Source: a virus (lineage: Duplodnaviria; Heunggongvirae; Uroviricota; Caudoviricetes). Taken from it: a DNA stretch of 37,974 bases. This document shows positions 1 to 37,974 of this stretch, in pieces. The translations under genes and the position numbers were made by a program. The DNA is taken from the IMG/VR virus record IMGVR_UViG_2548877011_000015, one strand, 5' to 3'. How positions within the stretch are numbered: position 1 is the first letter of the stretch; the number at the start of each line of letters is the position of its first letter. The notes beneath the pieces were generated by a model. The model saw nothing but the letters and a program-made list of their open reading frames with translations, was not told where the DNA came from and did not search any database.

Positions 1-1053
1 TTACGGGGTAATGCCAACCGCTGCCGCCACTTTGTCGCCACTTGGCAGCGTTGCCAGAGGATTGAAACGGAGCGCCGTTTCCAGATGATCCGGTGCCAGA
101 TGAGCGTAACGCATAGTCATTTTTATATCGTGATGTCCGAGGATTTTTTGCAAAGCAAGGATATTTCCACCCGACATCATGAAATGCGCCGCAAACGTAT
201 GGCGCAGAACGTGTGTCAGTTGACCGCGAGGGAGCACGATTGACGTTTTTTCCATCACGGATAAAAATTGAAAATAGCAGTCTGTGAAGAAATTGAACCC
301 ATCAAGCGCCATGATCTCTTCATAAAGCTCTTTACTGATAGGGATGCTTCTGTTTTTCTTCCCCTTCGTTCTTACAAAGGTAATTCGGTATTTAGTCACC
401 TGTGATCGGGTAAGGTTTATTGCTTCTCGCCAGCGTGCGCCTGTGCTTAAGCATATCTTGACTACCAGTGCCAGAATTGGGTCCTGACGTTTGCAATCAG
501 CCAGCAGTTCAACAATCTGCTCATGGGTAAGCCATGCCATCTCTTTTTCTGCGATGGTGAATTTTCGCATGTTCTCCAGTGGGTTTGGATACGACCATTC
601 GCCCAGGCGGGATAGTTCGCTAAAAACACTACTTAGATAGCTTTGCTCCAGGTTAATGGTGACCGGGCTTGCTCCTTTCTTCCATTTCTCGCTGAAGTAG
701 ATCTCACCTGTCAGGCGTTTATCTCGATAGTGGGCAAACATTTTAGAGGTGAGATCGGTTGCAAGGGGATTGCCCAGAGCGTCAACCATCAACAGCAATT
801 TATCATAGACATGCTGCCCAGCGGTTAGAGATTTACCATGTAGTTTGAACCATAGCTCAACCACGTCTTTCAGTGTTCGACGATCCACTGATTCTCCCAG
901 CCAGGGCTTTGCTTCGGTTTCTTCCATCGTATGGCGCTCAAAAGCCAGAGCTTCGCCTTTGGTGGCGAATTGTTTACGCACACGACGCCCACTACGTCCG
1001 GCGGGGTAACATTCGCAAAGCCATTTTCCTGTGGTGAGTTTTCGTACTGCCAT
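1..1053 (-). CDS. int: tyrosine integrase (P2/186 type)
   Basis: ORF track 1..1131; ATG at 1051-1053 gives MAVRKLTTGKW...; C-terminal half carries the typical tyrosine recombinase region (HVLRHTFAAHFMMSGGNILALQKILGHHDIKMTMRYAHL). Stop codon is at bases 1-3. Confidence 0.9.
   Translation of the reverse strand: MAVRKLTTGKWLCECYPAGRSGRRVRKQFATKGEALAFERHTMEETEAKPWLGESVDRRTLKDVVELWFKLHGKSLTAGQHVYDKLLLMVDALGNPLATDLTSKMFAHYRDKRLTGEIYFSEKWKKGASPVTINLEQSYLSSVFSELSRLGEWSYPNPLENMRKFTIAEKEMAWLTHEQIVELLADCKRQDPILALVVKICLSTGARWREAINLTRSQVTKYRITFVRTKGKKNRSIPISKELYEEIMALDGFNFFTDCYFQFLSVMEKTSIVLPRGQLTHVLRHTFAAHFMMSGGNILALQKILGHHDIKMTMRYAHLAPDHLETALRFNPLATLPSGDKVAAAVGITP
20..41. repeat. candidate attL core (direct repeat gctgccgccaCtttgtcgcca)
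   Basis: 21/22 identical to 35121..35142; lies inside the 3' end of int, as expected when the att core overlaps the integrase C-terminus. Confidence 0.5.
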
Positions 1054-1239
1054 AAAAAATGCCCTCCAATAGAGAGCATTTTTACTGTATGTATAACCAG
1101 TGTCAATGTATGAAATCCTGCGACCATACATCTCACTGAAGCCATAATGAAGTTGGCTATTTTTTGCTATGTGAGTATGTGACTTTTGCGGTTAGCCTGC
1201 GGCTCATTGTTATATTAGGCGCAGATATAAAAGCAAAAT

Positions 1240-1431
1240 TTATCGCGAGTTTTTAGTACAGATTTTTTTTGATTTACTAATAGTTCCATCATTGCAAACG
1301 AACTTTCCATCGGAGGTACAGTGAGAGACACCTCCCTTTTTCCCAGAACAAGGATAATTTTTAGCATAGGTAGTTAGTGGGTTTAATAACAAAGAGCATG
1401 ATAAAACCACAAAAAATACCTTACCAAGCAT
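1240..1431 (-). CDS. small secreted Cys-containing basic peptide (63 aa), likely moron
   Basis: ATG at 1429-1431 with strong GGAGG SD upstream; N-terminal signal-peptide-like segment [23 protein letters not shown] followed by 40-aa K-rich mature part with 4 Cys; local AT-rich composition. Confidence 0.5.
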
Positions 1432-1446
1432 AGTTTCCTCCCGGTA

Positions 1447-2016
1447 TTACCTAACGTACTTAATTGTTAAACTTATAATTTTCCCAATTATTTCAACATC
1501 TTCTATCTTGCACTCGAAGGCTCTGTTTCCACCTTCAACGAAGATTCTTCCACCGGGTAAACGAGTAATGTCGCGGATTGTTATTTCGCCATCAATACTT
1601 ATTACCCATTTACCGTCACGTATATCATCAAATTCTTTATCACAAATAAATTCAGAATTGTTATCTGTGATGACAAAAGGTTTTTTAAACGTAGAGGGTA
1701 GAAATCCCTTATCAAAAATATAAAAACCGTCTTCACGCAAGGCACCATCAGATAATACATATTTAGCAACTTCCATAGTATTTGTATTACCTGAAGTTTG
1801 CTTTGAACCATGTCCGGTTGTGAGCCAATTAAGCGAGGTGCCCGTTTCAAGGGCGCACTGGATTACCCATTCTGCTGGGAATGAGTCACGCATGTAGCGT
1901 GTGGCGAGTGTACTTTTAGAGATTCCTAAATGATCGCACAACGCCTGTCGAGTTTTGAATCCATAAGCTTCTACCATGCGCTCTATAGCGCCTCGTCCGC
2001 CTTTCTCCAAATTCAT
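1447..2016 (-). CDS. cI: CI-like immunity repressor (186 CI-like)
   Basis: ~190 aa, position and orientation between int and the apl/cII early operon; N-terminal HTH-like segment (TRQALCDHLGISKSTLATRYMRD). ATG at 2014-2016 preceded by GGAG; GTG at 2022 is an alternative start. Confidence 0.7.
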   Translation of the reverse strand: MNLEKGGRGAIERMVEAYGFKTRQALCDHLGISKSTLATRYMRDSFPAEWVIQCALETGTSLNWLTTGHGSKQTSGNTNTMEVAKYVLSDGALREDGFYIFDKGFLPSTFKKPFVITDNNSEFICDKEFDDIRDGKWVISIDGEITIRDITRLPGGRIFVEGGNRAFECKIEDVEIIGKIISLTIKYVR

Positions 2017-2022
2017 GGTCAC

Positions 2023-2141
2023 TCCAAGTGAACTTTTATCTTGACGATTTCACTGTGCGATCGTATGTTTATGGTGTTCACAAAATACAAACGATCCGTA
2101 TTCGTCCTGATTAATCATCATTAAACGAGGAATGTTGCATC
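2023..2141. promoter_or_regulatory. lysis-lysogeny switch region (promoter/operator candidates)
   Basis: Divergent intergenic between cI and apl; candidate -35 ttgacg (2041-2046) and -10 tatgtt (2064-2069) with 17-bp spacer pointing toward apl; short repeated cactgtg/ttcac elements. Confidence 0.35.
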
Positions 2142-2363
2142 ATGAGACCTAACATTTCAATCACTCTTACCACGCCTCATGTGACTATTGAACGCTATAG
2201 CGAGCTGACAGGGCTGTCCATCGATACCATCAATGACATGTTGGCTGACGGACGCCTTATCCGTCACCGTCTGCGCAAAGATAAAAAACGTGAAAAAGTG
2301 ATGATCAACATAGCAGCCATGACCGTTGATGCGCTTTCAGAATGCAATCTAAACCTTAATTAG
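2142..2363 (+). CDS. apl: Apl/Cox-like excisionase-regulator
   Basis: 73-aa first gene of the rightward early operon immediately after the switch, same size and position as 186 Apl / P2 Cox. Confidence 0.6.
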
Positions 2364-2395
2364 TTCGATTCTGAAATACATCAGAGGCATTGACC

Positions 2396-2905
2396 ATGTT
2401 TGATTACCAAGTTTCCAAACATCCACATTTTGATGAAGCCTGTCGTGCATTCGCATTGCGCCACAACCTAGTGCAACTGGCAGAACGTGCAGGCATGAAT
2501 GTGCAGATTCTGCGGAACAAGCTGAACCCAGCTCAACCTCATTTATTAACCGCACCAGAAATCTGGTTGCTTACCGATCTGACTGAAGATTCAACGCTGG
2601 TAGATGGCTTTCTGGCACAGATTCACTGCCTGCCATGTGTACCGATTAATGAGGTGGCAAAAGAGAAACTGCCGCATTACGTCATGAGTGCAACTGCAGA
2701 GATAGGGCGTGTCGCGGCAGGTGCGGTTTCTGGCGATGTAAAAACCAGTGCAGGCCGTCGTGATGCGATCAGCAGCATTAACTCTGTTACACGACTGATG
2801 GCGCTGGCTGCTGTTTCATTGCAGGCCCGTTTACAGGCTAATCCTGCGATGGCGAGTGCAGTTGATACCGTGACTGGCCTCGGTGCTTCATTCGGTTTGC
2901 TGTGA
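2396..2905 (+). CDS. cII: CII-like transcriptional activator
   Basis: ATG at 2396 preceded by GAGG; 169 aa, same length and position as 186 CII; N-terminal HTH-like region. Confidence 0.6.
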
Positions 2906-2912
2906 GGTGCTT

Positions 2913-3113
2913 ATGCTGACGAAAGAACCATCATTTGCATCGCTGCTGGTAAAACAAAGTCCGGCAATGCACTACGGTCACGGCTGGATCATGGGTGAGG
3001 ATGGTAAACGCTGGCATCCGTGCCGTTCACAAGATGAATTGCTGGCAGAACTATCTACGAAAAAACGGGGGAACAAATGGCTATTGAAGGCGCTGCGGCG
3101 ACTGTTCCATTAA
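2913..3113 (+). CDS. small early protein (Fil-like position), hypothetical
   Basis: ATG at 2913 with GAGGTG SD 5 nt upstream; 66 aa; position corresponds to fil in 186. Confidence 0.4.
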   Translation: MLTKEPSFASLLVKQSPAMHYGHGWIMGEDGKRWHPCRSQDELLAELSTKKRGNKWLLKALRRLFH

Positions 3114-3418
3114 GACCCGGTGAACGCCTGAATGGACTTAATCATATTGCGGAGTTAAGGGCGAAAGTTTTTGGTTTGAATATTGAGTCAGAGCTTGAGC
3201 GGTTTATTAAAGATATGCGTGATCCTCGGGATATCAATAATGAACAAAATAAACGGGCACTGGCTGCCATATTCTTTATGGCAAAAATTCCAGCTGAACG
3301 TCATTGCATCAGCATTAATGAGCTGACCACTGACGAAAAGCGGGAGTTGATTAAAGCAATGAATCATTTTCGTGCAGTGGTGAGCTTATTTCCCAGACGG
3401 CTAACCATGCCGAATTAA
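3077..3418 (+). CDS. hypothetical early protein (113 aa)
   Basis: ORF track; ATG at 3077 with GGGGGAA SD; overlaps upstream gene end, suggesting translational coupling. Confidence 0.5.
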   Translation: MAIEGAAATVPLRPGERLNGLNHIAELRAKVFGLNIESELERFIKDMRDPRDINNEQNKRALAAIFFMAKIPAERHCISINELTTDEKRELIKAMNHFRAVVSLFPRRLTMPN

Positions 3419-3485
3419 CCAACTAATGAAATTAATGGCGTAAACCCGCCGGGCATCCCTTTATCTAAATTCAGGAGAATTGCTT

Positions 3486-3719
3486 ATGCGTAATATTGAA
3501 ACCCTCACGACCAAAACCGGACCGGATGATGCAGGTCTTAATCTTTTACTGACAGAGGCTCGTCTGGAAGAACGCCGGGCAAGGGCTGAAGCAATGGCTG
3601 CTCGCCTCGATAGCCTGGCGTGTCATATCACCTCCCGCCAGCTAAACCACGTCGAAGCGGCAGAACTGCTGCGTGTGACTGCTGAAGCAATCCAGAACGA
3701 AGCGCAGGAGATCCACTGA
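3486..3719 (+). CDS. hypothetical early protein (77 aa)
   Basis: ATG at 3486 with AGGAG 8 nt upstream (track start 3480 is a TTG). Confidence 0.5.
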   Translation: MRNIETLTTKTGPDDAGLNLLLTEARLEERRARAEAMAARLDSLACHITSRQLNHVEAAELLRVTAEAIQNEAQEIH

Positions 3720-3946
3720 TGGCTGATGCAATGGATCTCGTACAGCAGCGCGTTGAAGAAGAACGCCAACGCCATATCCGTGCTGCCCGTGCCAAAACGC
3801 CGGGCGTGTCCCGCGTGCTTTGCGTTGAGTGTGAAGCGCCAATTCCGCCAGCACGCCGCCGTGCCATTCCGGGTGTGCAGCTTTGCATTACCTGTCAGGA
3901 AATCGCAGAGCTGAAAGGCAAACATTACAACGGAGGTGCTGTATGA
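3719..3946 (+). CDS. TraR/DksA-family C4 zinc-finger protein
   Basis: 75 aa with CVECEAPIPPARRRAIPGVQLCITCQ four-Cys zinc finger typical of the phage/plasmid TraR-DksA family; ATGA overlaps with both neighbours. Confidence 0.75.
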   Translation: MADAMDLVQQRVEEERQRHIRAARAKTPGVSRVLCVECEAPIPPARRRAIPGVQLCITCQEIAELKGKHYNGGAV

Positions 3947-4797
3947 GCACCATCCTGAAATGGGCAGGAAATAAAACCGCCATAATGTCCGAACTGAAAA
4001 AGCATCTTCCTGCTGGCCCGCGACTGGTTGAACCTTTCGCGGGTTCCTGTGCAGTGATGATGGAGACGGATTATCCCAGCTATCTTGTTGCGGATATTAA
4101 TCCTGATTTAATCAACCTCTATAAAAAGGTTGCTGCTGATTGTGAGGCGTTTATATCTCGTGCCAGAGCTTTATTTGAGGAAGCAAACAGGGAGGTGGCT
4201 TATTACAACATAAGGCAGGAGTTTAATTACTCCACTGAAATTACTGATTTCATGAAAGCGGTATATTTCCTGTATCTCAATCGTCACGGTTACCGTGGTT
4301 TATGTCGCTATAACAAGAGCGGGCATTTCAACATTCCCTACGGTAATTATAAAAATCCGTATTTCCCTGAAAAAGAAATTCGCGCATTTGCAGAGAAAGC
4401 CCAGCGGGCAACGTTTATCTGCGCCAGCTTTGATGAAACGCTGGCGATGTTGAAGGTGGGGGATGTGGTGTATTGCGATCCGCCTTATGACGGTACGTTT
4501 TCCGGCTATCACACTGATGGTTTCACTGAAGATGATCAGTATCACCTGGCATCCATTCTTGAACATCGGTCATCAGAAGGACATCCGGTCATTGTTTCTA
4601 ACAGTAACACGTCTTTGACCCGGTCCCTTTATCGTAATTTCACTCACCACTACATCAGGGCGAAACGCAGCATCGGCGTTGCAGCGGGGGAGGGAAAATT
4701 TGCAACAGAGATGATTGCCACTAAATCTGCTAATTGGTTTAGTGCCGATTTTAGTAGGGGACGTGACTCTACTGTTATTTTCGGGGTGCAAGTGTGA
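3943..4797 (+). CDS. dam: DNA adenine methyltransferase (Dam family, GATC-type N6-A MTase)
   Basis: Close resemblance to E. coli Dam along the whole length: LKWAGNK, motif [23 protein letters not shown], motif IV DPPY. Confidence 0.9.
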
Positions 4798-4802
4798 AAG
4801 AA

Positions 4803-5624
4803 ATGCACCACGGAATTCATCATTTCCATGGGACGCCTGTCTGGGGAAGTGCTGGCGACGTTCATCGTATTGCGGTGAGCGGAGCTGGCGCTTTCGTCTC
4901 CTATGTACGGCCAGATCAGATTGCGGCGTCCATTCAGCACGCTCAGGTCGTCGGCATTGATAACGGCGCATTTTCTGCATGGGTGCGTGGGCTAAAAATT
5001 AACTGGAGTGATTTTTATAAATGGCTCCTGAACTATTACCACCATCCTAAGGTCGCTTTTTTTGTCATTCCTGATGTTGTGGACGGAGGTGAACGTGACA
5101 ATGATGCCCTGATAAACGAAGTTCCGAAAATGTTCTACGGGAAGGCAACTCCCGTCTGGCATCTGCACGAGTCAATCGATCGGCTTATCGAGCTATGTCG
5201 TGAATGGCCTCGTGTCTGCTTTGGATCTTCTGGTGAATATGCGGCTATCAGAACTGCGCACTGGCATCGTCGTATGCAGGACGCTTTTGAAGCAATTTAT
5301 TGCCGACACAATTTCAAAACAGCTGTTCATGGTTTGCGCATGCTTGACGGTCGTGTGTTGGGAAATTACCCACTGGCGACTGCCGACAGTACAAATCTTG
5401 CCTGCAATGTCCCCAAATTTAATAGCAAATATCCTGAGCTGACGCGGGCTATTCAGGAGGCTGAGTATTCGCGCAATCTGACGGAAAAGGAGCTGAAAGC
5501 TGTCATTCTGAAAAACCGTTGCGCAATTTTAAAAGGTGCAATTGAAGCTGTTCGCCCACCTTCAGTTTCTGATTGGCTGTCGAATGGTTTGCAGCCTTCA
5601 CAGCTCGAACTGGAGATTGCGTAA
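4803..5624 (+). CDS. conserved early-region protein of unknown function (273 aa)
   Basis: ORF track 4794..5624 (GTG 4794 or ATG 4803); sits between dam and replication gene A; no motif confidently recognised (loose DxGxF / GSSG resemblance only). Confidence 0.5.
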
Positions 5625-7996
5625 TGAACTACAGCTATTCCTGGAATGCTGAGAAAAAAGCAATCAATCCTTACGTAGAGACAGAAGAGCAATCTTCAGT
5701 TTCTGCGCTTTCAAACCTGATCGCTCTGTACGCTGCCGATAACGAGCAGGAACAGCTGCGCCGCGAGGCACTGAGTGATCAGGTCTGGGAGCGTTATTTC
5801 TTTAATGAATCCCGTGATCCTGTCCAGCGCGAAATGGAGCAGGATAAGCTCATTAGTCGGGCAAAGCTGGCGCATGAGCAGCAGCGTTTTAATCCAGATA
5901 TGGTCATTCTGGCGGACGTCAATGCCCAGCCTTCCCATATCAGCAAGCCGCTGATGCAACGTATTGAATACTTCAGCAGCCTGGGCAGGCCAAAGGCTTA
6001 TTCCCGCTATTTGCGTGAGACGATTAAGCCATGTCTGGAACGGCTGGAGCATGTACGCGACTGTCAGCTATCCACTTCTTTTCGCTTTATGGCAAGCCAT
6101 GAAGGGCTGGACGGCCTGCTGATCCTGCCTGAAATGAGTCAGGATCAGGTGAAACGCCTGTCCACCCTGGTAGCTGCGCATATGAGCATGTGCCTTGATG
6201 CAGCTTGTGGCGATTTGTATGTCACCGATGACGTTAAGCCAGAAGAAATCCGCAAAACATGGGAAAAGGTGGCAGCGGAAACCCTGCATCTGGATGTCAT
6301 CCCGCCTGCGTTTGAGCAACTCCGCCGGAAAAGAAACCGCCGTAAACCCGTGCCCTATGAACTCATTCCGGGTTCGCTGGCGCGTATGTTGTGCGCTGAC
6401 TGGTGGTACCGGAAATTATGGAAGATGCGTTGCGAATGGCGGGAAGAGCAGTTGCGTGCTGTCTGCCTGGTCAGCAAAAAAGCATCTCCCTATGTCAGCT
6501 ATGAAGCCGTGATGCATAAACGTGAGCAGCGCCGTAAGTCGCTGGAGTTTTTTCGTTCTCATGAACTGGTGAACGAAGACGGCGACACGCTGGACATGGA
6601 GGATGTGGTAAACGCCAGCAGCAGCAACCCTGCGCATCGCCGCAATGAGATGATGGCCTGTGTTAAAGGCCTGGAGCTTATCGCGGAAATGCGCGGTGAC
6701 TGCGCCGTTTTCTACACCATCACCTGTCCGTCACGTTTCCATTCCACGCTAAATAATGGCAGGCCCAACCCAACTTGGACAAATGCGACGGTAAGACAAA
6801 GCAGTGATTATCTGGTCGGCATGTTTGCTGCATTTCGTAAGGCGATGCACAAAGCCGGATTGCGGTGGTATGGCGTGCGGGTGGCTGAGCCGCATCATGA
6901 CGGTACAGTTCACTGGCACCTGTTGTGTTTTATGCGCAAAAAAGACCGCCGCGCCATCACTGCATTACTGCGTAAGTTTGCCATCCGTGAAGACCGCGAG
7001 GAACTGGGCAATAACACTGGGCCGCGCTTTAAGTCTGAGTTGATTAACCCGCGCAAAGGTACGCCAACAAGCTACATCGCGAAATACATCAGTAAGAACA
7101 TTGACGGGCGTGGTCTGGCTGGCGAGATCAGCAAGGAAACGGGGAAATCCCTGCGTGATAATGCTGAATACGTTAATGCCTGGGCGTCTCTGCATCGTGT
7201 TCAGCAATTCCGCTTCTTTGGCATTCCGGGGCGTCAGGCTTACCGTGAACTGCGATTGCTGGCTGGTCAGGCGGCAAGGCAACAGGGGGACAAAAAAGCA
7301 GGTGCGCGGGTACTGGATAACCCGCGCCTTGATGCCATCCTGGCTGCTGCTGATGCTGGTTGTTTTGCTACCTACATCATGAAGCAGGGCGGCGTACTGG
7401 TTCCCCGCAAATATCACCTCATCAGAACCGCTTATGAAATCAACGAAGAGCCGACCGCCTATGGCGATCACGGCATTCGTATTTATGGCATCTGGTCACC
7501 TATTGCAGAGGGCAAGATCTGCACTCATGCCGTGAAGTGGAAAATGGTTCGTAAGGCCGTTGATGTTCAGGAGGCGGCAGCCGACCAGGGCGCTTGCGCC
7601 CCTTGGACTCGTGGCAATAACTGTCCCCTTGCTGAAAATTTGAACCAACAGGAGAAAGATAAATCAGCTGATGGGGACCCCAGAACGGACATTACCAGCA
7701 TGGATGACAAGGAGTTGCACGATTACCTGCACAGTATGAACAAAAAAGAGCGCCGGGAACTGGCTGCAAGGGTACGCCTGGTGAAACCGAAACGGCGTAA
7801 AGACTACAAACAGCAAATTACAGACCATCAGAGACTGCAGCTCGTCTATGAGCTGAAGTCCAGAGGATTTGATGGTAGCGAGAAAGAGGTCGATTTACTC
7901 CTTCGCGGCGGCAGTATTCCGTCAGGAGCAGGCCTGCGTATCTTCTATCGGAACCAGCGTTTGCAAGAAGATGATCAGTGGCGGAACCTGTATTAA
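5624..7996 (+). CDS. A: replication initiation protein A (rolling-circle nickase, P2 gpA-like)
   Basis: 790 aa from ATG at 5624 (TAATG overlap with upstream gene); size and position of P2/186 gene A; contains the paired-tyrosine region YIAKYISK. Confidence 0.85.
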
Positions 7997-8090
7997 TTTC
8001 GCGGGTTAACAATTCGTGCTCTTAATAATACCAGGCATATCAGGCTGATGAACGTAAAAAAACGTTTTACATCAGTAAGATTATTATACA

Positions 8091-8106
8091 CTGTAAATAT
8101 AAACAG
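8091..8106. promoter_or_regulatory. LexA (SOS) box CTGT-N8-ACAG
   Basis: ctgtaaatataaacag is a perfect CTGT-N8-ACAG match with AT-rich spacer, ~45 bp upstream of the tum-like ORF start. Confidence 0.7.
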
Positions 8107-8149
8107 TAGTTATACATACAGTATTGCGTGTGGTGTCATAGGAGGAAAG

Positions 8150-8338
8150 ATGCAGGACTATTTTTTGGAGTCTTTGAAGCTCCAGCGCATTGATTTTTTT
8201 CTTAAGCTTGTAGCGGCTAGTGAGTGTAGTGATGAAGAGAAGGGGCTGGCTCTGCAGTGGGTTTCTGAATTGACTGATGAACTCATGGCAAAAATCAGAA
8301 CCCACGAATACAACCGCTCAATGGATGTCATCAGCTGA
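8150..8338 (+). CDS. Tum-like SOS-inducible protein, N-terminal ORF (62 aa)
   Basis: ATG at 8150 with AGGAGGA SD; directly downstream of the LexA box, in the position of 186 tum. Confidence 0.45.
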   Translation: MQDYFLESLKLQRIDFFLKLVAASECSDEEKGLALQWVSELTDELMAKIRTHEYNRSMDVIS

Positions 8339-8348
8339 GGTGACTTTT

Positions 8349-8582
8349 ATGCGCATTGAAATAATGATCGATAAAGAGCAGAAGATTAGCCAGTCTACCC
8401 TGGACGCCCTTGAATCCGAGCTTTACCGCAATCTGCGCCCCCTGTATCCCAAAACGGTAATTCGTATCCGTAAAGGTAGCTCTAACGGTGTGGAACTGAC
8501 CGGACTGCAACTGGATGAAGAAAGAAAACAAGTGATGAAAATTATGCAGAAGGTGTGGGAAGACGACAGCTGGCTGCATTAA
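8349..8582 (+). CDS. DinI-family protein
   Basis: 77 aa MRIEIMIDKEQKISQSTLDALESELYRNLRPLYPKTVIRIRKGSSNGVELTGL...WEDDSWL is collinear with E. coli DinI (MRIEV...); GAGGTG SD upstream. Confidence 0.8.
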   Translation: MRIEIMIDKEQKISQSTLDALESELYRNLRPLYPKTVIRIRKGSSNGVELTGLQLDEERKQVMKIMQKVWEDDSWLH

Positions 8583-8590
8583 GAAACGTT

Positions 8591-8620
8591 GCCCCCAAGA
8601 GGATTTATCCTGTTGGGGGG
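8591..8620 (+). terminator. stem-loop after DinI-like gene (terminator candidate)
   Basis: gcccccaagaggat tt atcctgttggggg imperfect palindrome immediately after the stop, followed by a weak T stretch (agtttggg). Confidence 0.4.
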
Positions 8621-9070
8621 AGTTTGGGCAACGAGTGAAATGAGGTGTAAGGTGGGCGGTCATTTTGATAAGTGATCGTCCACTTTGTGTCAGAACCTGA
8701 TGTTTGTTGTACATTCGGACGAATAGGCGGCGTTGTTTGCTTTAAAAATAAAACAGGAACACTTTGAGAAAGTGAACAGGTGTATTTATTTGTTGCTGAT
8801 GAATGAGAGTAACTCTAATTTGGATAATTAGCTTGATAATAGGTCAGACGAAAATAATATTCCAGCACACTTTTGGTCGCAACAGGCATTAGTTAATTTT
8901 AAGTGATAAATTTTTATCCATAAATTAACACTAGTGTGTCATCTAGCGAAACCGAATCGCTTTAACTCATAACTTGAAGTTGAATCAGTGGGGTAGCAGT
9001 AGGCATGCCGGAACTGATAAACTGTGCAGAAGGCTAAACATTCATTCACTCGTGAGATAGTAGCTAAATT

Positions 9071-9937
9071 ATGCAAAGAATTATTCCTGATAAAAATTGG
9101 TGGGAAAAAGAGCGTATTAATCGTAAAGCATCATCAATATGCCCATATGCTAGTTCATACAGATGTCCTCGATACTATCAGAGTGTAGTTTTGCTCTCAA
9201 GCATCAATGTGATAGCTGGTATGGCAACTAGGAAAGAAAAAGAGTTGGGTGAATTTTGGGAAAGAACCACTTTCTCATCTTTATGTGATGAAGAAGTCCC
9301 TACAGTTACTACAAAAGAATATGGCGGCCTTGCATCAGTTAGTAATTTTTGCCCAGAAATATCATTTAGATATTTACACTACTACGCCGATTATATGTGT
9401 AAATATGTTGATGAGATAGATCAGGACACTGGCAGGCGTATTGCGGAAAAAGATAATTTAGAAAATGATTGGAAATATACATGGATGTCAGTCAATCCTA
9501 AATTTTATTTAGATTGCGATGTTTTTGAAAGTGTCAAAAATTTCAATGAAGAATTGGCTAGTGATTACTTAAAAAGATTGCACCCAAATATCGTTCAGCA
9601 AATAGATAGAATGAATAATTGCTTGGATAATAATGATCCGGCAGGTGCACTGCACGCAGCCTCTAATATTTTAGAAACTATGGCTAAGGAAATCACTCAA
9701 AACCCGAATGTGGCAAATGAGTCATTGGGTGGTTTTTTTAAACAGTTCGAAAAAATGTCAAAATTACCTAAGAATCTTATTGATGCTGTTAAAGATATTT
9801 ATGATTTACGCAACAAATTACCTACTGCTGGACACGGAAGCTTGAACAAGCCTGAATTGACTATGGTAGAAGCTATAACTATTGCGGCAATGACAAAGGC
9901 GATTTTAGAAATTGAATATCGAAGCAAAGCCATCTAA
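9071..9937 (+). CDS. hypothetical protein (288 aa), accessory island; possible Abi-like
   Basis: ATG at 9071; low-GC; N-terminal Cys cluster CPYASSYRCPRYY; C-terminal LRNKLPTAGHGS (R-N...G-H-G) reminiscent of Abi_C/HEPN-type motifs; occupies the P2 tin/old hotspot between the replication module and cos. Confidence 0.5.
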   Translation: MQRIIPDKNWWEKERINRKASSICPYASSYRCPRYYQSVVLLSSINVIAGMATRKEKELGEFWERTTFSSLCDEEVPTVTTKEYGGLASVSNFCPEISFRYLHYYADYMCKYVDEIDQDTGRRIAEKDNLENDWKYTWMSVNPKFYLDCDVFESVKNFNEELASDYLKRLHPNIVQQIDRMNNCLDNNDPAGALHAASNILETMAKEITQNPNVANESLGGFFKQFEKMSKLPKNLIDAVKDIYDLRNKLPTAGHGSLNKPELTMVEAITIAAMTKAILEIEYRSKAI

Positions 9938-10064
9938 CAAACCAAATTATGTGGTTCAAATTCCCGCTACACTTCTGTGTTGCCGCCAGCGTCTACTTAT
10001 CGCTGTGAGTTCAACGGGTGATGATGCGTTAGAGATCTCTGAATCGATTGAAGTCTAAGGTTGT

Positions 10065-10086
10065 CAGGGCTGTAACAGCAGCCCTG
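10065..10086. terminator. perfect 8-bp stem hairpin between convergent genes
   Basis: cagggctg taacag cagccctg between the 3' ends of the 9071..9937 (+) and 10187..10840 (-) genes. Confidence 0.35.
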
Positions 10087-10186
10087 TGTCATGAATGGAT
10101 TGCATATTAATTGACGAAGAACAGACTAATATCATCGATAGCTGTTTTCAAAAATAGACCAATAACAAACTGAGATGTTATCGTAT

Positions 10187-10840
10187 TCATTTCGATGATT
10201 GATCCAGATGTGTATATAACCATTGAAAGAGTTTTCTAATTTTTGTGATAGTATCTTTTAAATAATTTAAGGAGATTATTATATTATTTTCATTGTTTAA
10301 TGAAAGAGTAGGTGTTTTATCAATGATATTTTTTAAGGCTACAGCTGTGCTCATTTTTTTAATGTCTCCATTAGCATGAACTATGCAATTCCTTACTTTG
10401 TTAAACTCTGTCATGAATTGCCACTCTTGTGACAGGCCAAAGTTTATATCCATTAATTTTGTTAAATATCTTTTTGCTTTGTGGATGCCATCACCATTAA
10501 AATCGGTTACTGATATATTGGTGTTTACAATCCTTTGACATATATTGCAATAGTCGTTTAGGTTGTGCTCTAAGCATGAGTATAAAGATACCAAAGCAGA
10601 TTTATTAAAAATATTTGGTTGTATGTTAACTAAGAAATCATATTGCTCTGAATAATAGTCTTCTAAGTAATTAATATAATCGTCAGGAGCATTCTTTTTT
10701 TCATCTTCATATGCTTTTTTTAATTCCGCTAAGTCAACTCTGTTTTGGCCGCCTGCTCCTAGGATATATTTTTCGAAATCATCAATCTGCGCTTCAAGTG
10801 AATATCTTGATAGCTGTGCGAAAAGTTTGTATTTACTCAT
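10187..10840 (-). CDS. hypothetical protein (217 aa) with HEPN-like Rx4H motif
   Basis: ATG at 10838-10840; low-GC; VRNCIVHANG matches the R-x4-H HEPN signature near the C-terminal third; accessory hotspot location. Confidence 0.5.
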   Translation of the reverse strand: MSKYKLFAQLSRYSLEAQIDDFEKYILGAGGQNRVDLAELKKAYEDEKKNAPDDYINYLEDYYSEQYDFLVNIQPNIFNKSALVSLYSCLEHNLNDYCNICQRIVNTNISVTDFNGDGIHKAKRYLTKLMDINFGLSQEWQFMTEFNKVRNCIVHANGDIKKMSTAVALKNIIDKTPTLSLNNENNIIISLNYLKDTITKIRKLFQWLYTHLDQSSK

Positions 10841-11183
10841 CGGTATGCCATTCCTTTTTAATTATAAACCTTTGGATTAAAAGGTGCTGAAAATAGTAAC
10901 TCATTATTTTTGTTTGTAAAGGGGGTATTGTTTTTACTAGATCAAGATAAAACAATGGGAATATCCGCTTTTCGCTCACAGCGGACTTTCATCTTTGTAA
11001 ACCCGTATGATTAGCTTTTCAGCGGTCATTCAGATACGGATTTACGCTTCCCTTGGCTGTGCATGACTATGACGCATGAGATCGCATGATCGTTAGAGGA
11101 TCGTTTTTGCTGAGGCCAGCCAGAACTGGCGTGCTTTTGCTTATGTCGTGCAGGTGCATGAAAACCACTACATAAAGCGGGCA

Positions 11184-11202
11184 GGCGTGGCGGGGATACG
11201 AT
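11184..11202. other. cos-like cohesive-end site
   Basis: ggcgtggcggggatacgat followed by tgcgcgct, compared with the P2 left end GGCGAGGCGGGGAAAGCAC TGCGCGCT as recalled from memory; sits in a GC-normal segment (about 10960-11220) between two AT-rich islands. Confidence 0.5.
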
Positions 11203-11270
11203 TGCGCGCTAGGTATAAGTGTGTAAAATAATTCCAAAATAAATCATCCTAATGAAGTGAGAGGGTAATA

Positions 11271-12920
11271 ATGTTAGTCAAGAAAAATAAAAATTATAGT
11301 TTATATTTTTTAATTACAAATAATCAACAGATATCTGATTCTGGTAATTATATAAAAATAGTCCCATCAAGAAGCGATTGGAATGATTTTGGATATTTGA
11401 GTAGAGTCGAAATATCTATTTTTAATAAAAAAGAGTGTAAGGATATAATTTCACTGAATGGTTATATTGGTTTTTTGAATTCAGAGGAGGAACGAAATGG
11501 AAAAGCAGAACTGATAAGGCGAGTGAAGAAAAAGGAAGAATCTAATTTAAAGGATGAGGGGTTTAATGATTATTTTGTCATGCTTCAGGATATGAATAAT
11601 TATCGAAGACTAGTAAGATTTTTTGGGGTGAATGAATCCAAATATATATTAAATTTCATTAATGATGTTGTTTCTAAGAAAAGTGACGCTAGTGCAGAGA
11701 ATTTGAGGAAAAAAGCAATCTCTTCTGATATCTTTAATAAATCTTTCATTAGAGAGTCTGAGTCGTATTTTACTTTCAAAAATGCAGGAACAGTTCTTTC
11801 CGGTATTCAATATGAGGAGTTGGGTAATTTATCACAGCACATCAAGATTAGCTATTCGAATAAAGTTAATGAAGAAGATGTATCTTATGTTTTTAATTTT
11901 GATCACGAGCATGATTTACCAAAAAGAATTTCCATAATTATAGGCGAGAATGGTGTAGGAAAAAGCCAAACGCTTAGAGAAATCGCATTGGCTGCGATTA
12001 AAGGAAAGGATAATTTGGTGGCTGTAGTTGATTCTAACGGTGTGAGCATTGAAGAACGAATTCAAATTAGTAGGCTCATTGCTTTTTCTCCAACAAATGA
12101 AAGTAAGTGTTCATTTCCAACCGATAAAAGAATAAAATCATTGATATGGTACAAAAGATTGACTTTAAATCGTGAATCAAAATCCAAATTAAACTTGAAT
12201 GATTTAATAGTGCAACTAGCGAGGAGTAACGACGCTATCGGCTATAATCAAAGGTGGAATATATTTGTTGATGCACTGAGTGTTCTAAATAGTAACAACG
12301 ATTTAGTAATCAAATGTAGCGGTGAAAATTCACCATTTGTTAAATTAAATGAGCTTAATTCTCGAGGCGAAGAATCCAGACTATCATTATATTCTGAAAT
12401 TATTCTCTCTGGCGAGCCTTTGAGGCTTGTTGAAAATAAATGTTACCCTTTGAGTAGTGGGGAAATATCGTTTATTAAGTTTTGTGTACAAGTCTGTTTG
12501 TATATTGAGAATGGGACTCTTCTATTAATAGATGAGCCAGAAACACATCTCCATCCTTCATTTATTAATAAATTTATGGCATTGCTTGATAATTTATTAG
12601 AAAAGACAGGCTCTTCAGCTATCATAGCAACGCATTCGGTTTATCTTGTTCGGGAGGTTTTTAAGGAGCAAGTGACAATACTCAGAAGACGAGATGATGG
12701 GGTAATTGTTAGCGAAAAACCGAGATTGAGTACTTTTGGGGCGAATATAGGAAATATCTCATATTTTGTTTTCGGTGAGAGTGAACCAACTCAAATTTTA
12801 AATAAAGTAAAAAATAATATAATTGCAAAGAATATGTCTTGGGATGATGTTGAATCTAAATATAGCGAGGACTTATCACTTAATGTATTAACTGCGTTGA
12901 GAAATGAAATAGGTAATTGA
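11271..12920 (+). CDS. ABC/SMC-like ATPase with N-terminal extension (Septu PtuA-like)
   Basis: 549 aa; Walker A GENGVGKS (~aa 225), Walker B LLLIDEPETHLHP (~aa 417), H-loop ATHS; ~215-aa N-terminal domain of unknown type; GAGGGT SD; low-GC; stop is 1 nt before the next gene's start. Confidence 0.7.
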   Translation: MLVKKNKNYSLYFLITNNQQISDSGNYIKIVPSRSDWNDFGYLSRVEISIFNKKECKDIISLNGYIGFLNSEEERNGKAELIRRVKKKEESNLKDEGFNDYFVMLQDMNNYRRLVRFFGVNESKYILNFINDVVSKKSDASAENLRKKAISSDIFNKSFIRESESYFTFKNAGTVLSGIQYEELGNLSQHIKISYSNKVNEEDVSYVFNFDHEHDLPKRISIIIGENGVGKSQTLREIALAAIKGKDNLVAVVDSNGVSIEERIQISRLIAFSPTNESKCSFPTDKRIKSLIWYKRLTLNRESKSKLNLNDLIVQLARSNDAIGYNQRWNIFVDALSVLNSNNDLVIKCSGENSPFVKLNELNSRGEESRLSLYSEIILSGEPLRLVENKCYPLSSGEISFIKFCVQVCLYIENGTLLLIDEPETHLHPSFINKFMALLDNLLEKTGSSAIIATHSVYLVREVFKEQVTILRRRDDGVIVSEKPRLSTFGANIGNISYFVFGESEPTQILNKVKNNIIAKNMSWDDVESKYSEDLSLNVLTALRNEIGN

Positions 12921-12921
12921 A

Positions 12922-13785
12922 ATGAATAAATTAAAAAGACCTGTTTTTAAAGATTATTCTGCATTTAAAAAACTATCTGCAAATAAGAGATTAAAACATC
13001 ATTCTGTTCTGAATGGACAGGATACATTTATACTTAATGCATATAGATCGTACATAAAGAATAAAGGATATCTTAATGTCAATTCTTGTGGCGTATTGAG
13101 TAACAATATTGCTGAAGCTTTGAAATATTATTATAACAATCCCGCAAAGTGTTTATCTATAATTGATGATATAAGAGCAGCTAATTCTAACTCTCTATGT
13201 CCAATGTGTGGTTCAATGCATAGCGGGACTTTGGATCATGTTTTACCCAAGGAAAACTATCCAGAATTTTCTTTATTCACTAAGAATTTGGTTCCTGCTT
13301 GCAAATGTAATACTTTCAAAAGTACTACTATAGCTAATTCTGCAGGCCATCGGATGCTGCATCCATATTTTGATAATATATTAAAACAAAGATTAATATG
13401 TGCTAATTTTTCTAAATTAGGGCGAACACCTACAATTGATGTAAAAATCATAATTGACCCAATGTCACCAGAATATAACAATGTTAAGTATCATCTTGAT
13501 AATGTTGTTATCAAGAATAATATTAAGGGGTATTTGTCTGAACAATGGGAGTCGTTTTACTTATATCCTGAGCTTGTTATTAGAGGACTGAATAAGAGTC
13601 TTTCTACTTATAGCGATGTATATGAGTTGTTGACTCGCGAGTTGTTGCTGTTGGATGAAAAACATAAAGGTAAAAATAATTGGAATTCGGTTTTTGTAGC
13701 TGGGTTAATTCGACCTGATGTGATTAGGTGGATACTCTGTGAATTACATTTAGGTAACAGAAGTCCAGACGGTCGTCTCATATGA
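12922..13785 (+). CDS. HNH endonuclease (Septu PtuB-like)
   Basis: 287 aa; HNH core CPMCGSMHSGTLDHVLPKENYPEF...NLVPACKCN; tightly coupled to the upstream ATPase. Confidence 0.7.
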   Translation: MNKLKRPVFKDYSAFKKLSANKRLKHHSVLNGQDTFILNAYRSYIKNKGYLNVNSCGVLSNNIAEALKYYYNNPAKCLSIIDDIRAANSNSLCPMCGSMHSGTLDHVLPKENYPEFSLFTKNLVPACKCNTFKSTTIANSAGHRMLHPYFDNILKQRLICANFSKLGRTPTIDVKIIIDPMSPEYNNVKYHLDNVVIKNNIKGYLSEQWESFYLYPELVIRGLNKSLSTYSDVYELLTRELLLLDEKHKGKNNWNSVFVAGLIRPDVIRWILCELHLGNRSPDGRLI

Positions 13786-13795
13786 TTTTTTGCAT

Positions 13796-13821
13796 CTTCA
13801 GCGTGTATCTGCACGCTGAAG
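13796..13821. terminator. 10-bp perfect stem hairpin between PtuB-like gene and Q
   Basis: cttcagcgtg tatctg cacgctgaag, preceded by a T6 run on the + strand; separates convergent transcription units. Confidence 0.4.
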
Positions 13822-13892
13822 AAATTCATAAAAACTGCTGGCTATTAATAACTTTTTTTAGTTGTGTTAAAGAACCTCATTTAGTTATTACG

Positions 13893-14924
13893 TTAAGTAG
13901 CTAGTTTATAACTATCAAATTTAACAATGTTCTCACTTACCAATTTATTTATTTCCATCATTCTTTTTTGTAACGGTATTAACTCGTTACGTACAAACAC
14001 CAGGCTCGCCTTCTCCACATCCCCAAACCCCCCGACATTATTAGGCATAATCCCCATCATTTGCGGTGGCACACGATGCGCCGCCATCATGTCATCCCGG
14101 CTCACGTTCTTGATGTTCAGAAACTCATCCTTCGCCGCGACTTCTGACAACGGGATGATCTGAAGCCCGTCCTTTTTGCCGTTAGGCGAGTACATAAACA
14201 GATTGCGGAAGTTACCTGGTCCTTTGGCGCTTTTCATCGCATTGCGGAGGTTGTTCACATCCTCCTGGTTTTGCGCGGCATCGGTCATGTACATGATGAA
14301 GCCTGCATGACTGCCGTTAATGTAATACTTTCGGCGGAACAGCGTGGCGGACTCGTTGAGCAGGGCTGACGGAATGGCAGAAAGGTAACCTGGCAGGCCG
14401 TAGATCTCCTGGTTGATGTCCGGTTCCATCAGATGAAAAATGCTGCCTTTCGTGAACTGATACGGCTGGGTTGTCATACCGTATTGCACAAACCAGTAGG
14501 TATCCAGGTCTAACCCGCGTCGGGTGTATTTTGCCAGAGCAGGCTCAAGAGCGATGACCTCTCCGAACCGGTTTGTGCGTTTCTCCAGGTAAGCGTTACC
14601 AAATACCAGATAATCCTGCACAAAACGTGAAAAAGCCTGCTGGCTGAGCAGCGGGTGAGGGATGTAGGTACTGGTCAGAATGTTGCACTTTACTGCAATC
14701 GGGGAGCTATGATGTACGGCAGCGCGGAAGGTTCGCGCCAGTCCGTCAAAACTCACTGGCGGCTCATACCAGCGATCTGTCTGTACGCATTCCACATAGT
14801 CCAGTAGTTCACGGCGGTCCAGAACCGGAACGGGATCGCCGAAGCTGAATGCTTCGGCTGAAGCCTGGTTTTTATGCTGGATCTGTTTCGTCGACGCAGC
14901 GCGGTTTTTCTTAATCTTTCCCAT
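13893..14924 (-). CDS. Q: portal protein (P2 gpQ-like)
   Basis: 343 aa; first late gene next to cos on the minus strand; ATG at 14922-14924 overlaps the P stop (ATGA). Confidence 0.85.
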   Translation of the reverse strand: MGKIKKNRAASTKQIQHKNQASAEAFSFGDPVPVLDRRELLDYVECVQTDRWYEPPVSFDGLARTFRAAVHHSSPIAVKCNILTSTYIPHPLLSQQAFSRFVQDYLVFGNAYLEKRTNRFGEVIALEPALAKYTRRGLDLDTYWFVQYGMTTQPYQFTKGSIFHLMEPDINQEIYGLPGYLSAIPSALLNESATLFRRKYYINGSHAGFIMYMTDAAQNQEDVNNLRNAMKSAKGPGNFRNLFMYSPNGKKDGLQIIPLSEVAAKDEFLNIKNVSRDDMMAAHRVPPQMMGIMPNNVGGFGDVEKASLVFVRNELIPLQKRMMEINKLVSENIVKFDSYKLAT

Positions 14925-16690
14925 CAAAAAATCTCCACAATATTGCTGGTATTGGCGGATTCGCCCTGCAGCGGTTCGTTAAACAATGCGTGCATCGTTG
15001 CCCAGGCCAGATCGGCGTGGCTGGCTTCTTCGCTGCGGCTGGCTTCATAGGTTGGGCGGTTGCCACTGGCGGTGGTGGCGCGACGGATTGCCATGAATGA
15101 CTGCGCAATGTCGGTGTGCCCGGCGTCAAACTCCAGACGGCGGTGGCTGATAATGTCGTAGGCCTTGAGTACCAGGGCGTTTTTAACGTTGGGGTTGTAG
15201 ACAAACTCCCGGACGGCAGGAAAGAACGCTTTCACGTTCTCATAAACCCCGTGACCAACGCCGGTCGAGTCGATACCGATGTATGTCACGTTGTACTGTT
15301 CAGTCAGTTTTTTGATGGCATCAGCCTGGGCGCGAAAGTCCATCCCGCGCCACTGGTGACGCTCAAGAATGCGGAACTTGCCGCCCGGCACGGCTGGCGG
15401 AGCCACCACCACGCATCCGGCACTGTCGCCGTTCTGCGTACCTTTTGCCGGGTCATAACCGATCCACACTTCGCGCCAGCCAAACGGGCGCAGGGCCAGT
15501 GCATGAAAATCGGTCCAGACTTCCCAGCTGTCCACCATACACGCCTGCAGTTCGCTGAGCGGGAACACGGACGCGAGATCGTCCACAAACTCGCACATCA
15601 GCAGGTTCTGGTATTCGTCCGGGCTGTACTCCATGCGCAACTGGTCAAGGTCGAACAGGTTACAGCCGCCGCGCACTGCATCTTCCACGGTGACTATCTG
15701 GCGGTACTGCCCGTCTGCGCACAGCAGGCCGGGGGCCAGATTGCTGTGGGACAGGTCGATGTCCACCTTATCGGCTTTATTGCGCCCACGGTTGAACAGC
15801 GCACCGGACCAGAACGGATAAGCACTGTGTGTCAGGCTGGATGGCGTGGAAAAATAGGTTTGTCGCCATTTTTTGTGGATAGCCATACCGGAAGCCACTT
15901 TGCGCAGCTCCTGGAATTTCGGTATCCAGAAATATTCATCCAGATACAGGTTGCCGTGGTAACTCTGGGCCGTGCGGGCATTGGTGCCGAGGAAGTAAAG
16001 CGTGGCTCCGTTAGGAAGCACCATCGGATCGCCTTTCAGCTCCACCTCGACTTCTTTGGCGAAGTCTATGATGTACTGCTTAAAGACGTGAGCCTGTGCC
16101 TTGCTGGCGGAAAGAAAAATCTGGTTACGTCCGGTAAGCAGAGCGTCAATCAGGGCTTCACGGGCAAAGTAAAAGGTCGCGCCGATCTGGCGTGACTTCA
16201 GCAGGTTGCGGATGCGGTTGGTTTTTCCGGCTTCCCACCAGTGGCGCTGGTAGTTAAACATGGAGGAATGGAAGATTTCTTCCAGCTTCTCAATCTGCTC
16301 ATCGGTGAAAACATTCTTTTCCGGCTGACGGCGCGGGCCTTTGTTGCGGTTGGCGACGTTAGGGTTTAAGTCGGCTTCGTTGCCGCCATTGTTAAACTTG
16401 CCGATCCGCGCGTGGCGCTCCGACTGGCGCGCCAGCAGGTCAATTTCTTTGAAATCTTTCCCTTCTTTGTGCTCCTTCATAATGAGCTGGCAGTAGCGTG
16501 CGGCGGTGGTGAGCTGCATCTGATCCAGCGGCCCATAGTCACCCCACTTGTCGCGTTTTTTCCAGCTGTGAACGGTTGCAACTTTCTCGCCCAGCATTTC
16601 AGCAATGCGGGCGACGCGGTATCCCTGAAAGTACAGCAGCATGGCCTGCCGACGGGGATCGAGATCTGCGGGTGTCAGTGTGGTGTTCAT
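14924..16690 (-). CDS. P: terminase large (ATPase) subunit (P2 gpP-like)
   Basis: 588 aa, P2 gpP size and position; divergent from the O-N-M operon. Confidence 0.85.
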   Translation of the reverse strand: MNTTLTPADLDPRRQAMLLYFQGYRVARIAEMLGEKVATVHSWKKRDKWGDYGPLDQMQLTTAARYCQLIMKEHKEGKDFKEIDLLARQSERHARIGKFNNGGNEADLNPNVANRNKGPRRQPEKNVFTDEQIEKLEEIFHSSMFNYQRHWWEAGKTNRIRNLLKSRQIGATFYFAREALIDALLTGRNQIFLSASKAQAHVFKQYIIDFAKEVEVELKGDPMVLPNGATLYFLGTNARTAQSYHGNLYLDEYFWIPKFQELRKVASGMAIHKKWRQTYFSTPSSLTHSAYPFWSGALFNRGRNKADKVDIDLSHSNLAPGLLCADGQYRQIVTVEDAVRGGCNLFDLDQLRMEYSPDEYQNLLMCEFVDDLASVFPLSELQACMVDSWEVWTDFHALALRPFGWREVWIGYDPAKGTQNGDSAGCVVVAPPAVPGGKFRILERHQWRGMDFRAQADAIKKLTEQYNVTYIGIDSTGVGHGVYENVKAFFPAVREFVYNPNVKNALVLKAYDIISHRRLEFDAGHTDIAQSFMAIRRATTASGNRPTYEASRSEEASHADLAWATMHALFNEPLQGESANTSNIVEIF

Positions 16691-16832
16691 GGCACAAACC
16701 TACAGCCTTGAATGACGGCTTTCCCCGCCTGCGGTTTGTGTGGTTGTCGGTACAAATACCGCGCATTGTTTCACTGCCCCCATCACCGCAACCATAAGGC
16801 TCCAGTAAGTTTTTTCTAACGGAGCACGGCTC

Positions 16833-17666
16833 ATGACAGTGAAAGCAAAGCGTTTTCGCATCGGGGTGGAAGGTGCCACCACCGACGGACGCGAAATCCA
16901 GCGTGAATGGCTGGAACAGATGGCAGCCAGCTACAACCCGGCAATGTATACCGCGCTGATTAACCTTGAGCACATCAAGTCTTATCTGCCGGACAGCACC
17001 TTTAACCGCTACGGCAAGGTGACGGCGCTGTTTGCTGAAGAAATCACGGAAGGTCCGCTGGCAGGCAAGATGGCGCTGTATGCCGACGTTGAGCCAACAG
17101 AATCTCTGGTGGAGCTGGTGAAAAAAGGCCAGAAATTATTCACCTCTATGGAAGTCAGCCCGAAGTTTGCTGATACGGGCAAAGCCTACCTGGTTGGCCT
17201 GGCTGCCACTGATGATCCAGCCAGTCTGGGTACGGAAATGCTGACATTCAGCGCCTGTGCAGCCCATAACCCGCTGGCAAACCGCAAGCAGAATTCCGCC
17301 AATCTTTTTACCGCTGCAGAGGAAACGGTGATCGAACTGGAAGAAGTCCAGGATGACAAACCATCCCTGTTTGCCCGCGTCACGGCGCTGTTTACCAAAA
17401 AAGAGCAGTCCGATGACGCCCGGTTCTCTGATGTGCATAAGGCCGTGGAGCTGGTCGCCACTGAGCAGCAGAACCTGAGCGCACGCACCGAAAAATCCCT
17501 GTCTGAGCAGGAAGAACGCCTGTCTGAGCTGGAGACTGCCCTGCAGGCACAGCAAACCGCCTTTAACGAACTGGTGGACAAGCTGAGTCATGAAGACAGC
17601 CGCCAGGACTACCGCCAGCGTGCAACAGGCGGTAACGCCCCCGCTGACACTCTGACCAATTGCTGA
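16833..17666 (+). CDS. O: capsid scaffolding protein (P2 gpO-like)
   Basis: 277 aa, first gene of the rightward head operon; acidic coiled-coil-like C-terminal half. Confidence 0.8.
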   Translation: MTVKAKRFRIGVEGATTDGREIQREWLEQMAASYNPAMYTALINLEHIKSYLPDSTFNRYGKVTALFAEEITEGPLAGKMALYADVEPTESLVELVKKGQKLFTSMEVSPKFADTGKAYLVGLAATDDPASLGTEMLTFSACAAHNPLANRKQNSANLFTAAEETVIELEEVQDDKPSLFARVTALFTKKEQSDDARFSDVHKAVELVATEQQNLSARTEKSLSEQEERLSELETALQAQQTAFNELVDKLSHEDSRQDYRQRATGGNAPADTLTNC

Positions 17667-17682
17667 TGGAGCATAAAACCCG

Positions 17683-18741
17683 ATGAAGAAGAATACCCGC
17701 TTTGCTTTTAACGCTTACCTGCAGCAGCTGGCGCGTCTGAACGGTGTGGCAGTTGAAGAACTGTCCAGCAAGTTCACCGTGGAGCCGTCTGTGCAGCAGA
17801 CGCTGGAAGACCAGATCCAGCAGTCCGCCGCTTTCCTGACGCTGATTAACGTCACGCCAGTGACTGAGCAGTCCGGTCAGCTGCTGGGGCTGGGTGTTGG
17901 CAGCACCATTGCCGGAACCACTGACACCACCGCGAAAGAGCGTGAACCTGTCGATCCGACGCTGATGGTCGATGTGGAATATAAATGCGAACAGACCAAC
18001 TTTGATACGGTGCTGACCTACGCGAAGCTGGACCTGTGGGCGAAGTTTCAGGATTTCCAGGTGCGTATCCGTAACGCCATCGTGAAACGTCAGGCACTGG
18101 ATCGCATCATGATCGGCTTTAACGGCGTGAAGCGAGCGAAAACCTCCAACCGTAGCGAAAACCCGCTGCTGCAGGATGTGAACAAAGGCTGGCTGCAGAA
18201 AATCCGTGAGGATGCACCGGATCACGTCATGGGCAGCACCACCACGGGCGGTGAAATCACACCGGGTGCGGTGAAAGTCGGGAAAGGTGGCGAATATGCC
18301 AACCTGGACGCCGTGGTGATGGATGCGGTCAATGAGCTTATCGACGTGGTCTACCAGGACGATGACGATCTGGTGGTGATTTGCGGTCGTGAGCTGCTGT
18401 CTGACAAGTATTTCCCGCTGGTCAACAAAGAGCAGGAAAACAGTGAAAAACTCGCTGCCGATATGATCATCAGTCAGAAACGCATGGGTGGCCTGCAGGC
18501 CGTGCGTGCGCCGTTCTTCCCGCCGAATACGCTGCTAATCACCCGTCTGGATAACCTGTCCATCTACTGGCAGGAAGACACCCGCCGCCGTTCAGTTATC
18601 GACAACCCGAAACGTGACCGGATTGAAAATTTTGAATCCGTTAACGAAGCCTATGTGGTTGAGGACTACCGCTGTGCTGCACTGGTGGAAAACATCCAGA
18701 TTGGCGATTTTAGCGCCGCTGCAGCCGAAGCCGGAGCGTAA
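17683..18741 (+). CDS. N: major capsid protein (P2 gpN-like)
   Basis: 352 aa, follows scaffold gene; size matches P2 gpN. Confidence 0.85.
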   Translation: MKKNTRFAFNAYLQQLARLNGVAVEELSSKFTVEPSVQQTLEDQIQQSAAFLTLINVTPVTEQSGQLLGLGVGSTIAGTTDTTAKEREPVDPTLMVDVEYKCEQTNFDTVLTYAKLDLWAKFQDFQVRIRNAIVKRQALDRIMIGFNGVKRAKTSNRSENPLLQDVNKGWLQKIREDAPDHVMGSTTTGGEITPGAVKVGKGGEYANLDAVVMDAVNELIDVVYQDDDDLVVICGRELLSDKYFPLVNKEQENSEKLAADMIISQKRMGGLQAVRAPFFPPNTLLITRLDNLSIYWQEDTRRRSVIDNPKRDRIENFESVNEAYVVEDYRCAALVENIQIGDFSAAAAEAGA

Positions 18742-18744
18742 CCC

Positions 18745-19395
18745 ATGAGCCTGAGTCCCGCACGGCAGCATCGCCTGCGCGTTCAGGCTGAACAGGCCGC
18801 CCGTGAGGGCGGCAGCGTTCGCCACGCGTCGGGCTATGACCTGATGCTGCTGCAACTGGCGGAAGACCGCCGCCGTCTCAAGGGCGTTCAGTCCACGGTC
18901 AAAAAAGCGGAAATCAAAGTGGAGCTGCTGCCGAAGTACGCCGCCTGGGCGGAGGGTGTCCTGGCTGCCGGAGGCGCACAGCAGGATGACGTGCTGATGT
19001 ATGTGATGCTGTGGCGCATTGATGCCGGAGATTATGCCGGGGCGCTGGAGATCGGGCGTCATGCCCTGCGTCATGGCTGGGTGATGCCGCTGGGTAACCG
19101 CAACGTGCAGACCGTGCTGGCAGAGGAAATGGCAGACGCAGCGCAGAGCGCAATGCTTGCCGCCACCGGCTTTGATGCTGATCTGTTGCTGCAGACGCTG
19201 GAGCTGACAGACGGTCTGGATATGCCGGACCAGTCACGGGCGCGTCTGCATAAAGCGATTGGTGCTGTCCTGAGTGAAAGCAATCCGGCTTCCGCCCTTA
19301 ATCATCTCAACCATGCGTTACAGCTCGATCCCCGCTGTGGCGTGAAAAAAGACAAACAGCAGCTGGAGCGCAGACTGCGCAATGACAGCCGCTGA
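18745..19395 (+). CDS. M: terminase small/endonuclease subunit (P2 gpM-like)
   Basis: 216 aa, position after N. Confidence 0.8.
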   Translation: MSLSPARQHRLRVQAEQAAREGGSVRHASGYDLMLLQLAEDRRRLKGVQSTVKKAEIKVELLPKYAAWAEGVLAAGGAQQDDVLMYVMLWRIDAGDYAGALEIGRHALRHGWVMPLGNRNVQTVLAEEMADAAQSAMLAATGFDADLLLQTLELTDGLDMPDQSRARLHKAIGAVLSESNPASALNHLNHALQLDPRCGVKKDKQQLERRLRNDSR

Positions 19396-19490
19396 CAGAA
19401 CGTGCCCCCGCGCACGGGCGGCACGGGGTGGCGAAAGGCACTGCCACATCAAAACCCCGTCCACCGCCCTTTATTTCAGGAGAAAGCAGC

Positions 19491-19955
19491 ATGAAGTTTG
19501 TTGCGCCAGAACAGGCACCGGAACAGGCGGAAATCATCAGAAATACGCCGTTCTGGCCTGATGTGGACCTGTCGGAGTTTCGCAGTGTCATGCGCACTGA
19601 CGGCACGGTGACGCAGCCGCGTTTAAAGCAGGTTGCGCTGTCGGCAATTTCGGAGGTCAACGCAGAGCTGTATGAGTTTCGCAGACGCCAGCAGATGCTG
19701 GGGTATGCCTCGCTGGCAGAAGTCCCGGCGGAACAACTGGACGGCAAAAGCGAGCGCATTCAGCACTATTTCAACGCGGTTTACTGCTGGGCACGCGCCA
19801 TGCTCAACGAACGTTACCAGGACTATGACGCCACGGCATCCGGTGCGAAGCGGGGCGAGGAACTGGCGGAAGCAAGCGGTGATTTATGGCGTGACGCCCG
19901 CTGGGCCATCAGCCGGGTGCAGGATGCGCCGCACTGCACAGTGGAGCTTATCTGA
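19491..19955 (+). CDS. L: head completion/stabilisation protein (P2 gpL-like)
   Basis: ATG at 19491 (MKFVAPEQ...) with AGGAG SD; the track ORF from 19428 begins with a GTG upstream. Confidence 0.8.
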   Translation: MKFVAPEQAPEQAEIIRNTPFWPDVDLSEFRSVMRTDGTVTQPRLKQVALSAISEVNAELYEFRRRQQMLGYASLAEVPAEQLDGKSERIQHYFNAVYCWARAMLNERYQDYDATASGAKRGEELAEASGDLWRDARWAISRVQDAPHCTVELI

Positions 19956-20158
19956 TGAAAGTGCGTGCGCATCAATATGACACGGTGGACGCACTTTGCT
20001 GGCGTCATTACGGGCGCACGCAGGGTGTCACGGAGCAGGTACTGAAGGCAAATCCGGGGCTTGCCGAATATGGCCCCTTTTTACCTCACGGGCTGCAGGT
20101 GGAGCTGCCGGACATTCCGACCACCACCACCGTGCAGACCGTCCAGCTATGGGACTGA
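19955..20158 (+). CDS. X: tail protein X (P2 gpX-like)
   Basis: 67 aa; MKVRAHQYDTVDALCWRHYGRTQGVTEQVLKANPGLAEYGPFLPHGLQVELPDI is collinear with P2 gpX. Confidence 0.85.
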   Translation: MKVRAHQYDTVDALCWRHYGRTQGVTEQVLKANPGLAEYGPFLPHGLQVELPDIPTTTTVQTVQLWD

Positions 20159-20161
20159 ATT

Positions 20162-20377
20162 ATGACGCTTGAGCGAATCAGCGCCTTTATCACGTACTGC
20201 ATCGCCGTTGTGCTGGCCTGGCTGGGCGATTTGTCCATCAAGGATGCCTCAACGCTGGGCGGCCTGATGATTGGTGTGCTGATGCTGGCTATCAACTGGT
20301 ACTACAAACACAAAGCCTACCAGCTTCTGCGCGACGGGCAGATCTCGCGGGAGGACTATGAATCCATCAATCGTTAA
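20162..20377 (+). CDS. holin
   Basis: 71 aa with two hydrophobic transmembrane segments and charged C-terminus, directly upstream of the lysozyme gene. Confidence 0.65.
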   Translation: MTLERISAFITYCIAVVLAWLGDLSIKDASTLGGLMIGVLMLAINWYYKHKAYQLLRDGQISREDYESINR

Positions 20378-20870
20378 ACGCTGCCTTGTCGGGGGCGTGC
20401 TGGCTATTGCTGCCACGCTGCCGGGTTTTCAGCAGCTTCACACCTCCGTGGAGGGGCTGAAACTGATTGCCGATTACGAAGGCTGTCGTCTGCAGCCGTA
20501 TCAGTGCAGCGCGGGTGTCTGGACCGACGGCATTGGTAATACATCGGGCGTCATTCCCGGCAAAACAATCACGGAACGACAGGCAGCAGAAGGGCTGATC
20601 TCCAACGTGCTGCGTGTGGAGCGGGCACTGGAAAGGTGTGTGAAGCAACAGCCACCACAGAAGGTGTATGACGCTACGGTGTCGTTTGCCTTCAACGTGG
20701 GGACGGGCAATGCCTGTAGTTCCACGCTGGTGAAATTGCTCAATCAGCGGCGCTGGGCGGATGCGTGCCGACAGTTGCCGCGCTGGGTTTATGTAAAAGG
20801 TGTGTTTAATCAGGGGCTGGATAACCGCCGTGCGCGGGAGATGGCTTGGTGTTTACAGGGAGCAAACTGA
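20358..20870 (+). CDS. endolysin, lysozyme type, with N-terminal SAR-like hydrophobic segment
   Basis: 170 aa; EGLKLIADYEGCRLQPYQCSAGVWTDGIGNT carries the E...D...T catalytic spacing of T4/P21-type lysozymes; N-terminal VGGVLAIAATLPGF is a weakly hydrophobic signal-anchor-like segment. Confidence 0.8.
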   Translation: MNPSIVKRCLVGGVLAIAATLPGFQQLHTSVEGLKLIADYEGCRLQPYQCSAGVWTDGIGNTSGVIPGKTITERQAAEGLISNVLRVERALERCVKQQPPQKVYDATVSFAFNVGTGNACSSTLVKLLNQRRWADACRQLPRWVYVKGVFNQGLDNRRAREMAWCLQGAN

Positions 20871-20871
20871 A

Positions 20872-21249
20872 ATGAAAAAGAAATTAATCAGCGGACTGTT
20901 TCTGATGTTATGGATGGCGCTGTTAGTCGCAGCAATGGTGTATCCGCAGGGGATTTTTCCGGTACTGGCAGTGTCCGGCGTTTGGGTAGCCTGTTTGCTG
21001 ACATGGGCGGTAATTCCTGTAGCACTGGCTGCGTTAATTAAGAATGGCCCGCTCTGGCAGGAGTTAAGGGCATCTTTGCTGAAGACAATTACCCGAAAAG
21101 AAAACGTATTTATCACCTGGGTGATGCGATTGCTGATTGTTGTAAGTCTCGCTTGGACGGGGTGGGCTATTACCCTGGTCTTTTATCTACTGACCGTTAT
21201 TGCCTTCTGGATCACCCGTAATCAGATGGCGCAACAGGTAGCAGCATGA
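20872..21249 (+). CDS. lysA: LysA-like membrane protein (lysis timing)
   Basis: 125 aa with several transmembrane segments, P2 lysA position. Confidence 0.6.
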   Translation: MKKKLISGLFLMLWMALLVAAMVYPQGIFPVLAVSGVWVACLLTWAVIPVALAALIKNGPLWQELRASLLKTITRKENVFITWVMRLLIVVSLAWTGWAITLVFYLLTVIAFWITRNQMAQQVAA

Positions 21250-21674
21250 ACCGGTTGCTGCTGGTTGTGCTGGCGTTATTACTGGCGGCGCTGGGCTGGC
21301 AGACGTGGCGGCTGGCTGATGCCAGCCAGACCATTAGCACGCAGGCAGACGAGCTGCAGAGCAAAAGCCAGGCACTGGCAAAGAGCAACAGCCAGCTTAT
21401 CAGCCTGTCCATTCTGACTGAAACCAATAACCGGGAGCAGGCGCGGCTCTATGCCGAAGCAGAACAGACCAGCGCGCTGCTGAGACAACGACAACACCGG
21501 ATCGAGGAACTGAAACGTGAGAACGAGGATTTACGCCGCTGGGCTGATACTCCTTTGCCTGCTGACATTATCCGGCTGCGGGAACGTCCGACGCTCACCG
21601 GAGGTGCAGCTTACCGTCAGTGGTTGTCCGCGAGTGACGCCGTGTCGGCTGGATCAGGCAGCGCCGCGCACTAA
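21246..21674 (+). CDS. lysB: i-spanin (LysB / Rz-like)
   Basis: 142 aa; N-terminal TM anchor MNRLLLVVLALLLAALGW then coiled-coil region; P2 lysB position. Confidence 0.75.
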   Translation: MNRLLLVVLALLLAALGWQTWRLADASQTISTQADELQSKSQALAKSNSQLISLSILTETNNREQARLYAEAEQTSALLRQRQHRIEELKRENEDLRRWADTPLPADIIRLRERPTLTGGAAYRQWLSASDAVSAGSGSAAH

Positions 21675-21807
21675 CGGTGATCTGAACGCGTTGCTGGATG
21701 AAACGGAGGCCGCCTGGGCGGTCTGTGCAGACAAAGTGGACATGATTATTGCGTGTCAGGAGCGAAACAGTGAACAAACCACAATCCCTGCGCCACGCCC
21801 TAAATAA
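21517..21807 (+). CDS. lysC: o-spanin lipoprotein (LysC / Rz1-like), embedded out of frame in lysB
   Basis: GTG start at 21517; signal peptide with lipobox LSGC; overlaps the lysB 3' end in a different frame and runs into R. Confidence 0.65.
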   Translation: MRTRIYAAGLILLCLLTLSGCGNVRRSPEVQLTVSGCPRVTPCRLDQAAPRTNGDLNALLDETEAAWAVCADKVDMIIACQERNSEQTTIPAPRPK

Positions 21808-22201
21808 AGCGGTGCCTTATGTCCGCAATAACCCGGAAAAACTGCATCTGTTTGTGGATAACGGTTCGCTGGTTGCCACGGGGGCCAGCTCCATGTCGTG
21901 GGAGTACCGTTACACCCTGAACGCGGTGATTGAGGATTTCAGCGGCGACCAGAATCTGTTGATGGCCCCGGTTTTACTGTGGCTGAGGGATAACCAGCCC
22001 GTTGCCATCAATAACCCGGCGTTACGGGAAAAACAATTCACCTTTGAGGTGGATATTCTGCGCAACGATGTCTGTGATATCAGCTTGAACCTGCAACTGA
22101 CGGAACGTGTGCTGGTCAGCACTGACGGCAGTGTGTCGAGCGTTGAAGCTGTAGCGGAACCCGATGAACCTGAAGAAATGTGGACGGTGAAACGTGGCTG
22201 A
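21770..22201 (+). CDS. R: tail completion protein R (P2 gpR-like)
   Basis: GTG at 21770 with AGGAG 8 nt upstream; track ORF 21749..22201; P2 R position and size. Confidence 0.7.
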   Translation: MNKPQSLRHALNKAVPYVRNNPEKLHLFVDNGSLVATGASSMSWEYRYTLNAVIEDFSGDQNLLMAPVLLWLRDNQPVAINNPALREKQFTFEVDILRNDVCDISLNLQLTERVLVSTDGSVSSVEAVAEPDEPEEMWTVKRG

Positions 22202-22646
22202 ACTGCAGAAAGTGGACGACTGGCTGAGTGCCTTGCTGGCGAATCTGGAACCAGCCGCCAGAAGCCGCATGATGCGCCAGCTGGCGCAGGAACTGCGCCG
22301 GACACAGCAGCAGAATATCAGGATGCAGCGCAACCCTGACGGCAGCAGCTATGAACCGCGACGGGTAACAGCACGAAGTAAAAAAGGGCGCATCAAACGT
22401 CAGATGTTTGCAAAGCTGCGCACCACAAAATACCTGAAAACCGCCGCCAGCGCGGATTCTGCCAGCGTACAGTTTGAAGGTAAGGTGCAGCGCATTGCCC
22501 GCGTTCATCATTACGGCCTGCGCGATCGCGTCAGTCCAAAGGGGGGAGTCATTAAGTATCCATCCCGAAAATTGCTGGGTTTAAATGAACATACTGAAAA
22601 TGAAGTAAGAGATTTACTTTTAAAGTATTTTTTGATGAAAAATTAG
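22194..22646 (+). CDS. S: tail completion protein S (P2 gpS-like)
   Basis: 150 aa, GTG start overlapping R stop; C-terminal YPSRKLLG motif as I recall it from gpS-family proteins. Confidence 0.7.
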   Translation: MAELQKVDDWLSALLANLEPAARSRMMRQLAQELRRTQQQNIRMQRNPDGSSYEPRRVTARSKKGRIKRQMFAKLRTTKYLKTAASADSASVQFEGKVQRIARVHHYGLRDRVSPKGGVIKYPSRKLLGLNEHTENEVRDLLLKYFLMKN

Positions 22647-22651
22647 AATGT

Positions 22652-23182
22652 TTACGCACTTAATAAACTTAAATAACTTTTTATGCTTTGGCAAAAAGGG
22701 AAAAGGTCTATTTTAATTTTCCAGTTTTTTTTGTTTTGAACCCCAGAAGCAATAATAGAACCATCCCAATATTTTATTCCATTTTTGCCGGTCTTTTTTG
22801 TTAACTCAAAACTTAATGCGTGAATAATTTTATTGCAGCATTCGCGTATAGAACCTTTAACATGACCATCTATAACAAAAAGTATATTTTCATGTTCTTC
22901 AAATGCTTCTTTCTCAGGTGAGTAATCTGGGTTCCACTCATGTTCACTAGTGTCTTGGAGAATTCGTAGTTTTGTACAAAGGCTAATAAGATTGTTGCTA
23001 ATGGTATATTCCAACCATCCGTTGTACGATAACTCCTCCATTTCAAATTCAGTTACTATAGAATCATCATATACTTTCTGTGTGGAATATATACGCTGTA
23101 AATAAAATTCAGATGAACAGCATAATTGCTCAATTATTCTTGCGTGTTCTTCTATAGCGTAATAATCAATTGGATGGCTCAT
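22652..23182 (-). CDS. hypothetical protein (176 aa), moron at the P2 orf30 site
   Basis: Low-GC gene on the opposite strand, inserted between tail genes S and V; ATG at 23180-23182 with AAAGG SD (track ORF extends to 23221). Confidence 0.55.
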   Translation of the reverse strand: MSHPIDYYAIEEHARIIEQLCCSSEFYLQRIYSTQKVYDDSIVTEFEMEELSYNGWLEYTISNNLISLCTKLRILQDTSEHEWNPDYSPEKEAFEEHENILFVIDGHVKGSIRECCNKIIHALSFELTKKTGKNGIKYWDGSIIASGVQNKKNWKIKIDLFPFCQSIKSYLSLLSA

Positions 23183-23277
23183 TCTTTTACCTTTCTTCGA
23201 TTGGAATTGTATTTGTGTCATTTACCACACAAGGACGTATTGATGCCATAGATTCAAGGTCCGTGCAACCTAACCCT

Positions 23278-23856
23278 ATGAACGCACAACTAACCGAAAT
23301 CATGCGCCTTATCACCAACCTGATCCGCACTGGGGTAGTCACCGAAGTGGATCGGGAGAACTGGCTTTGCCGGGTGAAAACGGGCGAGCTTGAAACCAAC
23401 TGGATCAGCTGGCTGACGCTGCGTGCCGGAAATGCCCGGACATGGTGGCGACCATCGGAAGGTGAGCAGGTGGTGCTGCTGAGTCTGGGCGGCAATCTGG
23501 AGACTGCCTTTGCGCTGCCCGCTGTCTATTCGAATCAGTTCGCACCACCGTCGACGTCGGCGGACGCCTGCGTGACAGAACATCCTGACGGTGGCTGGTT
23601 TGAATACGAACCCGCCACCGGGCGCTGGTATGTCAGGGGCATCAAATCAATGGTCATTGAGGCCGCTGACAACATCACCCTGAAAACCAATGAGTTTGTA
23701 CTGGAGGCTGACCGCACGCGCATTAACAGCGAAGTGGTGATCAATGGTGGCGTTACCCAGGGCGGCGGAGCGATGAGTTCTAACGGGATCGTGGTTGATG
23801 CGCATCAGCATACTGGCGTCCTGAAAGGCGGCGACACAACCGGAGGCCCGGTATGA
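23278..23856 (+). CDS. V: baseplate spike/assembly protein V (P2 gpV-like)
   Basis: 192 aa from ATG at 23278; P2 V position; Gly-rich C-terminus. Confidence 0.8.
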   Translation: MNAQLTEIMRLITNLIRTGVVTEVDRENWLCRVKTGELETNWISWLTLRAGNARTWWRPSEGEQVVLLSLGGNLETAFALPAVYSNQFAPPSTSADACVTEHPDGGWFEYEPATGRWYVRGIKSMVIEAADNITLKTNEFVLEADRTRINSEVVINGGVTQGGGAMSSNGIVVDAHQHTGVLKGGDTTGGPV

Positions 23857-24212
23857 CGCTTTATAGCGGGATGAACAATACCAGCGGTAAAGCCATTACT
23901 GATATTGACCATCTGCGCCAGTCGGTGCGGGACATTCTGCTGACGCCGCAGGGTAGTCGCATTGCCCGTCGGGAATATGGTTCCCTGCTGTCGGCACTGA
24001 TTGATCAGCCACAAAATCCGGCATTACGCCTGCAGGTTATGTCGGCTGTGTATGTGGCACTGAGTCGCTGGGAGCCACGGCTGGCGCTCGATTCCATCAC
24101 TATTAACAGCAATTTTGACGGTTCAATGGTGGTGGAGCTGAGCGGGCGGCGTAATAACGGTGTGCCTGTGTCCCTTTCAGTATCAACAGGAGCAGAGAAT
24201 GGCAGTGATTGA
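23853..24212 (+). CDS. W: baseplate protein W (gp25-like)
   Basis: 119 aa, ATGA overlap with V; P2 gpW size. Confidence 0.8.
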   Translation: MTLYSGMNNTSGKAITDIDHLRQSVRDILLTPQGSRIARREYGSLLSALIDQPQNPALRLQVMSAVYVALSRWEPRLALDSITINSNFDGSMVVELSGRRNNGVPVSLSVSTGAENGSD

Positions 24213-25107
24213 CCTTTCGCAGTTGCCTGCGCCGCAGATTGTGGATGTGCCGGACTTTGAGACGCTGCTTGCCGAACGCAAGGCCGGATTTGTTGCGCTT
24301 CATCCGAAAGATGAGCAGGAAGCAGTGATCCGCACGCTGGAACTGGAATCTGAACCCGTCACCAAATTGCTGCAGGAGAACGCTTACCGTGAGTTGCTTC
24401 TGCGCCAGCGCATTAACGAAGCCGCGCAGGCTGTGATGGTGGCTTACGCGATGGGCAGCGATCTTGACCAGCTCGCTGCCAACTACAACGTGAAACGCCT
24501 GACGGTGACGCCTGCTGATAATGACGCTGTGCCGCCCGTTGCAGCTGTGATGGAAAGCGATGAAGCGTTACGCCTGCGTGTGCCTGCAGCCTTTGAAGGG
24601 CTTTCAGTTGCGGGGCCAACTGCAGCTTATGAATTTCATGCCCGAAGCGCCGACGGTCGGGTGGCGGATGCCAGTGCAACCAGCTCGGCACCTGCAGAGG
24701 TGGTGCTGACTGTCCTTAGCCGCGAAGGCGATGGAACTGCAGAAAAAGACCTGCTGGACGTGGTGGAAAAAGCTCTGAACAGTGAGAACGTCCGCCCGGT
24801 GGCTGACCGTCTTACGGTTCGCAGCGCAGAAATCATCCCGTATCGCGTGGAAGCCACCATTTTTCTCTATCCTGGACCGGAAGCAGAGCCGGTAATGGCA
24901 GCGGCAAAAGCCAGCCTGCAGAAGTACATCGCCAGTCAGACGCGTCTTGGTCTGGATATTCGCCGTAGCGCCATCTTTGCCGCCCTGCATGTTGAGGGTG
25001 TGCAGCGTGTGGAGCTGGCTTCTCCTCTGGAGGATGTGGTCCTGAACAAAACACAGGCGGCATCATGTACGCAGTGGAGCGTAACCAACGGAGGAACGGA
25101 TGAATAG
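24199..25107 (+). CDS. J: baseplate protein J
   Basis: 302 aa from ATG at 24199, matching P2 gpJ length. Confidence 0.8.
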   Translation: MAVIDLSQLPAPQIVDVPDFETLLAERKAGFVALHPKDEQEAVIRTLELESEPVTKLLQENAYRELLLRQRINEAAQAVMVAYAMGSDLDQLAANYNVKRLTVTPADNDAVPPVAAVMESDEALRLRVPAAFEGLSVAGPTAAYEFHARSADGRVADASATSSAPAEVVLTVLSREGDGTAEKDLLDVVEKALNSENVRPVADRLTVRSAEIIPYRVEATIFLYPGPEAEPVMAAAKASLQKYIASQTRLGLDIRRSAIFAALHVEGVQRVELASPLEDVVLNKTQAASCTQWSVTNGGTDE

Positions 25108-25705
25108 TCTGCTGCCACCGGGTTCAACACCACTGGAGCGCCGACTGGCGCAAACCTGCAGCGGGATTTCTGATCTGCAGGTGCCGCTTCGTGACTTGTG
25201 GAATCCGGCAACCTGTCCGGTCAGTTTCCTGCCTTATCTCGCCTGGGCGTTCTCTGTAGATCGCTGGGACGAGGGCTGGACAGAAAGCGTCAAGCGCCAG
25301 GTGGTGAAGGATGCTTTTTATATTCATCAGCATAAAGGGACCACCAGTGCCGTGCGGCGGGTGGTGGAGCCGTTCGGCTTTCTGATCCGCATTATTGAGT
25401 GGTGGCAGACCGGAGAGGCACCGGGCACGTTTCGCCTGGATATCGGCGTGCAGGACCAGGGTATCACTGAAGATACCTATCTGGAACTTGAGCGACTGAT
25501 AAGCGATGCCAAACCATGTAGCCGCCACATGATCGGCATATCCATCAATCTGCAGACCAGCGGCCCGCATTGGGTGGGAGCCGCCAGCTATCTTGGCGAA
25601 GAAATCACGATCTATCCGTATATCAACGAAACGATTATTTCCGGTGGCACCGCGCATGAAGGCGGGGCGGTCCATGTTATTGACACAATGAGAGTGAATC
25701 CATGA
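25100..25705 (+). CDS. I: baseplate/tail protein I
   Basis: 201 aa, overlaps J stop; P2 gpI position. Confidence 0.75.
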   Translation: MNSLLPPGSTPLERRLAQTCSGISDLQVPLRDLWNPATCPVSFLPYLAWAFSVDRWDEGWTESVKRQVVKDAFYIHQHKGTTSAVRRVVEPFGFLIRIIEWWQTGEAPGTFRLDIGVQDQGITEDTYLELERLISDAKPCSRHMIGISINLQTSGPHWVGAASYLGEEITIYPYINETIISGGTAHEGGAVHVIDTMRVNP

Positions 25706-27453
25706 GCACAAAATTTTATACCCTGCTGACGGATATTGGCGCGGCGAAACTTGCCAGCGCCACCGCGCTCGGTGTGCCGCTAAAAATTACCCATATGGCG
25801 GTGGGCGATGGCGGCGGAGTATTGCCAACGCCGGACGCAAAGCAGACGGCACTGGTAAATGAGAAACGCCGGGCTGCGCTGAATATGCTTTATATCGACC
25901 CGCAGAACAGCAGCCAGATTATTGCTGAACAGGTGATCCCTGAAAACGAGGGCGGTTGGTGGATACGTGAAGTGGGCTTGTTTGATGAGTCCGGGGCATT
26001 GATTGCCGTGGGTAACTGCCCGGAAAGCTATAAGCCGCAACTGGCTGAAGGCAGTGGGCGTACCCAGACCGTGCGCATGGTGCTGATTACCAGCAGTACG
26101 GACAATATCATCCTGAAAATCGACCCTGCTGTAGTGCTGGCAACCCGCAAGTATGTGGATGACAAAATATCAGAGCACGAACAGTCACGACGTCACCCGG
26201 ACGCCTCGCTGACCGCAAAAGGTTTTACTCAGTTAAGCAGTGCGACCAACAGTGAATCCGAAATACTGGCCGCAACACCGAAGGCTGTGAAGGCTGCATA
26301 TGATCTTGCAGCAGGTAAAGCATCCGCCAGTCACACACACCCGTGGAATCAGATAACGGATGTGCCTGCAGCTTCACTGACGGTAAAAGGCACCGTGCAA
26401 CTCAGCAGCGCCACTAACAGCACGTCAGAAATGCAGGCTGCCACACCAAAGGCAGTGAAGGCGGCATATGACCTTGCAGCAGGTAAGGCACCTGTCAGTC
26501 ACACGCACCCGTGGAGCCAGATAACAGATGTGCCTGCAGCTTCACTGACGGTAAAAGGCACCGTGCAACTCAGCAGCGCTACTAACAGCACGTCAGAAAC
26601 GCAGGCTGCCACACCAAAAGCCGTGAAGGCTGTATATGACCTTGCCAATGGAAAACAACCTGCCGACGCCACACTGACCGCACTGGCAGGCCTTGCCACT
26701 GCGGCAGACAAACTTCCGTATTTTACGGGGAATGATACAGCCAGCCTGACAACCCTGACTAACGTTGGACGGAATATTCTGGATAAAGCAAGCACACAGG
26801 CGGTTATTCAATATCTTGGTCTGAGCGATGCAAGTGGATACGTTGGACGCTGGCTGAATACCCGGGTTTTCACCTCATCAGGTACGTACACCACGACGCC
26901 AGGAACAAAACGGATTAGGGTCACAATAACGGGCGGCGGTGGCGGAGGGGGCGGCTGCAAGGCTATATCCAATAATGAAACGTTTTTCGGTGCTGGCGGC
27001 GGGGCAGGTGGGACAGTAATCACCACGCTGATCCTGACGAAGGATAGTTATCCTGTCACTATCGGCGCAGGTGGGGCCGGCGGCGTTAGTGCGACGAACG
27101 GCCTCAAGGGCGGTGATAGCTCGTTCGGATCGGTAATAGCCCCTGGTGGTGAAGGTGGTGGAAAATCAGGAGTCACAAACACGAACGGTGGTAACGGCGG
27201 TGTGCCAAGTACTGGCGGTATCAACATCATTGGTGGAAATGGAGGCGACGGTCAGTCCGGAAATATCGGCGTCAGCGGTGAAGGCGGAACATCGCACTGG
27301 GGTGGCGGTGGACGCGCAGGCGCTGGCGGTGGTGTTAGTGGTAAGGCATATGGTTCAGGTGGCGGTGGCGCATACGATGCCGGTTATAGCGGAACCAGTA
27401 TGACAGGCGGGAAAGGTGCCGCTGGGATTTGTATTATCGAGGAGTTTGCATAA
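25702..27453 (+). CDS. H: tail fiber protein H with internal tandem repeats and Gly-rich C-terminal domain
   Basis: 583 aa; conserved P2-type N-terminus; three ~56-aa tail-fibre repeats (SLTVKGTVQLSSATNS...AATPKAVKAAYDLA...HTHPW); C-terminal ~170 aa is 35-40% Gly. Confidence 0.85.
   Translation: MSTKFYTLLTDIGAAKLASATALGVPLKITHMAVGDGGGVLPTPDAKQTALVNEKRRAALNMLYIDPQNSSQIIAEQVIPENEGGWWIREVGLFDESGALIAVGNCPESYKPQLAEGSGRTQTVRMVLITSSTDNIILKIDPAVVLATRKYVDDKISEHEQSRRHPDASLTAKGFTQLSSATNSESEILAATPKAVKAAYDLAAGKASASHTHPWNQITDVPAASLTVKGTVQLSSATNSTSEMQAATPKAVKAAYDLAAGKAPVSHTHPWSQITDVPAASLTVKGTVQLSSATNSTSETQAATPKAVKAVYDLANGKQPADATLTALAGLATAADKLPYFTGNDTASLTTLTNVGRNILDKASTQAVIQYLGLSDASGYVGRWLNTRVFTSSGTYTTTPGTKRIRVTITGGGGGGGGCKAISNNETFFGAGGGAGGTVITTLILTKDSYPVTIGAGGAGGVSATNGLKGGDSSFGSVIAPGGEGGGKSGVTNTNGGNGGVPSTGGINIIGGNGGDGQSGNIGVSGEGGTSHWGGGGRAGAGGGVSGKAYGSGGGGAYDAGYSGTSMTGGKGAAGICIIEEFA
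26203..26658 (+). repeat. 168-bp tandem repeat (about 2.7 copies) inside the tail fiber gene
   Basis: Copies start near 26203, 26371 and 26539; copies 2 and 3 are nearly identical at the DNA level. Confidence 0.8.
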
Positions 27454-27866
27454 TGAATGCGTCATATGCAGTTATTGAAAATGGGATGGTTGTGAATGTC
27501 ATTGTCTGGGATGGCGAGGCTGAATTCACAGTGCCGGATAATCAGCAGCTCATTAATATTTCTGATATCAGTGAGCAGCCCGGAATCGGCTGGGTTTATT
27601 CAGACGGGGGATTTACTGCACCACCCACCCAGGAACGTTCTCATGATGAACTGGTAGCTGACGCTGAACAGAAAAAACAGTCGCTGTTAGACGCAGCAAT
27701 GGCCAATATCAGCGTGATTCAGTTAAAGCTGCAGGCCGGGCGCAAACTGACGCAAGAGGAAACTACTCGACTTAACGTTGTGCTGGATTATATCGAGGCT
27801 GTGACGGCAACAGATACCAGCACCGCACCTGATATTATTTGGCCTGTTTTCCCTGCAAGCAGATAA
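27453..27866 (+). CDS. G: tail fiber assembly chaperone (gpG/Tfa-like)
   Basis: 137 aa from ATG at 27453 (TAATG overlap with H); position immediately after the fibre gene. Confidence 0.7.
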   Translation: MNASYAVIENGMVVNVIVWDGEAEFTVPDNQQLINISDISEQPGIGWVYSDGGFTAPPTQERSHDELVADAEQKKQSLLDAAMANISVIQLKLQAGRKLTQEETTRLNVVLDYIEAVTATDTSTAPDIIWPVFPASR

Positions 27867-27972
27867 ATACCGTCATTTTGTGTGAATAACGGTACAACTG
27901 CGCTTAGCTGCTTGTCAGACACAATCACTTCAACATAGGGCGAAGCCTAATCCAATCAGGAGGTTCGCCACT

Positions 27973-29145
27973 ATGGCTCAGGATTACCACCACGGAGTGC
28001 GCGTTGTTGAAGTCAACGAAGGCACTCGATCCATTACCACGGTGAGCACCGCCATCGTGGGCATGGTCTGCACGGGCGATGATGCCGATGCAAAAATGTT
28101 CCCTCTTAATAAACCCGTGCTGATCACTGATGTGCTTACTGCCAGCGGTAAGGCGGGTGAATCCGGTACGCTGGCCCGTTCGCTGGATGCCATCGCTGAC
28201 CAGGCAAAACCCGTGACCGTTGTTGTGCGTGTGCCGCAGGGTGAAACGGAAGAAGAAACCACGACCAATATCATCGGCGCAGTGACTGCTGAAGGTAAAA
28301 AAACTGGTATGAAAGCCCTGTTATCTGCCCAGTCACAGCTCGGTGTTAAACCGCGCATTCTCGGCGTGCCGGGGCACGATAATAAAGCCGTTGCTACTGA
28401 GTTGCTGGGCGTGGCGCAAAGCCTGCGTGGGTTTGCTTACCTGTCAGCGTATGGCTGCAAGACGGTGCAGGAGGCGATCACTTACCGTAAAAACTTCAGT
28501 CAGCGTGAAGGGATGCTGATTTGGCCTGACTTTACTGGCTGGGACACGGTGCTGAATGCCGACGCAACGGCATATGCCACCGCCCGTGCGCTTGGTCTGC
28601 GTGCCAAAATTGATGAGCAGACAGGGTGGCACAAAAGCCTGTCCAACGTGGGCGTGAACGGTGTCACCGGAATTTCTGCTGATGTGTTCTGGGATCTGCA
28701 GGACCCGGCAACTGATGCGGGACTACTTAACCAGAACGATGTTACCACACTTATCCGCAAAGACGGCTTTCGCTTCTGGGGTTCCCGCTGCCTGAGTGAT
28801 GACCCACTCTTTGCCTTCGAAAACTACACCCGCACGGCGCAGGTGCTGATGGACACGATGGCAGAAGCGCCAATGTGGGCGGTCGACAAACCGCTGAATC
28901 CGTCGCTGGCCCGCGACATTATCGAAGGTATCCGCGCCAAAATGCGCAGCCTGATCAGTCAGGGCTATCTCATTGGTGGCGATTGCTGGCTGGATGAGTC
29001 GGTGAACGACAAAGACACTCTGAAAGCTGGAAAACTCACCATCGACTACGACTACACACCAGTGCCGCCACTTGAAAACCTGATGCTGCGTCAGCGCATC
29101 ACCGATCAGTACCTGGTGAATTTCTCCAGCCAGGTCAGCGCGTAA
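27973..29145 (+). CDS. FI: tail sheath protein FI
   Basis: 390 aa starting [11 protein letters not shown]..., P2 FI size and position. Confidence 0.85.
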
Positions 29146-29154
29146 GGGGACAAC

Positions 29155-29670
29155 ATGGCTTTACCACGCAAATTAAAACACCTCAACCTGTTTAACGACG
29201 GGAACAACTGGCAGGGGATCGTTGAGTCGCTGACGCTGCCGAAATTCACCCGCAAATATGAGAAGTATCGCGGTGGCGGAATGCCGGGTGCAGTGGATGT
29301 GGATTTGGGGCTGGATGATAGTGCGCTGGACACAGAATTTTCCATTGGTGGTACTGAACTGCTGCTGTTTAAGCAGATGGGCAAAGTCACGGTGGATGGT
29401 ATCCAGTTGCGCTTTACCGGCTCTATTCAGCGTGACGATACCGGGGAAGTGCAGGCCGTGGAGCTTGTGGTGCGTGGACGTCACAAAGAAGTGGATTCCG
29501 GCGAGTGGAAGACGGGCGAAAGCAACACCACCAAAGTGACCAGTACCAACAGCTACGCGAAGCTGACTATCAATGGTGAGGTGCTCTATGAAGTGGACCT
29601 TATCAACATGGTGGAAATTGTGGACGGCGTGGACCTGATGGAAGCGCACCGCAACGCCCTCGGCCTCTGA
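29155..29670 (+). CDS. FII: tail tube protein FII
   Basis: 171 aa, follows sheath gene. Confidence 0.85.
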   Translation: MALPRKLKHLNLFNDGNNWQGIVESLTLPKFTRKYEKYRGGGMPGAVDVDLGLDDSALDTEFSIGGTELLLFKQMGKVTVDGIQLRFTGSIQRDDTGEVQAVELVVRGRHKEVDSGEWKTGESNTTKVTSTNSYAKLTINGEVLYEVDLINMVEIVDGVDLMEAHRNALGL

Positions 29671-29724
29671 TGTATCTGAACGGCGCGGGATTCCGCGCCA
29701 GAACCCAATTGACAGGACAGAAAA

Positions 29725-30027
29725 ATGAGCGATAAGCAGACTGAAAAGACTATTCAACTGGATACCCCTATCAAGCGCGGTAAAACGGAAATCACCGAAA
29801 TTGTGCTGCGTAAACCGCAGTCCGGTGCACTGCGCGGTACACGCCTGCAGGCTATTATGGATATGGATGTGAACGCGATGATGACCGTGATCCCCCGCAT
29901 CTCCAGCCCGGCACTGACTGCACAGGAAATTGCAGAGATGGACCCGGCAGATCTCACCGCTATGTCGGTTGAGGTTGTCACTTTTTTGTTGAAGAAGTCG
30001 GTACTTGCCGGTTTACCGACAGCCTGA
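29725..30027 (+). CDS. E: tail assembly chaperone E
   Basis: 100 aa upstream of the tape measure gene; contains slippery T6G at 29982-29988. Confidence 0.8.
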   Translation: MSDKQTEKTIQLDTPIKRGKTEITEIVLRKPQSGALRGTRLQAIMDMDVNAMMTVIPRISSPALTAQEIAEMDPADLTAMSVEVVTFLLKKSVLAGLPTA

Positions 30028-30161
30028 CGGTTGACGATCTGGTGGCTGATATCGCCACCATCTTTCACTGGCCGCCATCCGTTACTGACGTTATGCCGCT
30101 GACCGAAGTGCTGGAATGGCGGTATAAAGCGATTCAGAGAAGCGGGGCCAACGATGAGTGA
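29725..30161 (+). CDS. E': E+E' fusion chaperone produced by programmed -1 frameshift
   Basis: Slippery heptamer t_ttt_ttg at 29982-29988; the -1 frame is open from there to TGA at 30159-30161 and encodes ...HWPPSVTDVMPLTEVLEWRYKAIQRSGANDE; stop overlaps the T start. Confidence 0.7.
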
Positions 30162-33100
30162 TAATAACCTGCGCCTGCAGGTCATTCTTAATGCGGTTGA
30201 CAAACTCACCCGCCCATTCCGTGCTGCACAGGCCAGTTCGAAAGAGCTGGCTGGCGCAATCAGAAACTCCCGTGACGCATTAAAGCAACTCAATCAGGCG
30301 GGTAACAGCTTGGAAAAATTTCGCAAGCTGCAGGCCGATAACAAGAAGTTAGGCGACAGGCTGAACTATGCCAGACAGAAGGCAAATTTGCTTAGTTCTG
30401 AGCTGGAAGCGATGGAACAACCATCACAACGGCACCTTGTGGCTTTAGGTCGGCAAACGCTGGCAGTCCAACGCCTGGAAGAACAACAAAAATATTTGCA
30501 GAAGCAAACGGCGCTTGTGCGTGCAGAACTGTACCGGACGGGAATTTCTGCGAAAGATGATGCGGGAGCAACTGCCCGTTTAGCCCGTGAAACATCACGT
30601 TATAACCAGGAATTGTCGAAACAGGAGGCGCGGCTGAAGCGACTGGGTGAAGCTCAGCGCAGGATGAATGCGGCGCGTGCCAGTTATGCCCGTTCGCTGG
30701 AGGTGCGCGATCGTATTGCAGGAGCCGGAGCCACTACCACGGCTGCAGGGCTGGCAATGGGGACGCCAGTGATGGCGGCAGTAAAAAGCTATACCAGCAT
30801 GGAAGATGCCATGAAAGGTGTGGCAAAGCAGGTCAATGGTCTGCGTGACGATAATGGAAACCGTACTGCACGTTTTTATGAAATGCAGGATGCCATCAAG
30901 GCTGCCAGCGAACAGTTGCCGATGGAAAACGGTGCGGTGGACTTCGCTGCACTGGTTGAAGGTGGTGCGCGCATGAACGTCGCAGACCCTGACGACAGCT
31001 GGGAAGACCAGAAACGTGACCTGCTGGCCTTCGCCAGTACGGCAGCAAAGGCGGCAACAGCCTTTGAGCTGCCAGCGGATGAACTGTCAGAAAGTCTGGG
31101 GAAAATCGCCCAGCTCTACAAAATACCTACCCGCAATATTGAACAGCTCGGCGATGCGCTGAACTATCTGGATGATAACGCCATGTCGAAAGGGGCGGAC
31201 ATCATTGATGTGATGCAACGTCTGGGCGGTGTGGCTGACCGTCTGGATTATAGTAAAGCGGCGGCACTGGGTTCCACCTTTCTGACACTGGGCGCTGCGC
31301 CGGAGGTTGCAGCCAGTGCAGCAAACGCGATGGTGCGTGAATTGTCCATTGCCACCATGCAAAGCAAGAGTTTCTTTGAAGGGATGAATCTGCTGAAACT
31401 CAATCCTGAAGTGATTGAAAAGCAGATGACGAAGGATGCGATGGGAACTATCCAGCGTGTGCTGGAGAAGGTGAACGCACTGCCGCAGGACAAGCGTCTG
31501 TCTGCCATGACCATGTTGTTTGGTAAAGAGTTTGGCGATGACGCGGCGAAACTGGCAAACAACCTGCCGGAACTACAGCGCCAGCTAAAACTGACAGCGG
31601 GCAATGATGCGCTCGGTTCCATGCAGAAAGAATCCGACATCAACAAGGACTCACTTTCTGCTCAGTGGTTGCTGGTTAAAACCGGAGCGCAGAATACCTT
31701 CAGCAGCCTGGGAGAAACGCTGTGCCAGCCGCTGATGGATATTCTGTACACGGTGAAAAGCGTTACGGGAGCGTTGCGTCGCTGGGTGGAAGCTAACCCG
31801 GAACTGACGGGCACACTGATGAAAGTAGCCGCTATTGTGGCTGCGGTTACCGTAGGCCTCGGCACCTTGGCTGTGGCGCTGGCTGCAGTGCTGGGGCCGC
31901 TGGCAGTCATCCGTCTGGGATTCTCTGTGCTGGGCATCAAAACGTTACCTTCCATTACGGCAGCAGTAACACGAACTAGCAGCGCGTTGTCCTGGCTGGC
32001 TGGCGCTCCACTGGCAGTGCTGCGACGCGGGCTTGCTTCATCGGGTAACGCAGCGGGTTTACTTACTGCGCCGTTGTCGTCTTTGCGCCGTACGGCATCA
32101 CTGACGGGAAATGTCCTGAAAACTGTAGCAGGTGCGCCGGTTGCACTATTGCGGTCTGGATTATCCGCTTTACATGCTGTTGCTGTGATGTTTATGAATC
32201 CTCTGGCGGTACTGCGCGGTGGACTGGCTGCCGTAGGCGCGGTGCTTCGTGTGCTTGCATCTGGTCCGCTGGCGATGCTGCGCGTTGCCCTGTATGCCAT
32301 ATCTGGTCTGTTAGGTGCTCTGCTCAGTCCGATAGGTCTTGTGGTTACTGCACTGGCGGGCGTGGCGCTGGTTGTCTGGAAATACTGGCAACCCATCACC
32401 GCATTTCTCGGTGGCGTGGTGGAAGGATTCAAAGCGGCGGCAGGTCCCATCAGTGCTGCATTCGAACCACTTAAGCCTGTGTTTCAGTGGATTGGCGACA
32501 AAGTACAGGCGCTGTGGGGCTGGTTTACTGATCTGCTGACGCCCGTTAAGTCGACCTCTGCCGAACTGCAGAGTGCAGCGGCAATGGGGCGGCGATTCGG
32601 GGAGGCACTGGCGGAAGGGCTGAATATGGTCATGCATCCGCTGGACTCCCTGAAATCCGGCGTTTCCTGGTTGCTGGAGAAGCTCGGCATTGTCAGTAAA
32701 GAGGCCGCAAAGGCAAAACTGCCGGAAAGCGTGACGCGTCAGCAACCTGCGACGGTGAATGCAGACGGTAAAGTGATGATGCCATCGGGTGGTTTTCCAT
32801 CATGGGGATATGGCTTTGCGGGGATGTATGACAGCGGCGGGTATATCCCGCGCGGGCAGTTTGGCATCGTCGGTGAAAACGGGCCGGAAATTGTTAACGG
32901 CCCGGCAAATGTGACCAGCCGGAGAAATACAGCTGCACTGGCTGCCGTTGTTGCCGGAATGATGGGCGTTGCTGCCGCGCCTGCAGAGCTTCCACCGTTG
33001 CATCCTTTGGCACTTCCCGCGAAAGGCGGCGAAGCGATGGTGAGTCGTGCAGCCACTGTGCCGCCCGTTCACCGGATTGAGGCACCGACGCAGATCATCA

Positions 33101-33231
33101 TTCAGACGCAGCTAGGACAAAGTGCGCAGGATATTGCGCGGGAGGTGGCACGCCAGCTTGATGAACGTGAACGCAGGCTGAAGGCAAAAGCCAGGAGTAA
33201 CTACAGCGATCAGGGGGGATACGACGCATGA
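30154..33231 (+). CDS. T: tail tape measure protein T
   Basis: 1025 aa; long Ala/Leu-rich helical protein in the canonical position. Confidence 0.85.
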   Translation: MSDNNLRLQVILNAVDKLTRPFRAAQASSKELAGAIRNSRDALKQLNQAGNSLEKFRKLQADNKKLGDRLNYARQKANLLSSELEAMEQPSQRHLVALGRQTLAVQRLEEQQKYLQKQTALVRAELYRTGISAKDDAGATARLARETSRYNQELSKQEARLKRLGEAQRRMNAARASYARSLEVRDRIAGAGATTTAAGLAMGTPVMAAVKSYTSMEDAMKGVAKQVNGLRDDNGNRTARFYEMQDAIKAASEQLPMENGAVDFAALVEGGARMNVADPDDSWEDQKRDLLAFASTAAKAATAFELPADELSESLGKIAQLYKIPTRNIEQLGDALNYLDDNAMSKGADIIDVMQRLGGVADRLDYSKAAALGSTFLTLGAAPEVAASAANAMVRELSIATMQSKSFFEGMNLLKLNPEVIEKQMTKDAMGTIQRVLEKVNALPQDKRLSAMTMLFGKEFGDDAAKLANNLPELQRQLKLTAGNDALGSMQKESDINKDSLSAQWLLVKTGAQNTFSSLGETLCQPLMDILYTVKSVTGALRRWVEANPELTGTLMKVAAIVAAVTVGLGTLAVALAAVLGPLAVIRLGFSVLGIKTLPSITAAVTRTSSALSWLAGAPLAVLRRGLASSGNAAGLLTAPLSSLRRTASLTGNVLKTVAGAPVALLRSGLSALHAVAVMFMNPLAVLRGGLAAVGAVLRVLASGPLAMLRVALYAISGLLGALLSPIGLVVTALAGVALVVWKYWQPITAFLGGVVEGFKAAAGPISAAFEPLKPVFQWIGDKVQALWGWFTDLLTPVKSTSAELQSAAAMGRRFGEALAEGLNMVMHPLDSLKSGVSWLLEKLGIVSKEAAKAKLPESVTRQQPATVNADGKVMMPSGGFPSWGYGFAGMYDSGGYIPRGQFGIVGENGPEIVNGPANVTSRRNTAALAAVVAGMMGVAAAPAELPPLHPLALPAKGGEAMVSRAATVPPVHRIEAPTQIIIQTQLGQSAQDIAREVARQLDERERRLKAKARSNYSDQGGYDA

Positions 33232-33713
33232 TGATGGTGCTGGGATTGTACGTGTTTATGCTGCGCACCGTTCCGTATCAGGAACTGCAGTATCAACGCA
33301 GCTGGCGACATGCGGCAAACAGCCGGGTAAACCGTCGTCCGTCCACGCAGTTTCTGGGACCGGACAACGACATGCTGACGCTTTCCGGTGTTCTTATGCC
33401 GGAGATAACAGGCGGCAGGCTGTCGTTGCTGGCTCTGGAGCAGATGGCAGAACAGGGGAAAGCATGGCCCCTGATTGAAGGTAGCGGCACGATTTACGGC
33501 ATGTATGTGATTGAGGGACTGAATCAGACTAAAACGGAGTTTTTCCGCGACGGTATGCCGCGCCGGATTGAGTTCACCCTGTCGCTCAAACGGGTGGATG
33601 AATCCCTGTCCGATATGTTCGGTGATCTCAATTCGCAGCTGAATAAGCTGCAGGACACGGCAACATCTGCATTAAGCGATATCAGTAAAACTGTGGGAGG
33701 GCTGTTGTCGTGA
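33228..33713 (+). CDS. U: tail protein U
   Basis: 161 aa, ATGA overlap with T. Confidence 0.8.
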   Translation: MMMVLGLYVFMLRTVPYQELQYQRSWRHAANSRVNRRPSTQFLGPDNDMLTLSGVLMPEITGGRLSLLALEQMAEQGKAWPLIEGSGTIYGMYVIEGLNQTKTEFFRDGMPRRIEFTLSLKRVDESLSDMFGDLNSQLNKLQDTATSALSDISKTVGGLLS

Positions 33714-34810
33714 ATTTCAGCTCTGAACTGCTTAACAAAGGTAACAAAACTCCCGCATTCAGCATCAGTATTGAGGGCAGGGATATCACCACTGTGCTGG
33801 ATAACCGCCTGATGAGGCTGACGCTGACGGATAACCGGGGCTTTGAAGCGGACCAGCTTGATCTGGAGCTGGACGACGCCGATGGAAAAATAGCGCTGCC
33901 GCGCCGTGGTGCTGTCATTACGCTGGCGCTGGGCTGGAAGGGGCAGCCGCTTTTCCCGAAAGGGGCATTCACGGTGGACGAGATTGAACACACTGGCGCA
34001 CCGGACCGCCTGACTATCCGGGCGCGAAGTGCTGATTTTCGGGAAACGCTGAATACCCGCCGTGAAAAATCGTGGCATAAGACCACCGTCGGGGAAGTGG
34101 TGAAGGAAATAGCCTCGCGGCATAAGCTGAAGATGGCACTGGGTAAAGACCTGTCGGATAAGCTCGTAGAGCATATAGACCAGACTAATGAGAGTGACGG
34201 TAGTTTTCTGATGCGGCTGGCGCGACAGTACGGTGCCATCGCGTCGGTGAAAAATGGCAATCTGTTATTCATCCGGCAGGGGCAGGGCAAAAGCGCCACT
34301 GGTAAACCACTGCCGGTGATCACTATCACACGCAAGGACGGCGACAGTCACCGCTTTACCCTGGCAGATCGCGGAGCCTACACGGGCGTAATTGCCAGTT
34401 GGTTGCATACCCGCGAACCCGCGAAGAAAGAAAGCACCACGGTGAAGCGTAAGCGCAGGACTAAGAAGCAGAAGAAAGAGCCGGAAGCGAAGCAGGGCGA
34501 TTACCTGGTGGGTACGGATGAAAACGTGCTGGTACTTAATCGCACCTATGCTAATCGGAGTAACGCCGAACGGGCAGCGAAAATGCAGTGGGAACGCCTG
34601 CAACGCGGCGTTGCGTCATTCTCGCTACAACTGGCGGAAGGGCGGGCAGATCTCTACACGGAAATGCCAGTGAAAGTCAGTGGCTTTAAACAGCCGATAG
34701 ATGATGCGGAATGGACCATTACGACTCTGACGCATACCGTCAGCCCGGATAACGGTTTTACGACCAGTCTGGAGCTTGAAGTGAGGATTGATGATTTCGA
34801 AATGGAATGA
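33710..34810 (+). CDS. D: tail protein D (late control D)
   Basis: 366 aa, GTG start overlapping U stop; last tail gene before ogr. Confidence 0.8.
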   Translation: MNFSSELLNKGNKTPAFSISIEGRDITTVLDNRLMRLTLTDNRGFEADQLDLELDDADGKIALPRRGAVITLALGWKGQPLFPKGAFTVDEIEHTGAPDRLTIRARSADFRETLNTRREKSWHKTTVGEVVKEIASRHKLKMALGKDLSDKLVEHIDQTNESDGSFLMRLARQYGAIASVKNGNLLFIRQGQGKSATGKPLPVITITRKDGDSHRFTLADRGAYTGVIASWLHTREPAKKESTTVKRKRRTKKQKKEPEAKQGDYLVGTDENVLVLNRTYANRSNAERAAKMQWERLQRGVASFSLQLAEGRADLYTEMPVKVSGFKQPIDDAEWTITTLTHTVSPDNGFTTSLELEVRIDDFEME

Positions 34811-34900
34811 TTCTTCGCAATGGAGAACTTTTAAGTTTGTAAAATAGAATAATGCGGTATCATTATTGTGAATTTAGCAAAAATGGGGAGAGCTCGAAAA

Positions 34901-35119
34901 ATGATGATTTGCCCACTGTGTGGAAGTGCCGCCCATACTCGCAGCAGTTTTCAGGTATCTTCATTGACCAAAGAGCGTTACAACCAGTGCCAGAACATTA
35001 ACTGCAGCCATACTTTTGTTACCCATGAAACTTTTGTTCGTTCGATTGCAACGCCAAAAGAGTCAAATCCGGTTCAGCCGCATCCAATGAAATCAGGACA
35101 GGTGGCGCTCTCTCTTTGA
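34901..35119 (+). CDS. ogr: Ogr/Delta-family zinc-finger late gene activator
   Basis: 72 aa from ATG at 34901; MMICPLCGSAAHTRSS...KERYNQCQNINCSHTF carries the CxxC...CxxxxC finger and resembles P2 Ogr as I recall it. Confidence 0.85.
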   Translation: MMICPLCGSAAHTRSSFQVSSLTKERYNQCQNINCSHTFVTHETFVRSIATPKESNPVQPHPMKSGQVALSL

Positions 35120-35120
35120 C

Positions 35121-35142
35121 GCTGCCGCCATTTTGTCGCCAT
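35121..35142. repeat. candidate attR core (direct repeat gctgccgccaTtttgtcgcca)
   Basis: 21/22 identical to 20..41; lies immediately after ogr, where P2-type att sites are located. Confidence 0.5.
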
Positions 35143-35198
35143 CGTTAAAAAACAGTGCTTCTAACATCATGATTTTAAACAGCTTAAATTTCAGGCAA

Positions 35199-35242
35199 CA
35201 AAAAACCCATCAACCTTGAACCGAAATGGCGGGGTTGATGGG
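35199..35242 (-). terminator. candidate rho-independent terminator for ybjL
   Basis: Stem cccatcaacc / ggttgatggg (35206-35215 and 35233-35242) with an A7 run on the + strand, giving a U tract after the stem on the minus strand; loop is long (17 nt). Confidence 0.4.
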
Positions 35243-35354
35243 CTCCACAAAATGGGGACATCAAAGAAAAGCAGTGGCACTAATTAAGACTGATGCCCTG
35301 CGGAAAAGTTCTGCGGTTGTGCAAAAAAATTTCATTTTCAGGGCAACTTCAGTT

Positions 35355-37040
35355 TTATCCTAATCCTGGCCATACCATGACGATGATTGTCCCTGCCAGC
35401 GTCAGCAGGACGTTGGCGATTGCGTAGGTGCCCGCATAGCCCAGCGCAGGGATGTTACTGCGAGCTGTATCACTGATGATCTCCATTGCCGGCGCGCAGG
35501 TGCGTGCGCCCATCATTGCGCCGAACAACAGTGCGCGGTTCATTCGCAATACATAAGCACCGAACAAGAAACAGATAACCACGGGCACAAGACTGACAAT
35601 TAATCCGGCAATCAACATCTGACCGCCAATCGCGCCCAGGCCGTTATTAATACCGCTACCGGCGCTCAGACCAACGCCTGCCATAAACACCATCAAGCCG
35701 AACTCTTTCACCATGCTTAATGCACCTTGCGGAATGTAACCGAAGGTCGGGTGGTTAGCACGCATAAAGCCCAGCATAATTCCGGCGAATAACAACCCGG
35801 CAGCGTTCCCCATGCCGAAACTGAATGTGCTGAACTGGAAGGTGATCATCCCGATCATCAGCCCAATAACAAAGAAGGCGCAAAATGCCAGCAGGTCAGT
35901 GACCTGGCTGTGAATCGAGATAAAGCCGATGCGATCGGCGATGGTTTTTACGCGACGGGCATCACCGCTGACTTGTAAAACGTCACCTTTGTTAAGCACG
36001 ACGTTGTCATCTATCGGCATCTCAATCTGGCTACGAATGACGCGGTTAAGGAAGCAACCGTGATCGGTCAACTTCAGTTGTGCGAGACGTTTACCTACAG
36101 CGTTATGGTTTTTAACGACCACTTCTTCAGTGACGATACGCATGTCGAGAAGGTCACGATCGAAAACTTCTTTACCGTTACGGAAGCTGGGATCGAGTCG
36201 GGCATGGGCGTCGGGATAGCCTACCAACGCTATTTCATCGCCCATTTGTAGCACGGCATCACCGTCTGGATTTGCCAGAATCCCGTTACGTCGAATACGT
36301 TCAATGTAGCAGCCGGTTTGTCGATAAATACCCAGTTCACGCAGATTTTTGCCGTCGGTCCAGGCCACCAGCTCCGGGCCGACGCGATAGGCGCGGATCA
36401 CCGGTAAATAAACCTTACGGTTGGCATCAGTGTCCAGGCCACGTTCGCGGGCGATTTGCTGGGCGCTGGTCTGTAAGTCCTGATGCTGCAATTTCGGCAA
36501 GTAACGCGCACCAACAATCAAACTCACCAGACCGATTAAATAGGTTAAGGCATATCCGAGGCTCAGATTATCCAGTGCCAGTGAGAGCTGCCTGCTTTCC
36601 ATACCGGAATGACGCAGTGTATCGCCAGCACCGACCAGAACCGGTGTCGACGTCATAGAGCCTGCTAACATACCGGCCGTCAGGCCAATATCCCAGCCAA
36701 ACAGCTTACCTAACCCTAAGGCGATCACCAGCGCACTGCCAACCATCACCAGTGCTAACATTAGGTAATTTTTCCCATCGCGAAAAAAAATGGAAAAAAA
36801 GTTCGGTCCGGCTTCGACCCCGACGCAGAAAATAAACAGCATAAAGCCAAGATTAAGCGCATCGGTGTTAATGCTGAAATGTTGTTGGCCTAATAACAGC
36901 GATACGACTAAAACGCCAATGGAATTACCCAGTTGGATCGAACCAAGTCGTAACTTTCCGAGACATAGCCCAAGCGCGAGGACCACAAATAATAACAGAA
37001 TGTAATTCCCATTTAACAATTCGGCGACGTTTATATTCAC
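35355..37040 (-). CDS. ybjL: AAE-family putative transporter YbjL (host)
   Basis: 561-aa multi-pass membrane protein; N-terminus [33 protein letters not shown] recognised as E. coli YbjL; normal host GC content. Confidence 0.8.
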
Positions 37041-37309
37041 GGAGGCTAACTTCTTGTTTACTAGTAAGCTGTTGAAAGAAATGGTAATTTACGATAATGT
37101 TTTTTACCAGAATTCAGGGCGCAGATTCATTCAGCGCACCTAAACGATAGTAAAGTAACAATATATTTTACTAGTGTAATCACATTAGGTATCAACGGCT
37201 ATATGAATTGCGTTGGCCTATATTAGCATGGAATGCGAAGCGGCTTTATCTTACTGAACGCCACACTGGCGAAAAATGTGTTCGATAGACGCAGTGTCAG
37301 GAGGAACGA

Positions 37310-37687
37310 GTGAAACATAAACAACGTTGGGCGGGGGCAATCTGCTGTTTTGTCCTCTTCATTGTGGTGTGCCTTTTTCTGGCGACGCACATGAAAGGCG
37401 CTTTTCGGGCTGCCGGGCATCCTGAAATCGGCTTGCTGTTTTTCATTCTTCCTGGAGCAGTTGCCAGTTTCTTTTCACAGCGTAGAGAAGTCCTGAAACC
37501 TCTATTTGGCGCAATGCTGGCGGCACCCTGTTCAATGCTTATTATGCGGCTGTTTTTTTCACCGACCCGCTCATTCTGGCAAGAGCTGGCATGGTTACTA
37601 AGCGCGGTGTTCTGGTGTGCGCTGGGGGCACTGTGTTTCTTATTTATCAGTAGTTTGTTTAAACCACAGCACAGAAAAAATCAGTAA
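37310..37687 (+). CDS. ybjM: inner membrane protein YbjM (host)
   Basis: 125-aa membrane protein with GTG start at 37310; position between ybjL and grxA as in E. coli. Confidence 0.7.
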   Translation: MKHKQRWAGAICCFVLFIVVCLFLATHMKGAFRAAGHPEIGLLFFILPGAVASFFSQRREVLKPLFGAMLAAPCSMLIMRLFFSPTRSFWQELAWLLSAVFWCALGALCFLFISSLFKPQHRKNQ

Positions 37688-37716
37688 AGCCCTCAACGCG
37701 AGGGCTTGTCAGACGA

Positions 37717-37974
37717 TCAGGCGTCCAGATTTTCTTTCACCCATGCAGCAAAATCGGTATAGCCGCCGATATGTTGCTGATCGACAAAAATCTGCGGCAC
37801 GGTTTCTACGGGTTTACCTGCCTTTTGTTGTAGATCTTCTTTAGTGATCCCTTCCGCACGAATATCTACATACTGATACTGAAAATCATCGCGTTCATTG
37901 CTCAATTTCTCAGCCAGATCTTTTGCACGCACACAGTAAGGGCAACCCGGACGACCAAAAATAACGGTTTGCAT
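37717..37974 (-). CDS. grxA: glutaredoxin 1 (host)
   Basis: 85 aa MQTVIFGRPGCPYCVRAKDLAEKL... with CPYC active site; ATG at 37972-37974. Confidence 0.9.
   Translation of the reverse strand: MQTVIFGRPGCPYCVRAKDLAEKLSNERDDFQYQYVDIRAEGITKEDLQQKAGKPVETVPQIFVDQQHIGGYTDFAAWVKENLDA

Follow-up and report, generated by a model that had tools for sequence, protein, structure and literature searches.

A conserved gene for a predicted periplasmic YdcA-family peptide in the cI–int operon of a 186-like prophage

Introduction

An AT-rich pocket separates the integrase and CI repressor genes of a 186-like E. coli prophage (Caudoviricetes; IMG/VR record IMGVR_UViG_2548877011_000015; 37,974 nt, hereafter the window), and the question it raises is whether the 63-codon open reading frame (ORF) within it is a genuine gene and, if so, what its product might do in a lysogen. 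The initial annotation of the sequence had seen here a gene for a small exported, basic, Cys-containing peptide, a candidate for a lysogenic-conversion factor, a secreted toxin or a bacteriocin-like peptide. In databases the gene is not new, being listed there as coding for a YdcA-family protein; full-text searching for literature on the family gave incidental mentions only.

Gene locus and sequence features

The ORF listing and translation place the 63-aa precursor at positions 1240..1431 on the minus strand (stop codon 1240-1242), with 1363..1431 coding for a predicted signal peptide (residues 1-23) and 1243..1362 for the mature 40-aa peptide, which coincides with the YdcA domain. Both neighbours are encoded on the same strand. 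Directly upstream and in the same operon is a 186-type CI repressor gene (1447..2016; 570 nt in RefSeq; Pfam Phage_CI_repr, 2.8e-33, and Phage_CI_C, 2e-28), the stop codon of which (1449..1447) is separated from the ORF by a 15-nt spacer (1432..1446) with the Shine-Dalgarno sequence GGGAGGA at 1442..1436, 5 nt ahead of the ATG. Downstream, beyond a non-coding spacer at 1054..1239, follows a P2/186-type integrase gene (1..1053 with the RefSeq start; Pfam Int_N, 3.2e-32, and Phage_integrase, 1.2e-21). The span 1140-1446 originally highlighted thus comprises the ORF, about 100 nt of non-coding sequence downstream and the 15-nt spacer upstream. The GC content is 35% in the ORF and 37% over 1132-1446, as against 50% for the window. 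The strong ribosome-binding site, the signal-peptide-like N-terminus, the Lys-rich 40-aa mature part with four Cys and the AT-rich surroundings, as first described, were all confirmed from the sequence.

Comparison with Klebsiella phage 4LV2017, phage ESSI2_ev129 and the related locus L007 revealed homology break-points, and hence mosaic junctions, at about 1112 and about 1142 within the 1054..1239 spacer. A scan for consensus matches found a promoter-like site at 1106..1078 in this spacer and no terminator-like site on the minus strand between the stop codon of the ydcA-like ORF and int. Two further reading frames, an overlapping one of 50 aa (1215-1367, minus strand) and one of 30 aa (1164-1256, plus strand), had no support and were set aside.

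Family assignment and conservation

The coordinates of the ORF are identical to those of RefSeq WP_001321204.1 ('YdcA family protein'), and its product scored 116.1 bits against NCBIfam NF007463 (PRK10040.1-2; cut-off 93) and 117 bits against phrog_6000. Close homologues carry PF27300 in precomputed annotation, and it is through them, rather than by direct scoring, that this family was assigned to the window protein, as the Pfam release used predates PF27300. The protein is thus already on record under all four of these entries. Two faint matches were taken as noise, namely the only one in local Pfam (GULLO2-like, E 0.068) and one to NCBIfam lpg1681_fam (E 0.11), which is far under the cut-off and lies mostly over the hydrophobic leader; lpg1681 itself is a two-TM protein tied to DsbD2 (PMC6598767).

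The window protein has the layout of the family, a Sec-type signal peptide (called heuristically) at the N-terminus ahead of one domain of about 35 aa, and its motifs PCSGxKGG and FxCxDGxxSxSK with C-x9-C-x6/7-C-x11-C; its own spacing is C-x9-C-x7-C-x11-C. The Cys pattern, in which the initial annotation had seen a check on its proposal, is kept by the homologues: all four Cys are invariant in the alignments and spacings of (9,6,11) or (9,7,11) are found in 213 of 231 YdcA domains. The invariant columns of the mature part are P, C, S, K, G, G, C, F, C, G, S, S, K and C. An exhaustive search returned 441 clusters at 50% identity. Most family members (median length 84 aa) are stand-alone with unrelated neighbours, and many are both chromosomal and stand-alone. 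The mean net charge of the domains is +4. The domain is near-invariant across Alpha-, Beta- and Gammaproteobacteria and occurs also on phages and plasmids, and such extreme conservation of a 36-residue peptide implies a conserved target.

The mature region differs from that of a diverged prophage copy (the cI of which is only ~70% identical in DNA) by 18 synonymous and 3 non-synonymous changes, with pN 0.033 and pS 0.77. Purifying selection on the mature peptide is thus very strong, and the ydcA-like ORF is a real gene. Its small size and AT-rich setting are all that would speak for a spurious ORF or a regulatory spacer without a protein product, for which the chance is negligible against HMM scores over curated cut-offs, the 441 clusters, a pN/pS of about 0.04 and the strong ribosome-binding site. 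The gene between int and cI is genuine and codes for a small, probably exported, Cys-containing basic protein.

Predicted export and fold

The N-terminus of the precursor consists of one Lys, a hydrophobic core (Kyte-Doolittle 9-residue means of 1.9-2.7 over residues 1-17) and T-Y-A at the -3/-1 positions, with predicted cleavage at TYA|K, so that the mature peptide would begin with KNYPC. The call was heuristic, made by hand from hydropathy and the -3/-1 rule, and is backed by family conservation: no homologue in the alignments departs from Ala at -1, whereas the remainder of the leader is freely variable (leader pN 0.49), and a hydrophobic segment precedes the domain, which starts at median residue 24, in 214 of 223 family proteins. 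The 63-aa product is thus predicted to be a small Sec-exported basic Cys protein that is cut after Ala23. A lipoprotein reading (Cys12 after V-L-S) was dropped, since homologues do not conserve Cys12 and cleavage there would leave a hydrophobic N-terminus on the mature protein.

The 40 mature residues include 8 K, 1 R, 2 D and 4 C (pI 9.6), and the part is neither amphipathic nor hydrophobic (Kyte-Doolittle means of about -1.9 to +0.6). Invariant columns, pN/pS and an AlphaFold2 model (pLDDT ~90 over residues 31-55) agree in delimiting it as a domain, in which the four Cys probably form two disulfides.

A small cationic peptide with four Cys has a composition common to many antimicrobial peptides, and genes of this family are carried by phages and plasmids, as might be expected of a toxin, bacteriocin or antimicrobial peptide that leaves the cell to kill competitors or that damages the host cells. 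We nevertheless regard such a function as very improbable. The only export signal is the Sec leader, which reaches no further than the periplasm; there is no double-glycine leader, and cI and int flank the gene directly, with no adjacent immunity, ABC exporter or lysis gene. No dedicated export or immunity genes were found beside the homologues examined either, as would be usual for a bacteriocin or microcin. The chromosomal E. coli paralogue has no immunity partner, and deletion of ydcA is harmless in unstressed cells. The same domain is also the N-terminal module of larger multi-domain secreted enzymes and probably serves as a structural subunit of a secretion machine, and the mature part of the window protein is, as noted above, neither amphipathic nor hydrophobic. 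Bacteriocin-immunity pairs typically diversify rapidly, unlike this domain, near-invariant across three classes of Proteobacteria. The absence of accompanying immunity and export genes, together with the chromosomal paralogue, leaves the toxin or bacteriocin part of the original proposal unsupported.

Genomic context and distribution

The gene was found in 632 of 5426 complete E. coli genomes (~12%), including B/BL21 strains and ATCC 8739, and its exact sequence on at least 1000 contigs. The BL21-AI copy has the locus tag GSU80_RS04100. The 484 relatives returned by a scan of viral contigs say nothing of diversity, since every one of the 80 loci retained was a near-identical copy of this prophage. 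Among 50,697 phage records none matched the region by Megablast, and phage homologues were found by tblastn only.

The gap between cI and int is a variable cargo slot, in which the ydcA-like gene is one of several occupants. In the related phage ESSI2_ev129 int follows cI directly, without a ydcA-like gene; in Klebsiella phage 4LV2017 the slot is filled by a different gene of 349 aa; and in L007 the order is cI-YdcA-KAP NTPase-int, a 1335-nt KAP-NTPase gene (PADLOC PDC-S20, 570 bits) standing in place of window positions 1143-1247. The peptide itself matched no defence family in PADLOC-DB at E <= 0.01. Because of its low GC content, its absence from ESSI2_ev129 and its replacement or accompaniment by other cargo in relatives, the gene behaves as acquired cargo. 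A slot that is empty or otherwise filled in related phages and a deviant GC content (35% vs 50%) are the marks of a moron. Unlike a classical moron, the gene forms part of the cI-int operon: a promoter of its own would not fit into the 15 nt that separate it from cI, and nothing terminator-like lies downstream on the minus strand.

Among 80 species loci, the CI repressor was the commonest upstream neighbour (9 loci; Escherichia, Buttiauxella, Yersinia and Pasteurellaceae). Moraxella and Acinetobacter phages carry the ydcA-family gene among tail genes, not beside the repressor; on two plasmids, p3ABAYE of Acinetobacter and one of 5.4 kb from Psychrobacter, its neighbours are hypothetical, toxin-antitoxin and Bro genes. 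The family in general had also been considered as a type IV secretion system (T4SS) component; this was dropped, as the plasmid copies are not among tra genes and the commonest neighbours lack T4SS families.

Probable expression in the lysogen

From the gene arrangement, the leftward cI-to-int lysogenic transcript would carry the ydcA-like gene, so that expression in the lysogen is likely. In phage 186 an int::lacZ fusion serves to read leftward transcription (PMC7708051). The P2-like Haemophilus phages HP2 and S2 have a comparable arrangement, with a 60-aa ORF (L002, 2920..3102), unannotated in the GenBank records, that lies in the pL operon between int and a 186-type cI, which it follows immediately, and the DNA of its mature region is 75% identical to that of the window. 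In HP2 the ATG of this homologue overlaps the cI stop codon (TAATG) downstream of the annotated pL promoter, which makes expression in the lysogen likely; the window gene differs in its 15-nt gap. The notion of a lysogen-expressed conversion factor therefore gains from the position on the cI-to-int transcript and from the cargo behaviour of the gene, in all but its toxin or bacteriocin component. By the same reasoning, some 12% of complete E. coli genomes (B/BL21 lineage and ATCC 8739 among them) would express the gene along with the immunity repressor, and HP2, a model Haemophilus phage, has an unannotated copy at the corresponding place.

Relation to E. coli YdcA and probable link to Dis2

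The putative periplasmic YdcA of E. coli K-12 (b1419; 57 aa; NF007462; PF27300) likewise consists of a signal peptide and one domain of about 36 aa with the same Cys spacing, and shares with the prophage protein the motifs PCSG(S/K)KGG(I/V)SHC...GKFVCNDG(S/T)IS(A/K)SKK(T/I)C. The two differ in their leaders, the prophage domain is more Lys-rich, and K-12 ydcA is located between cybB and trg, without a partner gene, whereas the prophage gene lies between cI and int. Against the equivalog model of K-12 YdcA, NF007462 (PRK10040.1-1), the prophage protein scored 68 bits with a cut-off of 118, although it passes the sister model NF007463. By sequence it is a paralogue, not an orthologue, of the chromosomal protein.

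The only solved relative of the domain is probably Dis2 of the Legionella Dot/Icm apparatus, which has two tandem lobes pinned by five disulfides and is part of the type IVB secretion system (PMC8486379). Dis2 (7muc_AN) was the top PDB profile match (E 3e-4 with the leader, 0.015 without it) and the top Foldseek match (probability 0.97, 39% identity over 38 columns), hhalign gave a probability of 74%, and one Dis2 homologue carries a faint PF27300 match. In both proteins a signal peptide precedes a small disulfide-rich domain with the motif C-S-K-x-GG-[IV]-x-x-C...G-[KR]-[FL]-V-C-N-[DN]-G-x-x-S. The window protein differs in having a single domain and four Cys, and the window, a prophage, has no T4SS genes among its large ORFs. 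Dis2 is not basic and, as a subunit, makes contacts with proteins beneath the outer membrane (PMC8486379, PMC12716638). The domain-only PDB profile also matched LDL-receptor class A repeats and lysozyme (E 0.03-0.3), Cys-rich compositional noise that limits the weight of the Dis2 match.

Association with secreted nucleases and proposed function

The YdcA domain is associated with secreted nucleases. Fusions in which a signal peptide and a YdcA domain precede the enzyme were observed with SNase (P0091; L173, 2956..3708), with Endonuclease_NS (P0159, P0141, P0175, P0203, P0132) and with PLDc_2 (P0161), and separate secreted SNase genes adjoin YdcA genes on the same strand in both gene orders (L157, L164, L172, L120, L122). 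A further fusion, to HNH (P0212), was under the cut-off (E 0.009) and was not counted. Since secreted nucleases of unrelated folds recur as fusion partners or neighbours of this one domain, a DNA-binding module is, at low confidence, what we consider most likely among possible roles.

On this reading, the gene is a functional cargo gene (moron) of a 186-like prophage; leftward transcription in the lysogen would reach it right after cI, and the lysogen would hence make its product continuously. The 63-aa precursor would be exported by Sec and cut after Ala23, and the resulting 40-aa periplasmic peptide would fold as a small beta-hairpin domain, probably with two disulfides. Being strongly basic, it may bind an anionic polymer of the envelope space, most probably DNA, and the free, prophage-made domain might thereby alter the handling of periplasmic DNA by the lysogen, whether by affecting foreign or transforming DNA on its way in or by affecting what periplasmic nucleases do. 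Some mobile elements are known to prevent transformation by means of periplasmic or secreted nucleases of their own (PMC12378983). Dns of CJIE1, CJE0566/CJE1441, IdeA and SxnA are comparable in being exported, DNA-directed functions of prophages or ICEs that are expressed in the carrier cell (PMC12378983), and the YdcA domain is N-terminal in some enzymes of their Endonuclease_NS and SNase classes; the window protein, however, has no catalytic domain, and an effect on DNA uptake is hypothetical. We are highly confident of the descriptive part, that is, of a genuine cargo gene of the YdcA family in the cI-int operon, with a periplasmic product that is not a bacteriocin. The explanation as a whole, with the DNA-binding mechanism, is put forward tentatively and may well prove wrong, and both DNA binding and a benefit to the phage are speculative.

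Several observations run against DNA binding. The nuclease fusions may trace to only about five independent events, most family members stand alone with unrelated neighbours, and a small domain that is fused to an enzyme or encoded beside it might just as well serve as an anchor, a pro-domain or an inhibitor. The probable relative Dis2, which is not basic, acts through protein contacts (PMC8486379, PMC12716638), the reported phenotypes of E. coli ydcA concern acid and organic-acid stress only (PMC7642389), and E. coli lacks natural transformability as usually understood. The Moraxella and Acinetobacter phage copies among tail genes do not fit the cI-int setting of this explanation.

The stress phenotypes would suggest instead that the prophage copy supplies an extra, constitutive dose of YdcA that aids tolerance of acid, organic acids or other envelope stress. 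An E. coli W delta-ydcA mutant grows normally when unstressed and is severely inhibited by 300 mM 3-hydroxypropionate, and ydcA is reported to be acid-induced through YdcI (PMC7642389); the prophage and chromosomal proteins share the domain and its invariant residues, and many members of the family are, as noted, chromosomal and stand-alone. We find this doubtful, as the phenotype comes from one study of one stress and is fully suppressed by a yieP deletion (PMC7642389), the prophage protein falls under the cut-off of the K-12 equivalog model (68 vs 118 bits), no molecular mechanism is offered, and neither the nuclease fusions nor the attachment of the gene to cI in distant P2-like phages is explained. 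The resemblance to Dis2, which contacts DotK, DotC and DotD beneath the outer membrane (PMC12716638), would rather point to a protein-binding adaptor that, like one Dis2 lobe, docks under the outer membrane on lipoproteins, secretins or another envelope machine and either blocks a receptor or entry (superinfection exclusion) or alters a pilus or secretion system. Exclusion would suit a gene of the lysogenic operon, and the UniRef label of the cluster of the window protein is 'Conjugal transfer protein'. We consider this role rather unlikely as well.

The fusion and neighbourhood data that suggest DNA binding would equally suit a nuclease inhibitor or pro-domain that restrains secreted or periplasmic nucleases, the free phage copy inhibiting a host nuclease such as EndA. 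In favour of this role, a small protein encoded beside a secreted nuclease often inhibits it, as NuiA does NucA. Known nuclease inhibitors are, however, fold-specific, whereas nucleases of at least three unrelated folds occur with the YdcA domain; an N-terminal module on a linker is more typically a binding or targeting domain, and inhibition would bring the prophage no obvious gain. We consider it distinctly unlikely.

If the nuclease link does reflect DNA binding, the domain would be a new periplasmic DNA-handling module, with a new prophage control over DNA entry, and would offer a first way into the function of both E. coli YdcA and Dis2; otherwise, the gene is one more small conserved cargo gene. 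In a broader form, which we consider rather unlikely, the YdcA domain would be an unrecognised extracytoplasmic nucleic-acid-binding module and nuclease partner, the free copy of which, translationally coupled to the repressor of P2/186/HP1-type temperate phages, would be present in the periplasm of every lysogen, hinder incoming DNA (transformation, superinfection, conjugation) and so protect the prophage. Dis2, described until now as specific to Legionella, would then belong to this widespread domain family as a divergent member that arose by duplication.

Two minor observations may be added. HP2 differs from the window in that its ydcA-like homologue is followed in the operon by orf1(S), a further secreted cargo gene encoding a protein with a tRNA_anti-like OB fold, which we counted as a precedent for the DNA-binding reading. 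Separately, longer homologues of the family have C-terminal 'CTGPRGGxYC' tails with weak matches to PBCV_basic_adap (E 1e-4 to 0.013).

The ydcA-like gene and its occurrence in E. coli

The ydcA-like gene (window 1240-1431, minus strand; ATG start and 63 codons by ORF listing and translation) lies downstream of a 186-type CI repressor gene (Phage_CI_repr and Phage_CI_C domains) and upstream of a P2/186-type integrase gene (domain match and RefSeq annotation), both on the minus strand. On the coding strand the junction runs TAA-TACCGGGAGGAAACT-ATG, where TAA is the stop codon of the repressor gene, leaving a gap of 15 nt between cI and ydcA; the ribosome-binding motif GGGAGGA stops 5 nt short of the ATG. 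In the leader a single Lys is followed by a hydrophobic core, with T-Y-A occupying -3/-1, which fits cleavage by signal peptidase I after Ala23, and the predicted mature part of 40 residues contains 8 Lys, 1 Arg, 2 Asp and 4 Cys (pI 9.6). The GC content is 35% in the ORF and 37% in 1132-1446, compared with 50% in the window. The initial annotation had described a 63-aa ORF with a Shine-Dalgarno motif, a signal-peptide-like start and a Lys-rich 40-aa part with four Cys in an AT-rich pocket between int and cI, and was correct in every one of these elements; its span (1140-1446) also covers some 100 nt of non-coding sequence past the 3' end of the ORF.

Both gene and family are already catalogued, and hence known in database terms. 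The prophage protein passes NCBIfam NF007463 (PRK10040.1-2; 116 bits, cut-off 93), matches phrog_6000 end to end and has its own RefSeq entry for exactly this ORF (WP_001321204.1, 'YdcA family protein' or 'hypothetical protein'). Pfam PF27300 'YdcA', present on close homologues, is more recent than the Pfam copy used for our domain scan. The protein fails the equivalog model of K-12 chromosomal YdcA (68 bits vs. cut-off 118), and the chromosomal gene is located between cybB and trg (57-aa product in strain N96); the prophage gene is therefore a paralogue. The identical protein was recorded from at least 1000 contigs, and ydcA-like DNA at ≥90% identity was found in 632 of 5426 complete E. coli genomes, including ATCC 8739, APEC O78 and the B lineage (BL21-AI, ATCC 11303, BAP1). 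The BL21-AI copy of the prophage (NZ_CP047231.1, 842313-848504), which adjoins rcdA/ybjJ in the B/BL21 lineage, is defective, with truncated cII and replication-endonuclease genes and intact cI, ydcA-like gene (identical protein) and int. Past the prophage end, window 35355..37687 is host flank with a ybjL-like Asp-Al_Ex/TrkA_C permease gene (minus strand) and ybjM (plus strand), consistent with the same rcdA/ybj integration region.

A cargo slot between cI and int

The int module of the window is shared with Klebsiella phage 4LV2017 (97% identity) and ESSI2_ev129 (74%) up to position ~1112, and with the Escherichia prophage L007 (GCA_009820975.1; 93%) up to 1142, with divergence beyond these points. 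The content of the cI-int interval varies: ESSI2_ev129 has nothing (77 nt between cI and int), 4LV2017 has an unrelated 349-aa gene, and L007-type prophages have two genes, YdcA and, on the int side, a KAP NTPase (PADLOC candidate defence PDC-S20, 570 bits). The NTPase gene of L007 (443 aa, 5198..6529) takes the place of exactly window 1143-1247, with the ydcA-like stop on one side and the region upstream of int on the other; the stretch 3' of ydcA is thus in its own right an insertion point for defence-type cargo. A promoter-like match (TTGACA-17-AAAAAT, window 1078..1106, minus strand), 25 nt upstream of the int start, falls within the segment that accompanies int in other phages (mosaic junctions ~1112/1142) and, as a consensus match only, may be an int-proximal promoter.

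Among 80 species loci, the commonest upstream neighbour of ydcA-like genes was a 186-type CI repressor (nine loci, from Escherichia, Buttiauxella, Yersinia and Pasteurellaceae) and the commonest downstream neighbour an integrase. The Haemophilus phages HP2 and S2 encode a 60-aa YdcA homologue absent from the annotation in their records, whose start codon shares bases with the cI stop (TAATG), downstream of the annotated pL promoter. Its end is separated by 9 nt from orf1(S), which encodes a secreted protein with a tRNA_anti-like OB fold; int comes next. A scan for terminator-like sites on the minus strand from the ydcA-like ORF to int revealed none, and in phage 186 leftward transcription has been read out by an int::lacZ fusion (PMC7708051). 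Together with the slot position, these observations strongly suggest that the ydcA-like gene would be co-transcribed with cI in the lysogen. The earlier proposal of lysogen-expressed cargo is well supported at the level of gene arrangement, by the putative operon and the variably filled slot.

The gene is cargo elsewhere too: in Moraxella Mcat phages (beside Bro-N genes, in the interval from the tail chaperone gene to the tape-measure gene), in Acinetobacter phages and on Acinetobacter and Rhizobium plasmids. The Psychrobacter plasmid pA40P1 (5371 bp), of a minimal mobilisable type with RepB and MobA, carries little else; its sole cargo is a same-strand trio encoding a 150-aa lipoprotein, the 57-aa YdcA-like protein and a 319-aa protein without Pfam match.

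Conservation, family anatomy and a probable Dis2 relationship

The window ORF was compared with its L007 copy, the cI-ydcA DNA of the two being just 70% identical. The mature part has 18 synonymous differences (pS 0.77, saturated) and three non-synonymous ones (pN 0.033), compared with a pN of 0.49 in the signal peptide. Across Enterobacterales, Moraxella, Herbaspirillum and metagenomic betaproteobacteria, -1 Ala, Pro27, Cys28, Ser29, Lys32, Gly33, Gly34, Cys38, Phe44, Cys46, Gly49, Ser52, Ser54, Lys55 and Cys58 are invariant. An exhaustive profile search yielded 441 clusters (50% identity) at E ≤ 1e-3, and a scan of one genome per species placed the family in Alpha-, Beta- and Gammaproteobacteria. 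In the sequences retrieved, the domain has a mean charge of +4 and C-x9-C-x6/7-C-x11-C spacing (213 of 231 domains); a hydrophobic segment precedes it in 214 of 223 proteins, with a median domain start at residue 24. Many beta-proteobacterial members (P0056, P0057, P0060-P0062, P0121, P0149, P0160, P0112) have a C-terminal second Cys motif, 'C.C....C[TA]GPRGG.[YF]C....G.K.Y', on which PBCV_basic_adap matches weakly in longer members (best E 1e-4).

AlphaFold2 models the prophage protein with confidence as a small hairpin (pLDDT ~90 over residues 31-55; strands 35-38 and 44-46). Dis2, a subunit of the Legionella Dot/Icm secretion system, was the top PDB match of the family profile (E 3e-4) and remained so with the leader removed (E 0.015; Cys-rich LDL-receptor repeats next at 0.03). 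Foldseek likewise placed it first (probability 0.97, 39% identity over 38 columns, E 0.1). Homology between the YdcA domain and Dis2 is probable, if unproven; given Dis2 and a periplasmic location, the mature peptide would contain disulfides. Five proteins (P0065-P0069) have two or three YdcA domains in tandem with low-complexity linkers between them, resembling the two-lobe build of Dis2.

Association with secreted nucleases and possible function

Of 25 longer YdcA members scanned with Pfam, three carry Endonuclease_NS, while SNase, PLDc_2 and Endonuclea_NS_2 each occur once, all laid out as signal peptide, YdcA domain, low-complexity linker and enzyme; BLAST added another two Endonuclease_NS fragments. 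One of the 80 species loci has SNase fused to YdcA (L173), and in five (L157, L164, L172, L120, L122) a separate secreted SNase gene is the same-strand neighbour of the ydcA-like gene; these pairs occur in both gene orders and at least four unrelated arrangements. Chance alone, by a rough and uncomputed estimate, would be expected to place far fewer than one SNase gene in 80 windows of 6 kb. The combination of one small domain with three unrelated nuclease folds argues for a common substrate or location rather than a fold-specific partner.

Since the domain is predicted to be exported, is basic, with Gly/Ser/Lys-rich loops, and is tethered to DNA-degrading enzymes, we prefer to see it as a polyanion-binding module of the periplasm or the extracellular space, with DNA as the most probable ligand. 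A free prophage-made copy could sequester or mark periplasmic DNA, or modulate periplasmic nucleases. Among the hosts of YdcA-bearing phages, many are from genera noted for natural competence (Haemophilus, Moraxella, Acinetobacter). Mobile elements are known to export DNA-directed proteins against transformation (Dns, CJE0566/CJE1441, IdeA, SxnA; PMC12378983). The chain as a whole, from DNA-binding module to action on periplasmic DNA or nucleases, is speculative and we put it forward tentatively. The same nuclease fusions would suit a nuclease inhibitor or pro-domain, which we consider improbable.

Full-text searches yielded only passing mentions of the family besides one functional report, in which E. 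coli W delta-ydcA grew normally, yet was severely inhibited by 300 mM 3-hydroxypropionate, a sensitivity fully suppressed by yieP deletion; ydcA was described there as acid-induced via YdcI (PMC7642389). A role as an additional source of an envelope or acid-stress factor would match this sole phenotype on record, but seems rather unlikely to us, as does a protein-docking adaptor beneath the outer membrane, possibly for exclusion, to which the Dis2 similarity points. The toxin or bacteriocin proposed in the initial annotation is very improbable: the leader is of Sec type only, immunity and export genes are absent next to it, a chromosomal paralogue exists, the domain is used as a module, and the sequence is extremely conserved rather than diversified. 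The same conservation leaves a spurious ORF with a negligible chance.

Four features appear to be absent from the literature searched: the consistent coupling with the repressor gene in phages of the P2/186/HP1 type, the gap in the annotation of HP2 and S2, the nuclease association and the probable kinship with Dis2. They open an extremely conserved peptide to experiment in standard strains, BL21 and ATCC 8739 among them.

Other cargo in the window

In the cargo region that separates the replication and portal genes, a two-gene block (11271..13785, plus strand) encodes a PtuA-like 549-aa AAA_21 ATPase (PADLOC PDC-M01A, 186 bits) and a 287-aa partner (PDC-M01B, 115 bits). Situated in the classical P2 hotspot, the pair is a candidate system for defence against phages. 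Further cargo ORFs, without Pfam match, are located at 8331-8714 (minus), 9071-9937 (plus) and 10187-10840 (minus), the last with a weak PADLOC RTasHEPN match (E 1e-5).

Follow-up and report, generated by a model that had tools for sequence, protein, structure and literature searches.

Does the region behind the replicase-like gene of this prophage hold a single SOS-controlled antirepressor gene, broken or read through a shift of frame, or two genes in their own right, and what would their products do? The window (the whole stretch of DNA that was analysed, 37,974 nucleotides, IMG/VR record IMGVR_UViG_2548877011_000015) is, to judge by its sequence, a P2-family prophage of the Fels-2/186 type from E. 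coli. A preliminary description of the region had left a choice between an SOS-inducible antirepressor arranged as two genes and a frameshifted or recoded tum. The first part of that choice is upheld by homology, synteny, and the LexA box; the second is not, as homologues show two separate genes everywhere and no fusion was found. Very probably, this region serves a Fels-2/186-like P2-family E. coli prophage as its SOS-induction operon and holds two independently translated genes. A LexA-controlled split tum module is in itself already known: it has been described for Fels-2 and PSP3 since the early 2000s and is very common.

Genomic setting and proposed SOS promoter

The features discussed below are as follows (positions are counted from the first letter of the window).

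1-1131, minus strand: integrase
1447-2022, minus strand: 186-type CI, the immunity repressor and putative TumA target (Pfam Phage_CI_repr, 2.8e-33; Phage_CI_C, 2e-28)
2390-2905: CII homologue
Ending at 7996: gpA-like replicase ORF, directly upstream of the tum module
8066-8071, plus strand: putative -35 hexamer, TTTACA, of a p95-like SOS promoter, matching the position of the annotated 186 p95 -35
8089-8094, plus strand: -10 hexamer, CACTGT, predicted by analogy, 17 nt after the -35 and within the LexA box
8089-8108, plus strand: LexA (SOS) box, CACTGTAAATATAAACAGTA, with the core CTGT-N8-ACAG at 8091-8106 and a 17/20 match to the consensus
8140-8145, plus strand: Shine-Dalgarno sequence AGGAGG of tumA, 4 nt before the ATG at 8150 and kept across the aligned Fels-2-type loci
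8150-8338, plus strand: tumA (ORF1), predicted CI antirepressor of 62 aa, homologue of the N-terminal part of Tum (ATG at 8150, TGA at 8336-8338)
8337-8342, plus strand: Shine-Dalgarno sequence GAGGTG of tumB, read from the sequence and overlapping the tumA stop codon
8349-8582, plus strand: tumB (ORF2), DinI-like protein of 77 aa (ATG at 8349, stop at 8580-8582)
8592-8619, plus strand: G+C-rich hairpin 3' of tumB, located where 186 has t95a and possibly a partial terminator

The module lies directly after gpA in the window, in 186, PSP3, and Fels-2, and in an E. coli prophage. A 99.8% identical copy adjoins rcdA/ybjJ in an E. coli chromosome, and the region is present in 1,125 of 5,426 complete E. 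coli genomes; among the records listed from those genomes, all of them annotated by PGAP, two genes are shown. The sequence-level marks of a Tum or TumA-TumB module, namely the LexA box, the site after gpA, homology of both products, and the type of CI, were all found in the window.

The closest described relative is Fels-2 of Salmonella Typhimurium LT2 (NC_010463; STM2728 / STM2726.1), which at the DNA level is about 97% identical to the window throughout the module. It has the same genes with the same frame relation and 10-nt spacer, the same core of the LexA box, and the same position after gpA. The two TumA proteins are one residue apart (S62N), and the Fels-2 record notes its DinI gene as similar to PSP3 TumB. 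The hosts differ (Salmonella for Fels-2, E. coli for the window), and so does the cargo downstream, which is a 732-nt gene (STM2726) in Fels-2 and other genes, including a candidate defence system, in the window. Similarity to Fels-2-type phages stops at about 8580-8592. No counterpart of 186 orf97, or of STM2726 at the same position in Fels-2, was noticed after tumB in the window, by inspection rather than by direct comparison of these genes. The hairpin at 8592-8619 has a centroid fold of -20.6 kcal/mol with a z-score of only -1.17, is without a proper U tract, and was missed by the terminator scan; it is not a canonical terminator. Another hairpin, at 8327-8344, was flagged by that scan and was rejected (z-score of -1.20 against shuffled sequences, and not kept in the junction sequences of homologues).

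The preliminary description had placed a LexA box, CTGT-N8-ACAG, at 8091-8106, 5' of both ORFs. The box is present there, reading CTGTAAATATAAACAG, in the roughly 150 nt of intergenic DNA behind gpA. The core alone is not significant in 38 kb: the minimal CTGT-N8-ACAG motif has one match against 0.46 expected, and at least one match occurred in 38 of 100 shuffles. The 20-mer LexA consensus (TACTGTATATATATACAGTA), when up to three mismatches were allowed, also has one match, at 8089-8108, against 0.01 expected, and this match is significant. Conservation is a stronger argument for a real LexA box than motif statistics. Of 33 genome loci, all from different bacterial species, 31 have a CTG-N10-CAG box approximately 40-95 nt 5' of their ORF1 homologue; the remaining two are a contig end and a disrupted gene. 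The same holds for 87 of 89 viral loci (viral contigs). The box is kept even at low similarity, in all nine loci where TumA identity is only 38-55%.

The promoter and LexA box of the window align with the annotated p95 promoter and LexA site of 186. The TT.AC of the -35 hexamer does not vary in any of 15 aligned loci, 186 p95 and PSP3 among them. The annotated -10 of 186 p95 (TACTGT) is formed by the first six bases of the 186 LexA site, and its columns align with 8089-8094. In 186, the LexA box thus lies over the -10 element immediately behind gene A, and the same is predicted for the window. This hexamer is TACTGT in both Fels-2 and 186 and CACTGT in the window, where position 8089 is C and Fels-2 has T; the window's version is the weaker of the two. 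The SOS promoter at 8066-8094 was not picked up by the generic promoter scan. By analogy with 186, LexA bound at 8089-8108 would block RNA polymerase.

Arrangement of tumA and tumB

According to the preliminary description, a 62-aa ORF and a 77-aa DinI-like ORF follow the LexA box, lie in different frames, and overlap over 8277-8338. Both ORFs are there (ATG 8150 to TGA 8336-8338, and ATG 8349 to the stop at 8580-8582), and their frames do differ (8150 mod 3 = 2, 8349 mod 3 = 0). The overlap, on the other hand, exists only for a mechanical 101-aa ORF from an ATG at 8277: the 77-aa ORF starts at 8349, 10 nt past the ORF1 stop, with its own GAGGTG Shine-Dalgarno sequence. The longer mechanical ORFs (96 aa and 101 aa) are artefacts: they come from a rule that opens each ORF at the earliest start codon past the preceding stop. 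The 96-aa version of ORF1, from an ATG at 8048, was discarded; its extra 34 codons hold the promoter and the LexA box. PGAP calls the same two non-overlapping genes, of 62 aa and 77 aa, in the 99.8% identical E. coli prophage, and the Fels-2 record likewise annotates the 62-aa and the 77-aa gene.

Could the two frames nevertheless be read as one? A +1 shift on the A5 run at 8290-8294 into the ORF at 8277-8582 would give a single Tum-like fusion. The run, to which the preliminary description had drawn attention, is present (codons GCA AAA ATC), and a +1 slip on AAA-A would join both frames. Moreover, no stop codon interrupts the tumB frame between the A-run and the ATG in the window, in Fels-2, and in two other loci, and 186 Tum itself is a single 146-aa protein. 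We compared the frame junction across tum homologues, as the preliminary description had proposed, using 33 species-level genome loci, 22 of which (the window included) carry both tumA and tumB. The spacer between the genes measures 9-12 nt in 22 of 22 loci, and relative frames 0, +1, and +2 are represented by 7, 7, and 8 loci; thus, the three frames are about equally common and the frame at the junction is not conserved. Three of the seven loci with a +1 relation (L006-L008) have stop codons that shut the tumB frame at 3-18 nt ahead of its ATG. Every tumB has its own ATG, and wherever the gene is present, the spacer of 9-12 nt in front of it includes a G-rich Shine-Dalgarno site. The A5 run amounts to plain Ala-Lys-Ile codons, for which many loci have GCG AAA AT. 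(A4) instead. Variable sites in tumA are distributed 28/17/56 over first, second, and third codon positions, and the third-position bias in this frame runs through the last 20 codons to the stop.

No protein in which an N-terminal TumA part is fused to DinI was found among the best 120 of 484 word-indexed matches (all of them 55-109 aa long) or in the 66 matches from an exhaustive search of 1.84 billion representatives (50%-representative set). In the window itself, the single polypeptide of 186-type Tum is precluded by the TGA at 8336-8338, the 10-nt spacer, and the different frame of the second gene. Recoding is refuted by the variable frames, the 9-12 nt spacers, the frequent absence of the A-run, the stops in the second frame, and the lack of any fused homologue, and we regard it as extremely improbable.

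The other way to keep a single gene is to suppose that it has decayed, the two ORFs being remnants of a mutated 186-type fused gene with a non-functional upstream piece. The fused form is indeed carried by 186, and the Fels-2 gene has been published as "split by a stop codon" (PMC3121763). However, the length, start, Shine-Dalgarno sequence, and stop of ORF1 are kept in 29 of 33 loci from many Enterobacterales genera; of the four deviating loci, three have an ORF of another length and a single one (L034) is disrupted. The concentration of variable sites at third codon positions also speaks against a decaying gene, as does the fact that an identical TumA protein is encoded by 19 different DNA variants. 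In both subfamilies the N-terminal part most often stands alone, and the internal Shine-Dalgarno sequence and GTG in 186 suggest that it is the fusion that is derived. Decay is therefore as improbable an account as recoding. Taken together, the conservation, frame, and fusion-search data exclude a programmed frameshift or a broken gene, and tumA and tumB are ordinary adjacent genes rather than a frameshifted or recoded single gene.

The wording used in the literature can be refined accordingly: the halves of Fels-2-type modules are parted by a stop codon and a 9-12 nt spacer of variable phase. The halves of PSP3, by contrast, are parted by an in-frame stop just before tumB; there, the two genes are in the same frame with the stop codon and one codon between them, and in this the window differs.

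The gene pair is not obligatory. Eleven of the 33 genome loci have tumA without tumB, and 9 of 11 divergent viral loci have no DinI gene. The N-terminal parts of 186-type Tum are likewise mostly stand-alone proteins of 63-92 aa, and a DinI gene is absent after them in the loci inspected. Because the TumA-type protein occurs without a DinI gene in both subfamilies, the small N-terminal protein is best viewed as an autonomous unit and the DinI-like gene as an optional accessory. The 186 record annotates a truncated Tum that starts from an internal GTG, preceded by AGGAGG, and "modulates SOS induction". Since 186 keeps this internal Shine-Dalgarno site and GTG start for its DinI part, fusion in 186, rather than splitting elsewhere, is suggested to be the derived state.

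Relationships of the two predicted proteins

The assignment of ORF2 is straightforward. It matches the Pfam DinI model (PF06183, 6.6e-23) with 81.3 bits against a cut-off of 24.2 and covers profile positions 1-63 of 63. It also matches residues 71-145 of 186 Tum (41% identity, E-value of 3e-24), which bears out the statement in the preliminary description that the C-terminal part of 186 Tum is DinI-like. The alignment starts exactly at V71, the internal GTG start of the truncated Tum. By eye, ORF2 is very similar to PSP3 TumB over its whole length; its PHROG family is phrog_189. When E. coli chromosomal DinI is taken as the reference, ORF2 passes the Pfam model and matches the DinI structure in PDB (1ghh, E-value of 2.7e-6), but it stays under the cut-off of the NCBIfam DinI equivalog NF007893 (42.7 bits versus 111 bits). 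We classify it as a phage DinI-like paralogue, not DinI itself.

The relationship of ORF1 to Tum is of another order. Pairwise BLASTP of ORF1 against 186 Tum gave no alignment, and the N-terminal parts of the two proteins are only about 20% identical. We then used profile-profile comparison with hhalign: a profile built from 28 diverse ORF1 homologues matched a profile of 186-type Tum N-terminal parts with 96.4% probability and an E-value of 1.3e-9 over residues 1-46 on both sides. The PHROG families provide further links: 186 Tum matches the family of ORF1, phrog_698, at 2.4e-5; both proteins match phrog_8554; and ORF1 matches phrog_1993, the family of PSP3 TumA, at 0.0022. The core common to ORF1 and Tum, as read by eye, is C-x3-(D/E)-x2-(I/L)-A-L-x-(L/W)-(I/V)-(A/S)-(E/D)-(I/L). 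ORF1 is thus a homologue of Tum residues 1-46 at the profile level, and the homology must be called remote because pairwise BLASTP finds nothing.

Both parts of the Tum protein encoded in the p95-tum-orf97 SOS operon of 186, the N-terminal and the DinI-like one, are therefore homologous to window genes; the difference is that 186 makes one 146-aa polypeptide where the window has two genes. The arrangement in PSP3 is more similar, with two genes after gpA behind a LexA box, a small protein followed by a DinI homologue, and the PSP3 record annotates tumA as "similar to 5' end 186 tum; UV induction of prophage". ORF1 and PSP3 TumA fall into separate subfamilies (phrog_1993 for the latter), and the link between them is weak: the comparison of the ORF1 family with the single PSP3 TumA sequence by hhalign gave an E-value of 0.0039 and a probability of 8.6%. 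It has been stated that tum is split in two in Fels-2 and PSP3 and that the upstream gene of PSP3 encodes the antirepressor (PMC3121763); the latter assignment goes back to a second-hand personal communication.

Family and structure databases add little on ORF1. It has no match to a Pfam or NCBIfam family, and PHROGs lists its family as being of unknown function. The AlphaFold2 model of TumA is a two-helix hairpin (pLDDT of 88.5), for which a Foldseek search against PDB returned generic helical hairpins only, with nothing at an E-value of 0.001 or lower; a sequence search of PDB with the TumA profile gave no match.

Predicted induction pathway and the pairing of TumA with CI

In phage 186, LexA-regulated induction through p95-tum has been described (PMC7708051). 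Tum binds CI and prevents it from binding its operators (Shearwin et al. 1998, as cited in PMC3121763 and PMC7708051), and the steps of SOS induction are credited in the same two papers to Lamont 1989 and Shearwin 1998. The cognate repressor of 186 is a 186-type CI, the same type as in the window, although identity between the two proteins is only 34% for the N-terminal and 28% for the C-terminal domain (the CI of PSP3 has 286 aa). No peptidase S24 (self-cleavage) domain was detected in the window CI in the Pfam domain results; because it is without this domain, the prophage repressor would need an antirepressor for SOS induction.

By analogy with 186 and PSP3, from which LexA repression, antirepression of CI by TumA, and modulation of RecA are all inferred, the locus would work as follows. 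In the lysogen, host LexA bound at 8089-8108 would cover the -10 of the sigma-70 promoter and block transcription. Upon DNA damage, activated RecA would promote LexA self-cleavage, and a transcript of approximately 0.5 kb carrying tumA and tumB would be made. TumA would then bind the non-cleavable 186-type CI encoded at 1447-2022 on the minus strand and take it off its operators, which would release the early lytic promoter and allow lytic growth, while TumB, like DinI, would bind RecA filaments and tune the SOS signal. Fels-2 lysogens are killed by lexA-null mutations, an effect put down to the split tum region (PMC3121763, citing Bunny et al. 2002). Another comparable arrangement, likened here by operon description, is that of the dinI-gfoA/gftA operons of the Gifsy phages of Salmonella, which are LexA-repressed and encode a DinI homologue and a small antirepressor directed at a non-cleavable repressor; in these lambdoid phages dinI comes first, the opposite of the order in the window. 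The Gifsy antirepressors are about half the size of Tum and can act on the repressors of other prophages (PMC3121763).

ORF1 might instead be an SOS-induced small protein with another job, such as a modulator of host SOS, cell division, or replication, with prophage induction depending on something else. Its homology to Tum is remote, it is matched by no Pfam or NCBIfam model, its PHROGs family has no assigned function, its predicted fold is a generic helical hairpin without an informative structural neighbour, and the same TumA is found with very different CI proteins. On the other hand, position, LexA control, and homology fit the part of Tum, and the PSP3 TumA, to which the antirepressor function has been assigned (PMC3121763), and a CI without an S24 domain needs an antirepressor for SOS induction. 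Also, CI types found with one and the same TumA retain 57% identity or more in the N-terminal DNA-binding domain, which makes a common target surface plausible. We consider another job for ORF1 unlikely, and retain the prediction that TumA is the CI antirepressor.

The pairing of TumA with CI deserves a description of its own. The best 80 matches in viral contigs all encode a TumA identical to that of the window, from 19 different DNA sequences. The CI proteins beside this identical TumA fall into at least 16 types (clusters at 70% identity); relative to the window CI, identity is 57-100% in the N-terminal DNA-binding domain and as low as 26% in the C-terminal one. In the same set, CII and gpA are more than 93% identical. 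Outside it, more divergent TumA proteins go with more divergent CI N-terminal domains (44-78% identity, and 34% for 186), with ranges that overlap and with relatedness as a confounding factor.

At least 16 types of CI for one identical TumA would be unexpected for a strictly cognate pair of antirepressor and repressor. We tentatively propose, as a possibility with the odds somewhat against it, that TumA is a broad-specificity antirepressor that would inactivate many immunity types of 186-like CI through their relatively conserved N-terminal DNA-binding domain. Alternatively, many of the prophages with the identical TumA may carry a mismatched TumA-CI pair. A TumA that acts across immunity types would resemble the antirepressor cross-talk of the Gifsy phages (PMC3121763).

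The module itself is known, and at this locus only the TumA-CI pairing might be worth experiments. For annotation, the locus carries a simple message: among the listed records of the roughly one in five complete E. coli genomes that have it, tumA is annotated as "hypothetical protein", and its likely role as a switch from DNA damage to prophage induction is invisible in routine annotation because there is no Pfam or NCBIfam model and the PHROGs function is given as unknown. For the family, the comparative data support a modular view, in which the DinI-like gene can be absent, adjacent in any frame, or fused (186). If TumA is of broad specificity, co-resident or incoming Fels-2-like prophages of other immunity would be induced together, and the cI-apl cassette could be swapped by recombination while SOS inducibility is kept.

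Promoter region of tumA

The LexA box ahead of tumA, which encodes the predicted CI antirepressor TumA, covers the inferred −10 element of the SOS promoter. Alignment of homologous loci showed that position 8089, the first base of both the inferred −10 and the 20-bp LexA site, is C in the window, whereas Fels-2 and the majority of homologues have T there; the inferred −10 hexamer is accordingly CACTGT in the window versus TACTGT in those loci. The promoter of the window might therefore be weaker. In strain D23580, the dinI-gfoA promoter of Gifsy-1 is silenced by one change in its −10 element (PMC5322425). The same alignment revealed another element in this region:

8110-8122, TATA(C/T)ATACAGT element, with a LexA-like half-site ACAGT at 8118-8122

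This element lies about 12 nt 3' of the LexA box and is conserved in nearly all Fels-2-type loci, whereas 186 and PSP3 do not have it. No partner CTGT is present at the right spacing for the half-site. The element could be a piece of the 5' leader or a second protein-binding site.

The tumA-tumB junction and the Tum family

A terminator scan identified one structure at the junction between tumA and tumB, the gene for the DinI-like protein:

8327-8344, small hairpin GTCATC-AGCTGA-GGTGAC, followed by TTTTATG

In the predicted fold, the stop codon of tumA falls within the hairpin and the Shine-Dalgarno site of tumB is sequestered by it; the hairpin could couple tumB translation to that of tumA. 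The fold is not better than those of shuffled sequences (z −1.2), and comparison of junction sequences restricts the hairpin to the Fels-2/window variant, other homologues being without it.

In the homologue match list, the Tum N-terminal homologues of the 186 type (some of them named "Tum protein") mostly occur by themselves, as proteins of 63-92 aa. In the inspected loci (L131-L136), their genes sit after gpA, with no DinI gene downstream of them. Because of this, the fused 146-aa Tum of 186 looks like an exception. TumA is covered by neither a Pfam nor an NCBIfam model, and its PHROGs family is of unknown function. Among the records listed from the 1125 complete E. coli genomes and from the phages with tumA, the homologue is labelled "hypothetical protein," and some of these phage records call it "levan regulatory domain protein."

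Cargo region downstream of tumB

Similarity to Fels-2-type phages stops at about 8580-8592; thus, judging from sequence comparison, the region beyond is a variable hotspot. In the window, its cargo includes the following:

9071-9937, + strand, ORF of 288 aa, hypothetical in PGAP
10187-10840, − strand, ORF of 217 aa, hypothetical in PGAP
11271-12920 and 12922-13785, + strand, candidate two-gene anti-phage defence system (PADLOC profiles and PGAP annotation)

Neither single ORF has a Pfam family; the 217-aa ORF has a weak HEPN-like PADLOC match (1.1e-5) and nothing else. One member of the defence pair is an AAA ATPase (PDC-M01A, 2.4e-55; PtuA-like, 1e-31), and its partner matches PDC-M01B (8e-34) and is an HNH endonuclease according to PGAP; therefore, the candidate pair resembles Septu.

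CI repressors and TumA

A side observation concerns the CI repressor of PSP3:

L118 (PSP3 locus) 219-1079, cI, 286 aa

By eye, its helix-turn-helix N-terminal domain seems to be present in two tandem copies (…LERLMSAYGVKMQKDLADLLGI… and …LRRILDAYGFTMQKELGDLLGI…), followed by the C-terminal domain.

TumA proteins 100% identical to that of the window (8150-8338) are encoded on 80 viral contigs, the best viral matches in IMG/VR (L037-L116). For CII and gpA, identity also exceeds 93% on these contigs. The 186-type CI repressors of the contigs, in contrast, fall into 16 clusters at 70% identity; relative to the CI of the window (1447-2022), identities are 57-100% in the N-terminal domain and 26-100% in the C-terminal domain. 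The occurrence of an identical TumA beside such varied repressors suggests either that TumA is a broad-specificity antirepressor or that the immunity cassette is often swapped, with mismatched pairs left behind.

Follow-up and report, generated by a model that had tools for sequence, protein, structure and literature searches.

A putative one-protein abortive-infection system of the AbiJ/Abi_C kind, with an apparently undescribed four-cysteine N-terminal domain, in a P2-like Escherichia coli prophage

An architecture in which an N-terminal domain precedes a C-terminal HEPN domain has been described for AbiJ and its N-terminal domains NTD1 to NTD5, which were proposed to sense infection and to restrain the C-terminal toxin (Anantharaman et al., PMC3710099). 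N-terminal domains of the AbiJ family also occur on TIR, REase, PLD and kinase effectors, and AbiJ-NTD1 and AbiJ-NTD2 are mostly alpha-helical domains of about 100-140 aa, the word 'cysteine' being absent from the main text of that study (PMC3710099). RNase activity has been shown for Abi_C proteins, which have an R-phi-X(2-6)-H motif, and SadR proteins mutated in R, N or H lose this activity as well as defence (PMC13590631). A further point of comparison is RAZR (PD-T7-4) from E. coli, in which residues R146 and H154, spaced as Rx7H, are catalytically required and in which no part varies more than the zinc finger, which binds phage ring proteins (PMC13017515). Structures of RAZR are cited there as 9Y9C and 9Y6U.

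The 288-aa protein analyzed here is closest in kind to the AbiJ/Abi_C family, which includes AbiJ (Abi-859) of Lactococcus, SadR of S. aureus and the integron system Taranis of V. cholerae. Like members of this family, it is one polypeptide of about 280-290 aa in which a non-catalytic N-terminal domain is followed by a C-terminal HEPN domain of the Abi_C type with an R-N-x(n)-H-G motif, and its gene is located on mobile elements. Unlike those members, it stays under the Pfam cut-off for Abi_C, and it differs from AbiJ proteins with NTD3, NTD4 or NTD5 in that its N-terminal domain matches none of the respective Pfam models and carries four conserved cysteines. With RAZR it shares the abortive-infection type of a single protein with an N-terminal Cys4 arrangement and a C-terminal divergent HEPN domain (PMC13017515), metal binding and the abortive mode being predictions in the present case, and the residue pairs R146/H154 of RAZR and R247/H255 of the 288-aa protein are both eight positions apart. 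In contrast to RAZR, the N-terminal domain comprises 165 aa, is of the alpha/beta type, has its cysteines spread over 125 residues and is conserved in hundreds of clusters. Also, the HEPN domain of RAZR belongs to DUF4145, a family to which only one of 34 homologues of the 288-aa protein showed a match, and a weak one, and the PADLOC model for PD-T7-4 did not match the 288-aa protein at E ≤ 1. DARNA (PD-T7-3), ApeA, HepS and DS-11 (CBS-HEPN) have unrelated sensor domains and domain orders and gave no sequence match in PADLOC.

The gene, its hotspot and its mobility

The window analyzed is a stretch of 37,974 nucleotides from a P2-like E. coli prophage. On its plus strand, an ORF at positions 9071..9937 (ATG start, stop codon included) encodes the 288-aa protein, which is listed in RefSeq as WP_032317446.1, 'hypothetical protein'. 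This is exactly the reading frame given in a preliminary description of this DNA, and its GC content is indeed low, amounting to 35.2%, whereas gpA has 52.6% and the structural half of the prophage 53.9%. Homologues of the ORF form 63 clusters at 90% identity, its start position is kept across the homologue alignment and a dN/dS of 0.22-0.23 was determined against two copies that are 81% identical (L003 and L004), so that the ORF constitutes a real gene and not a chance ORF; it is under purifying selection (dN/dS 0.23).

The gene is situated between the replication gene A (5573-7996) and a DinI-like gene ending at 8582 on one side and the portal and terminase genes (13893-16690, minus strand) on the other. 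This interval from A to portal/terminase is known in P2-like phages as the GpA-GpQ hotspot (PMC9122126, PMC13586616), and the placement in a replication-to-cos hotspot that had been suggested earlier therefore holds. Neither AbiJ nor Abi_C is mentioned in a recent survey of P2 hotspots. In the same hotspot of this prophage, PADLOC detected a Septu-like PDC-M01 ATPase-HNH pair, and a convergent gene on the minus strand (10187-10840) encodes a HEPN-like protein of 217 aa that matches RTasHEPN of PADLOC at 1e-5.

Between the end of the DinI-like gene and the start codon there is a non-coding region (8583..9070, plus strand) that presumably harbors promoter and leader. The preliminary description had put it at about 450 bp of AT-rich DNA; it is non-coding, but slightly longer (488 bp) and less AT-rich (39.1% GC) than stated. 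A weak sigma-70-like site was found within this gap at 8833-8861, the scanned region having no more sites of this kind than expected from shuffled sequence, and an inverted repeat directly past dinI (at about 8589-8633) is visible in the sequence. No Rfam family was detected in 7900-14100 and no tandem or direct repeats were detected in 8500-9070, and a type III toxin-antitoxin arrangement of the AbiF or AbiV kind was rejected on these grounds. Downstream, between the two convergent genes, a hairpin can be read from the sequence (CAGGGCTG-taacag-CAGCCCTG; 10066..10087, not assigned to a strand). It might be a terminator, and the terminator scan passed over it because no T-run follows the hairpin.

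The hairpin lies within a mobile cassette of 1.49 kb (8685..10170, plus strand) that extends from 386 bp upstream of the ORF to 233 bp downstream of it. Over its full length this cassette is 95.6% identical to a copy in lambdoid prophages (locus L002, 7001-8492), and the homology ends 17 nt short of the gene for the 217-aa protein, thereby excluding all P2 neighbours. The gene was present in 18 of 5,426 complete E. coli genomes and, in IMG/VR, on nine viral contigs; no record of the INPHARED phage collection carried it, which we counted against the explanation favoured below. In a CP4-57-like island, a copy with 81% nucleotide identity is found exactly between Lamassu (LmuA/LmuB) and Gabija (GajA/GajB). 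More distant homologues in P2-like elements of Serratia occupy the equivalent portal-to-GPA hotspot beside 3HP or a SIR2-STAND protein, and the homologue of a Salmonella prophage adjoins a DUF4145 HEPN protein and a GT4-conflict glycosyltransferase. Another homologue is present in a P1-like IncY phage-plasmid. In V. cholerae the homologue is the lone ORF between two integron repeats of 140 nt, with only 16 nt from the attC repeat to the start codon; it is probably absent from strain N16961, since a UniRef source is lacking. When the neighbours from 15 loci were compared in an all-against-all BLAST, no shared neighbour gene emerged, and a conserved partner gene was rejected as a candidate on that basis. 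As the cassette moves without its neighbours, the integron homologue is a lone ORF and no gene is common to the 15 loci, the 288-aa gene is an autonomous single-gene unit that has repeatedly landed among defence systems. The earlier proposal of a single-gene system agrees with this behaviour in that the gene moves alone.

Not all copies are intact. The lambdoid copy, found in 8 of the 18 genomes, carries a premature stop codon (E115 to TAG) in addition to the replacement R34Q. Also, in the protein collection, cluster members listed with 150 aa, the length of the lambdoid downstream ORF, occur on more than 700 contigs versus 299 for the intact E. coli protein. This stop codon and the many contigs with 150-aa members are consistent with a gene that is often dispensable or costly, as would fit a costly or toxic gene that is frequently inactivated.

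A C-terminal domain of the HEPN type

Residues 172-288 (9584..9934, plus strand) form a domain that we propose to be an RNase effector. The segment LRNKLPTAGHGS, to which the preliminary description had drawn attention, is present at aa 246-257 (9806..9841, plus strand) and contains R247 (9809-9811) and H255 (9833-9835) as a putative catalytic pair. Its noted likeness to the R-N...G-H-G signature of Abi_C/HEPN-like domains agrees with database matches and database names. The best Pfam match of the 288-aa protein is Abi_C (PF14355; aa 227-279, E 0.0017), although its score of 18.8 bits is below the gathering cut-off of 24 bits. Among 34 aligned homologues Abi_C recurs ten times, always at sub-threshold E-values, and the only other recurrent Pfam match, DUF5600, is weaker and occurs in four. 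A cluster representative with 97% identity has a precomputed PF14355 match, a C-terminal fragment with 98% identity is named 'abortive infection family protein' by NCBI, and a relative with about 75% identity appears in UniProt as 'Abortive infection protein-like C-terminal domain-containing protein'.

Conservation of the motif is strict. In the alignment blocks, R247 and H255 are present in all 29 full-length rows, and so are G256 and the helix-1 signature DPxGxLHAAxNILETMAK; loss of the motif among homologues was not seen. The R-N-x6-H-G motif is also found in each of the three full-length representatives of 50% clusters, and a few homologues have G or S in place of N248. The canonical HEPN motif is Rx4-6H, and the spacing of x7 from R247 to H255 falls outside of it. 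With the sequence R247-N248-KLPTAG-H255 (X = 6), the motif fits R-phi-X(2-6)-H with a polar residue after R, and the spacer of 6 residues following R-N is at the edge of the range of 2-6 reported for Abi_C (PMC13590631). A link to a canonical family member is provided by P0188, in which the Abi_C domain following the same N-terminal domain has the motif RNVHGTGHG and, with 53.8 bits, exceeds the cut-off of Pfam. In a local hmmsearch with the HEPN profile (E 0.001), the helix-1 signature and RNxxPxxGHG aligned with the Abi_C region of P0188, and hhalign of the HEPN profile with the single P0188 sequence gave no informative alignment. A protein search with the HEPN domain alone retrieved four fragments only.

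The AlphaFold2 model of the 288-aa protein (mean pLDDT 84) was in agreement with this assignment, as its C-terminal domain has the four-helix up-down bundle fold and the last ~112 residues can be superposed on HEPN domains of known structure. Superposition values were 13.8 for AF0298 HEPN (2hsb), 11.5 for TT1696 (1ufb), 11.2 for sacsin HEPN (3o10), 10.3 for LsoA (5hy3) and 10.0 for HepT (5yep), with RnlA, Csm6, AbiV and HepS lower in the same list. The His loop (aa 254-260) was modelled with pLDDT values below 50. We conclude that the C-terminal domain is a divergent HEPN domain of the AbiJ/Abi_C type, for which RNase activity is predicted.

The earlier view that the protein could not be assigned to a named defence family stands, as PADLOC, NCBIfam and PHROGs gave no significant match. 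NCBIfam returned nothing for the 288-aa protein, and in PHROGs only the C-terminal half was matched, weakly. The sole PADLOC match was PDC-S32, itself a candidate system, whose model of 285 positions aligns aa 201-268 with 199-263, that is at equivalent positions; this match is restricted to the HEPN region and is not significant (E = 0.0099, 13.6 bits). WP_032317446.1 was found in no paper of our literature search, and the DefensePredictor supplements, as far as these were searched, contained neither this accession nor those of three related copies. The architecture as such, an AbiJ-like N-terminal domain joined to an Abi_C HEPN domain, is already known, and no name or experiment was found for the 288-aa protein.

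The four-cysteine N-terminal domain and its effectors

The N-terminal domain (aa 1-165; 9071..9565, plus strand) is an alpha/beta domain with four conserved cysteines and might act as sensor or regulator. When modelled alone with AlphaFold2, it reached a pLDDT of 85 and a pTM of 0.81. The four cysteines are Cys24 (tgc, 9140..9142), Cys32 (tgt, 9164..9166), Cys94 (tgc, 9350..9352), which is part of a conserved NFCPE motif, and Cys149 (tgc, 9515..9517), all on the plus strand. A pair of cysteines noted earlier in the N-terminal part, within CPYASSYRCPRYY (aa 24-36), does exist; what had been missed is that this pair belongs to a four-cysteine domain of about 165 aa. Each of the four residues is conserved in at least 99% of 149 N-domain representatives, and C94 is the sole column that is invariant across all 150 N-domain sequences. 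A histidine at position 145 is likewise conserved in at least 99% of the 149 representatives and is replaced by phenylalanine in the clade of the 288-aa protein, whereas E74, E96, D114 and D117 are conserved in at least 90% of the representatives. In all, about twenty residues are near-invariant over hundreds of clusters. Since four near-invariant cysteines occur here in a cytoplasmic domain, we propose a structural or sensing metal centre; to judge by the sequence, the cysteines most likely bind Zn or Fe-S.

A search of 1.84 billion cluster representatives with the N-domain profile yielded 654 proteins at E ≤ 1e-3, of which 552 reached E ≤ 1e-10. The 150 listed matches have lengths between 154 and 819 aa, and nearly all of them align with no more of the profile than positions 1 to ~160, in most cases through their own N-terminus. 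The domain is spread over Gammaproteobacteria, Desulfobacterota, Verrucomicrobia and Nitrospirota. In none of the 150 representatives was it covered by any Pfam family. In particular, AbiJ_NTD3, NTD4 and NTD5 of Pfam gave no match at E ≤ 1 in the 288-aa protein and none at E ≤ 0.001 in the 150 representatives. Profile searches of PDB chain sequences gave nothing significant, the best hit in a Foldseek comparison of the N-terminal domain with BFVD had an E of 0.39, and known sensor folds did not match the domain in the fold search. The N-terminal domain thus appears to be undescribed, unless it should correspond to AbiJ-NTD1 or AbiJ-NTD2, which were compared by their published description and whose names did not come up among the hits of the Pfam scans.

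Clearly, the regions that follow this domain are diverse, as the 80 of them with a length of at least 80 aa fall into 38 unrelated sequence clusters. TIR-type effectors comprise TIR_2 (19 of the 150 listed proteins), TIR (11 of 150), a CAP12/Pycsar-type TIR (5 of 150) and SEFIR. Nucleases are represented by DpnII-MboI REase (3 of 150), PLD (2 of 150) and, at locus L015, HNH. Other C-termini are Schlafen/AlbA, kinase, GGDEF and, once, canonical Abi_C. Transmembrane helices were predicted in 16 of 69 short tails, and an amphipathic KPxxxG tail ('KPxxxG-phi-x-phi-N/D ... RLxxWW') occurs in 22 of 149 representatives. PADLOC models for PDC-S66, PDC-S35, bSEFIR, the Argonaute-associated REase and PDC-S05 match the effector halves only and never the N-terminal domain. 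As far as the C-termini are identifiable by sequence, they are of the toxic effector types typical of immune systems. One TIR-carrying relative is located between RES and GmrSD genes. Conversely, a HEPN domain of the same type ('RRNTEPTAGHG') is found behind an unrelated N-terminus in a Rhodococcus plasmid protein. Among members of the full-length subfamily, conservation is similar in both halves (mean identities of 52% and 61%).

Mode of action and alternative explanations

We lean towards the view that the gene is a self-contained, one-protein anti-phage system of the abortive-infection type, carried as cargo by temperate phages. In the mode of action that we infer, with its RNase activity, metal binding, sensing role and abortive outcome, the N-terminal domain, with a metal bound via its four cysteines, would keep the RNase off until a cue of infection is received. 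The HEPN domain would then dimerise to form a composite active site from R247 and H255, as in other HEPN enzymes, and the dimer would cut cellular RNA, by which translation in the infected cell would stop. In favour of this view we count the HEPN features of the C-terminal domain, the exchange of effectors behind the N-terminal domain, the mobility of the gene as a single unit, its placement among defence systems and the purifying selection. Points that we counted against an abortive-infection function are the Abi_C score below the cut-off, the x7 spacing, the low confidence of the His loop and the signs that the gene is often dispensable or costly. The strong conservation of the N-terminal domain differs from what is seen in direct sensors of phage proteins such as the zinc finger of RAZR. 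Because the N-terminal domain is conserved while the effector is swapped, a fast-evolving surface of a phage protein is a less likely cue than a molecule or state that is itself conserved. A more far-reaching version, which we regard as possible but would put forward only tentatively, is that the N-terminal domain may be a new and widespread immune sensor module, containing Zn or Fe-S, that senses a conserved cue of infection and fires whichever effector is attached. In this version the cue might be a small molecule or a change in redox or metal state, not a phage protein surface, and the effectors switched on would be HEPN, TIR, REase, PLD, HNH or a membrane tail.

Alternatively, the protein could be the effector arm of a signalling pathway, its N-terminal domain binding a second messenger (compare CARF, SAVED and cNMP-binding domains) and the corresponding enzyme being encoded elsewhere. 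The idea of such a receptor is kept alive because the conservation of the N-terminal domain fits a conserved ligand; the domain is rich in near-invariant residues, as ligand pockets are, and CAP12/Pycsar-type TIR, membrane tails, HNH, REase and HEPN are the repertoire of CBASS, Pycsar and type III CRISPR effectors. However, neither a cyclase nor another partner is conserved beside the gene in 15 loci, the gene travels alone both in the 1.5-kb cassette and in a single-ORF integron cassette, and no known sensor fold was matched in the fold search, which makes such a pathway unlikely in our judgement. Recurrence directly beside Lamassu, Gabija, 3HP and Septu-like systems at defence hotspots and fusion of the same N-terminal domain to TIR, REase and PLD immune effectors argue against a toxin-like or phage-lifecycle RNase without anti-phage role, for example one that serves mobile elements in addiction or stabilisation, or one with which the prophage takes over its host or acts in superinfection. 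What speaks for such an RNase is that HEPN domains are frequent among the toxins of toxin-antitoxin systems, modules that abound in prophages and integron arrays (PMC3710099); moreover, the frequent inactivation by a stop codon suggests a cost. An antitoxin gene and upstream RNA repeats are absent, though, and we consider a function of this kind distinctly unlikely.

Two further alternatives concern the HEPN domain and its neighbour. If the HEPN domain served only for binding or dimerisation, the protein might sequester a component of phage or host, and the non-canonical x7 spacing, the poorly modelled His loop and the existence of several HEPN families that are not nucleases (PMC3710099) would be in line with that. 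Yet R and H are retained in 29 of 29 full-length alignment rows, the x7 spacing is catalytically required in RAZR and Abi_C relatives such as SadR are active RNases, so that a non-catalytic domain seems quite improbable. Very improbable indeed is a two-gene system formed with the convergent HEPN-like gene for 217 aa (10187-10840, minus strand). In this prophage the two genes lie next to each other, HEPN-type motifs occur in both and the neighbour matches RTasHEPN of PADLOC (1e-5), but the cassette held in common with lambdoid prophages stops 17 nt before the neighbour. According to megablast, DNA of the neighbour is near-full-length in only 9 E. coli genomes, all other matches covering a short segment only. 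Also, the neighbours at the lambdoid locus (L002) differ from those at the island locus (L003), none is shared over the 15 loci, and only other genes are listed next to the homologue at the integron and plasmid loci. We rejected the linkage on the basis of the cassette boundaries and the distribution of the neighbour.

How bacterial immune proteins perceive infection is the chief question that most abortive-infection systems still pose. The 288-aa protein offers a compact single-gene case in E. coli, in which the proposed sensor half is common to hundreds of families that differ only in the killing domain. Its interest lies in this widespread candidate sensor domain and in its experimental tractability in E. 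coli; the 1.5-kb cassette with its native upstream region is directly amenable to plasmid transfer and phage challenge. As the N-terminal domain is without counterpart in Pfam, the PDB and a viral structure library, its structure and its ligand would both be new. If the N-terminal domain is indeed a general sensor module, it would establish one-protein defence systems of this sort as a new superfamily, with the P2-borne gene of E. coli as a genetically tractable founder, and its trigger, once known in E. coli, could explain a superfamily of TIR, nuclease, RNase and membrane effectors.

Neighbouring genes and a non-coding element in the P2 hotspot

Outside the mobile cassette of the 288-aa gene, the window encodes a 217-aa protein on the minus strand (10187-10840), convergent with the 288-aa gene. 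This ORF contains a canonical HEPN Rx4H motif (VRNCIVHANG) and matches the PADLOC model RTasHEPN with an E-value of 1e-5. A Pfam search gave no significant match (best E-value 0.006, well below the cut-off), and searches of NCBIfam and PHROGs gave no match. Near-full-length megablast matches to the DNA of the gene were obtained in only nine E. coli genomes. The 217-aa product is a candidate single-gene defence protein in its own right, apart from the 288-aa protein.

At 11271-13785, the window carries genes for a 549-aa ABC-type ATPase and a 287-aa HNH nuclease, which match PADLOC PDC-M01A (E-value 2e-55) and PDC-M01B (E-value 8e-34), respectively; matches to Septu PtuA were also found for this pair and were weaker. 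The ATPase-HNH pair is a third cargo module of this P2 hotspot.

For the DinI-like gene, which ends at position 8582, the assigned start differs between the mechanical ORF prediction (8277; 101 aa) and the RefSeq annotation (8349; 78 aa), and the Pfam DinI match spans residues 38-100 of the 101-aa form. Of 5,426 complete E. coli genomes, 1,216 contain a non-coding element of 150-250 nt that the window carries at about 10964-11211. Its position was inspected in two of these genomes, and in both it separates the DinI-like gene from the first cargo of the P2 hotspot: the retron St85 effector in BL21, and a ParA plus RelA/SpoT pair in CEA224S. In the window, insertion of the 288-aa cassette and of the 217-aa gene has moved DinI and the element apart. 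A 36-nt piece of the element was also found upstream of the island copy in NCTC9064 (L003, 6829-6864). The element resembles a conserved leader, promoter or recombination anchor for the hotspot.

Copies and homologues in other replicons

The copy of the cassette in a lambdoid prophage (L002, 7388-8254), present in E. coli ARS-C301 and seven other genomes, is interrupted within the conserved DEID motif, where a premature amber codon replaces that of E115 (GAG to TAG), and it also has an R34Q substitution; it is accordingly annotated as two ORFs. Cluster members of 150 aa, equal in length to the downstream ORF of this copy, account for more than 700 contigs among the matches listed in the protein collection, and the intact E. 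coli protein occurs there in fewer contigs than those listed members.

A Vibrio cholerae homologue (64% identical; L025, 4845-5998) is the only ORF of its integron cassette. On either side of the cassette stands a 140-nt repeat, one of nine on the contig, and the start codon of the homologue lies just 16 nt from the upstream repeat.

In a Salmonella prophage, the gene of a 232-aa DUF4145 (HEPN) protein (L018, 6181-6879) lies upstream of the homologue at a distance of 122 bp in each of the three places shown, and it is adjoined by that of a GT4-conflict glycosyltransferase. When compared to RAZR, the expected Pfam family (DUF4145) matches and the size roughly so; no PADLOC match was obtained for the 232-aa protein at E≤1e-5.

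Exchange of N- and C-terminal modules

A 278-aa protein from Rhodococcus qingshengii plasmid pCP3 (L035, 3524-4360) has a near-identical HEPN motif (RRNTEPTAGHG) and 39% identity over 112 aa. Its N-terminal domain is cysteine-free, unrelated to the four-cysteine N-domain and without a match in Pfam. Therefore, the HEPN module has also been swapped between different N-domains.

In a set of proteins of about 200 aa (P0071, P0104, P0153 and 19 other representatives), the N-domain is joined only to a conserved tail of about 30 aa with the motif 'KPxxxG-phi-x-phi-N/D ... RLxxWW(L)xR', and proteins of this type are likewise encoded at loci L012 and L013. The KPxxxG tail looks amphipathic and basic, and in 16 of the short-tailed representatives a single transmembrane helix ends the protein in its place. 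The short tail may serve in membrane attack or oligomerisation.

Follow-up and report, generated by a model that had tools for sequence, protein, structure and literature searches.

A stand-alone HEPN-superfamily gene beside the probable cos site of a P2-like Escherichia coli prophage, a candidate abortive-infection RNase

The window analysed here, the whole stretch of 37,974 nucleotides of IMG/VR record IMGVR_UViG_2548877011_000015, is a P2-like E. coli prophage that carries on its minus strand a gene for a 217-aa protein whose conserved residues and predicted fold point to the HEPN superfamily. On balance, and with only modest confidence, we consider it probable that this is a stand-alone HEPN-family protein, encoded as a single-gene accessory cassette in the P2-like cos-proximal hotspot and acting as an abortive-infection RNase. 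The features of the region are as follows.

9071-9937, plus strand: 288-aa gene (WP_032317446), predicted to encode an AbiJ/Abi_C-type HEPN C-terminal domain and an uncharacterised Cys-containing N-terminal region; part of an independent cassette, 8685-10170.
10065-10086, no strand assigned: perfect hairpin in the convergent spacer, with an 8-bp stem and a 6-nt loop (CAGGGCTG/CAGCCCTG), within the 288 cassette.
10107-10186, minus strand: 3' flank that moves with the solo 217 cassette, from blastn boundaries; the solo 288 cassette likewise ends with 10107-10170.
10187-10840, minus strand: 217-aa stand-alone HEPN-superfamily gene (WP_000049685), predicted to encode a metal-independent RNase.
10376-10393, minus strand: codons for R150-N151-C-I-V-H155, the predicted catalytic Rx4H, from conservation in relatives and position in a helix.
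10841-10965, minus strand: AT-rich 5' leader of 125 bp (GC 0.296) with a promoter-like TTTACA-16-TACTAT at 10920-10893, from a consensus scan.
About 10966-11217, no strand assigned: GC-normal conserved segment, the probable cos region of P2-like phages, with a cos-like core at 11184-11202.
11271-13785, plus strand: cargo across cos, consisting of a PtuA-like ABC ATPase (549 aa) and a PtuB-like HNH protein (287 aa), PADLOC PDC-M01A/B; context, outside the 217 unit.

The open reading frame at 10187-10840 is intact, begins with ATG and has the translation given in the preliminary description, which had called it a low-GC gene on the minus strand. Both points were borne out, with a GC content of 0.303 compared with 0.497 for the whole window and 0.526 for gpA, and the composition of the gene is foreign. 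Pairwise comparison with five homologues (61-81% identity) gave dN/dS values of 0.10-0.20, which indicates that purifying selection acts on it; together with the intact reading frame and a RefSeq CDS, this establishes that the gene is real. The gene is also rare, being found in 9 of 5,426 complete E. coli genomes and missing at about 99% of matching E. coli loci, which places it outside the conserved P2 core. The part of the window that was queried, 8600-11300 (2.7 kb), is 100% identical to two E. coli chromosomes.

The gene order in this part of the window runs from the gpA replication endonuclease (5573-7996) through a small ORF, a DinI-like gene, the 288-aa gene, the 217-aa gene, the cos-like segment and the ATPase and HNH pair to the portal and terminase genes, which are on the other strand. 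The P2 literature places cos between gpA and gpQ, and a variable defence hotspot in which unrelated systems are routinely stacked has been described beside cos in this same interval (Rousset et al. 2022). The 217-aa gene lies between gpA and gpQ, by cos, and varies among lysogens, as cargo of that hotspot would. In Table S5 of Rousset 2022, WP_000049685 bears no label but “hypothetical” and is listed beside the neighbours it has here as well as in combination with different third cassettes; it is not among the systems cloned in that study, in which the clone called “Putative HEPN” (pFR103) carries a different protein.

The assignment of the adjacent segment to cos is probable rather than proven, because the canonical P2 19-mer has no match there within three mismatches. 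It rests on position and on alignment with the P4 cos region: the sequence AAAGCGGGCAGGCGTGGCGGGGATACGATTGCGCGC (core 11184-11202) parallels the P4 cos AAAGCGGGCGGGCGAGGCGGGGAAAGCACTGCGCGC of Rousset 2022 Table S2, with the flanks AAAGCGGGC and TGCGCGC identical and 14 of the 19 core positions identical. The segment from about 10966 to 11217 is matched in approximately 1,600 E. coli genomes and in P2-like phages, and these matches end sharply at about 11210-11217. The preliminary description had placed the 217-aa gene directly against a GC-normal cos region; a GC-normal, cos-like segment is indeed nearby, but the AT-rich leader intervenes between the two. This leader is conserved along with the gene in the solo copy from Enterobacter, which matches 10107-10986. 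The promoter-like element within it should be read with the result that promoter-like sites in the region are no more numerous than expected from shuffled sequence.

The motif VRNCIVHANG occupies residues 149-158 of the protein and contains its only Rx4H. An earlier caution that so short a motif might occur by chance was well placed for the motif alone, as shuffling of the 217-aa protein produced Rx4H in 10.7% of cases, Rx4-6H in 27.9% and RNx3H in 1.1%. Once conservation is counted, the Rx4H stands beyond chance. In an alignment of 66 family relatives, which share 21-35% identity with the window's 217-aa protein, just three columns, W140, R150 and H155, are invariant, and E91, N151 and G158 are at least 90% conserved, with N151 and E91 each present in 65 of the 66 relatives. 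Because these columns are invariant or conserved to at least 90%, the Rx4H, the polar asparagine after its arginine and the upstream acidic residue rank as the most conserved features of the family. Catalytic HEPN proteins are described as having an Rx4-6H motif, a polar N, D or H immediately after the arginine and a second acidic residue upstream in helix-2 (Anantharaman et al. 2013, PMC3710099). R150-N151-x3-H155 provides the first two of these features and E91, within a predicted helix at 53-105, provides the third. The Ex3[K/R] form around E91 is not kept, and position 95 is mostly N.

An AlphaFold2 model of the 217-aa protein built with 15 sequences (pLDDT 87, pTM 0.81) predicts N-terminal helices at 3-31 and 38-48, followed by the very long helix at 53-105 that bears E91, an insert at 106-137 and a helix at 138-156 with R150 and H155 at its C-terminal end. 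After this motif helix the model predicts a loop, a short helix, a beta-hairpin and a last helix at 191-215. The C-terminal end of a helix is the position given for the Rx4H of HEPN domains (Anantharaman et al. 2013, PMC3710099). A Foldseek comparison of the predicted fold with the PDB returned nothing under E = 0.67, and sequence searches of the PDB with both family profiles returned only noise (fusion glycoprotein, apolipoprotein E).

Profile searches against HEPN families gave matches to two models. The best match in any library was to PADLOC RTasHEPN, with E = 1.1e-5 for the window's 217-aa protein and 1e-10 to 1.5e-7 for its relatives, over model positions 55-146 of 148 (two-thirds). The Pfam model HEPN_RiboL-PSP (PF18735) matched 12 of the 66 relatives at E<=0.01 (best 3e-7) over the Rx4H region; it did not match the window's own protein at E<=1, and the individually inspected relatives scored 13.8-16.7 bits, below the gathering score of 28.4. 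Direct scans of the 217-aa protein against Pfam, NCBIfam and PHROG yielded no meaningful match and no significant HEPN model, and sub-threshold matches to Med15_fungi and FG-GAP were discarded as noise. UniRef names the identical protein RiboL-PSP-HEPN domain-containing. Under the preliminary description, the lack of a HEPN-like fold and an Rx4H that homologues do not keep would have counted against the HEPN reading; instead, the predicted fold and topology are HEPN-like, the arginine and histidine do not vary, and the profile matches are to HEPN models, all of which supports the HEPN assignment. From these profiles and this model, we conclude that the 217-aa protein belongs to the HEPN superfamily as a separate, unnamed family, sister of RiboL-PSP-HEPN and of the UG22 RT-associated HEPN.

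This family is large. An exhaustive HMMER search of 1.84 billion representatives retrieved 3,982 clusters at 50% identity with E<=1e-3, and 1,714 with E<=1e-10; the members are mostly 205-235 aa long, align end to end and extend from Enterobacterales to Bacillota, cyanobacteria and Planctomycetes. A word-indexed search with the 217-aa protein found only enterobacterial relatives and one Bacillus protein, and the same kind of search with a diverse profile recovered almost only close relatives that were already known. Locus scans with an alignment of the close family gave 8 + 6 + 19 loci, and a degenerate DNA pattern for W..I.....[IV]RN.IVH..G matched only 6 viral contigs.

Comparison with described HEPN systems places the family near several of them and inside none. 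RiboL-PSP-HEPN (PF18735) is the closest Pfam model over the Rx4H region and lends its name to the identical UniRef protein; it has a conserved Rx4-6H, occurs in operons with ParB-type (DUF262) nucleases and is distantly related to AbiD/AbiF (Anantharaman et al. 2013, PMC3710099). One 217 relative likewise adjoins a GmrSD/DUF262-HNH gene, whereas the window's protein is not fused to an L-PSP domain and has no ParB gene beside it. With the gathering score unreached, the family is not PF18735 by Pfam's own criterion and is better treated as a separate sister family. The UG22 RT-associated HEPN (PADLOC RTasHEPN, listed under DRT; Mestre et al. 2022, PMC9226505), although the best profile match, would act, if it acts at all, alongside a UG22 reverse transcriptase, and neither the window nor the enterobacterial contexts examined have an RT gene close to the 217 gene. 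The HEPN/MNT (HepT-MntA) type VII TA systems differ in that no MNT nucleotidyltransferase is adjacent in the window or at related loci, and in that the 217-aa protein exceeds them by about 80 residues and has a helical extension at its N terminus.

A close functional parallel is HepS of the Salmonella prophage Gifsy-1, a solo HEPN protein of 218 aa that is inactive by default, is triggered by a tail-tip protein and acts as an anticodon nuclease (Sargen et al., Nature 2026, PMC13043305). Like HepS, the 217-aa protein is a solo, single-gene prophage HEPN without a conserved partner. The two differ in sequence, with no homology between them: the 217 profiles gave no PDB match at E<=10 although HepS (9oik) was in the library, and the HepS motif lies at about R100/H105 rather than at R150/H155. 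Although it is predicted to act in the manner of the solo prophage HEPNs, the 217-aa protein is no HepS homologue. Its location in the hotspot and the example of HepS and other characterised prophage HEPNs that act alone make it reasonable to propose a role as an abortive-infection RNase.

A HEPN fold could also serve something other than defence, such as RNA processing or regulation for the element or the host, or binding without catalysis. Several HEPN families lack catalytic activity (Anantharaman et al. 2013, PMC3710099), and some distant 217 relatives are found in contexts that do not look defensive or mobile, either amid metabolic or cell-envelope genes (L052, with dehydrogenase and glycosyltransferase-like genes on either side) or with no evident defence or mobile genes nearby (L016, L018, L038). 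Non-catalytic HEPN families, however, lose the catalytic residues, which are invariant in the 217 family, and the enterobacterial members are all located in variable prophage or ICE cargo sites, where they are transcribed against the surrounding phage genes. With the absence of the gene from nearly all matching E. coli loci counted as well, we regard a non-defence role as very improbable for the window's protein, although it is conceivable for distant relatives in metabolic settings.

The neighbouring 288-aa gene at 9071-9937 also encodes a HEPN protein, of the AbiJ/Abi_C type. Its product has a weak Pfam Abi_C match, a relative with 97% identity carries PF14355, R247 and H255 are conserved with Rx7H spacing, and a jackhmmer search begun from a Bacillus AbiJ-like protein reaches it. 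Structure prediction was poor overall (pLDDT 59), and the C-terminal domain alone was used. The N-terminal 170 residues contain four invariant cysteines and no known domain. The protein resembles AbiJ in joining an Abi_C-type C-terminal HEPN to a separate N-terminal domain, which in AbiJ proteins has been proposed as a sensor (Anantharaman et al. 2013, PMC3710099); it differs in falling below the PADLOC AbiJ model, in having no Pfam AbiJ_NTD match and in its Rx7H spacing. Profile-profile comparison found no relationship between the 217 and 288 families.

As first described, the 217-aa and 288-aa genes are convergent across a spacer of about 250 bp that holds a perfect hairpin; the spacer, 9938-10186, measures 249 bp. 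Folded as RNA, the hairpin at 10065-10086 has a predicted energy of -20.6 kcal/mol (z = -2.9, plus strand). Its interpretation as a bidirectional or textbook intrinsic terminator was rejected, as there is no T-run on either strand and the hairpin belongs to the 288 cassette. The blastn boundaries delimit two cassettes, with locus L011 (solo 217) matching 10107-10986 and locus L003 (solo 288) matching 8685-10170. The 64-bp stretch at 10107-10170 is common to the ends of both; it could represent a recombination joint that the two share or a 3' element present in each, and no significant secondary structure was seen in it.

The preliminary description had raised the possibility that the 217-aa protein is one part of a two-component module with this neighbour, and the comparative evidence mostly does not support it. 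In a Morganella P2-like prophage, the 217 homologue is the sole insert between the sheath and tail-fibre-assembly genes (the Z/fun site); homologues in Salmonella diarizonae and Enterobacter lie beside lambdoid prophage tail-fibre genes, and the Pantoea homologue lies within an ICE. No 288-type neighbour was found at the Morganella, Salmonella, Enterobacter, Pantoea, P2-like S/V or Bacillus phage and plasmid loci, and intact homologues of 61-81% identity stand alone at no fewer than five other mobile-element sites. As homologues occur alone in other hotspots, a stand-alone cassette is the best reading, and because the solo Enterobacter copy matches 10107-10986, each of the two genes has cassette boundaries of its own.

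The alternative, in which the convergent genes for the 217-aa HEPN and the AbiJ-like HEPN of 288 aa make up a single two-gene system, with one protein sensing or restraining the other or both assembling into a hetero-oligomeric RNase, draws on several observations of linkage. Every one of the 9 complete E. coli genomes with the 217 gene carries the two genes together. The interval 8678-10978, which comprises both cassettes only (2.3 kb), is 97% identical to a metagenome contig with non-P2 flanks (DUF3800, T5orf172), and because those flanks are unrelated the pair must have moved as one block. An AbiJ/Abi_C gene also adjoins a 217-family gene in Bacillus toyonensis (L039/L050, 4136-5750), by an integrase gene and with a 44-bp gap on the same strand, and in Priestia megaterium (L017, 5716-7810); the gene orders differ, and the linkage in Bacillaceae is old, as both partners have diverged (47% and 31% identity between loci). 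In addition, the two solo 288 copies examined, both in E. coli lambdoid prophages, contain an in-frame stop, and in the six other matching records the gene is likewise annotated as a pair of CDSs.

These observations are set against independent occurrence in both directions. Four further Bacillaceae contexts of the 217 family (a phage and three plasmids) have no Abi_C neighbour, and the pairing is found in only about 3 of about 29 distinct contexts, the pattern of solo prophage cargo with no conserved partner. Eight E. coli genomes have lambdoid prophages in which the 288 cassette 8685-10170, gene and hairpin together, is unaccompanied by the 217 gene; the solo copies at L003 (5388-6254) and L061 (2887-3753) have replication genes on one side and a zeta-toxin gene on the other. 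In Salmonella, Pectobacterium and Serratia, intact homologues of the 288 gene (84-87% and 44% identity) lack a neighbour of the 217 family. The convergent genes downstream of the Pectobacterium and Serratia homologues, encoding 213 aa and 164 aa, were considered as hidden 217-family members and rejected, with no 217-family match for either and no significant Pfam match for the 213-aa protein. Moreover, the genes in the window are convergent, with separate flanks (8685-10170 and 10107-10986), their profiles are unrelated, AbiJ is a defence family of its own in PADLOC, and hotspots stack unrelated systems. We therefore consider a single two-gene system unlikely. [quoted passage not shown] We favour the reading in which the 217 gene is a self-contained single-gene cassette, stacked with others in the hotspot.

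Another two-HEPN neighbourhood in prophage cargo was observed in a Salmonella prophage (L053, 4181-4879), where a 288 homologue of 87% identity is preceded by a DUF4145 (HEPN family) protein, with a weak PADLOC PD-T7-4 match, and a GT4-conflict glycosyltransferase.

A single gene could also be the toxin of a TA or addiction module that stabilises the prophage, with the antitoxin provided by a small ORF, by a cis-encoded RNA as reported for C. difficile AbiF, or by the protein's own N-terminal part. In none of the contexts examined is the gene flanked by an MNT gene or by any other small gene that is conserved. The ToxI RNA antitoxin is a repeat array, and the interval 8300-11400 has no such array by Tandem Repeats Finder and no Rfam match at E<=1. 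In the Salmonella, Morganella and Pantoea copies the match is confined to the ORF and the flanks show no conservation, and in the window the 3' flank at 10107-10186 has no significant RNA structure (z = -0.8). A TA or addiction role is accordingly judged an improbable account of the gene.

For the favoured role, that of a solo abortive-infection protein, we infer RNase activity, oligomerisation, defence, trigger and substrate by analogy with the prophage HEPNs HepS and Tha, and a course of events can be proposed. The lysogen would make the 217-aa protein from the cassette's own promoter, for which the TTTACA-16-TACTAT element at 10920-10893 is a candidate, and the protein would rest as an inactive oligomer. 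A component of an infecting phage would then activate it, with the helical N-terminal portion (residues 1-105) as the probable route. In the active form, two protomers would join their R150/N151/H155 motifs and E91 into a metal-independent RNase site, and cleavage of tRNA, mRNA or rRNA at this site would stop translation and abort the infection.

Other cargo surrounds the gene and occupies further sites in the prophage. Across cos, the ATPase and HNH pair at 11271-13785 matches PADLOC PDC-M01A/B with E = 2.4e-55 and 8.2e-34, and Septu PtuA more weakly; in other lysogens that carry the 288 and 217 genes, the PDC-M01 cassette is swapped for a P-loop NTPase or other genes. HNH genes also adjoin 217-family members in five unrelated contexts (L010, 6956-7963; L015, 1392-2723; L017, 5068-5709; L062, 3107-3442; L063, 4186-5208), and one of the five is a GmrSD/DUF262-HNH fusion; this adjacency fits the ParB/DUF262 association described for RiboL-PSP-HEPN. 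Elsewhere in the window, a 189-aa ORF at 22652-23221 (minus strand, GC 32%) lies on the opposite strand between the tail genes S (22194-22646) and V, and it has no Pfam, PADLOC or PDB-sequence match. In a P2-like metagenome contig (L023), a 217 homologue of 70% identity is located at this same S/V junction. It therefore seems that P2-like phages have a third place for variable cargo here, in addition to the cos-proximal and Z/fun sites.

In the literature searched, we found no experimental data on any member of the 217 family and no name for one, and because no paper was found that names or tests it, the family can be regarded as newly recognised within the well-known HEPN kind. Among the models of Pfam, NCBIfam, PHROG and PADLOC there is none that gives this set of about 4,000 clusters (50% identity) a name as a whole, and the published catalogue of the P2 hotspot recorded its member here simply as a hypothetical protein. 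Single-protein HEPN Abi nucleases of prophages, such as HepS and Tha, the latter a HEPN of S. aureus prophages that is activated by tail protein, are topical because a single small protein combines detection of a phage component with the killing of translation. If the 217-aa protein is not protective, it is merely one more uncharacterised HEPN gene. If it is protective, the family would give defence-finding tools a widespread single-gene system, the compact protein of 217 aa would lend itself to the study of trigger recognition by a helical N-terminal extension, and its distribution would help to explain the cargo of three variable sites of P2-like phages, the cos-proximal site, Z/fun and the S/V junction.

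Follow-up and report, generated by a model that had tools for sequence, protein, structure and literature searches.

Closest described systems

Septu, ascribed to Doron 2018, is a two-gene operon in which an ABC/SMC-like ATPase of the AAA_15/AAA_21 type (PtuA) precedes an HNH nuclease (PtuB); the E. coli PtuAB structures 8EE4, 8EE7 and 8SUX are the points of comparison for it. It occurs as a stand-alone module on mobile elements. Retrons of type I-A (Ec78/Eco7 and Ec83) likewise have an ABC ATPase and an HNH protein, PtuAB, as effectors. In retron Ec78, PtuA has gained an N-terminal extension that serves as the interface to the sensor (PMC12819146). PDC-M01, an unpublished PADLOC candidate (PADLOC-DB v2), is a bioinformatic group that carries no mechanism and overlaps with Septu; proteins that are called as PDC-M01 in the B. 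cereus group are also called as Septu (PMC11811056). P2 Old, Gabija GajA and PARIS AriA/AriB have an ATPase of the same superfamily and play the ecological role of cos-proximal cargo in P2 and P4 elements. The cos-proximal region between gpA and gpQ of P2-like phages is a published hotspot and a documented reservoir of anti-phage systems (PMC9122126).

The operon described here, from a 37,974-nt stretch of DNA (the window) of a P2/186-like E. coli prophage, shares the gene order of Septu and its occurrence as a stand-alone module on mobile elements. It is probably a two-gene anti-phage module of the Septu type that belongs to the divergent PDC-M01 candidate family and is carried as rare cargo of the gpA-gpQ hotspot.

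Organization of the operon

The ATPase gene (11271..12920, + strand) encodes a protein of 549 aa, and the HNH nuclease gene (12922..13785, + strand) one of 287 aa. The stop codon of the first gene and the start codon of the second are separated by one base (TGA-a-ATG), which is consistent with translational coupling, and the ATPase start codon is preceded by a good Shine-Dalgarno sequence, GAGAGGG. The GC content of the operon is 0.318, versus 0.563 in the phage structural genes. The two tightly coupled low-GC genes given in the preliminary description were thus found as described. In RefSeq, the genes on identical DNA are named 'AAA family ATPase' and 'HNH endonuclease'.

The HNH gene is convergent with portal gene Q (13893-14927, - strand). 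A perfect 10-bp hairpin, CTTCAGCGTG-tatctg-CACGCTGAAG (13796..13821, assigned to neither strand), lies between them, and its last position, 13821, is the end coordinate used in the preliminary description. The hairpin is a candidate bidirectional terminator without a U-tract; a terminator scan did not call it, and it does not have the canonical form of an intrinsic terminator. A comparable hairpin is present at the same place in a Citrobacter prophage. A promoter scan revealed no promoter-like site between cos and the ATPase start, and its overall site count was not above that of shuffled sequence. A repeat search around the operon detected no element boundaries; its only matches were short, AT-rich and attributable to chance. 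No Rfam RNA was matched in 8000-14000 at E <= 0.1, which indicates that the operon is not a retron; Pfam and the annotation showed no reverse transcriptase domain in the neighbouring genes.

ATPase and its N-terminal domain

The ABC ATPase head (11832..12920, + strand; aa about 188-549) was delimited by Pfam, family alignment and an AF2 model (pLDDT 80). It contains Walker A (GENGVGKS, aa 225-232), the ABC signature (LSSGE, 394-398), Walker B (LLLIDEPETHLHP, 417-424) and, in ATHS at 453, the H-loop histidine H455. These catalytic residues and motifs are invariant in an alignment of 44 family sequences. An insertion at about 240-390 separates Walker A from the signature motif, and a conserved helical tail (508-548) forms the C-terminus. 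Pfam matched AAA_21 (2.4e-16; 61 bits, cut-off 27) and AAA_15 (33.4 bits, cut-off 32.1). PDB sequence searches with the ATPase, by single sequence or by profile, gave only generic ABC-core matches (UvrA; PtuA at E 1.7e-3).

The head is preceded by a family-specific N-terminal domain (11271..11828, + strand; aa 1-186) that consists of a beta-sheet and, C-terminal to it, a helical bundle and is predicted to fold independently. The preliminary description had noted a region of about 215 aa before Walker A that could not be assigned to any domain. The region does contain a real domain without assignment; its length, however, is about 186 aa in the AF2 models, in which residues about 188-224 form the beta-strands that normally stand ahead of Walker A in an ABC head. 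No fold relative of the domain was found in PDB or BFVD. Its conservation extends over about 270 family clusters (50% identity), and several PDC-M01A profiles cover it; rare family members carry AbiJ_NTD3 or DUF4062 fused at the N-terminus. The domain is thus not peculiar to this locus. By the precedent of the retron Ec78 PtuA extension, we propose that it may be a sensor or regulatory module.

HNH protein

[quoted passage not shown] Every ATPase and HNH motif quoted in the preliminary description is thus present. The catalytic residues (CxxC...DH...N...CxCN) are invariant in an alignment of 43 family members, only 4 of which are matched by Pfam HNH. About 150 aa C-terminal to the core form a further conserved domain. 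The protein matched phrog_10378 'HNH endonuclease' at 2.6e-22. In PDB sequence searches, by single sequence or by profile, no match fell under E 0.01; the best were S100-A9 (about 0.03) and the HNH endonuclease 4h9d (0.12).

Relation to Septu and PDC-M01

The best PADLOC matches were PDC-M01A for the ATPase (2.4e-55, aa 27-541) and PDC-M01B for the HNH protein (8.2e-34, aa 2-264). Both profiles of PDC-M01 were thus matched by adjacent genes, in identical gene order. The PADLOC PtuA1 profile PDLC00282 matched the ATPase at 1e-31 over aa 32-535, nearly its full length, and among the matches listed PDC-M01A scored higher.

In hhalign comparisons with the Septu pair of the Rousset P4 hotspot, the ATPase family aligned with PtuA over 111 columns (96% probability, E 2.3e-9) and the HNH family with PtuB over 78 columns (93% probability, E 2.6e-7). 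The PtuB alignment went beyond the HNH core and reached the HPxxD motif; overall, homology to the published pair was limited to the catalytic cores. Foldseek of the AF2 ATPase model returned retron Ec83/Ec78 PtuA and E. coli PtuA as the best PDB matches, with TM-scores of about 0.3, and the insertion between Walker A and signature of Septu PtuA is unlike that of the locus ATPase. The NCBIfam PtuA model NF041760 gave 40.9 bits with the ATPase (cut-off 500), and TIGR02646, a retron-system HNH model, gave 13.4 bits with the HNH protein (cut-off 52.15). Both models are retron-associated, so that failure to reach their thresholds rules out that subfamily and not Septu at large.

The locus has the general features of Septu, namely an ABC/SMC-type ATPase with intact Walker A, signature, Walker B and H-loop and an adjacent co-directional HNH partner. 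Its layout differs from the canonical one, in which Walker A lies within about the first 40 residues: Walker A begins at aa 225 here and occupies aa 14-21 in the Rousset PtuA. The HNH partner is also larger (287 aa versus 198 aa in the Rousset PtuB), with about 90 extra aa in its N- and C-terminal parts. Homology confined to the catalytic cores, together with NCBIfam scores far under cut-off, indicates that the pair is Septu-like, and as judged by sequence comparison it is a distant relative rather than a canonical Septu. The earlier assignment to the PtuA/PtuB architecture accordingly stands for the ATPase-HNH pairing, the PtuA1 and hhalign matches and the structural neighbours, and it has to yield where PDC-M01 fits better and the NCBIfam models fall short.

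Could the pair nevertheless work as an ordinary Septu? It would then act like E. coli PtuAB, in which a PtuA hexamer with two PtuB is restrained by ATP and targets tRNA-Tyr or DNA, and the N-terminal domain would be an addition of minor importance. The near full-length PtuA1 alignment, which includes the N-terminal domain, the duplicate B. cereus group calls and the PtuA structural matches favour such a reading; the large domain ahead of the head, the core-only homology with the low NCBIfam scores and the enlarged HNH partner make it unlikely. A tentative possibility, somewhat better placed, is that the pair represents a distinct ATPase-HNH defence type and not a Septu subtype, in which the N-terminal domain would be a new phage-sensing module that responds to another phage component, and the enlarged HNH protein would act on a target other than that of PtuB.

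Other systems were less close. Retron I-A resembles the locus in its effectors and in the sensor-coupling extension of PtuA; the N-terminal domain here is much larger and unrelated to that extension. Weaker PADLOC matches of the ATPase to AriA and ATPase-Toprim, and PDB matches to OLD (6p74) and AriA (8ux9), reflect the shared superfamily. P2 Old, Gabija and PARIS use a TOPRIM or DUF4435 nuclease, whereas the nuclease of the locus is an HNH on a separate protein. An identity of OLD, PARIS or Gabija type was rejected: neither protein has TOPRIM or DUF4435 in Pfam or among the PADLOC matches listed. TIGR04435, 'restriction system-associated ATPase', was also rejected (73.9 bits, cut-off 300).

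Proposed mechanism

For the preferred reading, a Septu-type module, we infer a mechanism by analogy with PtuAB. The ATPase would oligomerise through its nucleotide-binding heads and keep the HNH partner inactive in a complex. A cue from an infecting phage may alter the state of the ATPase, and the N-terminal domain would be the likeliest site at which the cue is read. The HNH nuclease would then be freed or activated and cut nucleic acid, by nicking DNA and/or cleaving tRNA. Such cutting would halt the superinfecting phage or the infected cell.

If the pair is functional, a widely distributed Septu-like branch joins the experimentally accessible defence repertoire, and the N-terminal domain, which occurs in several phyla, is compact, confidently modelled and without known fold, becomes a tractable candidate phage-sensing module on an ABC-ATPase/nuclease chassis. 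In retron PtuA, N-terminal additions rewire the response of the effector. As a natural cassette of 2.6 kb, resident in an E. coli prophage, the operon lends itself to cloning and testing. No experimental test of the ATPase-HNH family was found in the literature.

Distribution of the family

Among 79 loci that span many phyla, Proteobacteria to Actinobacteria, 78 have the HNH gene directly 3' of the ATPase gene and co-directional with it. No conserved third gene was found within 3 kb at 78 loci. The ATPase and HNH pair is thus a self-contained module. The family occurs mostly outside phages; its settings, which are mobile or rich in defence genes, include the P2 hotspot of both E. coli and Citrobacter, a Salmonella integrase island with HipA and ScoMcrA, and a Pseudoxanthomonas ICE. 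No copy of the operon turned up in GenBank phages by megablast.

Alternatively, the pair could serve its own element, through addiction or exclusion, as a toxin-antitoxin-like or an anti-plasmid/mobile element system that stabilises the prophage or island or excludes relatives. Carriage by prophages, ICEs and integrase islands, retention of the operon in decayed Citrobacter prophages that lack head genes, and the Pfam title of AAA_21 ('putative AbiEii toxin, Type IV TA system') agree with that proposal. Nevertheless, it is improbable, more so than ordinary Septu function: the architecture and the profile matches point to ATPase-nuclease defence families, no small antitoxin-like gene is conserved next to the pair, and the hotspot cargo that was tested is anti-phage (PMC9122126).

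The operon was present in 3 of 5426 complete E. coli genomes, as copies 99.6-100% identical. Such conservation, together with two ORFs that are intact in AT-rich DNA and keep all catalytic residues, and with the Shine-Dalgarno sequence and the 1-base gene spacing, makes it highly improbable that the pair is an inert remnant, i.e. cargo without expression or function; the lack of an upstream site in the promoter scan and one Citrobacter copy with a truncated HNH gene would fit that idea.

cos site and the cos-Q interval

The left boundary of the cargo slot is a variant cos site, GGCGTGGCGGGGATACGAT (11184..11202, + strand), the only such site in the window. It has three mismatches to the cos of 186, is identical at 18 of 19 positions (one mismatch) to the annotated cos of SEN8 and Cartapus, and is followed by TGCGCGC, a sequence also present after cos in P2 and 186. 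The low-GC cargo starts about 10 nt to its right. The same cos stands directly upstream of the operon in the Citrobacter prophages. The location between genes A and Q of a P2-like prophage (by the annotation of an identical prophage), the low GC content and the variable presence are those of hotspot cargo. Table S5A of Rousset et al. 2022 already contains precisely this arrangement, WP_000960488 and WP_024199288 included, with the HNH protein labelled 'hypothetical' and no mention of Septu; the text of that paper, which does not distinguish cargo left of cos from cargo right of cos, does not list it with the systems reported as tested (PMC9122126).

The preliminary description regarded a position on the Q side of cos as unusual. 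This view was not borne out. The distance between cos and Q was at least 500 nt in 79 of 87 viral contigs with the cos variant of this prophage, and SEN8 and Cartapus carry cargo there; it was less than 250 nt in 79 of 93 contigs with the P2/186 cos, and about 170 nt in P2 and 186 themselves. The position of the operon is therefore normal for the phage lineage.

The operon itself was found in only 1 of 120 contigs that share the cos variant, and it is absent from P2, 186, SEN8 and Cartapus. These counts bear on a further explanation, in which the HNH protein assists packaging, like the terminase-associated HNH of HK97-like phages, or acts as a homing endonuclease. Its place between cos and the portal/terminase genes would suit such a role, and SEN8 has an HNH gene at the same place, but that HNH is unrelated to the one studied here. 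P2 and 186 package without this gene, 5423 of the 5426 E. coli genomes lack it, and members of its family are always paired with the ATPase and lie for the most part outside phages. With 119 of the 120 same-cos contigs also lacking the gene, this explanation is effectively refuted.

The contrast in the cos-Q interval, usually with cargo beside one cos variant and usually minimal beside the P2/186 cos, is relevant to setting the limits of P2-type hotspots and to mining them. P2-like phages may comprise two cos lineages that differ in the side of the packaging site on which their accessory cargo lies, perhaps because their terminases differ in the sequence that they require to the right of cos.

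Gene content of the locus

The window is a P2/186-like prophage of E. coli, and the operon DNA was 100% identical to NZ_CP148579. In the annotation of that record, genes for integrase, CI, CII, Fil, Dam, replication endonuclease A, a DinI-like protein and two hypothetical proteins are followed by "AAA family ATPase", "HNH endonuclease", portal, terminase, capsid and tail genes. The ATPase ORF (11271-12920, + strand) encodes 549 aa and the HNH ORF (12922-13785, + strand) 287 aa; their junction is TGA-a-ATG, with a 1-base spacer. GC content was 0.318 in the operon vs. 0.563 in the structural genes, and was low across the entire interval of ~8600-13890. All motifs quoted in the preliminary description were found, in the order it gave, in both proteins. 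The ATPase-HNH operon that it reported was thus confirmed by ORFs, motifs and low GC. The operon was present in just 3 of 5426 complete E. coli genomes, and no match was detected in GenBank phage records at the megablast level.

The HNH and portal genes converge on a perfect 10-bp hairpin (13796-13821), which lacks a U-tract on both strands. No further terminator-like structure was found from the hairpin end at 13821 to the stop codon of portal gene Q. A Citrobacter prophage has a similar hairpin at the same place (~10525-10545 of locus L010).

Family assignment and likeness to Septu

The ATPase matched Pfam AAA_21 and AAA_15. Walker A (G225-S232), the ABC signature LSSGE, Walker B (D421/E422) and H455 were invariant in the aligned family. 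The HNH protein, which gave nothing above threshold in the Pfam search, has an invariant His-Me finger (C93xxC96...D105-H106...N122...C127xC129-N130) and matched a PHROG annotated as HNH endonuclease (2.6e-22). Its nuclease type ruled out a system of the OLD/PARIS/Gabija type. The best PADLOC matches were PDC-M01A for the ATPase (2.4e-55, aa 27-541) and PDC-M01B for the HNH protein (8.2e-34). PADLOC includes PDC-M01 as an unpublished candidate, and its calls overlap with those for Septu (PMC11811056).

One Septu PtuA1 profile aligned with aa 32-535 of the ATPase at 1e-31. The NCBIfam PtuA model scored 40.9 bits, far under its cut-off of 500, and the retron-system HNH model TIGR02646 (NCBIfam) scored 13.4 on the HNH protein, far under its cut-off of 52. 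A retron was ruled out, there being no RT among the neighbouring genes and no Rfam match in 8000-14000. Profile-profile comparison with a Septu reference pair (sequences from Table S1B of Rousset et al.) aligned PtuA with the ATPase at 96% probability over only 111 columns, from the signature motif to past the H-loop, and PtuB with the HNH protein at 93% probability over 78 columns, comprising the HNH core and a downstream HPxxD motif. For the ATPase, modelled by AF2 at pLDDT 80, the best PDB neighbours were retron and E. coli PtuA, with TM-scores near 0.3. The PtuA1 profile match, the PtuA/PtuB core homology and PtuA as nearest structure support the earlier Septu-like reading. Judged by profiles and predicted structure, the pair is Septu-like in architecture but not a canonical Septu member.

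N-terminal domain of the ATPase

The preliminary description noted a region of about 215 aa before Walker A that it could not assign to any domain. The size needs revision: the AF2 model predicted a separate domain of ~186 aa, the remainder being ABC-head beta-strands before Walker A. The failure of assignment stood. Sixteen residues of the N-domain were invariant across aligned family members, and several PADLOC profiles already cover it. A search of 1.84 billion representative proteins with its profile returned 271 clusters, nearly all of 530-580 aa with the same architecture, or fragments. A few members are longer (705-812 aa), with an extra domain ahead of the N-domain: AbiJ_NTD3 in protein P0305, DUF4062 in P0316 and P0323, and an extension of ~160 aa without domain assignment in P0320. 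AbiJ_NTD3 and DUF4062 are both linked to conflict or defence systems. The N-domain is real, family-specific, of unknown fold and not peculiar to this locus. It may be the regulatory or sensing part of the ATPase, because the acquired N-terminal extension of PtuA in retron Ec78 binds the sensing RT-ncRNA (PMC12819146).

Conservation of the two-gene module

Full-length ATPase homologues (~550 aa, 44-52% identity) occur across Proteobacteria, matched by HNH homologues of 287-288 aa. We scanned one genome per species and examined 79 loci with family HMMs. An HNH-family ORF directly followed the ATPase on the same strand in 78 of the 79 loci, which ranged from Gammaproteobacteria to Verrucomicrobia, Elusimicrobia, Bacteroidota, Myxococcota and Actinobacteria. 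Within 3 kb of the pair, no third conserved gene was found, and no other gene was common to >4 loci. The pair is a conserved two-gene module.

Its genomic contexts are variable and mobile: in Citrobacter, P2-like prophages, where the pair fills the corresponding slot immediately downstream of the same cos; in Salmonella, an integrase island with HipA, ScoMcrA-type HNH and ArdC; in Pseudoxanthomonas, an ICE, adjoining a RES-domain gene. The operon of the Citrobacter prophages (L010, L011 and L012), behind that cos, was 79% identical. The HNH gene is shortened to 213 aa in L010, and L011 and L012 have a deletion of the portal-to-lysis region or a truncated portal; the cassette thus survives in decaying prophages. 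Two IMG/VR contigs with P2/186-type cos (L283 and L323) carry an adjacent pair distantly related to both genes (family HMM scores 99-122 bits for the ATPase and 67-71 bits for HNH), so more divergent ATPase-HNH pairs are also cargo on P2/186-type-cos contigs (P2- or P4-type elements).

Position relative to cos

The cos-like site GGCGTGGCGGGGATACGAT (11184-11202) differs from 186 cos at 3 positions; TGCGCGC comes next, as it does in P2 and 186. The cos annotated in two phages, SEN8 of Salmonella and Cartapus of Escherichia, matched the site at 18/19 positions. Both phages have cargo in the cos-Q interval: SEN8 has a hypothetical gene plus an HNH gene unrelated to that of the operon, and Cartapus has a DUF4145 gene. 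In Ralstonia phage RSA1, where cos is unannotated, four ORFs precede Q, counted from the start of the linear record. P2/186 right-flank homology stops ~7-10 nt past the cohesive end in the window, SEN8, Cartapus and the Citrobacter prophage.

The operon's location had been called unusual by comparison with P2. The comparison held: P2 and 186 have just ~170 nt between cos and Q, and tin and old of P2 lie on the side of cos away from Q. The reading of the location as unusual was not supported. IMG/VR was scanned for contigs with the variant cos (L095-L214) and the P2/186 cos (L215-L334), at least 120 each, not dereplicated. Among the GGCGTGGCGGGGATACGA matches listed with a detectable portal, the distance from cos to the Q stop was at least 500 nt in 79/87 (median 1692 nt, maximum 3535) and P2-like (164-186 nt) in just 8; therefore, Q-side cargo is the rule in the GGCGTGGCGGGGATACGA lineage. 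Among the matches listed for the P2/186 cos, GGCG[A/T]GGCGGGGAAAGCA, it was <250 nt in 79/93 (median 176 nt) and at least 500 nt in 9. P2-like elements, as sampled in these non-dereplicated contigs, divide by cos sequence: usually 0.5-3.5 kb of cargo with GGCGTGGCGGGGATACGA, and usually the ~176 nt minimum with GGCG[A/T]GGCGGGGAAAGCA.

Only one of the 120 variant-cos contigs listed (L101) carried the operon. A packaging-accessory HNH or homing endonuclease was ruled out by distribution (3/5426 genomes, 1 of 120 contigs listed, 78/79 loci paired). The gpA-gpQ region is a published P2 defence hotspot, and Table S5A of that study contains precisely this gene arrangement (WP_000960488 and WP_024199288 among its proteins), listing the HNH protein as "hypothetical" and assigning no Septu label; the paper's text reports no test of it (PMC9122126). 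Catalogue entries for the locus thus exist (a PADLOC candidate, function-unknown PHROGs and the table of Rousset et al.), yet it is uncharacterised.

Proposed mechanism

The best-supported reading, by analogy, is that the prophage would express the operon as a Septu-like defence module of an abortive or restrictive kind. Beyond the observed parts and homology, we infer its assembly, trigger, target and phenotype as follows. An oligomer of the ABC ATPase would keep the HNH nuclease in check until it detects a phage cue, probably via the N-domain; the nuclease would then attack DNA, tRNA or both, in line with reports on PtuAB (PMC12819146; PMC13096335). Less probably, the pair has an addiction or exclusion role serving the mobile element.

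Other low-GC genes in the window

Two low-GC cargo genes lie in the same hotspot, on the A side of cos. One (9071-9937, + strand, 288 aa) had a weak match to Abi_C (abortive infection C-terminus; E 0.0017). The other (10187-10840, - strand, 217 aa) had a weak PADLOC RTasHEPN match (1.1e-5) and an RNCIVH motif (Rx4H, HEPN-like) at aa 150. Both are "hypothetical" in RefSeq and Rousset's Table S5A; they may be further defence genes. A second low-GC island (~22500-23200; GC 0.336 in 22501-23000), between tail-completion genes (R/S-like) and baseplate gene V, corresponds to the minus-strand hypothetical gene WP_000019233 (23469-23999 of locus L001) and is probably a further moron slot in this prophage.

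Follow-up and report, generated by a model that had tools for sequence, protein, structure and literature searches.

We have analyzed a group of lysis genes on the forward strand of a 37,974-nt stretch of viral DNA, which is referred to here as the window. Two genes, lysB and lysC, predicted to encode the inner-membrane and outer-membrane components of a spanin (i-spanin and o-spanin), are preceded by genes for a holin, an endolysin and a LysA-like protein and are followed by the tail completion gene R (Table 1). The gene order, X - holin - endolysin - lysA-like - lysB/lysC - R - S, is identical to that of P2, and the spanin pair is located at the distal end of the holin-endolysin lysis cassette. 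R is the downstream border of this cassette and is not itself a lysis gene. The initial annotation had placed the spanin pair in a compact lysis cassette, and the genes for the holin, the SAR-type endolysin and the LysA-like protein do in fact lie directly upstream of it.

Table 1. Lysis genes, the neighbouring gene R and the proposed ribosome binding site of lysC, in window positions.
Feature	Position	Strand	Basis
Holin, 71 aa, HP1 holin family	20162..20377	+	Pfam PF16080 36.7 bits, cutoff 28.8
SAR-type GH24 endolysin, P1 Lyz-like, 170 aa	20358..20870	+	Pfam Phage_lysozyme PF00959 E 4.5e-40
LysA-position membrane protein, 125 aa	20872..21249	+	phrog_162 E 9.8e-43, the PHROG of P2 LysA
lysB, i-spanin, 142 aa	21246..21674	+	ATG 21246 to TAA 21674
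Shine-Dalgarno GAGGA for lysC, within lysB	21504..21508	+	Read from sequence; 8 nt upstream of GTG
lysC, o-spanin, 96-aa precursor	21517..21807	+	GTG 21517 to TAA 21807
R, tail completion (terminator) gene	21770..22201	+	Pfam P2_Phage_GpR E 2.7e-46, aligned from residue 1

The lysC gene is read in the +1 frame of lysB and shares a stretch of 158 nt with it. It reaches 133 nt past the end of lysB, the last 38 nt of which are inside R, so that lysB, lysC and R are each read in a different one of the three forward frames. For the 95 nt that separate lysB from R, lysC is the only coding assignment. The length of the lysC/R overlap follows from the start of R at GTG 21770, since the GpR alignment begins with the first residue of R and the PGAP annotation uses the identical start. 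The initial annotation had described an o-spanin gene that begins inside lysB in a different frame and runs into R, and the ORF coordinates agree with this exactly. It had also described lysC as both embedded in lysB and extending beyond it; the extension is confirmed, while "embedded" is not the appropriate word, as the term used for spanin genes arranged in this way is "overlapped" (PMC6139136, PMC3556154).

The window is a segment of an E. coli chromosome that carries an apparently complete P2/186/Fels-2-like prophage, which spans from an integrase gene at 1-1053 to ogr; rybB and ybjL lie further out. The best-matching genome, NZ_CP148579.1, aligns to the window with zero offset and essentially 100% identity up to about 26 kb (the first single mismatch is at 1852), and identity is 100% over the segment 20100-23900, which holds the lysis cassette. 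That segment was matched in about a fifth of the complete E. coli genomes searched (1062 of 5426). Downstream of about 26.3 kb the window and NZ_CP148579.1 differ by a 168-nt indel. The RybB match sits 78 nt past ogr; an apparent location of RybB inside the ogr coding sequence was an artefact of transferring PGAP coordinates across this indel and was discarded. PGAP names both lysB and lysC in the genome that is identical over the region, and calls the pair Rz-like and Rz1-like. A scan of positions 19900-23400 for promoters and terminators gave no signal above the shuffled expectation, and therefore no internal promoter is proposed for lysC or R.

Proteins of the lysis cassette

LysB matches the TIGR03495 model (phage_LysB) with 174.8 bits against a cutoff of 92.75 (E 9.8e-52), over residues 3-136 of 142, and it also matches phrog_89, an Rz-like spanin family, with an E value of 8e-46. 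The protein has a single hydrophobic segment, which is N-terminal (about residues 4-20, KD 2.28). In a single-sequence AF2 model a continuous helix extends from residue 2 to 101 with pLDDT of 89-98, followed by shorter helices of low confidence. Hydropathy and the model together indicate one TMD, at the N-terminus, and a periplasmic domain that is mostly alpha-helical, and LysB is expected to be a type II inner-membrane anchor with a helical periplasmic rod.

LysC begins with the n-region MRTR and the h-region IYAAGLILLCLLT, followed by the lipobox LSGC at residues 18-21 (21568-21579) and a Gly at +2. Both the GTG start and the LSGC lipobox had been proposed in the initial annotation and can be read directly from the sequence. 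The signal peptide comprises residues 1-20, and Cys21 is the predicted acylated N-terminus of a mature form predicted to have 76 aa. Lipoproteins that lack Asp at +2 are sorted to the outer membrane by the Lol system. All elements of the lipoprotein signal expected of an o-spanin (n-region, h-region, lipobox and no Asp at +2) are present in LysC, and LSGC conforms to the lipobox consensus [LVI][ASTVI][GAS]C (PMC6139136). The mature protein has seven prolines and four more conserved cysteines (37, 43, 70 and 80). These four cysteines are invariant out to P2, whereas LysB contains no cysteine.

LysC matches the NCBIfam model NF038368 (P2_Rz1) with 124.5 bits (cutoff 27, E 1.5e-36) and the Pfam model PF23793 (LysC) with 56.8 bits (cutoff 27, E 2.1e-15), as well as the Rz-like spanin families phrog_952 and phrog_456. 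The LysB and LysC models are both above their curated cutoffs, in agreement with the spanin pair that had been called from the letters of the sequence. The AF2 model of LysC, which is of low confidence (mean pLDDT 60.9), has a signal helix, a disordered, Pro-containing section at residues 22-44 and a helix at 56-85. This model fits the outer-membrane spanin of P2 as it has been described, with a Pro-containing linker and a C-terminal helix (PMC3556154).

The gene structure, the frames, the signal peptide with its lipobox, the family membership, the conservation and the signs of dual-frame constraint were all obtained in this analysis. Nothing contradicts an overlapped spanin reading of lysB/lysC, and we consider it highly probable that the two genes in this interval encode a two-component spanin in the overlapped architecture and belong to a P2/Fels-2-like (Peduoviridae) prophage of E. 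coli that appears to be complete.

Upstream of the pair, the predicted holin is a small protein, as had been suggested, with two hydrophobic segments and class II topology by hydropathy. Its HP1 holin family assignment is accompanied by a match to phrog_20 (E 1.9e-26), a weaker match to P21 holin S and the PGAP name "HP1 family phage holin". The best PDB matches of the endolysin are 1XJT/1XJU (E 3.5e-26), with the block EGCRxxPYxCxAGVWTDGIGNT aligned. In the phage records of relatives 1XJT/1XJU is P1 Lyz, and the homologues are named P1 Lyz-like or SAR endolysin. The triad E41-8X-C50-5X-T56 has the correct spacing and is aligned with that of 1XJT; both the definition of this triad and the disulfide caging of the catalytic Cys have been described (PMC3556154). 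Residues 9-24 of the endolysin, CLVGGVLAIAATLPGF, form a weakly hydrophobic, Gly/Ala-rich segment that includes Cys9 and is preceded by K7 and R8. Its KD value of 1.65-1.82 is below that of the spanin and LysA TMDs (2.1-2.4), and G+A+S+T make up 44% of it. At the level of sequence, then, the N-terminus has the character of a signal-anchor-release segment, and the earlier designation of this GH24 protein as a SAR-type endolysin holds at that level. Cys9, Cys43 and Cys50 are present in the endolysin; the latter two align with the two cysteines of the P1 Lyz block, while the N-terminal segment is unaligned. In the work of Xu et al. 2005, P1 Lyz reportedly uses Cys13, Cys44 and Cys51.

The protein at the LysA position has about 4 hydrophobic segments and belongs to the NCBIfam DNZ54_00345 family. 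It is missing from LF82-type relatives. When this protein and the holin were compared directly with P2 LysA and Y by BLASTP, the local matches were only marginal, and that to LysA was weak (E 0.002); the relationship to LysA therefore rests on the common PHROG 162. The protein is a candidate antiholin or lysis-timing factor. From its family matches the holin is judged to be of another family than P2 Y.

A plausible course of events during lysis can be proposed for these proteins. By analogy with known i-spanins, LysB would insert in the inner membrane, and lysC would be translated in the +1 frame from its own GAGGA/GTG start within lysB. To judge from its families, the LysC precursor would be exported by Sec, acylated at Cys21 and cleaved by signal peptidase II. 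Since it has Gly instead of Asp at +2, the Lol system would then sort it to the outer membrane. As in lambda and P2, the two proteins may join via their periplasmic domains to give a complex that passes through the meshwork of the murein and bridges the periplasm (PMC6139136). The two-TMD holin would depolarise the membrane, upon which the P1 Lyz-like SAR endolysin would be released and activated. With the murein degraded, the spanin complexes would be free to collapse and to fuse the inner and outer membranes, so that the virions could be released. For LysB and LysC, we infer acylation, sorting, complex formation and membrane fusion by analogy with these systems.

A different role follows from the original P2 annotation, in which LysB and LysC would be mainly regulators of lysis timing and not spanins that disrupt the outer membrane. 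The P2 record keeps the notes "nonessential; affects timing of lysis", and P2 lysC missense alleles, as described in PMC3556154 with reference to Markov et al. 2004, bring about early lysis with compromised murein, which was taken to suggest an interplay with the holin. However, apparent non-essentiality in shaken cultures is now put down to shear, which destroys the spherical cells (PMC6139136), and the P2 pair is among the spanins that have been tested experimentally (PMC6139136). The topology and family membership of LysB and LysC also fit a spanin, and we regard timing as the main role of this pair as very unlikely. The timing and spanin views are not mutually exclusive.

Start codon and reading frame of lysC

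The lysC frame is closed by a TGA at 21511-21513, two codons before GTG 21517, and this GTG is the sole ATG, GTG or TTG codon upstream of the lipobox in that frame. The same cGAGGAnCTgAAAC-GTG context is also found in KP12, 4LV2017, Fels-2, ST512phi13.6 and Pseudomonas phage Dobby. RefSeq, by contrast, begins the gene at CTG 21559, giving a product of 82 aa. If this were the true start, lysC would be a genuine gene whose product lacks a proper signal peptide and is not an outer-membrane lipoprotein. In the best-matching genome PGAP does give lysC as 21559-21807, and in LF82 it starts the gene at the equivalent position. However, CTG is a rare initiator, and the resulting protein would open with MLTLSGC, with no n-region and an h-region of 5 residues, so that the n-region and most of the h-region are lost. 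The GTG codon has a GAGGA Shine-Dalgarno sequence 8 nt upstream and the in-frame stop just before it, and in relatives the homologous codon is ATG or GTG. Moreover, residues 1-14 of the longer product align with the N-terminus of P2 LysC (M1, R2, T3, I5, A7, A8, G9, L12 and C14 are invariant), and the match to the NF038368 profile starts at residue 5. The CTG start appears to us most improbable, and GTG 21517 is, from these sequence comparisons, the better supported and indeed the best-supported start of lysC.

The frame of lysC is conserved among related phages. A tblastn search matched it in 276 phage records. The hosts of these phages include Burkholderia, Klebsiella, Yersinia, Escherichia, Salmonella and Pseudomonas, among others. 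Ten loci were compared: the window, KP12, 4LV2017, P2, Fels-2, ST512phi13.6, Pseudomonas phage Dobby, Midge, Burkholderia phage Menos and Yersinia phage YenM_31.17. In all ten, lysC is in the +1 frame, begins inside lysB and stops at or inside R. The lipobox Cys is likewise at the homologous position in 10 of 10 loci, from six host genera and down to 41% identity. Nucleotide divergence from Fels-2 is 12.0% in the lysB/lysC overlap and 21.0% in the part of lysB that is not shared; the corresponding values for ST512phi13.6 are 14.6% and 28.0%. Divergence that is about halved in the overlap is as expected for dual-frame constraint, of which we take these values to be signs.

The length of the lysC ORF is by itself no evidence for a gene, as long spurious ORFs abound in this GC-rich region. 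The lipobox pattern was also dropped as a stand-alone test. With a PS51257-like (PROSITE) rule there were 17 matching start/ORF combinations in the window, mostly spurious antisense ORFs, compared with 3.5 +/- 2.4 in shuffled sequence; the case for lysC therefore rests on homology and conservation. The notion that the +1-frame ORF is not a gene, and that both the open frame and its lipobox-like motif arose by chance in GC-rich coding DNA, might draw on the 55% GC of the region with its spurious ORFs, on the clearly spurious lipobox matches and on the absence of lysC from the annotation of several deposited phage genomes, but it is effectively refuted by scores far above cutoff for the curated LysC models, by the retention of frame, lipobox and four cysteines down to 41% identity across six host genera, by the 95 nt between lysB and R for which lysC is the one coding assignment, by the lowered divergence in the overlap and by the genetic definition of lysC in P2 (Markov et al. 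2004, as cited in PMC3556154).

The deposited records of related phages treat lysC unevenly. The gene is omitted from those of 4LV2017, ST512phi13.6, Dobby and YenM_31.17. It is annotated as a 57-aa fragment in KP12 and as a 52-aa C-terminal fragment only in Midge, and its start is placed 2 codons downstream in the record of Fels-2. A bias against overlapped o-spanin genes, together with misplaced starts, is a known problem (Kongari et al. 2018, PMC6139136). Use of GTG 21517 as the start restores a complete lipoprotein precursor, and the practical value of the present result is in annotation. As a discovery the pair matters little: it is ordinary and already known, since P2 lysB/lysC is the textbook overlapped spanin architecture.

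Comparison with known systems

The P2 lysB/lysC genes are the prototype of the overlapped two-component spanin, in which lysC is in the +1 frame and extends beyond lysB (PMC3556154; PMC6139136, Fig. 1b). In the P2 record the genes are laid out in the same way (lysB 7922-8347, lysC 8202-8492, R from 8455). P2 LysC has the same length of 96 aa, the lysC/R overlap is again 38 nt, and the proteins fall in the same PHROGs (89 for LysB, 456/952 for LysC) and the same NCBIfam and Pfam families. The two LysC proteins align from Met1 with 41% identity, and M1, R2 and T3, the G-C of the lipobox and the four periplasmic cysteines are invariant; identity between the LysB proteins is 31%. The P2 genes differ in that lysC starts with ATG instead of GTG and overlaps lysB by 146 nt instead of 158 nt, and P2 LysB has two cysteines near its C-terminus where the LysB described here has none. 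The holin and endolysin of P2 belong to phrog_175 and phrog_90, those of the window to phrog_20 and phrog_7. This exchange of holin and endolysin relative to P2, with lysA, lysB and lysC retained, is ordinary module mosaicism. We also considered the "attenuator" hairpin of P2, which lies within lysC. The homologous segment of the window folds differently (z = -1.45), and the P2 hairpin has a z of -1.30; as it is neither significant nor conserved, it was dropped.

The closest relatives of the pair are found in Fels-2 and in two Klebsiella phages. The LysB and LysC proteins of 4LV2017 and KP12 are 96-97% identical to those of the window, and in Salmonella phage Fels-2 the corresponding proteins, STM2714 (P2 LysB-like) and STM2713 (P2 LysC-like), are about 80% identical. 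All three phages share with the window the lengths of the two proteins, the 158-nt overlap, the GTG start with its Shine-Dalgarno context and the LSGC lipobox, and they differ in the spanin pair by point substitutions only. They also have an HP1-type holin and a P1 Lyz-like endolysin. These sequence relationships assign the LysB/LysC pair to the Fels-2 branch. The endolysin of the window and P1 Lyz (1XJT/1XJU) have in common the block and the triad described above (PMC3556154), and the N-terminal hydrophobic segment of the endolysin contains a Cys. The N-terminal segments themselves are not alignable, and the alignment begins at residue 19.

The Rz/Rz1 pair of lambda is similar in its general plan, with a type II inner-membrane protein that has a helical periplasmic domain and, encoded by the same DNA in the +1 frame, a small lipoprotein of the outer membrane (PMC6139136). 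The lambda Rz1 gene, however, is wholly embedded in Rz, unlike lysC with its extension past lysB. The lambda Rz/Rz1 families are absent among the Pfam, PHROG and NCBIfam matches of the spanin pair. LysB and LysC are predicted to work like Rz and Rz1 but are not members of the lambda Rz/Rz1 family.

The distribution of cysteines also differs between these systems. The lambda complex depends on intermolecular disulfides at C99 and C152 of Rz and at C29 of Rz1 (PMC6139136), whereas in the window the i-spanin is free of Cys and the o-spanin contains four. LysB is unlike P2 LysB in this respect, and therefore the details of covalent dimerisation may differ from those of lambda and P2. It is conceivable, although we put it forward tentatively and as somewhat doubtful, that in the Fels-2-type subfamily any disulfide-based covalent linkage is entirely on the o-spanin, perhaps with LysC also acting in the timing of lysis, at which the early-lysis alleles of P2 lysC hint. 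If true, this would be a modest mechanistic variant within a known family. The T4 pair PseT.3/PseT.2 is alike in having an i-spanin without periplasmic Cys and an o-spanin with both Cys and a predicted C-terminal helix (PMC6139136). The T4 genes are separated, however, their family is unrelated, and PseT.2 has two cysteines as opposed to the four of LysC. A spanin pair with no Cys in the i-spanin and four in the o-spanin falls within the spread of combinations listed by Kongari et al. (PMC6139136).

Spanin gene annotation and cysteines

The RefSeq/PGAP annotation starts lysC, the o-spanin gene, at CTG 21559, which gives a protein of 82 aa and shortens the signal peptide by 14 residues. GTG 21517 is the better supported start: it is preceded by the SD motif GAGGA and, two codons before it, by an in-frame TGA, and Met1 of P2 LysC falls at the aligned position. 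Annotation of this gene is uneven among related phages, with no lysC in the records of 4LV2017, ST512phi13.6, Dobby and YenM_31.17, and only a fragment in those of KP12 (57 aa) and Midge (52 aa). LysC has four periplasmic cysteines, invariant as far as P2. LysB, the i-spanin, has none, whereas P2 LysB has two; any disulfide linkage of the spanins would therefore have to be confined to the o-spanin side.

Accessory genes, tail fibre and integration site

The features found elsewhere in the window are listed with those of the lysis region in the table. The AAA ATPase and HNH endonuclease genes of the low-GC island match the PADLOC models for PDC-M01A/B, a candidate defence system, and for Septu PtuA. 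The opposite-strand gene between S and V is also low in GC (0.32, versus 0.50 across the window) and occupies the position of orf30 in P2. Its PHROG is of unknown function, and it had no match in Pfam, NCBIfam or PADLOC; PGAP gives it a later start, at 23182. The gene is present in LF82 and absent from the Klebsiella phages KP12 and 4LV2017.

Features of the window
Feature	Coordinates	Strand	Details
Cargo island	8600-13890		GC 0.34; between DinI-like gene and portal gene
Gene of unknown kind, island	9071-9937
Gene of unknown kind, island	10187-10840	-	weak RTasHEPN match (1e-5)
AAA ATPase gene, island	11271-12920
HNH endonuclease gene, island	12922-13785
Holin-endolysin module	20162-20870		HP1-type two-TMD holin; P1 Lyz-like SAR lysozyme
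LysA-position gene	20872-21249		four TMDs; phrog_162, shared with P2 LysA
Opposite-strand gene, S/V interval	22652-23221	-	phrog_18838 (E 3.7e-133)
Tail-fibre gene	25702-27453
Tandem repeat in tail-fibre gene	26260-26645		168-nt unit, 2.3 copies, 89% match
ogr	34901-35119
RybB sRNA, full-length	35197-35275	-	Rfam RF00110, 105 bits

The otherwise near-identical NZ_CP148579.1 carries one extra unit of the tail-fibre repeat (639 aa versus 583 aa here), and PGAP coordinates transferred from it are therefore off by +168 past ~26.3 kb. RybB follows ogr at a distance of 78 nt. Records of related phages and prophages terminate, or have attR annotated, at ~35191-35210, and the prophage thus appears to be integrated at the rybB 3' end.

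Mosaic composition of the lysis cassette

The presence of the LysA-position gene varies among close relatives. In LF82-type E. coli prophages, where the sequences flanking the gap are ~96% identical to the window, and in Yersinia phage YenM_31.17, the endolysin gene is followed directly by lysB. Many E. coli matches cover only 89% of a 20100-23900 query, which is consistent with absence of this gene. P2 shares lysA, lysB and lysC with the window, but its Y and K belong to families different from those of the holin and endolysin found here. The cassette is a case of module mosaicism, holin-endolysin versus lysA/lysB/lysC.

Follow-up and report, generated by a model that had tools for sequence, protein, structure and literature searches.

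A single antisense, AT-rich gene lies between the tail completion gene S and the baseplate spike gene V of a complete P2-like prophage of Escherichia coli, and sequence comparison indicates that it is almost certainly an allelic accessory (moron) cassette at the known S/V inter-operon hotspot. The prophage fills the 37,974-nucleotide (nt) stretch analyzed here (the window), running from its integrase gene (positions 1 to 1053) to ogr (34901 to 35119) and adjoining ybjL; coordinates beyond ~26337 allow for a 168-nt offset in the annotation of NZ_CP148579.1. Our best overall reading of the gene, which we stop just short of calling probable, is that it encodes a lysogen-expressed, single-protein abortive-infection RNase. 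The locus type was already known and the protein is already listed in databases as hypothetical, so the finding is unsurprising to a specialist; what appears to be new, judging from the sequences, is an uncatalogued protein family with a clear candidate active site.

The cargo gene occupies positions 22652 to 23182 on the minus strand and encodes a protein of 176 amino acids (aa) (RefSeq WP_000019233.1; phrog_18838, unknown function). An earlier inspection of the letters of the DNA alone (the sequence-only reading) had described an opposite-strand gene of this size between S and V, and both the open reading frame (ORF) and the Pfam matches of its neighbors bear this out: the neighbors are gpR (PF06891, 2.8e-45), gpS (PF05069, 6.8e-42), and gpV (PF04717, 6.2e-18, plus Apex). 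The longest mechanical ORF, 22652 to 23221 on the minus strand, would give 189 aa from its first ATG, and the 176-aa form uses the ATG at 23182. We take the shorter start to be correct, because the MSHP start is common to 15/15 close homologs, a Met stands at that column in 92% of 115 family members, RefSeq annotates the gene as 22652 to 23182, and the 13 extra codons of the 189-aa form overlap the activator site of the late promoter pV.

Base composition sets the locus apart. GC content is 0.27 to 0.37 at the cargo locus versus 0.55 to 0.60 in the flanking late genes, and the block from 22546 to 23264 (719 bp), which counts among the three low-GC islands of the prophage, has a GC content of 0.321, compared with a window mean of 0.498 (SD, 0.081, in 719-nt windows). 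The sharply AT-rich block of the sequence-only reading is thus confirmed, at 32% GC over these 719 bp. So is its assignment to the position of P2 orf30, since the P2 record gives Orf30 the same placement, antisense between S and V, and tags it as nonessential.

In that record, S, followed by a putative terminator, closes the O operon, Orf30 comes next in antisense orientation, and an activator-binding site and pV open the V operon. By this layout, the S-V slot separates two late transcription units. A location between S and V had therefore been given correctly, but not one inside a single late operon, as the gene sits in the gap between the end of the O operon and pV. In the window, S runs from 22194 to 22646 on the plus strand (Pfam Phage_tail_S, residues 3 to 146) and V from 23278 to 23856 on the plus strand (Pfam Phage_base_V plus Apex), V being the first gene of its late operon. 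The S stop lies 5 nt from the cargo stop, and a promoter and terminator scan found no terminator-like site near the two stops.

The boundaries of the foreign DNA do not coincide with those of the gene. In an alignment with an empty S-V site, homology was lost at ~22545, ~33 codons before the S stop, and regained at ~23265, ~12 nt before the V ATG. We fetched nine other S-V alleles, one empty and eight with different genes, and all nine diverged from the window at the same two breakpoints, with identity resuming at or just before the V ATG. Between the breakpoints the DNA was unrelated from allele to allele, and the last 20 to 33 residues of gpS came in a version private to each allele, whatever the cargo. 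Around the block we found no flanking direct repeats or insertion scars of the kind left by transposition or site-specific insertion, and the short repeats within it resemble chance AT-rich matches. The common breakpoints, the allele-specific S ends, and a pV element kept in every allele together indicate that the exchange unit is [S C terminus]-[cargo]-[pV promoter], which homologous recombination within S and V exchanges between phages, with V as the right-hand anchor. The low-GC exchangeable cassette (22546 to 23264) accordingly begins with the final ~33 codons of S (22546 to 22646), continues with the cargo gene in antisense orientation, and closes with the promoter/activator region of pV. 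The notion of a foreign gene between S and V is upheld by these comparisons, and that of a simple insertion gives way to that of a cassette whose alleles replace one another through recombination in the two flanking genes.

Divergence data speak to both recent and old movement of the cassette. It is 99.2% identical between this prophage and Cartapus, the prophage of strain LF82, compared with 94.5% for R plus the 5' part of S, 97.2% for V and W, and 89.3% for lysB/C. A cassette at 99.2% between flanks at 89 to 97% points to recent transfer between diverged backbones. In Salmonella, however, cassette and flanks are about equally diverged (75 to 79%), which suggests that the association of cassette and backbone is also old. 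A tblastn search of the phage collection matched Cartapus alone, and no other deposited phage with the gene was found.

The slot itself is variable among P2-like prophages, as had been predicted for it. The S and V flanks are present in 1042/5426 complete E. coli genomes and the cargo cassette in 22/5426, all copies being at least 99% identical, LF82 included. To describe slot contents we drew a rank-spread sample of E. coli P2-like prophages, comprising 49 rows that span both flanks. The slot was empty in 31/49 (~60%) and held other, unrelated genes in 16/49, the window cargo gene being present in 2/49. The alternatives were DUF6216 (6/49, including the E. coli B lineage), unrelated hypothetical genes (5/49), FRG (2/49), and DUF5677, DUF2971, and SIR2 (1/49 each). 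The slot thus holds at least nine unrelated single genes besides the window cargo, all of them antisense except SIR2. PADLOC models matched 3/9 of the alternative cargos, P2 Orf30 included in the nine (FRG as PDC-S15, DUF2971 as PDC-S31, and SIR2 as ThsA/LmuA type), which leaves about two-thirds, P2 Orf30 among them, free of a PADLOC defense annotation. The absence of the gene from most P2-like phages (22/5426 genomes) indicates that it has no conserved virion role, in line with the earlier remark that no structural role is recognizable. A survey of P2-like phages has placed defense hotspots inside tail genes and 3' of GpL (PMC13586616), and detailed work on P2-like hotspots has dealt with the gpA-portal (old/tin) and Z/fun loci (PMC9122126; bioRxiv 10.1101/2024.10.15.618418).

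Upstream of the cargo gene, positions 23183 to 23277 form what we read from the sequence as a divergent regulatory region, with cargo signals on the minus strand and the pV late promoter on the plus strand. The cargo gene has a Shine-Dalgarno-like AAAGG (23194 to 23190, minus strand), and its best -10 candidate is TACAAT (23211 to 23206, minus strand). The sequence-only reading had suggested looking here for a promoter belonging to the gene; the search yielded this -10 candidate, and a consensus scan found neither a consensus sigma-70 promoter nor an intrinsic terminator for the cargo gene.

Abutting the -10 candidate is a TGT-N12-ACA element (23214 to 23231), 46 nt before the V ATG, which is the probable Ogr/Delta activator site of pV. 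TGT-N12-ACA is the Ogr/Delta-type activator site in P2, and P, O, FI, and V are the starts of the four P2 late operons. Equivalent copies in the window precede P by 46 nt, O by 78 nt, and FI by 76 nt, the pattern as such occurring in the window at chance frequency (10 found, 9.3 expected). The element recurs ~46 nt upstream of V in 9/9 other alleles (offset by 1 to 2 nt in L007 and L010), the P2 record annotates an activator site at the pV position, and the window has its own ogr gene. It is possible that Ogr binding at pV shuts the cargo gene off during the prophage's own lytic cycle.

Transcription of the gene can be followed through LF82, for which strand-specific RNA-seq has been published (PMC9928086, S1 Table; conditions in the table legend, LB, DMEM, and macrophage). 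The LF82 ortholog, CARTA_14/LF82_787, is 99% identical to the window gene. Its log2(fpkm+5) values in replicates 1 and 2 were 3.51 and 2.71 in LB overnight, 5.06 and 5.16 in B1, 5.89 and 5.97 in B6, 5.11 and 5.28 in MB1, and 4.57 and 4.38 in MB6, compared with 2.3 to 3.3 for LF82 S and V, except for V at ~4.2 in MB6 (PMC9928086). With CARTA_14 at 5.1 to 6.0 in B1, B6, and MB1 while S and V stay at 2.3 to 3.3, its transcription in the lysogen does not depend on that of the late genes. In LB overnight, CARTA_14 falls below the 5-fold moron threshold of the authors (PMC9928086). The LF82 moron LF82_789 is a different gene, CARTA_47, at another locus. The designation of the window gene as a candidate cargo gene stands, given the lysogen transcription of its ortholog apart from the late genes and the match of three allelic cargos to defense or candidate-defense models.

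The gene is also under selection. Compared with its Salmonella ortholog (75% amino acid identity), dN/dS was 0.10; this value shows purifying selection and, together with the lysogen transcription of the LF82 ortholog, that the gene is real. Orthologs of 57 to 100% identity in E. coli, Salmonella, and Enterobacter occupy the same slot beside V, and relatives in IMG/VR lay beside V on 18/18 contigs, and S could be recognized on the opposite flank in 16/18. A first family search returned 16 clusters, and an exhaustive profile search returned 468 representatives at an E value of ≤1e-3, nearly all of 170 to 210 aa. In a profile search of a set of 5.8 billion sequences, the members, which came from Gammaproteobacteria, Alphaproteobacteria, Cyanobacteria, and metagenomes, were all labeled "hypothetical protein" and bore no Pfam label.

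The window protein matched nothing in Pfam, NCBIfam, or PADLOC (PADLOC-DB 2.0, E value of ≤10), its sole match being phrog_18838. Pfam and PADLOC scans of 15 and of 115 family members returned noise, with scattered single PADLOC hits at E values of ≥7e-4 among the 115, and a sequence search of the PDB with two profiles gave nothing meaningful. By hhalign, the family profile was unrelated to DUF5677, to two hypothetical S-V cargos, and to P2 Orf30. A literature search by accession found no publication mentioning the protein. On these searches the family appears undescribed, being absent from Pfam, NCBIfam, and PADLOC.

Distant members (34 to 45% identity) are solitary genes that stay AT-rich in GC-rich genomes as well; the member in a Chloroflexia metagenome-assembled genome, for example, has a GC content of 0.38 in a background of 0.56 to 0.61. 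In Aliivibrio, the gene lies between ~130-nt repeats that start with TAACAAA and end with GCGTTA, in an array of at least eight repeats that we take to be a chromosomal integron from its likeness to Vibrio attC/VCR sites. Neighboring cassettes there encode a ParE-like pair and a protein of the Peptidase_U49 family, to which the Lit abortive-infection protease belongs. One Pseudoalteromonas member sits beside DUF2971 and another beside an AAA_23/DUF2326 ATPase and a Y1 transposase; a metagenome contig places a member beside DUF5677 and an SbcC-like ATPase. Such ATPases are typical of defense islands. The Mesorhizobium member follows an integrase, and the Brevundimonas member belongs to an island that also carries ParB, IS110, and a Pol-beta/HEPN protein, with a 285-aa unknown ORF 7 nt to its 3' side. 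In Vibrio anguillarum, one copy is carried on a 292-kb replicon (the sole tblastn match among plasmids). DUF2971 and DUF5677 thus recur both as neighbors of the family and as alternative S-V cargos. No partner gene was shared among the family contexts examined, which indicates that the function is carried by the single protein. A type II toxin-antitoxin module was considered and rejected, as the cassette has one gene, no neighbor is kept across contexts, and an Rfam scan of the block found no RNA.

Sequence inspection revealed no hydrophobic segment and no signal peptide, and the protein is accordingly predicted to be soluble. On this ground we reject membrane-type superinfection exclusion and surface conversion. 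These had been offered, in the general form of superinfection exclusion or lysogenic conversion, alongside defense as possible roles of the gene; defense is the one that remains a candidate. The AlphaFold2 (AF2) model, a confident one (pLDDT, 90.2; pTM, 0.86), has helices at residues 7 to 34, 45 to 78, 89 to 95, 112 to 120, and 160 to 175 and strands at 101 to 105, 124 to 131, 137 to 149, and 152 to 159, with a three-stranded beta-meander inserted after the motif helix and before the final one. Foldseek searches of the PDB and BFVD returned nothing at an E value of ≤0.001.

Conservation is concentrated in a few polar residues. The motif R-E-x-C-N-K-x-x-H lies on the helix at 112 to 120, with H121 as the first loop residue; in the window protein it reads R113-E-C-C-N117-K118-I-I-H121 (codons at 22820 to 22846, minus strand), and we regard it from sequence as a candidate active-site helix. 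Among 115 members, Rx3Nx3H is kept in 109, and the individual residues are conserved at 95% (R113), 81% (E114), 83% (C116), 99% (N117), 98% (K118), and 99% (H121). A second element, R73-x3-D77, closes helix 2 (R73, 99%; D77, 88%, plus 7% E), and G147 (97%), W154 (98%), and H3 (80%) are also conserved. Helical periodicity suggests that the conserved polar residues cluster in one site. For a single-gene candidate, R73, R113, N117, K118, and H121 are obvious targets for mutation.

The helical core of the model bears a weak similarity to HEPN RNases. The criteria described for HEPN domains include an acidic residue conserved in helix 2, insertions that separate helices 2 and 3, a polar residue, mostly N, D, or H, right after the Arg, and E-x3-[KR] (PMC3710099). 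R113 and H121, at the boundary of helix 3 and the following loop, and D77, at the end of helix 2, match HEPN positions in that description (PMC3710099). Other features depart from it: the spacing is Rx7H in 109/115 members versus the classical Rx4-6H; the residue after R113 is E114 (81%), not the usual N, D, or H; helix 2 carries R-x3-D (R73, D77), not the E-x3-[KR] of PMC3710099; and descriptions of HEPN domains include no beta-sheet insert of the kind that separates helices 3 and 4 here. The matches listed for the sets of 15 and 115 members at E values of ≤1 to 10 contained no HEPN-clan Pfam family, and no DUF4145 or PD-T7-4 model was among the matches listed in the Pfam and PADLOC scans of the 115 members. 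Membership in HEPN is thus unproven, the R-to-H spacing lying outside the criterion and no profile matching. We nevertheless consider HEPN-like RNase action the best-supported mechanism, one that is plausible without being probable.

The closest parallel in spacing is RAZR, a validated single-protein abortive-infection HEPN RNase with catalytic R146/H154 (PMC13017515). RAZR/PD-T7-4 has the same R-x7-H spacing as R113/H121, but it carries an N-terminal Cys4 zinc ribbon and a DUF4145 domain, whereas the cargo protein has a long N-terminal helix and a beta-meander insert instead. Vpc_cass2, an integron-cassette HEPN protein (PDB 3jrt; PMC3710099, PMC3548836), shows no detectable sequence similarity to the cargo protein, has helical rather than beta-stranded inserts, and differs in motif spacing. 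HepT/DUF86 toxins (5yep_B, 7ae2_A, and 1ylm_B) have Rx4H rather than Rx7H and gave no profile match; those of MNT-HEPN pairs come with an MNT antitoxin partner, whereas the cargo has none, is larger, and has a beta-sheet insert.

At the level of the locus, the best match is P2 orf30 itself, a horizontally acquired locus at the identical position, antisense between the S stop and the pV activator site, and likewise AT-rich, dispensable, and variable. The Orf30 protein is unrelated (BLASTP E value, 0.21; hhalign probability, 0.6%) and has 261 aa versus 176 for the cargo. The FRG (PDC-S15), DUF2971 (PDC-S31), and stand-alone SIR2 cargos share the slot, the breakpoints, and the single-gene, mostly antisense format with the window cargo; they are unrelated to it in sequence and, unlike its family, are catalogued as candidates. 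Should the HEPN-like reading prove true, the protein would be a second R-x7-H example after RAZR and would tie integron-cassette HEPN proteins to a P2 cargo; otherwise, the gene still illustrates cleanly what an ordinary prophage moron looks like.

A role in anti-phage defense is the most likely function, one toward which we lean slightly on the strength of guilt by association, expression in the lysogen, and a conservation pattern like that of an enzyme. In the RNase version of that role, the cargo would be a self-contained, single-gene soluble enzyme with a four-helix HEPN-like core (7 to 34, 45 to 78, 112 to 120, and 160 to 175), produced in small amounts by the lysogen without being active. 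Activation would come from some protein or process of a superinfecting phage, and the activated protein would cleave RNA via R113/N117/K118/H121, helped by R73/D77; RNA cleavage would stop translation and so abort the infection, as in RAZR-type single-protein HEPN defenses. The RNase chemistry, the trigger, and dimerization of the protein are all inferred. A more specific proposal, which we regard as rather doubtful, is that the family is an unrecognized branch of HEPN-like RNases, namely, a stand-alone abortive-infection effector of ~180 aa with an expanded R-E-x-C-N-K-x-x-H helix and a beta-sheet insert acting as phage-trigger sensor, spread via P2 S-V slots and integron arrays and possibly switched off when the prophage turns lytic.

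Defense against phages or other mobile elements might instead proceed by a non-HEPN mechanism, in which the R/N/K/H/C cluster binds or modifies a nucleotide, a cofactor, a metal, or a phage protein. We consider this unlikely. The same hotspot and mobilome context would serve it equally, and it would accommodate the lack of a convincing fold match, the conservation of C116 (83%) and H3 (80%) outside canonical HEPN chemistry, and an alpha+beta architecture unlike that of known HEPN domains. Alternatively, the protein could be a stress or dormancy toxin directed at the host, or some other moron of value to the lysogen, apart from phage defense. The rise of the LF82 ortholog from near background in LB overnight to log2 values of ~5 to 6 in other columns fits such a role, as do family members that are integron cassettes or solitary chromosomal genes, and Anantharaman et al. 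have hypothesized a dormancy-inducing RNase role for integron-cassette HEPN proteins (PMC3710099). We hold it to be quite unlikely, however, as the cassette has no antitoxin-like partner, the SIR2, FRG, and DUF2971 genes in the same slot match defense or candidate-defense models, and a Lit-like protease and ATPases of the defense-island type are neighbors elsewhere.

It is also conceivable that the gene serves the phage, by counter-defense, by modulating lysogeny or induction, or as a morphogenesis helper tied to the gpS C terminus. It does travel with a private gpS C terminus and abuts the pV activator site, and the similar divergence of cassette and backbone in Salmonella speaks of a long-standing association. 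Yet every allele has its own S tail, whatever the cargo, and the gene runs opposite to the late genes and is transcribed while they are silent. Most P2-like phages lack it and are viable with an empty slot, and homologs exist outside phages, in integron arrays and chromosomal islands. A phage-serving role is therefore improbable in our judgment, and abortive infection by an RNase continues to be the reading we prefer.

Prophage hotspots are a productive source of new bacterial immune genes, and to our knowledge the S-V slot has been studied far less than the P2 old/tin and Z/fun loci. The picture of the slot obtained here, with alleles swapped via S and V around a kept TGT-N12-ACA, could be used to harvest its other cargos, among them DUF6216, DUF5677, and the hypothetical genes.

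The last 20 to 33 residues of gpS, the essential tail completion protein, were hypervariable when the 3' end of gene S in the window (22546-22646) was compared with the same region in loci L002 to L010 and L024, and across the same set this C-terminal variation tracked the cargo allele carried in the S-V slot, the gap between gene S and baseplate gene V. Outside its variable 3' end, gene S was 90 to 100% conserved at the DNA level in these loci. One alternative occupant of the slot is a DUF6216 gene, which derivatives of E. coli B (AS19 and T7Express) carry in their P2-like prophage. This allele (L003, e.g., NZ_CP027430.1, 605752-607966), carried by E. coli B-lineage strains, has its DUF6216 gene on the opposite strand, overlapping the end of S by ~59 nt; the gene had no PADLOC match.

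For the 176-aa window protein, an M-x-H motif at the extreme N terminus (codons 23174-23182, minus strand) is kept across the family of its homologues, with His at position 3 in 80% of members and Tyr in 14%. Despite this conservation, residues 1 to 3 of the window protein are disordered in the predicted model (pLDDT <50).

Family members also occur outside P2-like prophages. In Aliivibrio sp. S4MY1 (L018, NZ_JARACP010000031.1), positions 2500-10500 form an integron-like array of single-gene cassettes with at least 8 attC-type repeats of ~130 nt each (TAACAAA...GCGTTA); here, the family member cassette (6001-6546) is accompanied by a Peptidase_U49/Lit-like gene cassette (4805-5866) and a ParE-like pair (3015-3640). 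In Brevundimonas and related contigs (L025 to L028), the family member lies at 6001-6609 and is followed 7 nt on, on the same strand, by an ORF at 6616-7473. This conserved ORF encodes 285 aa, had no Pfam match in these loci, and does not occur in the enterobacterial cassette; in the alphaproteobacterial branch, it may be a partner of the family member that is specific to this lineage.

The main P2 hotspot in the window prophage is the gpA-portal region (8150-13785), where GC content falls to a minimum of 0.285. It includes an AAA ATPase and HNH endonuclease gene pair (11271-12920 and 12922-13785) that matches the PADLOC PDC-M01A/B and PtuA models and, by these matches, is Septu-like. Two genes without assigned function lie in the same hotspot, at 9071-9937 and at 10187-10840 (minus strand), the latter with a weak RTasHEPN match (E value of 1e-5). 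A third low-GC island (776-2300; minimum GC content, 0.355) spans the integrase gene's 3' part together with the genes for a small hypothetical protein (1240-1431) and the CI repressor (1447-2016), and the low GC content across these genes suggests that the immunity region is also mosaic.

The tail fibre gene (25702-27453) contains tandem repeats of ~168 nt (56 aa) within 26268-27453. The window is one unit short of the prophage in NZ_CP148579.1, to which it is otherwise nearly identical, and all coordinates downstream are shifted by -168 relative to that record; scattered differences between the two begin in the distal part of the fibre at ~26337.

TGT-N12-ACA elements, which are probable Ogr/Delta activator sites, were found at 16737-16754, 23214-23231, and 27879-27896, as well as at 16679-16696. 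Such elements lie 46 nt upstream of the start of P (terminase ATPase), 78 nt upstream of O, 46 nt upstream of V, and 76 nt upstream of FI (sheath). Their positions agree with those of the four late promoters that depend on Ogr in P2, and the window carries its own ogr gene at 34901-35119.

What the first reader, a model, noticed from the sequence alone, without database searches (positions are those of the whole stretch)
29982..30161. Programmed -1 frameshift site for the E/E' tail chaperone
The T6G slippery heptamer at 29982-29988 is followed by a -1 frame that stays open until a TGA overlapping the start of T. This is the conserved tail-chaperone frameshift arrangement of P2, expected but clearly visible here.
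Basis: partly seen in the sequence, partly recalled or inferred. Interest (0 to 1): 0.2.

Follow-up and report, generated by a model that had tools for sequence, protein, structure and literature searches.

The report
P2-type tail chaperone frameshift site
This is the well-known ribosome "slip" site that lets a P2-like prophage of E. coli make two tail-assembly helper proteins (E and the longer E+E') from one start codon, so the finding is real but ordinary.

Summary
Observation and interpretation both hold. T TTT TTG at 29982-29988 lies in the X_XXY_YYZ phase of a 100-codon gene (29725-30027, Pfam Phage_TAC_7). That gene sits between the tail tube gene and the tape measure gene of a P2-like prophage in an E. 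coli chromosome.

The -1 frame opens three codons before the heptamer. It runs 57 sense codons to TGA 30159-30161, overlapping the tape-measure ATG (30154) by 8 nt. This -1 extension matches Pfam Phage_P2_GpE end to end (65.5 bits, E 3e-18).

P2's own record annotates a -1 frameshift at the same heptamer, in the same phase, with the same 8-nt overlap. In 269 related loci (201 distinct sequences, 12 lineages down to about 37% identity) E' is always in the -1 frame. An in-phase slippery heptamer always lies in the two-frame overlap, against local codon preference.

No downstream RNA structure was found. An upstream SD-like GAGG is mostly explained by the conserved peptide.

The rivals are a separately started 39-aa E' (as RefSeq annotates it), transcriptional slippage and chance; all are poorly supported. 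The same DNA (≥95% identity) occurs in 986 of 5,426 complete E. coli genomes.

Already known; low interest. Expression was not tested here.

The parts
29155..29670 (+). Tail tube gene (FII homologue), upstream neighbour
   Evidence: PF04985 Phage_tube, 200 bits
29714..29717 (+). AGGA Shine-Dalgarno-like motif, 7 nt before the E start codon
   Evidence: Read directly from the sequence
29725..30027 (+). Gene E: 100-aa tail assembly chaperone made by standard decoding
   Evidence: ORF and translation. PF10109 Phage_TAC_7, 67.5 bits. phrog_103 'tail protein', 150 bits
29970..29972 (+). Last stop codon (TGA) in the -1 frame before the slip site; the -1 ORF opens at 29973
   Evidence: Translation of the -1 frame
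29971..29974 (+). [quoted passage not shown]
   Evidence: Within the 6-17 nt range used by Sharma et al. 2014 (PMC4066793). Present in 10 of 12 lineages, but peptide-preserving codon shuffles expect 7.5 of 12, P = 0.05
29982..29988 (+). Slippery heptamer T_TTT_TTG (0-frame codons acT TTT TTG = Thr-Phe-Leu)
   Evidence: Invariant in the alignment with P2, RE-2010 and p13P477T-2. An in-phase heptamer is present in 269 of 269 related loci
29988..30161 (+). E' : -1-frame extension of 57 sense codons (VEEVGTCRF...SGANDE) plus TGA. With E codons 1-88 it gives the 145-aa E+E' product, join(29725..29988, 29988..30161)
   Evidence: PF06528 Phage_P2_GpE covers fusion residues 107-143, 65.5 bits. phrog_1756 covers residues 85-145, 79.6 bits. 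Variability is dominated by third positions of the -1 frame
29989..30027 (+). Dual-coding zone: the C-terminal tail of E (0 frame) overlaps the linker of E' (-1 frame)
30042..30161 (+). 39-aa ORF starting at GTG that RefSeq/PGAP calls a separate 'GpE family phage tail protein'. This is an annotation surrogate for E', and no SD-like motif precedes it
   Evidence: Annotation of identical or near-identical DNA. Sequence 30020-30041 read directly
30154..33231 (+). Tape measure gene T (1025 aa); its first 8 nt overlap the end of E'
   Evidence: PF10145 PhageMin_Tail, 67.9 bits; ORF list

Best explanation
The site is a programmed -1 ribosomal frameshift of the P2 E/E+E' type.

Most ribosomes translating gene E (29725-30027) terminate at TGA 30025-30027 and release the 100-aa chaperone E.

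A minority slip while tRNA-Phe occupies UUU (29983-29985) in the P site and tRNA-Leu occupies UUG (29986-29988) in the A site. Both tRNAs move back one base and re-pair with UUU UUU (29982-29987). Decoding then resumes at GUU (29988-29990) in the -1 frame and continues to TGA 30159-30161. The result is a 145-aa E+E' protein that shares its first 88 residues with E and carries a 57-residue E' tail.

By analogy with P2 E/E+E' and lambda gpG/gpGT, the two proteins are made at a fixed, unequal ratio. They would act as non-structural chaperones that coat the tape measure protein T and recruit the tube protein, so that a tail of the right length is built.

What is shown here:
- the heptamer, its phase and the open -1 frame;
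- the family membership of both halves;
- the gene neighbourhood;
- conservation of the arrangement across relatives.

What is inferred:
- that slippage actually occurs in this prophage, and at what efficiency;
- the exact junction residue;
- the binding partners.
For: Anatomy:
- The heptamer is T_TTT_TTG in X_XXY_YYZ phase, 13 codons before the E stop.
- The -1 frame opens 9 nt upstream of it and stays open for 57 codons.
- It is the only in-phase canonical heptamer in the 55-nt two-frame overlap.

Both halves are recognised families:
- PF10109 (67 bits) covers residues 9-88.
- PF06528 (65.5 bits, full length 1-37/37) lies in the -1 part.
- phrog_1756 aligns from residue 85, across the junction.

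Synteny is sheath - tube - E/E' - tape measure - U - D.

P2 precedent:
- The P2 record NC_001895 carries a joined 'E+E'' CDS noted as '-1 frameshift; essential tail protein', plus a frameshift-site feature next to the same heptamer.
- P2 has GGT TTT TTG in the same phase and the same ATGAGTAA/ATGAGTGA overlap with T.
- Papers citing Christie et al. 2002 state that P2 shifts at TTTTTTG to give 91-aa E and 142-aa E+E', and that E' lacks a ribosome-binding site (PMC3091744; PMC3931495).

Conservation:
- tblastn of the fused product finds 425 phage records. In 388 of them it covers ≥80% of the query, as two pieces in different frames in every listed row.
- In 269 fetched loci (201 distinct sequences, 12 clusters at 70% identity, from Escherichia to Burkholderia, Ralstonia, Vibrio, Mannheimia, Shewanella, Acidovorax and Zymomonas) E' is always in the -1 frame.
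- Every locus has an in-phase heptamer in the overlap. It is TTTTTTG in most, TTTTTTC/A/T in a few, and GGGAAAG in Mannheimia.

Nucleotide-level selection: elsewhere in these E genes TTT is 18% of Phe codons, TTG is 6.7% of Leu codons, and T is 12.5% of four-fold third positions. At the site these are essentially fixed.

E' is coding in the -1 frame: variable sites fall mostly at -1-frame third positions (12 vs 7 and 3 here; 15 vs 4 and 3 in the P2 group).
Against: - Nothing here shows that the product is made from this prophage; the evidence is comparative.
- No stimulatory downstream structure was found. The 100 nt downstream fold with z = -1.1, and the consensus fold of 10 lineages has 0 pairs.
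- U_UUU_UUG is not among the high-efficiency motifs listed for E. coli by Sharma et al. 2014, so efficiency is probably low. That fits a chaperone needed in small amounts, but it remains an inference.
- RefSeq annotates E' as an independent 39-aa gene.
- The structure model of the fusion was too poor to use (pLDDT 51).
- No solved structure shares detectable sequence similarity. The chaperone mechanism therefore rests on analogy.
Confidence: 0.93

Rival explanations
1. E' is a separate small gene. Ribosomes start independently at GTG 30042 and make a 39-aa 'GpE family' protein, and no frameshift is needed.
For: - RefSeq/PGAP and several GenBank phage records annotate exactly this ORF.
- The Pfam PF06528 model begins at this codon.
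- P2 and several relatives have ATG or GTG at the aligned position.
Against: [quoted passage not shown]
- The aligned codon is Ala in Ralstonia RSY1, Trp in Vibrio MAR, and Ile in Mannheimia and Acidovorax, so a start there is not conserved.
- Residues upstream of it are conserved in the -1 frame ([VI]-[DEN]-[DE] and the A/E-E-x-G after the slip site), and phrog_1756 aligns from fusion residue 85.
- The -1 frame is never interrupted between heptamer and domain in 269 of 269 loci. Upstream of the heptamer it closes within 0-30 nt in the AT-richer lineages.
- This model does not explain why TTT TTG is fixed against codon preference.
- For P2, secondary sources report that E' lacks a ribosome-binding site and is expressed as E+E'.
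Confidence: 0.03
2. The frame change is made by RNA polymerase, not the ribosome. Slippage on the T6 run adds one U to a fraction of transcripts, which then encode E+E' in a single frame.
For: - The site is a homopolymer run.
- DNA alleles with T7 give a single 145-aa ORF, so one extra U would produce the right protein.
Against: - The run is only 6 nt. Productive bacterial transcriptional slippage is described on runs of about 9 A/T, matching the 9-10 bp RNA-DNA hybrid (PMC5009743).
- The codon phase of the heptamer is conserved in all 269 loci, which matters for tRNA re-pairing but not for a polymerase.
- The Mannheimia lineage uses G_GGA_AAG, which is not a homopolymer and can only work by tandem tRNA slippage.
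Confidence: 0.03
3. The heptamer and the open -1 frame are fortuitous, or they are a relic in a decaying prophage that no longer makes tails.
For: - TTTTTTG occurs 25 times in the window.
- By my arithmetic, a 57-codon open frame has a chance probability of only about 0.06.
- Expression of this prophage is untested.
Against: - The -1 ORF hits PF06528 at E 3e-18.
- The arrangement is conserved over 12 lineages.
- All neighbouring tail genes are intact full-length ORFs with strong family matches.
- Identical DNA is found in many E. coli genomes.
Confidence: 0.01

Closest known systems
Bacteriophage P2 genes E and E+E' (FETUD tail operon; Christie et al. 2002, J Bacteriol 184:6522, cited through PMC3091744 and PMC3931495)
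   Same: - Same heptamer T_TTT_TTG in the same codon phase.
- The -1 ORF opens 9 nt before the heptamer in both.
- Same 57-residue E' extension with the conserved ...VDDL.AD.A.IFHWPPS...L.E...WR.KA..RSG... core.
- Same 8-nt overlap of the E' stop with the T start.
- Same position between FII and T.
   Different: - Only about 48% amino-acid identity.
- E is 100 aa against 91, and E+E' is 145 aa against 142.
- The codon before the slip is ACT (Thr) instead of GGT (Gly).
- The E tail after the slip is 12 residues against 6.
- The tape measure is 1025 aa here; P2 T spans 19850-22297.
Fels-2 / RE-2010 / SEN8 group (Felsduovirus) and Klebsiella phage 4LV2017 / E. coli element p13P477T-2
   Same: - Nearest relatives at DNA level: 85-86% for the Felsduovirus group, and 96.5-97.8% for 4LV2017 and p13P477T-2.
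- Identical heptamer and geometry.
- The RE-2010 and SEN8 records already label 'tail protein E''.
   Different: These records annotate E' as a separate 39-aa CDS rather than as a joined frameshift product.
Phage lambda gpG / gpGT tail assembly chaperones
   Same: - Same logic: two proteins from one start through a low-level -1 frameshift near the end of the gene that precedes the tape measure gene.
- The ratio is crucial for tail assembly and neither product is in the virion (PMC5009743).
   Different: - No sequence similarity is reported between the P2 and lambda chaperone genes (PMC3931495).
- Lambda is a siphovirus and uses a different slippery sequence.
- The binding roles of E and E' are inferred, not shown.
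E. coli dnaX and IS3/IS911-type -1 frameshift signals
   Same: - Tandem-slippage heptamer in a bacterial host.
- An SD-like element lies within the 6-17 nt range upstream.
   Different: - No downstream hairpin or pseudoknot.
- The SD-like element is not clearly beyond what the conserved peptide would give.
- The motif is U_UUU_UUG rather than A_AAA_AAG.

Membership tests
P2-type E / E+E' tail chaperone pair with -1 frameshift (Peduoviridae) | Located between the tail tube gene (FII) and the tape measure gene (T) | tested here: met
   PF04985 at 29155-29670 and PF10145 at 30154-33231 flank the locus. Sheath lies upstream, U and D downstream.
P2-type E / E+E' tail chaperone pair with -1 frameshift (Peduoviridae) | The 0-frame product belongs to the E / Mu gp41 chaperone family | tested here: met
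   PF10109 Phage_TAC_7, 67.5 bits against a cut-off of 25; phrog_103, 150 bits.
P2-type E / E+E' tail chaperone pair with -1 frameshift (Peduoviridae) | The -1-frame extension encodes the GpE (E') domain | tested here: met
   PF06528, 65.5 bits against a cut-off of 23, profile positions 1-37 of 37; phrog_1756 and phrog_6416.
P2-type E / E+E' tail chaperone pair with -1 frameshift (Peduoviridae) | In-phase X_XXY_YYZ heptamer (T_TTT_TTG in P2) inside the overlap of the two frames, at the position homologous to the P2 site | tested here: met
   It is the only such heptamer in the overlap.
P2-type E / E+E' tail chaperone pair with -1 frameshift (Peduoviridae) | E' has no ribosome-binding site of its own | tested here: met
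   No SD-like motif in 30020-30041, before the first -1-frame start codon GTG 30042. The same is stated for P2 in PMC3931495.
P2-type E / E+E' tail chaperone pair with -1 frameshift (Peduoviridae) | Both E and E+E' are actually produced and both are needed for tail assembly | not testable with these tools
   Needs protein detection and genetics. The P2 record calls both 'essential tail protein'.
Lambda gpG/gpGT-like tail assembly chaperones (functional class) | Helical 'spiral' chaperone fold; binding to the tape measure (shared part) and to the tube protein (frameshift part) | tested here: inconclusive
   The AlphaFold2 model of the fusion has mean pLDDT 51, so no fold search was run. There is no sequence match to any PDB chain. 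Binding cannot be tested here.
Stimulated bacterial -1 frameshift signals (dnaX / IS3 type) | Downstream hairpin or pseudoknot a few nt after the heptamer | tested here: not met
   z = -1.1 for the 100 nt downstream. RNAalifold on 10 lineages gives 0 pairs. The literature reports none for P2 or KS5/KS14/KL3.
Stimulated bacterial -1 frameshift signals (dnaX / IS3 type) | Conserved SD-like sequence 6-17 nt upstream of the motif | tested here: inconclusive
   GAGG is 9 nt upstream here, and 10 of 12 lineages have such a motif against a 16% positional background. Codon shuffles that keep the peptide expect 7.5 of 12, P = 0.05.

The most novel reading that the evidence does not exclude
The SD-like purine motif is GAGG at 29971-29974 here, AAGGTGG in P2, and GGAG, GAGG or GGNGG in 10 of 12 lineages. 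It lies 6-17 nt upstream of the slip site and could be a conserved rRNA-pairing stimulator that tunes the E : E+E' ratio. P2-type sites are otherwise described as lacking stimulators. Conservation of the peptide G-G / (E/K)-V upstream of F-L would then partly reflect selection on the RNA.
Probability: 0.12. Interest if true: 0.25.

Novelty: already known. Interest (0 to 1): 0.08.

Why it matters
It matters mainly for annotation. RefSeq and many phage records split this locus into a 'phage tail assembly protein' and a free-standing 39-aa 'GpE family' gene. The biologically meaningful product is probably the 145-aa frameshift fusion. The locus at ≥95% identity is present in about 18% of complete E. 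coli genomes. A correct join(29725..29988, 29988..30161) annotation would remove a spurious mini-gene and restore a missing protein in many genomes. Nothing here opens a new question about recoding or tail assembly.

Tried and rejected
1. Downstream stimulatory RNA. Folding 29989-30088 gives z = -1.1. A larger window (29950-30060) gives z = -2.6, but only because the U-run pairs with GAAGAAG and a hairpin sits about 50 nt downstream, too far to act. The consensus fold of 10 lineages has 0 pairs. Rejected.

2. Upstream SD-like stimulator. It looked striking at first: 10 of 12 lineages against a 16% background, nominal P = 4e-7. Once the encoded peptide is held fixed, 7.5 of 12 are expected and P = 0.05. 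Kept only as a low-probability hint.

3. Structure. The AlphaFold2 model of the fused protein, built on a shallow alignment, has pLDDT 51 and is unusable, so no fold search was run. The PDB sequence search found nothing.

4. NCBIfam. There was no hit for E, the fusion or the 39-aa ORF.

5. Single-ORF 145-aa database proteins. I tested whether they are genuine in-frame E+E' genes. P0001 comes from T7 alleles in four read-set assemblies. Others carry frame changes at scattered positions. They are most simply assembly errors or pseudogenes, and they were not used as evidence.

6. Substitution pattern between the E stop and GTG 30042. The aim was to separate frameshift from independent initiation. 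Only 4 codons are available, too few to decide.

7. Christie et al. 2002 (PMC135442) is not held in the library. Its content is cited second-hand.

8. The first related-loci scan returned only 100%-identical loci. Diversity came from further scans seeded with P2, KL3, Vibrio and Mannheimia E proteins, and from phage records.

Full report
**What is at the coordinates**

The window reads ...GTC ACT TTT TTG TTG AAG... The six T's are at 29982-29987 and the G is at 29988. A 100-codon ORF runs from ATG 29725 to TGA 30025-30027. Base 29982 is the third position of its Thr codon, so the heptamer is T_TTT_TTG in the canonical X_XXY_YYZ phase.

The -1 frame carries a TGA at 29970-29972. It is then open to TGA 30159-30161. 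The next gene starts at ATG 30154, so the end of the -1 ORF and the start of that gene overlap by 8 nt (ATGAGTGA).

**Is it more than chance?**

The bare heptamer is common. There are 25 copies in the window against 12.5 expected from shuffles. For each copy I checked the phase, the surrounding ORF and the -1 extension.

Only the copy at 29982 combines three things: a real gene in phase, proximity to the gene's 3' end, and a long -1 extension.

Far stronger is that the -1 extension is a known protein domain. The conceptual fusion is E residues 1-88 plus 57 residues from the -1 frame, 145 aa in all.
- It hits PF10109 (Phage_TAC_7, 'tail assembly chaperone proteins E, or 41 or 14') over residues 9-88.
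- It hits PF06528 (Phage_P2_GpE) over residues 107-143, at 65.5 bits and E 2.9e-18, covering the whole model.
- PHROGs gives phrog_103 for the E part. phrog_1756 aligns from residue 85 to 145, across the junction.

**Context**

- The neighbours are sheath (27973-29145), tube (29155-29670), tape measure (30154-33231), U (33228-33713) and D (33710-34810). All have strong Pfam matches.
- The window as a whole is a P2-like prophage. It has an integrase at 1-1131 (-), a CI-type repressor at 1447-2022 (-) and replication gene A at 5573-7996.
- It lies in an E. coli chromosome next to the RybB sRNA gene, ybjL and ybjM.

**Comparison with P2**

The P2 RefSeq record annotates three features:
- E;
- a two-piece joined CDS 'E+E'', noted as 'shares amino terminus with gpE; -1 frameshift; essential tail protein';
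- a feature 'site of -1 translational frameshift'.

The P2 sequence there is GGT TTT TTG in the same phase. Its -1 frame also opens 9 nt upstream, and E' ends in ATGAGTAA across the T start. In a four-way alignment the heptamer columns are invariant while flanking synonymous positions vary.

Two open papers that cite Christie et al. 2002 state the following (PMC3091744; PMC3931495):
- P2 shifts at TTTTTTG to give 91-aa E and 142-aa E+E';
- E' lacks a ribosome-binding site;
- no downstream hairpin is present.

The primary paper is not held in the library.

**Conservation in relatives**

tblastn of the fused product finds 425 phage records. In 388 it covers at least 80% of the query. In every listed row of that kind the match is two pieces, that is, two reading frames.

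I fetched 269 loci: phage records from nine genera, plus IMG/VR contigs seeded with the window, P2, KL3, Vibrio MAR and Mannheimia E proteins. They comprise 201 distinct E-E' sequences in 12 clusters at 70% identity, down to about 37% identity to the window.

In all 269 loci E' is in the -1 frame and an in-phase X_XXY_YYZ heptamer lies in the overlap.
- TTTTTTG occurs in most, including Shewanella, Ralstonia, Burkholderia and Acidovorax.
- TTTTTTC occurs in Vibrio, TTTTTTT in Zymomonas and TTTTTTA in a few.
- GGGAAAG occurs in Mannheimia.

The site is kept against codon preference. Elsewhere in the same E genes TTT is 18% of Phe codons, TTG is 6.7% of Leu codons, and T is 12.5% of four-fold third positions. 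These sequences are related, so no formal probability is attached to this contrast.

Within four clusters, variable sites in E' fall mainly on -1-frame third positions, as expected for a region translated in that frame.

The 8-nt overlap with T is kept in the enterobacterial and Shewanella lineages but not in all others.

**Mechanism**

The best explanation is simultaneous slippage of P-site tRNA-Phe and A-site tRNA-Leu from UUU UUG to UUU UUU, followed by -1-frame decoding from GUU 29988.

No downstream stimulator was detected.

[quoted passage not shown] 2014. Ten of 12 lineages have such a motif. Synonymous-codon shuffles that keep the peptide expect 7.5 of 12 (P = 0.05), so this is at most a weak hint.

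U_UUU_UUG is not among the high-efficiency E. coli motifs listed in that study. That fits a minor product. In lambda the analogous gpG:gpGT ratio is about 30:1 and is crucial for tail assembly (PMC5009743).

The functional roles are inferred from that analogy and from the P2 annotation. On that view the shared part binds the tape measure and E' recruits the tube protein. They were not tested. The structure model was too poor to use and no PDB relative exists by sequence.

**Rivals**

1. Independent initiation of a 39-aa E' at GTG 30042, as annotated in RefSeq and several phage records.
   - No SD-like motif lies upstream of it.
   - The aligned codon is Ala, Trp or Ile in four lineages.
   - Conserved -1-frame residues lie upstream of it.
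   - The -1 frame is uninterrupted from the heptamer in every locus.
   - The model leaves the fixed TTT TTG unexplained.
   - The short stretch between the E stop and this GTG is too small for a substitution test.

2. Transcriptional slippage.
   - A 6-nt run is short compared with the ~9-nt runs and the 9-10 bp hybrid described for bacteria.
   - Codon phase is conserved.
   - The Mannheimia motif is not a homopolymer.

3. Chance. This is excluded by the family match and the conservation.

**Verdict**

Observation confirmed and interpretation supported. This is a textbook feature of P2-like phages.

The same DNA at ≥95% identity is in 986 of 5,426 complete E. coli genomes, with 100%-identical copies among them.

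Novelty: already known. Interest is low. The only practical value is that common annotation splits the locus into two genes and omits the fusion product.

Noticed in passing
window 35197-35275 (-), with 34810-37974 as context: A full-length RybB sRNA gene (Rfam RF00110, 105 bits) lies immediately beyond the prophage's right end, after D and an ogr/Delta-like gene. It is followed by ybjL, ybjM and grxA of E. coli. The prophage therefore appears to be inserted next to, or at the 3' end of, rybB. The attachment site was not mapped, because the left junction lies outside the window.
   Followed up: partly
window 11271-12920 (+) and 12922-13785 (+): A two-gene cargo pair lies in the variable region between replication gene A and the portal gene. 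It matches the PADLOC candidate defence system PDC-M01 (PDC-M01A 186 bits, an AAA_21/PtuA-like ATPase; PDC-M01B 115 bits). Nearby ORFs 9071-9937 (+) and 10187-10840 (-) have no Pfam match. The latter gives a weak RTasHEPN hit (E 1e-5).
   Followed up: partly
window 30042-30161 (+); L002 1188-1307; L274 618-737: RefSeq/PGAP and several GenBank phage records annotate E' as a free-standing 39-aa 'GpE family phage tail protein' starting at GTG. They omit the E+E' fusion. Pfam PF06528 begins at exactly that codon, so it was probably built from such ORF calls.
   Followed up: yes
L270-L273 (Logan assemblies), gene at 601-1038; proteins P0001-P0037: The protein database holds single-ORF 145-aa 'E+E'' proteins. 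P0001 comes from alleles with seven T's instead of six, in four independent read-set assemblies. Others have frame changes at scattered upstream or downstream positions. They are most likely assembly errors or pseudogenes, but a real T6/T7 length polymorphism was not excluded. None of the 269 IMG/VR and phage loci had it.
   Followed up: partly
window 22628-22634 (+): A second in-phase T_TTT_TTG lies 5 codons before the stop of ORF 22194-22646. That ORF is a tail-completion-region gene by position. The -1 frame closes after 11 codons, so this copy is probably incidental.
   Followed up: no
window 25702-27453 (+): The tail-fibre-like ORF (583 aa) contains three tandem copies of a ~40-residue unit (...LTVKGTVQLSSATNSTSE.QAATPKAVKA.YDLA.GK...). 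It also has a glycine-rich C-terminal region with a G7 run.
   Followed up: no
protein P0062: A 211-aa database protein joins the E chaperone domain (PF10109) to a GpU domain (PF06995). It looks like a prophage remnant in which the tape measure gene has been deleted.
   Followed up: no
L087 352-822 (Ralstonia phage RSY1, NC_025115): The record lists one unjoined 471-nt 'tail protein' CDS spanning E and E', although the DNA has the usual T6G site with E' in the -1 frame. This is probably a frameshift CDS whose join was lost in the feature table.
   Followed up: no
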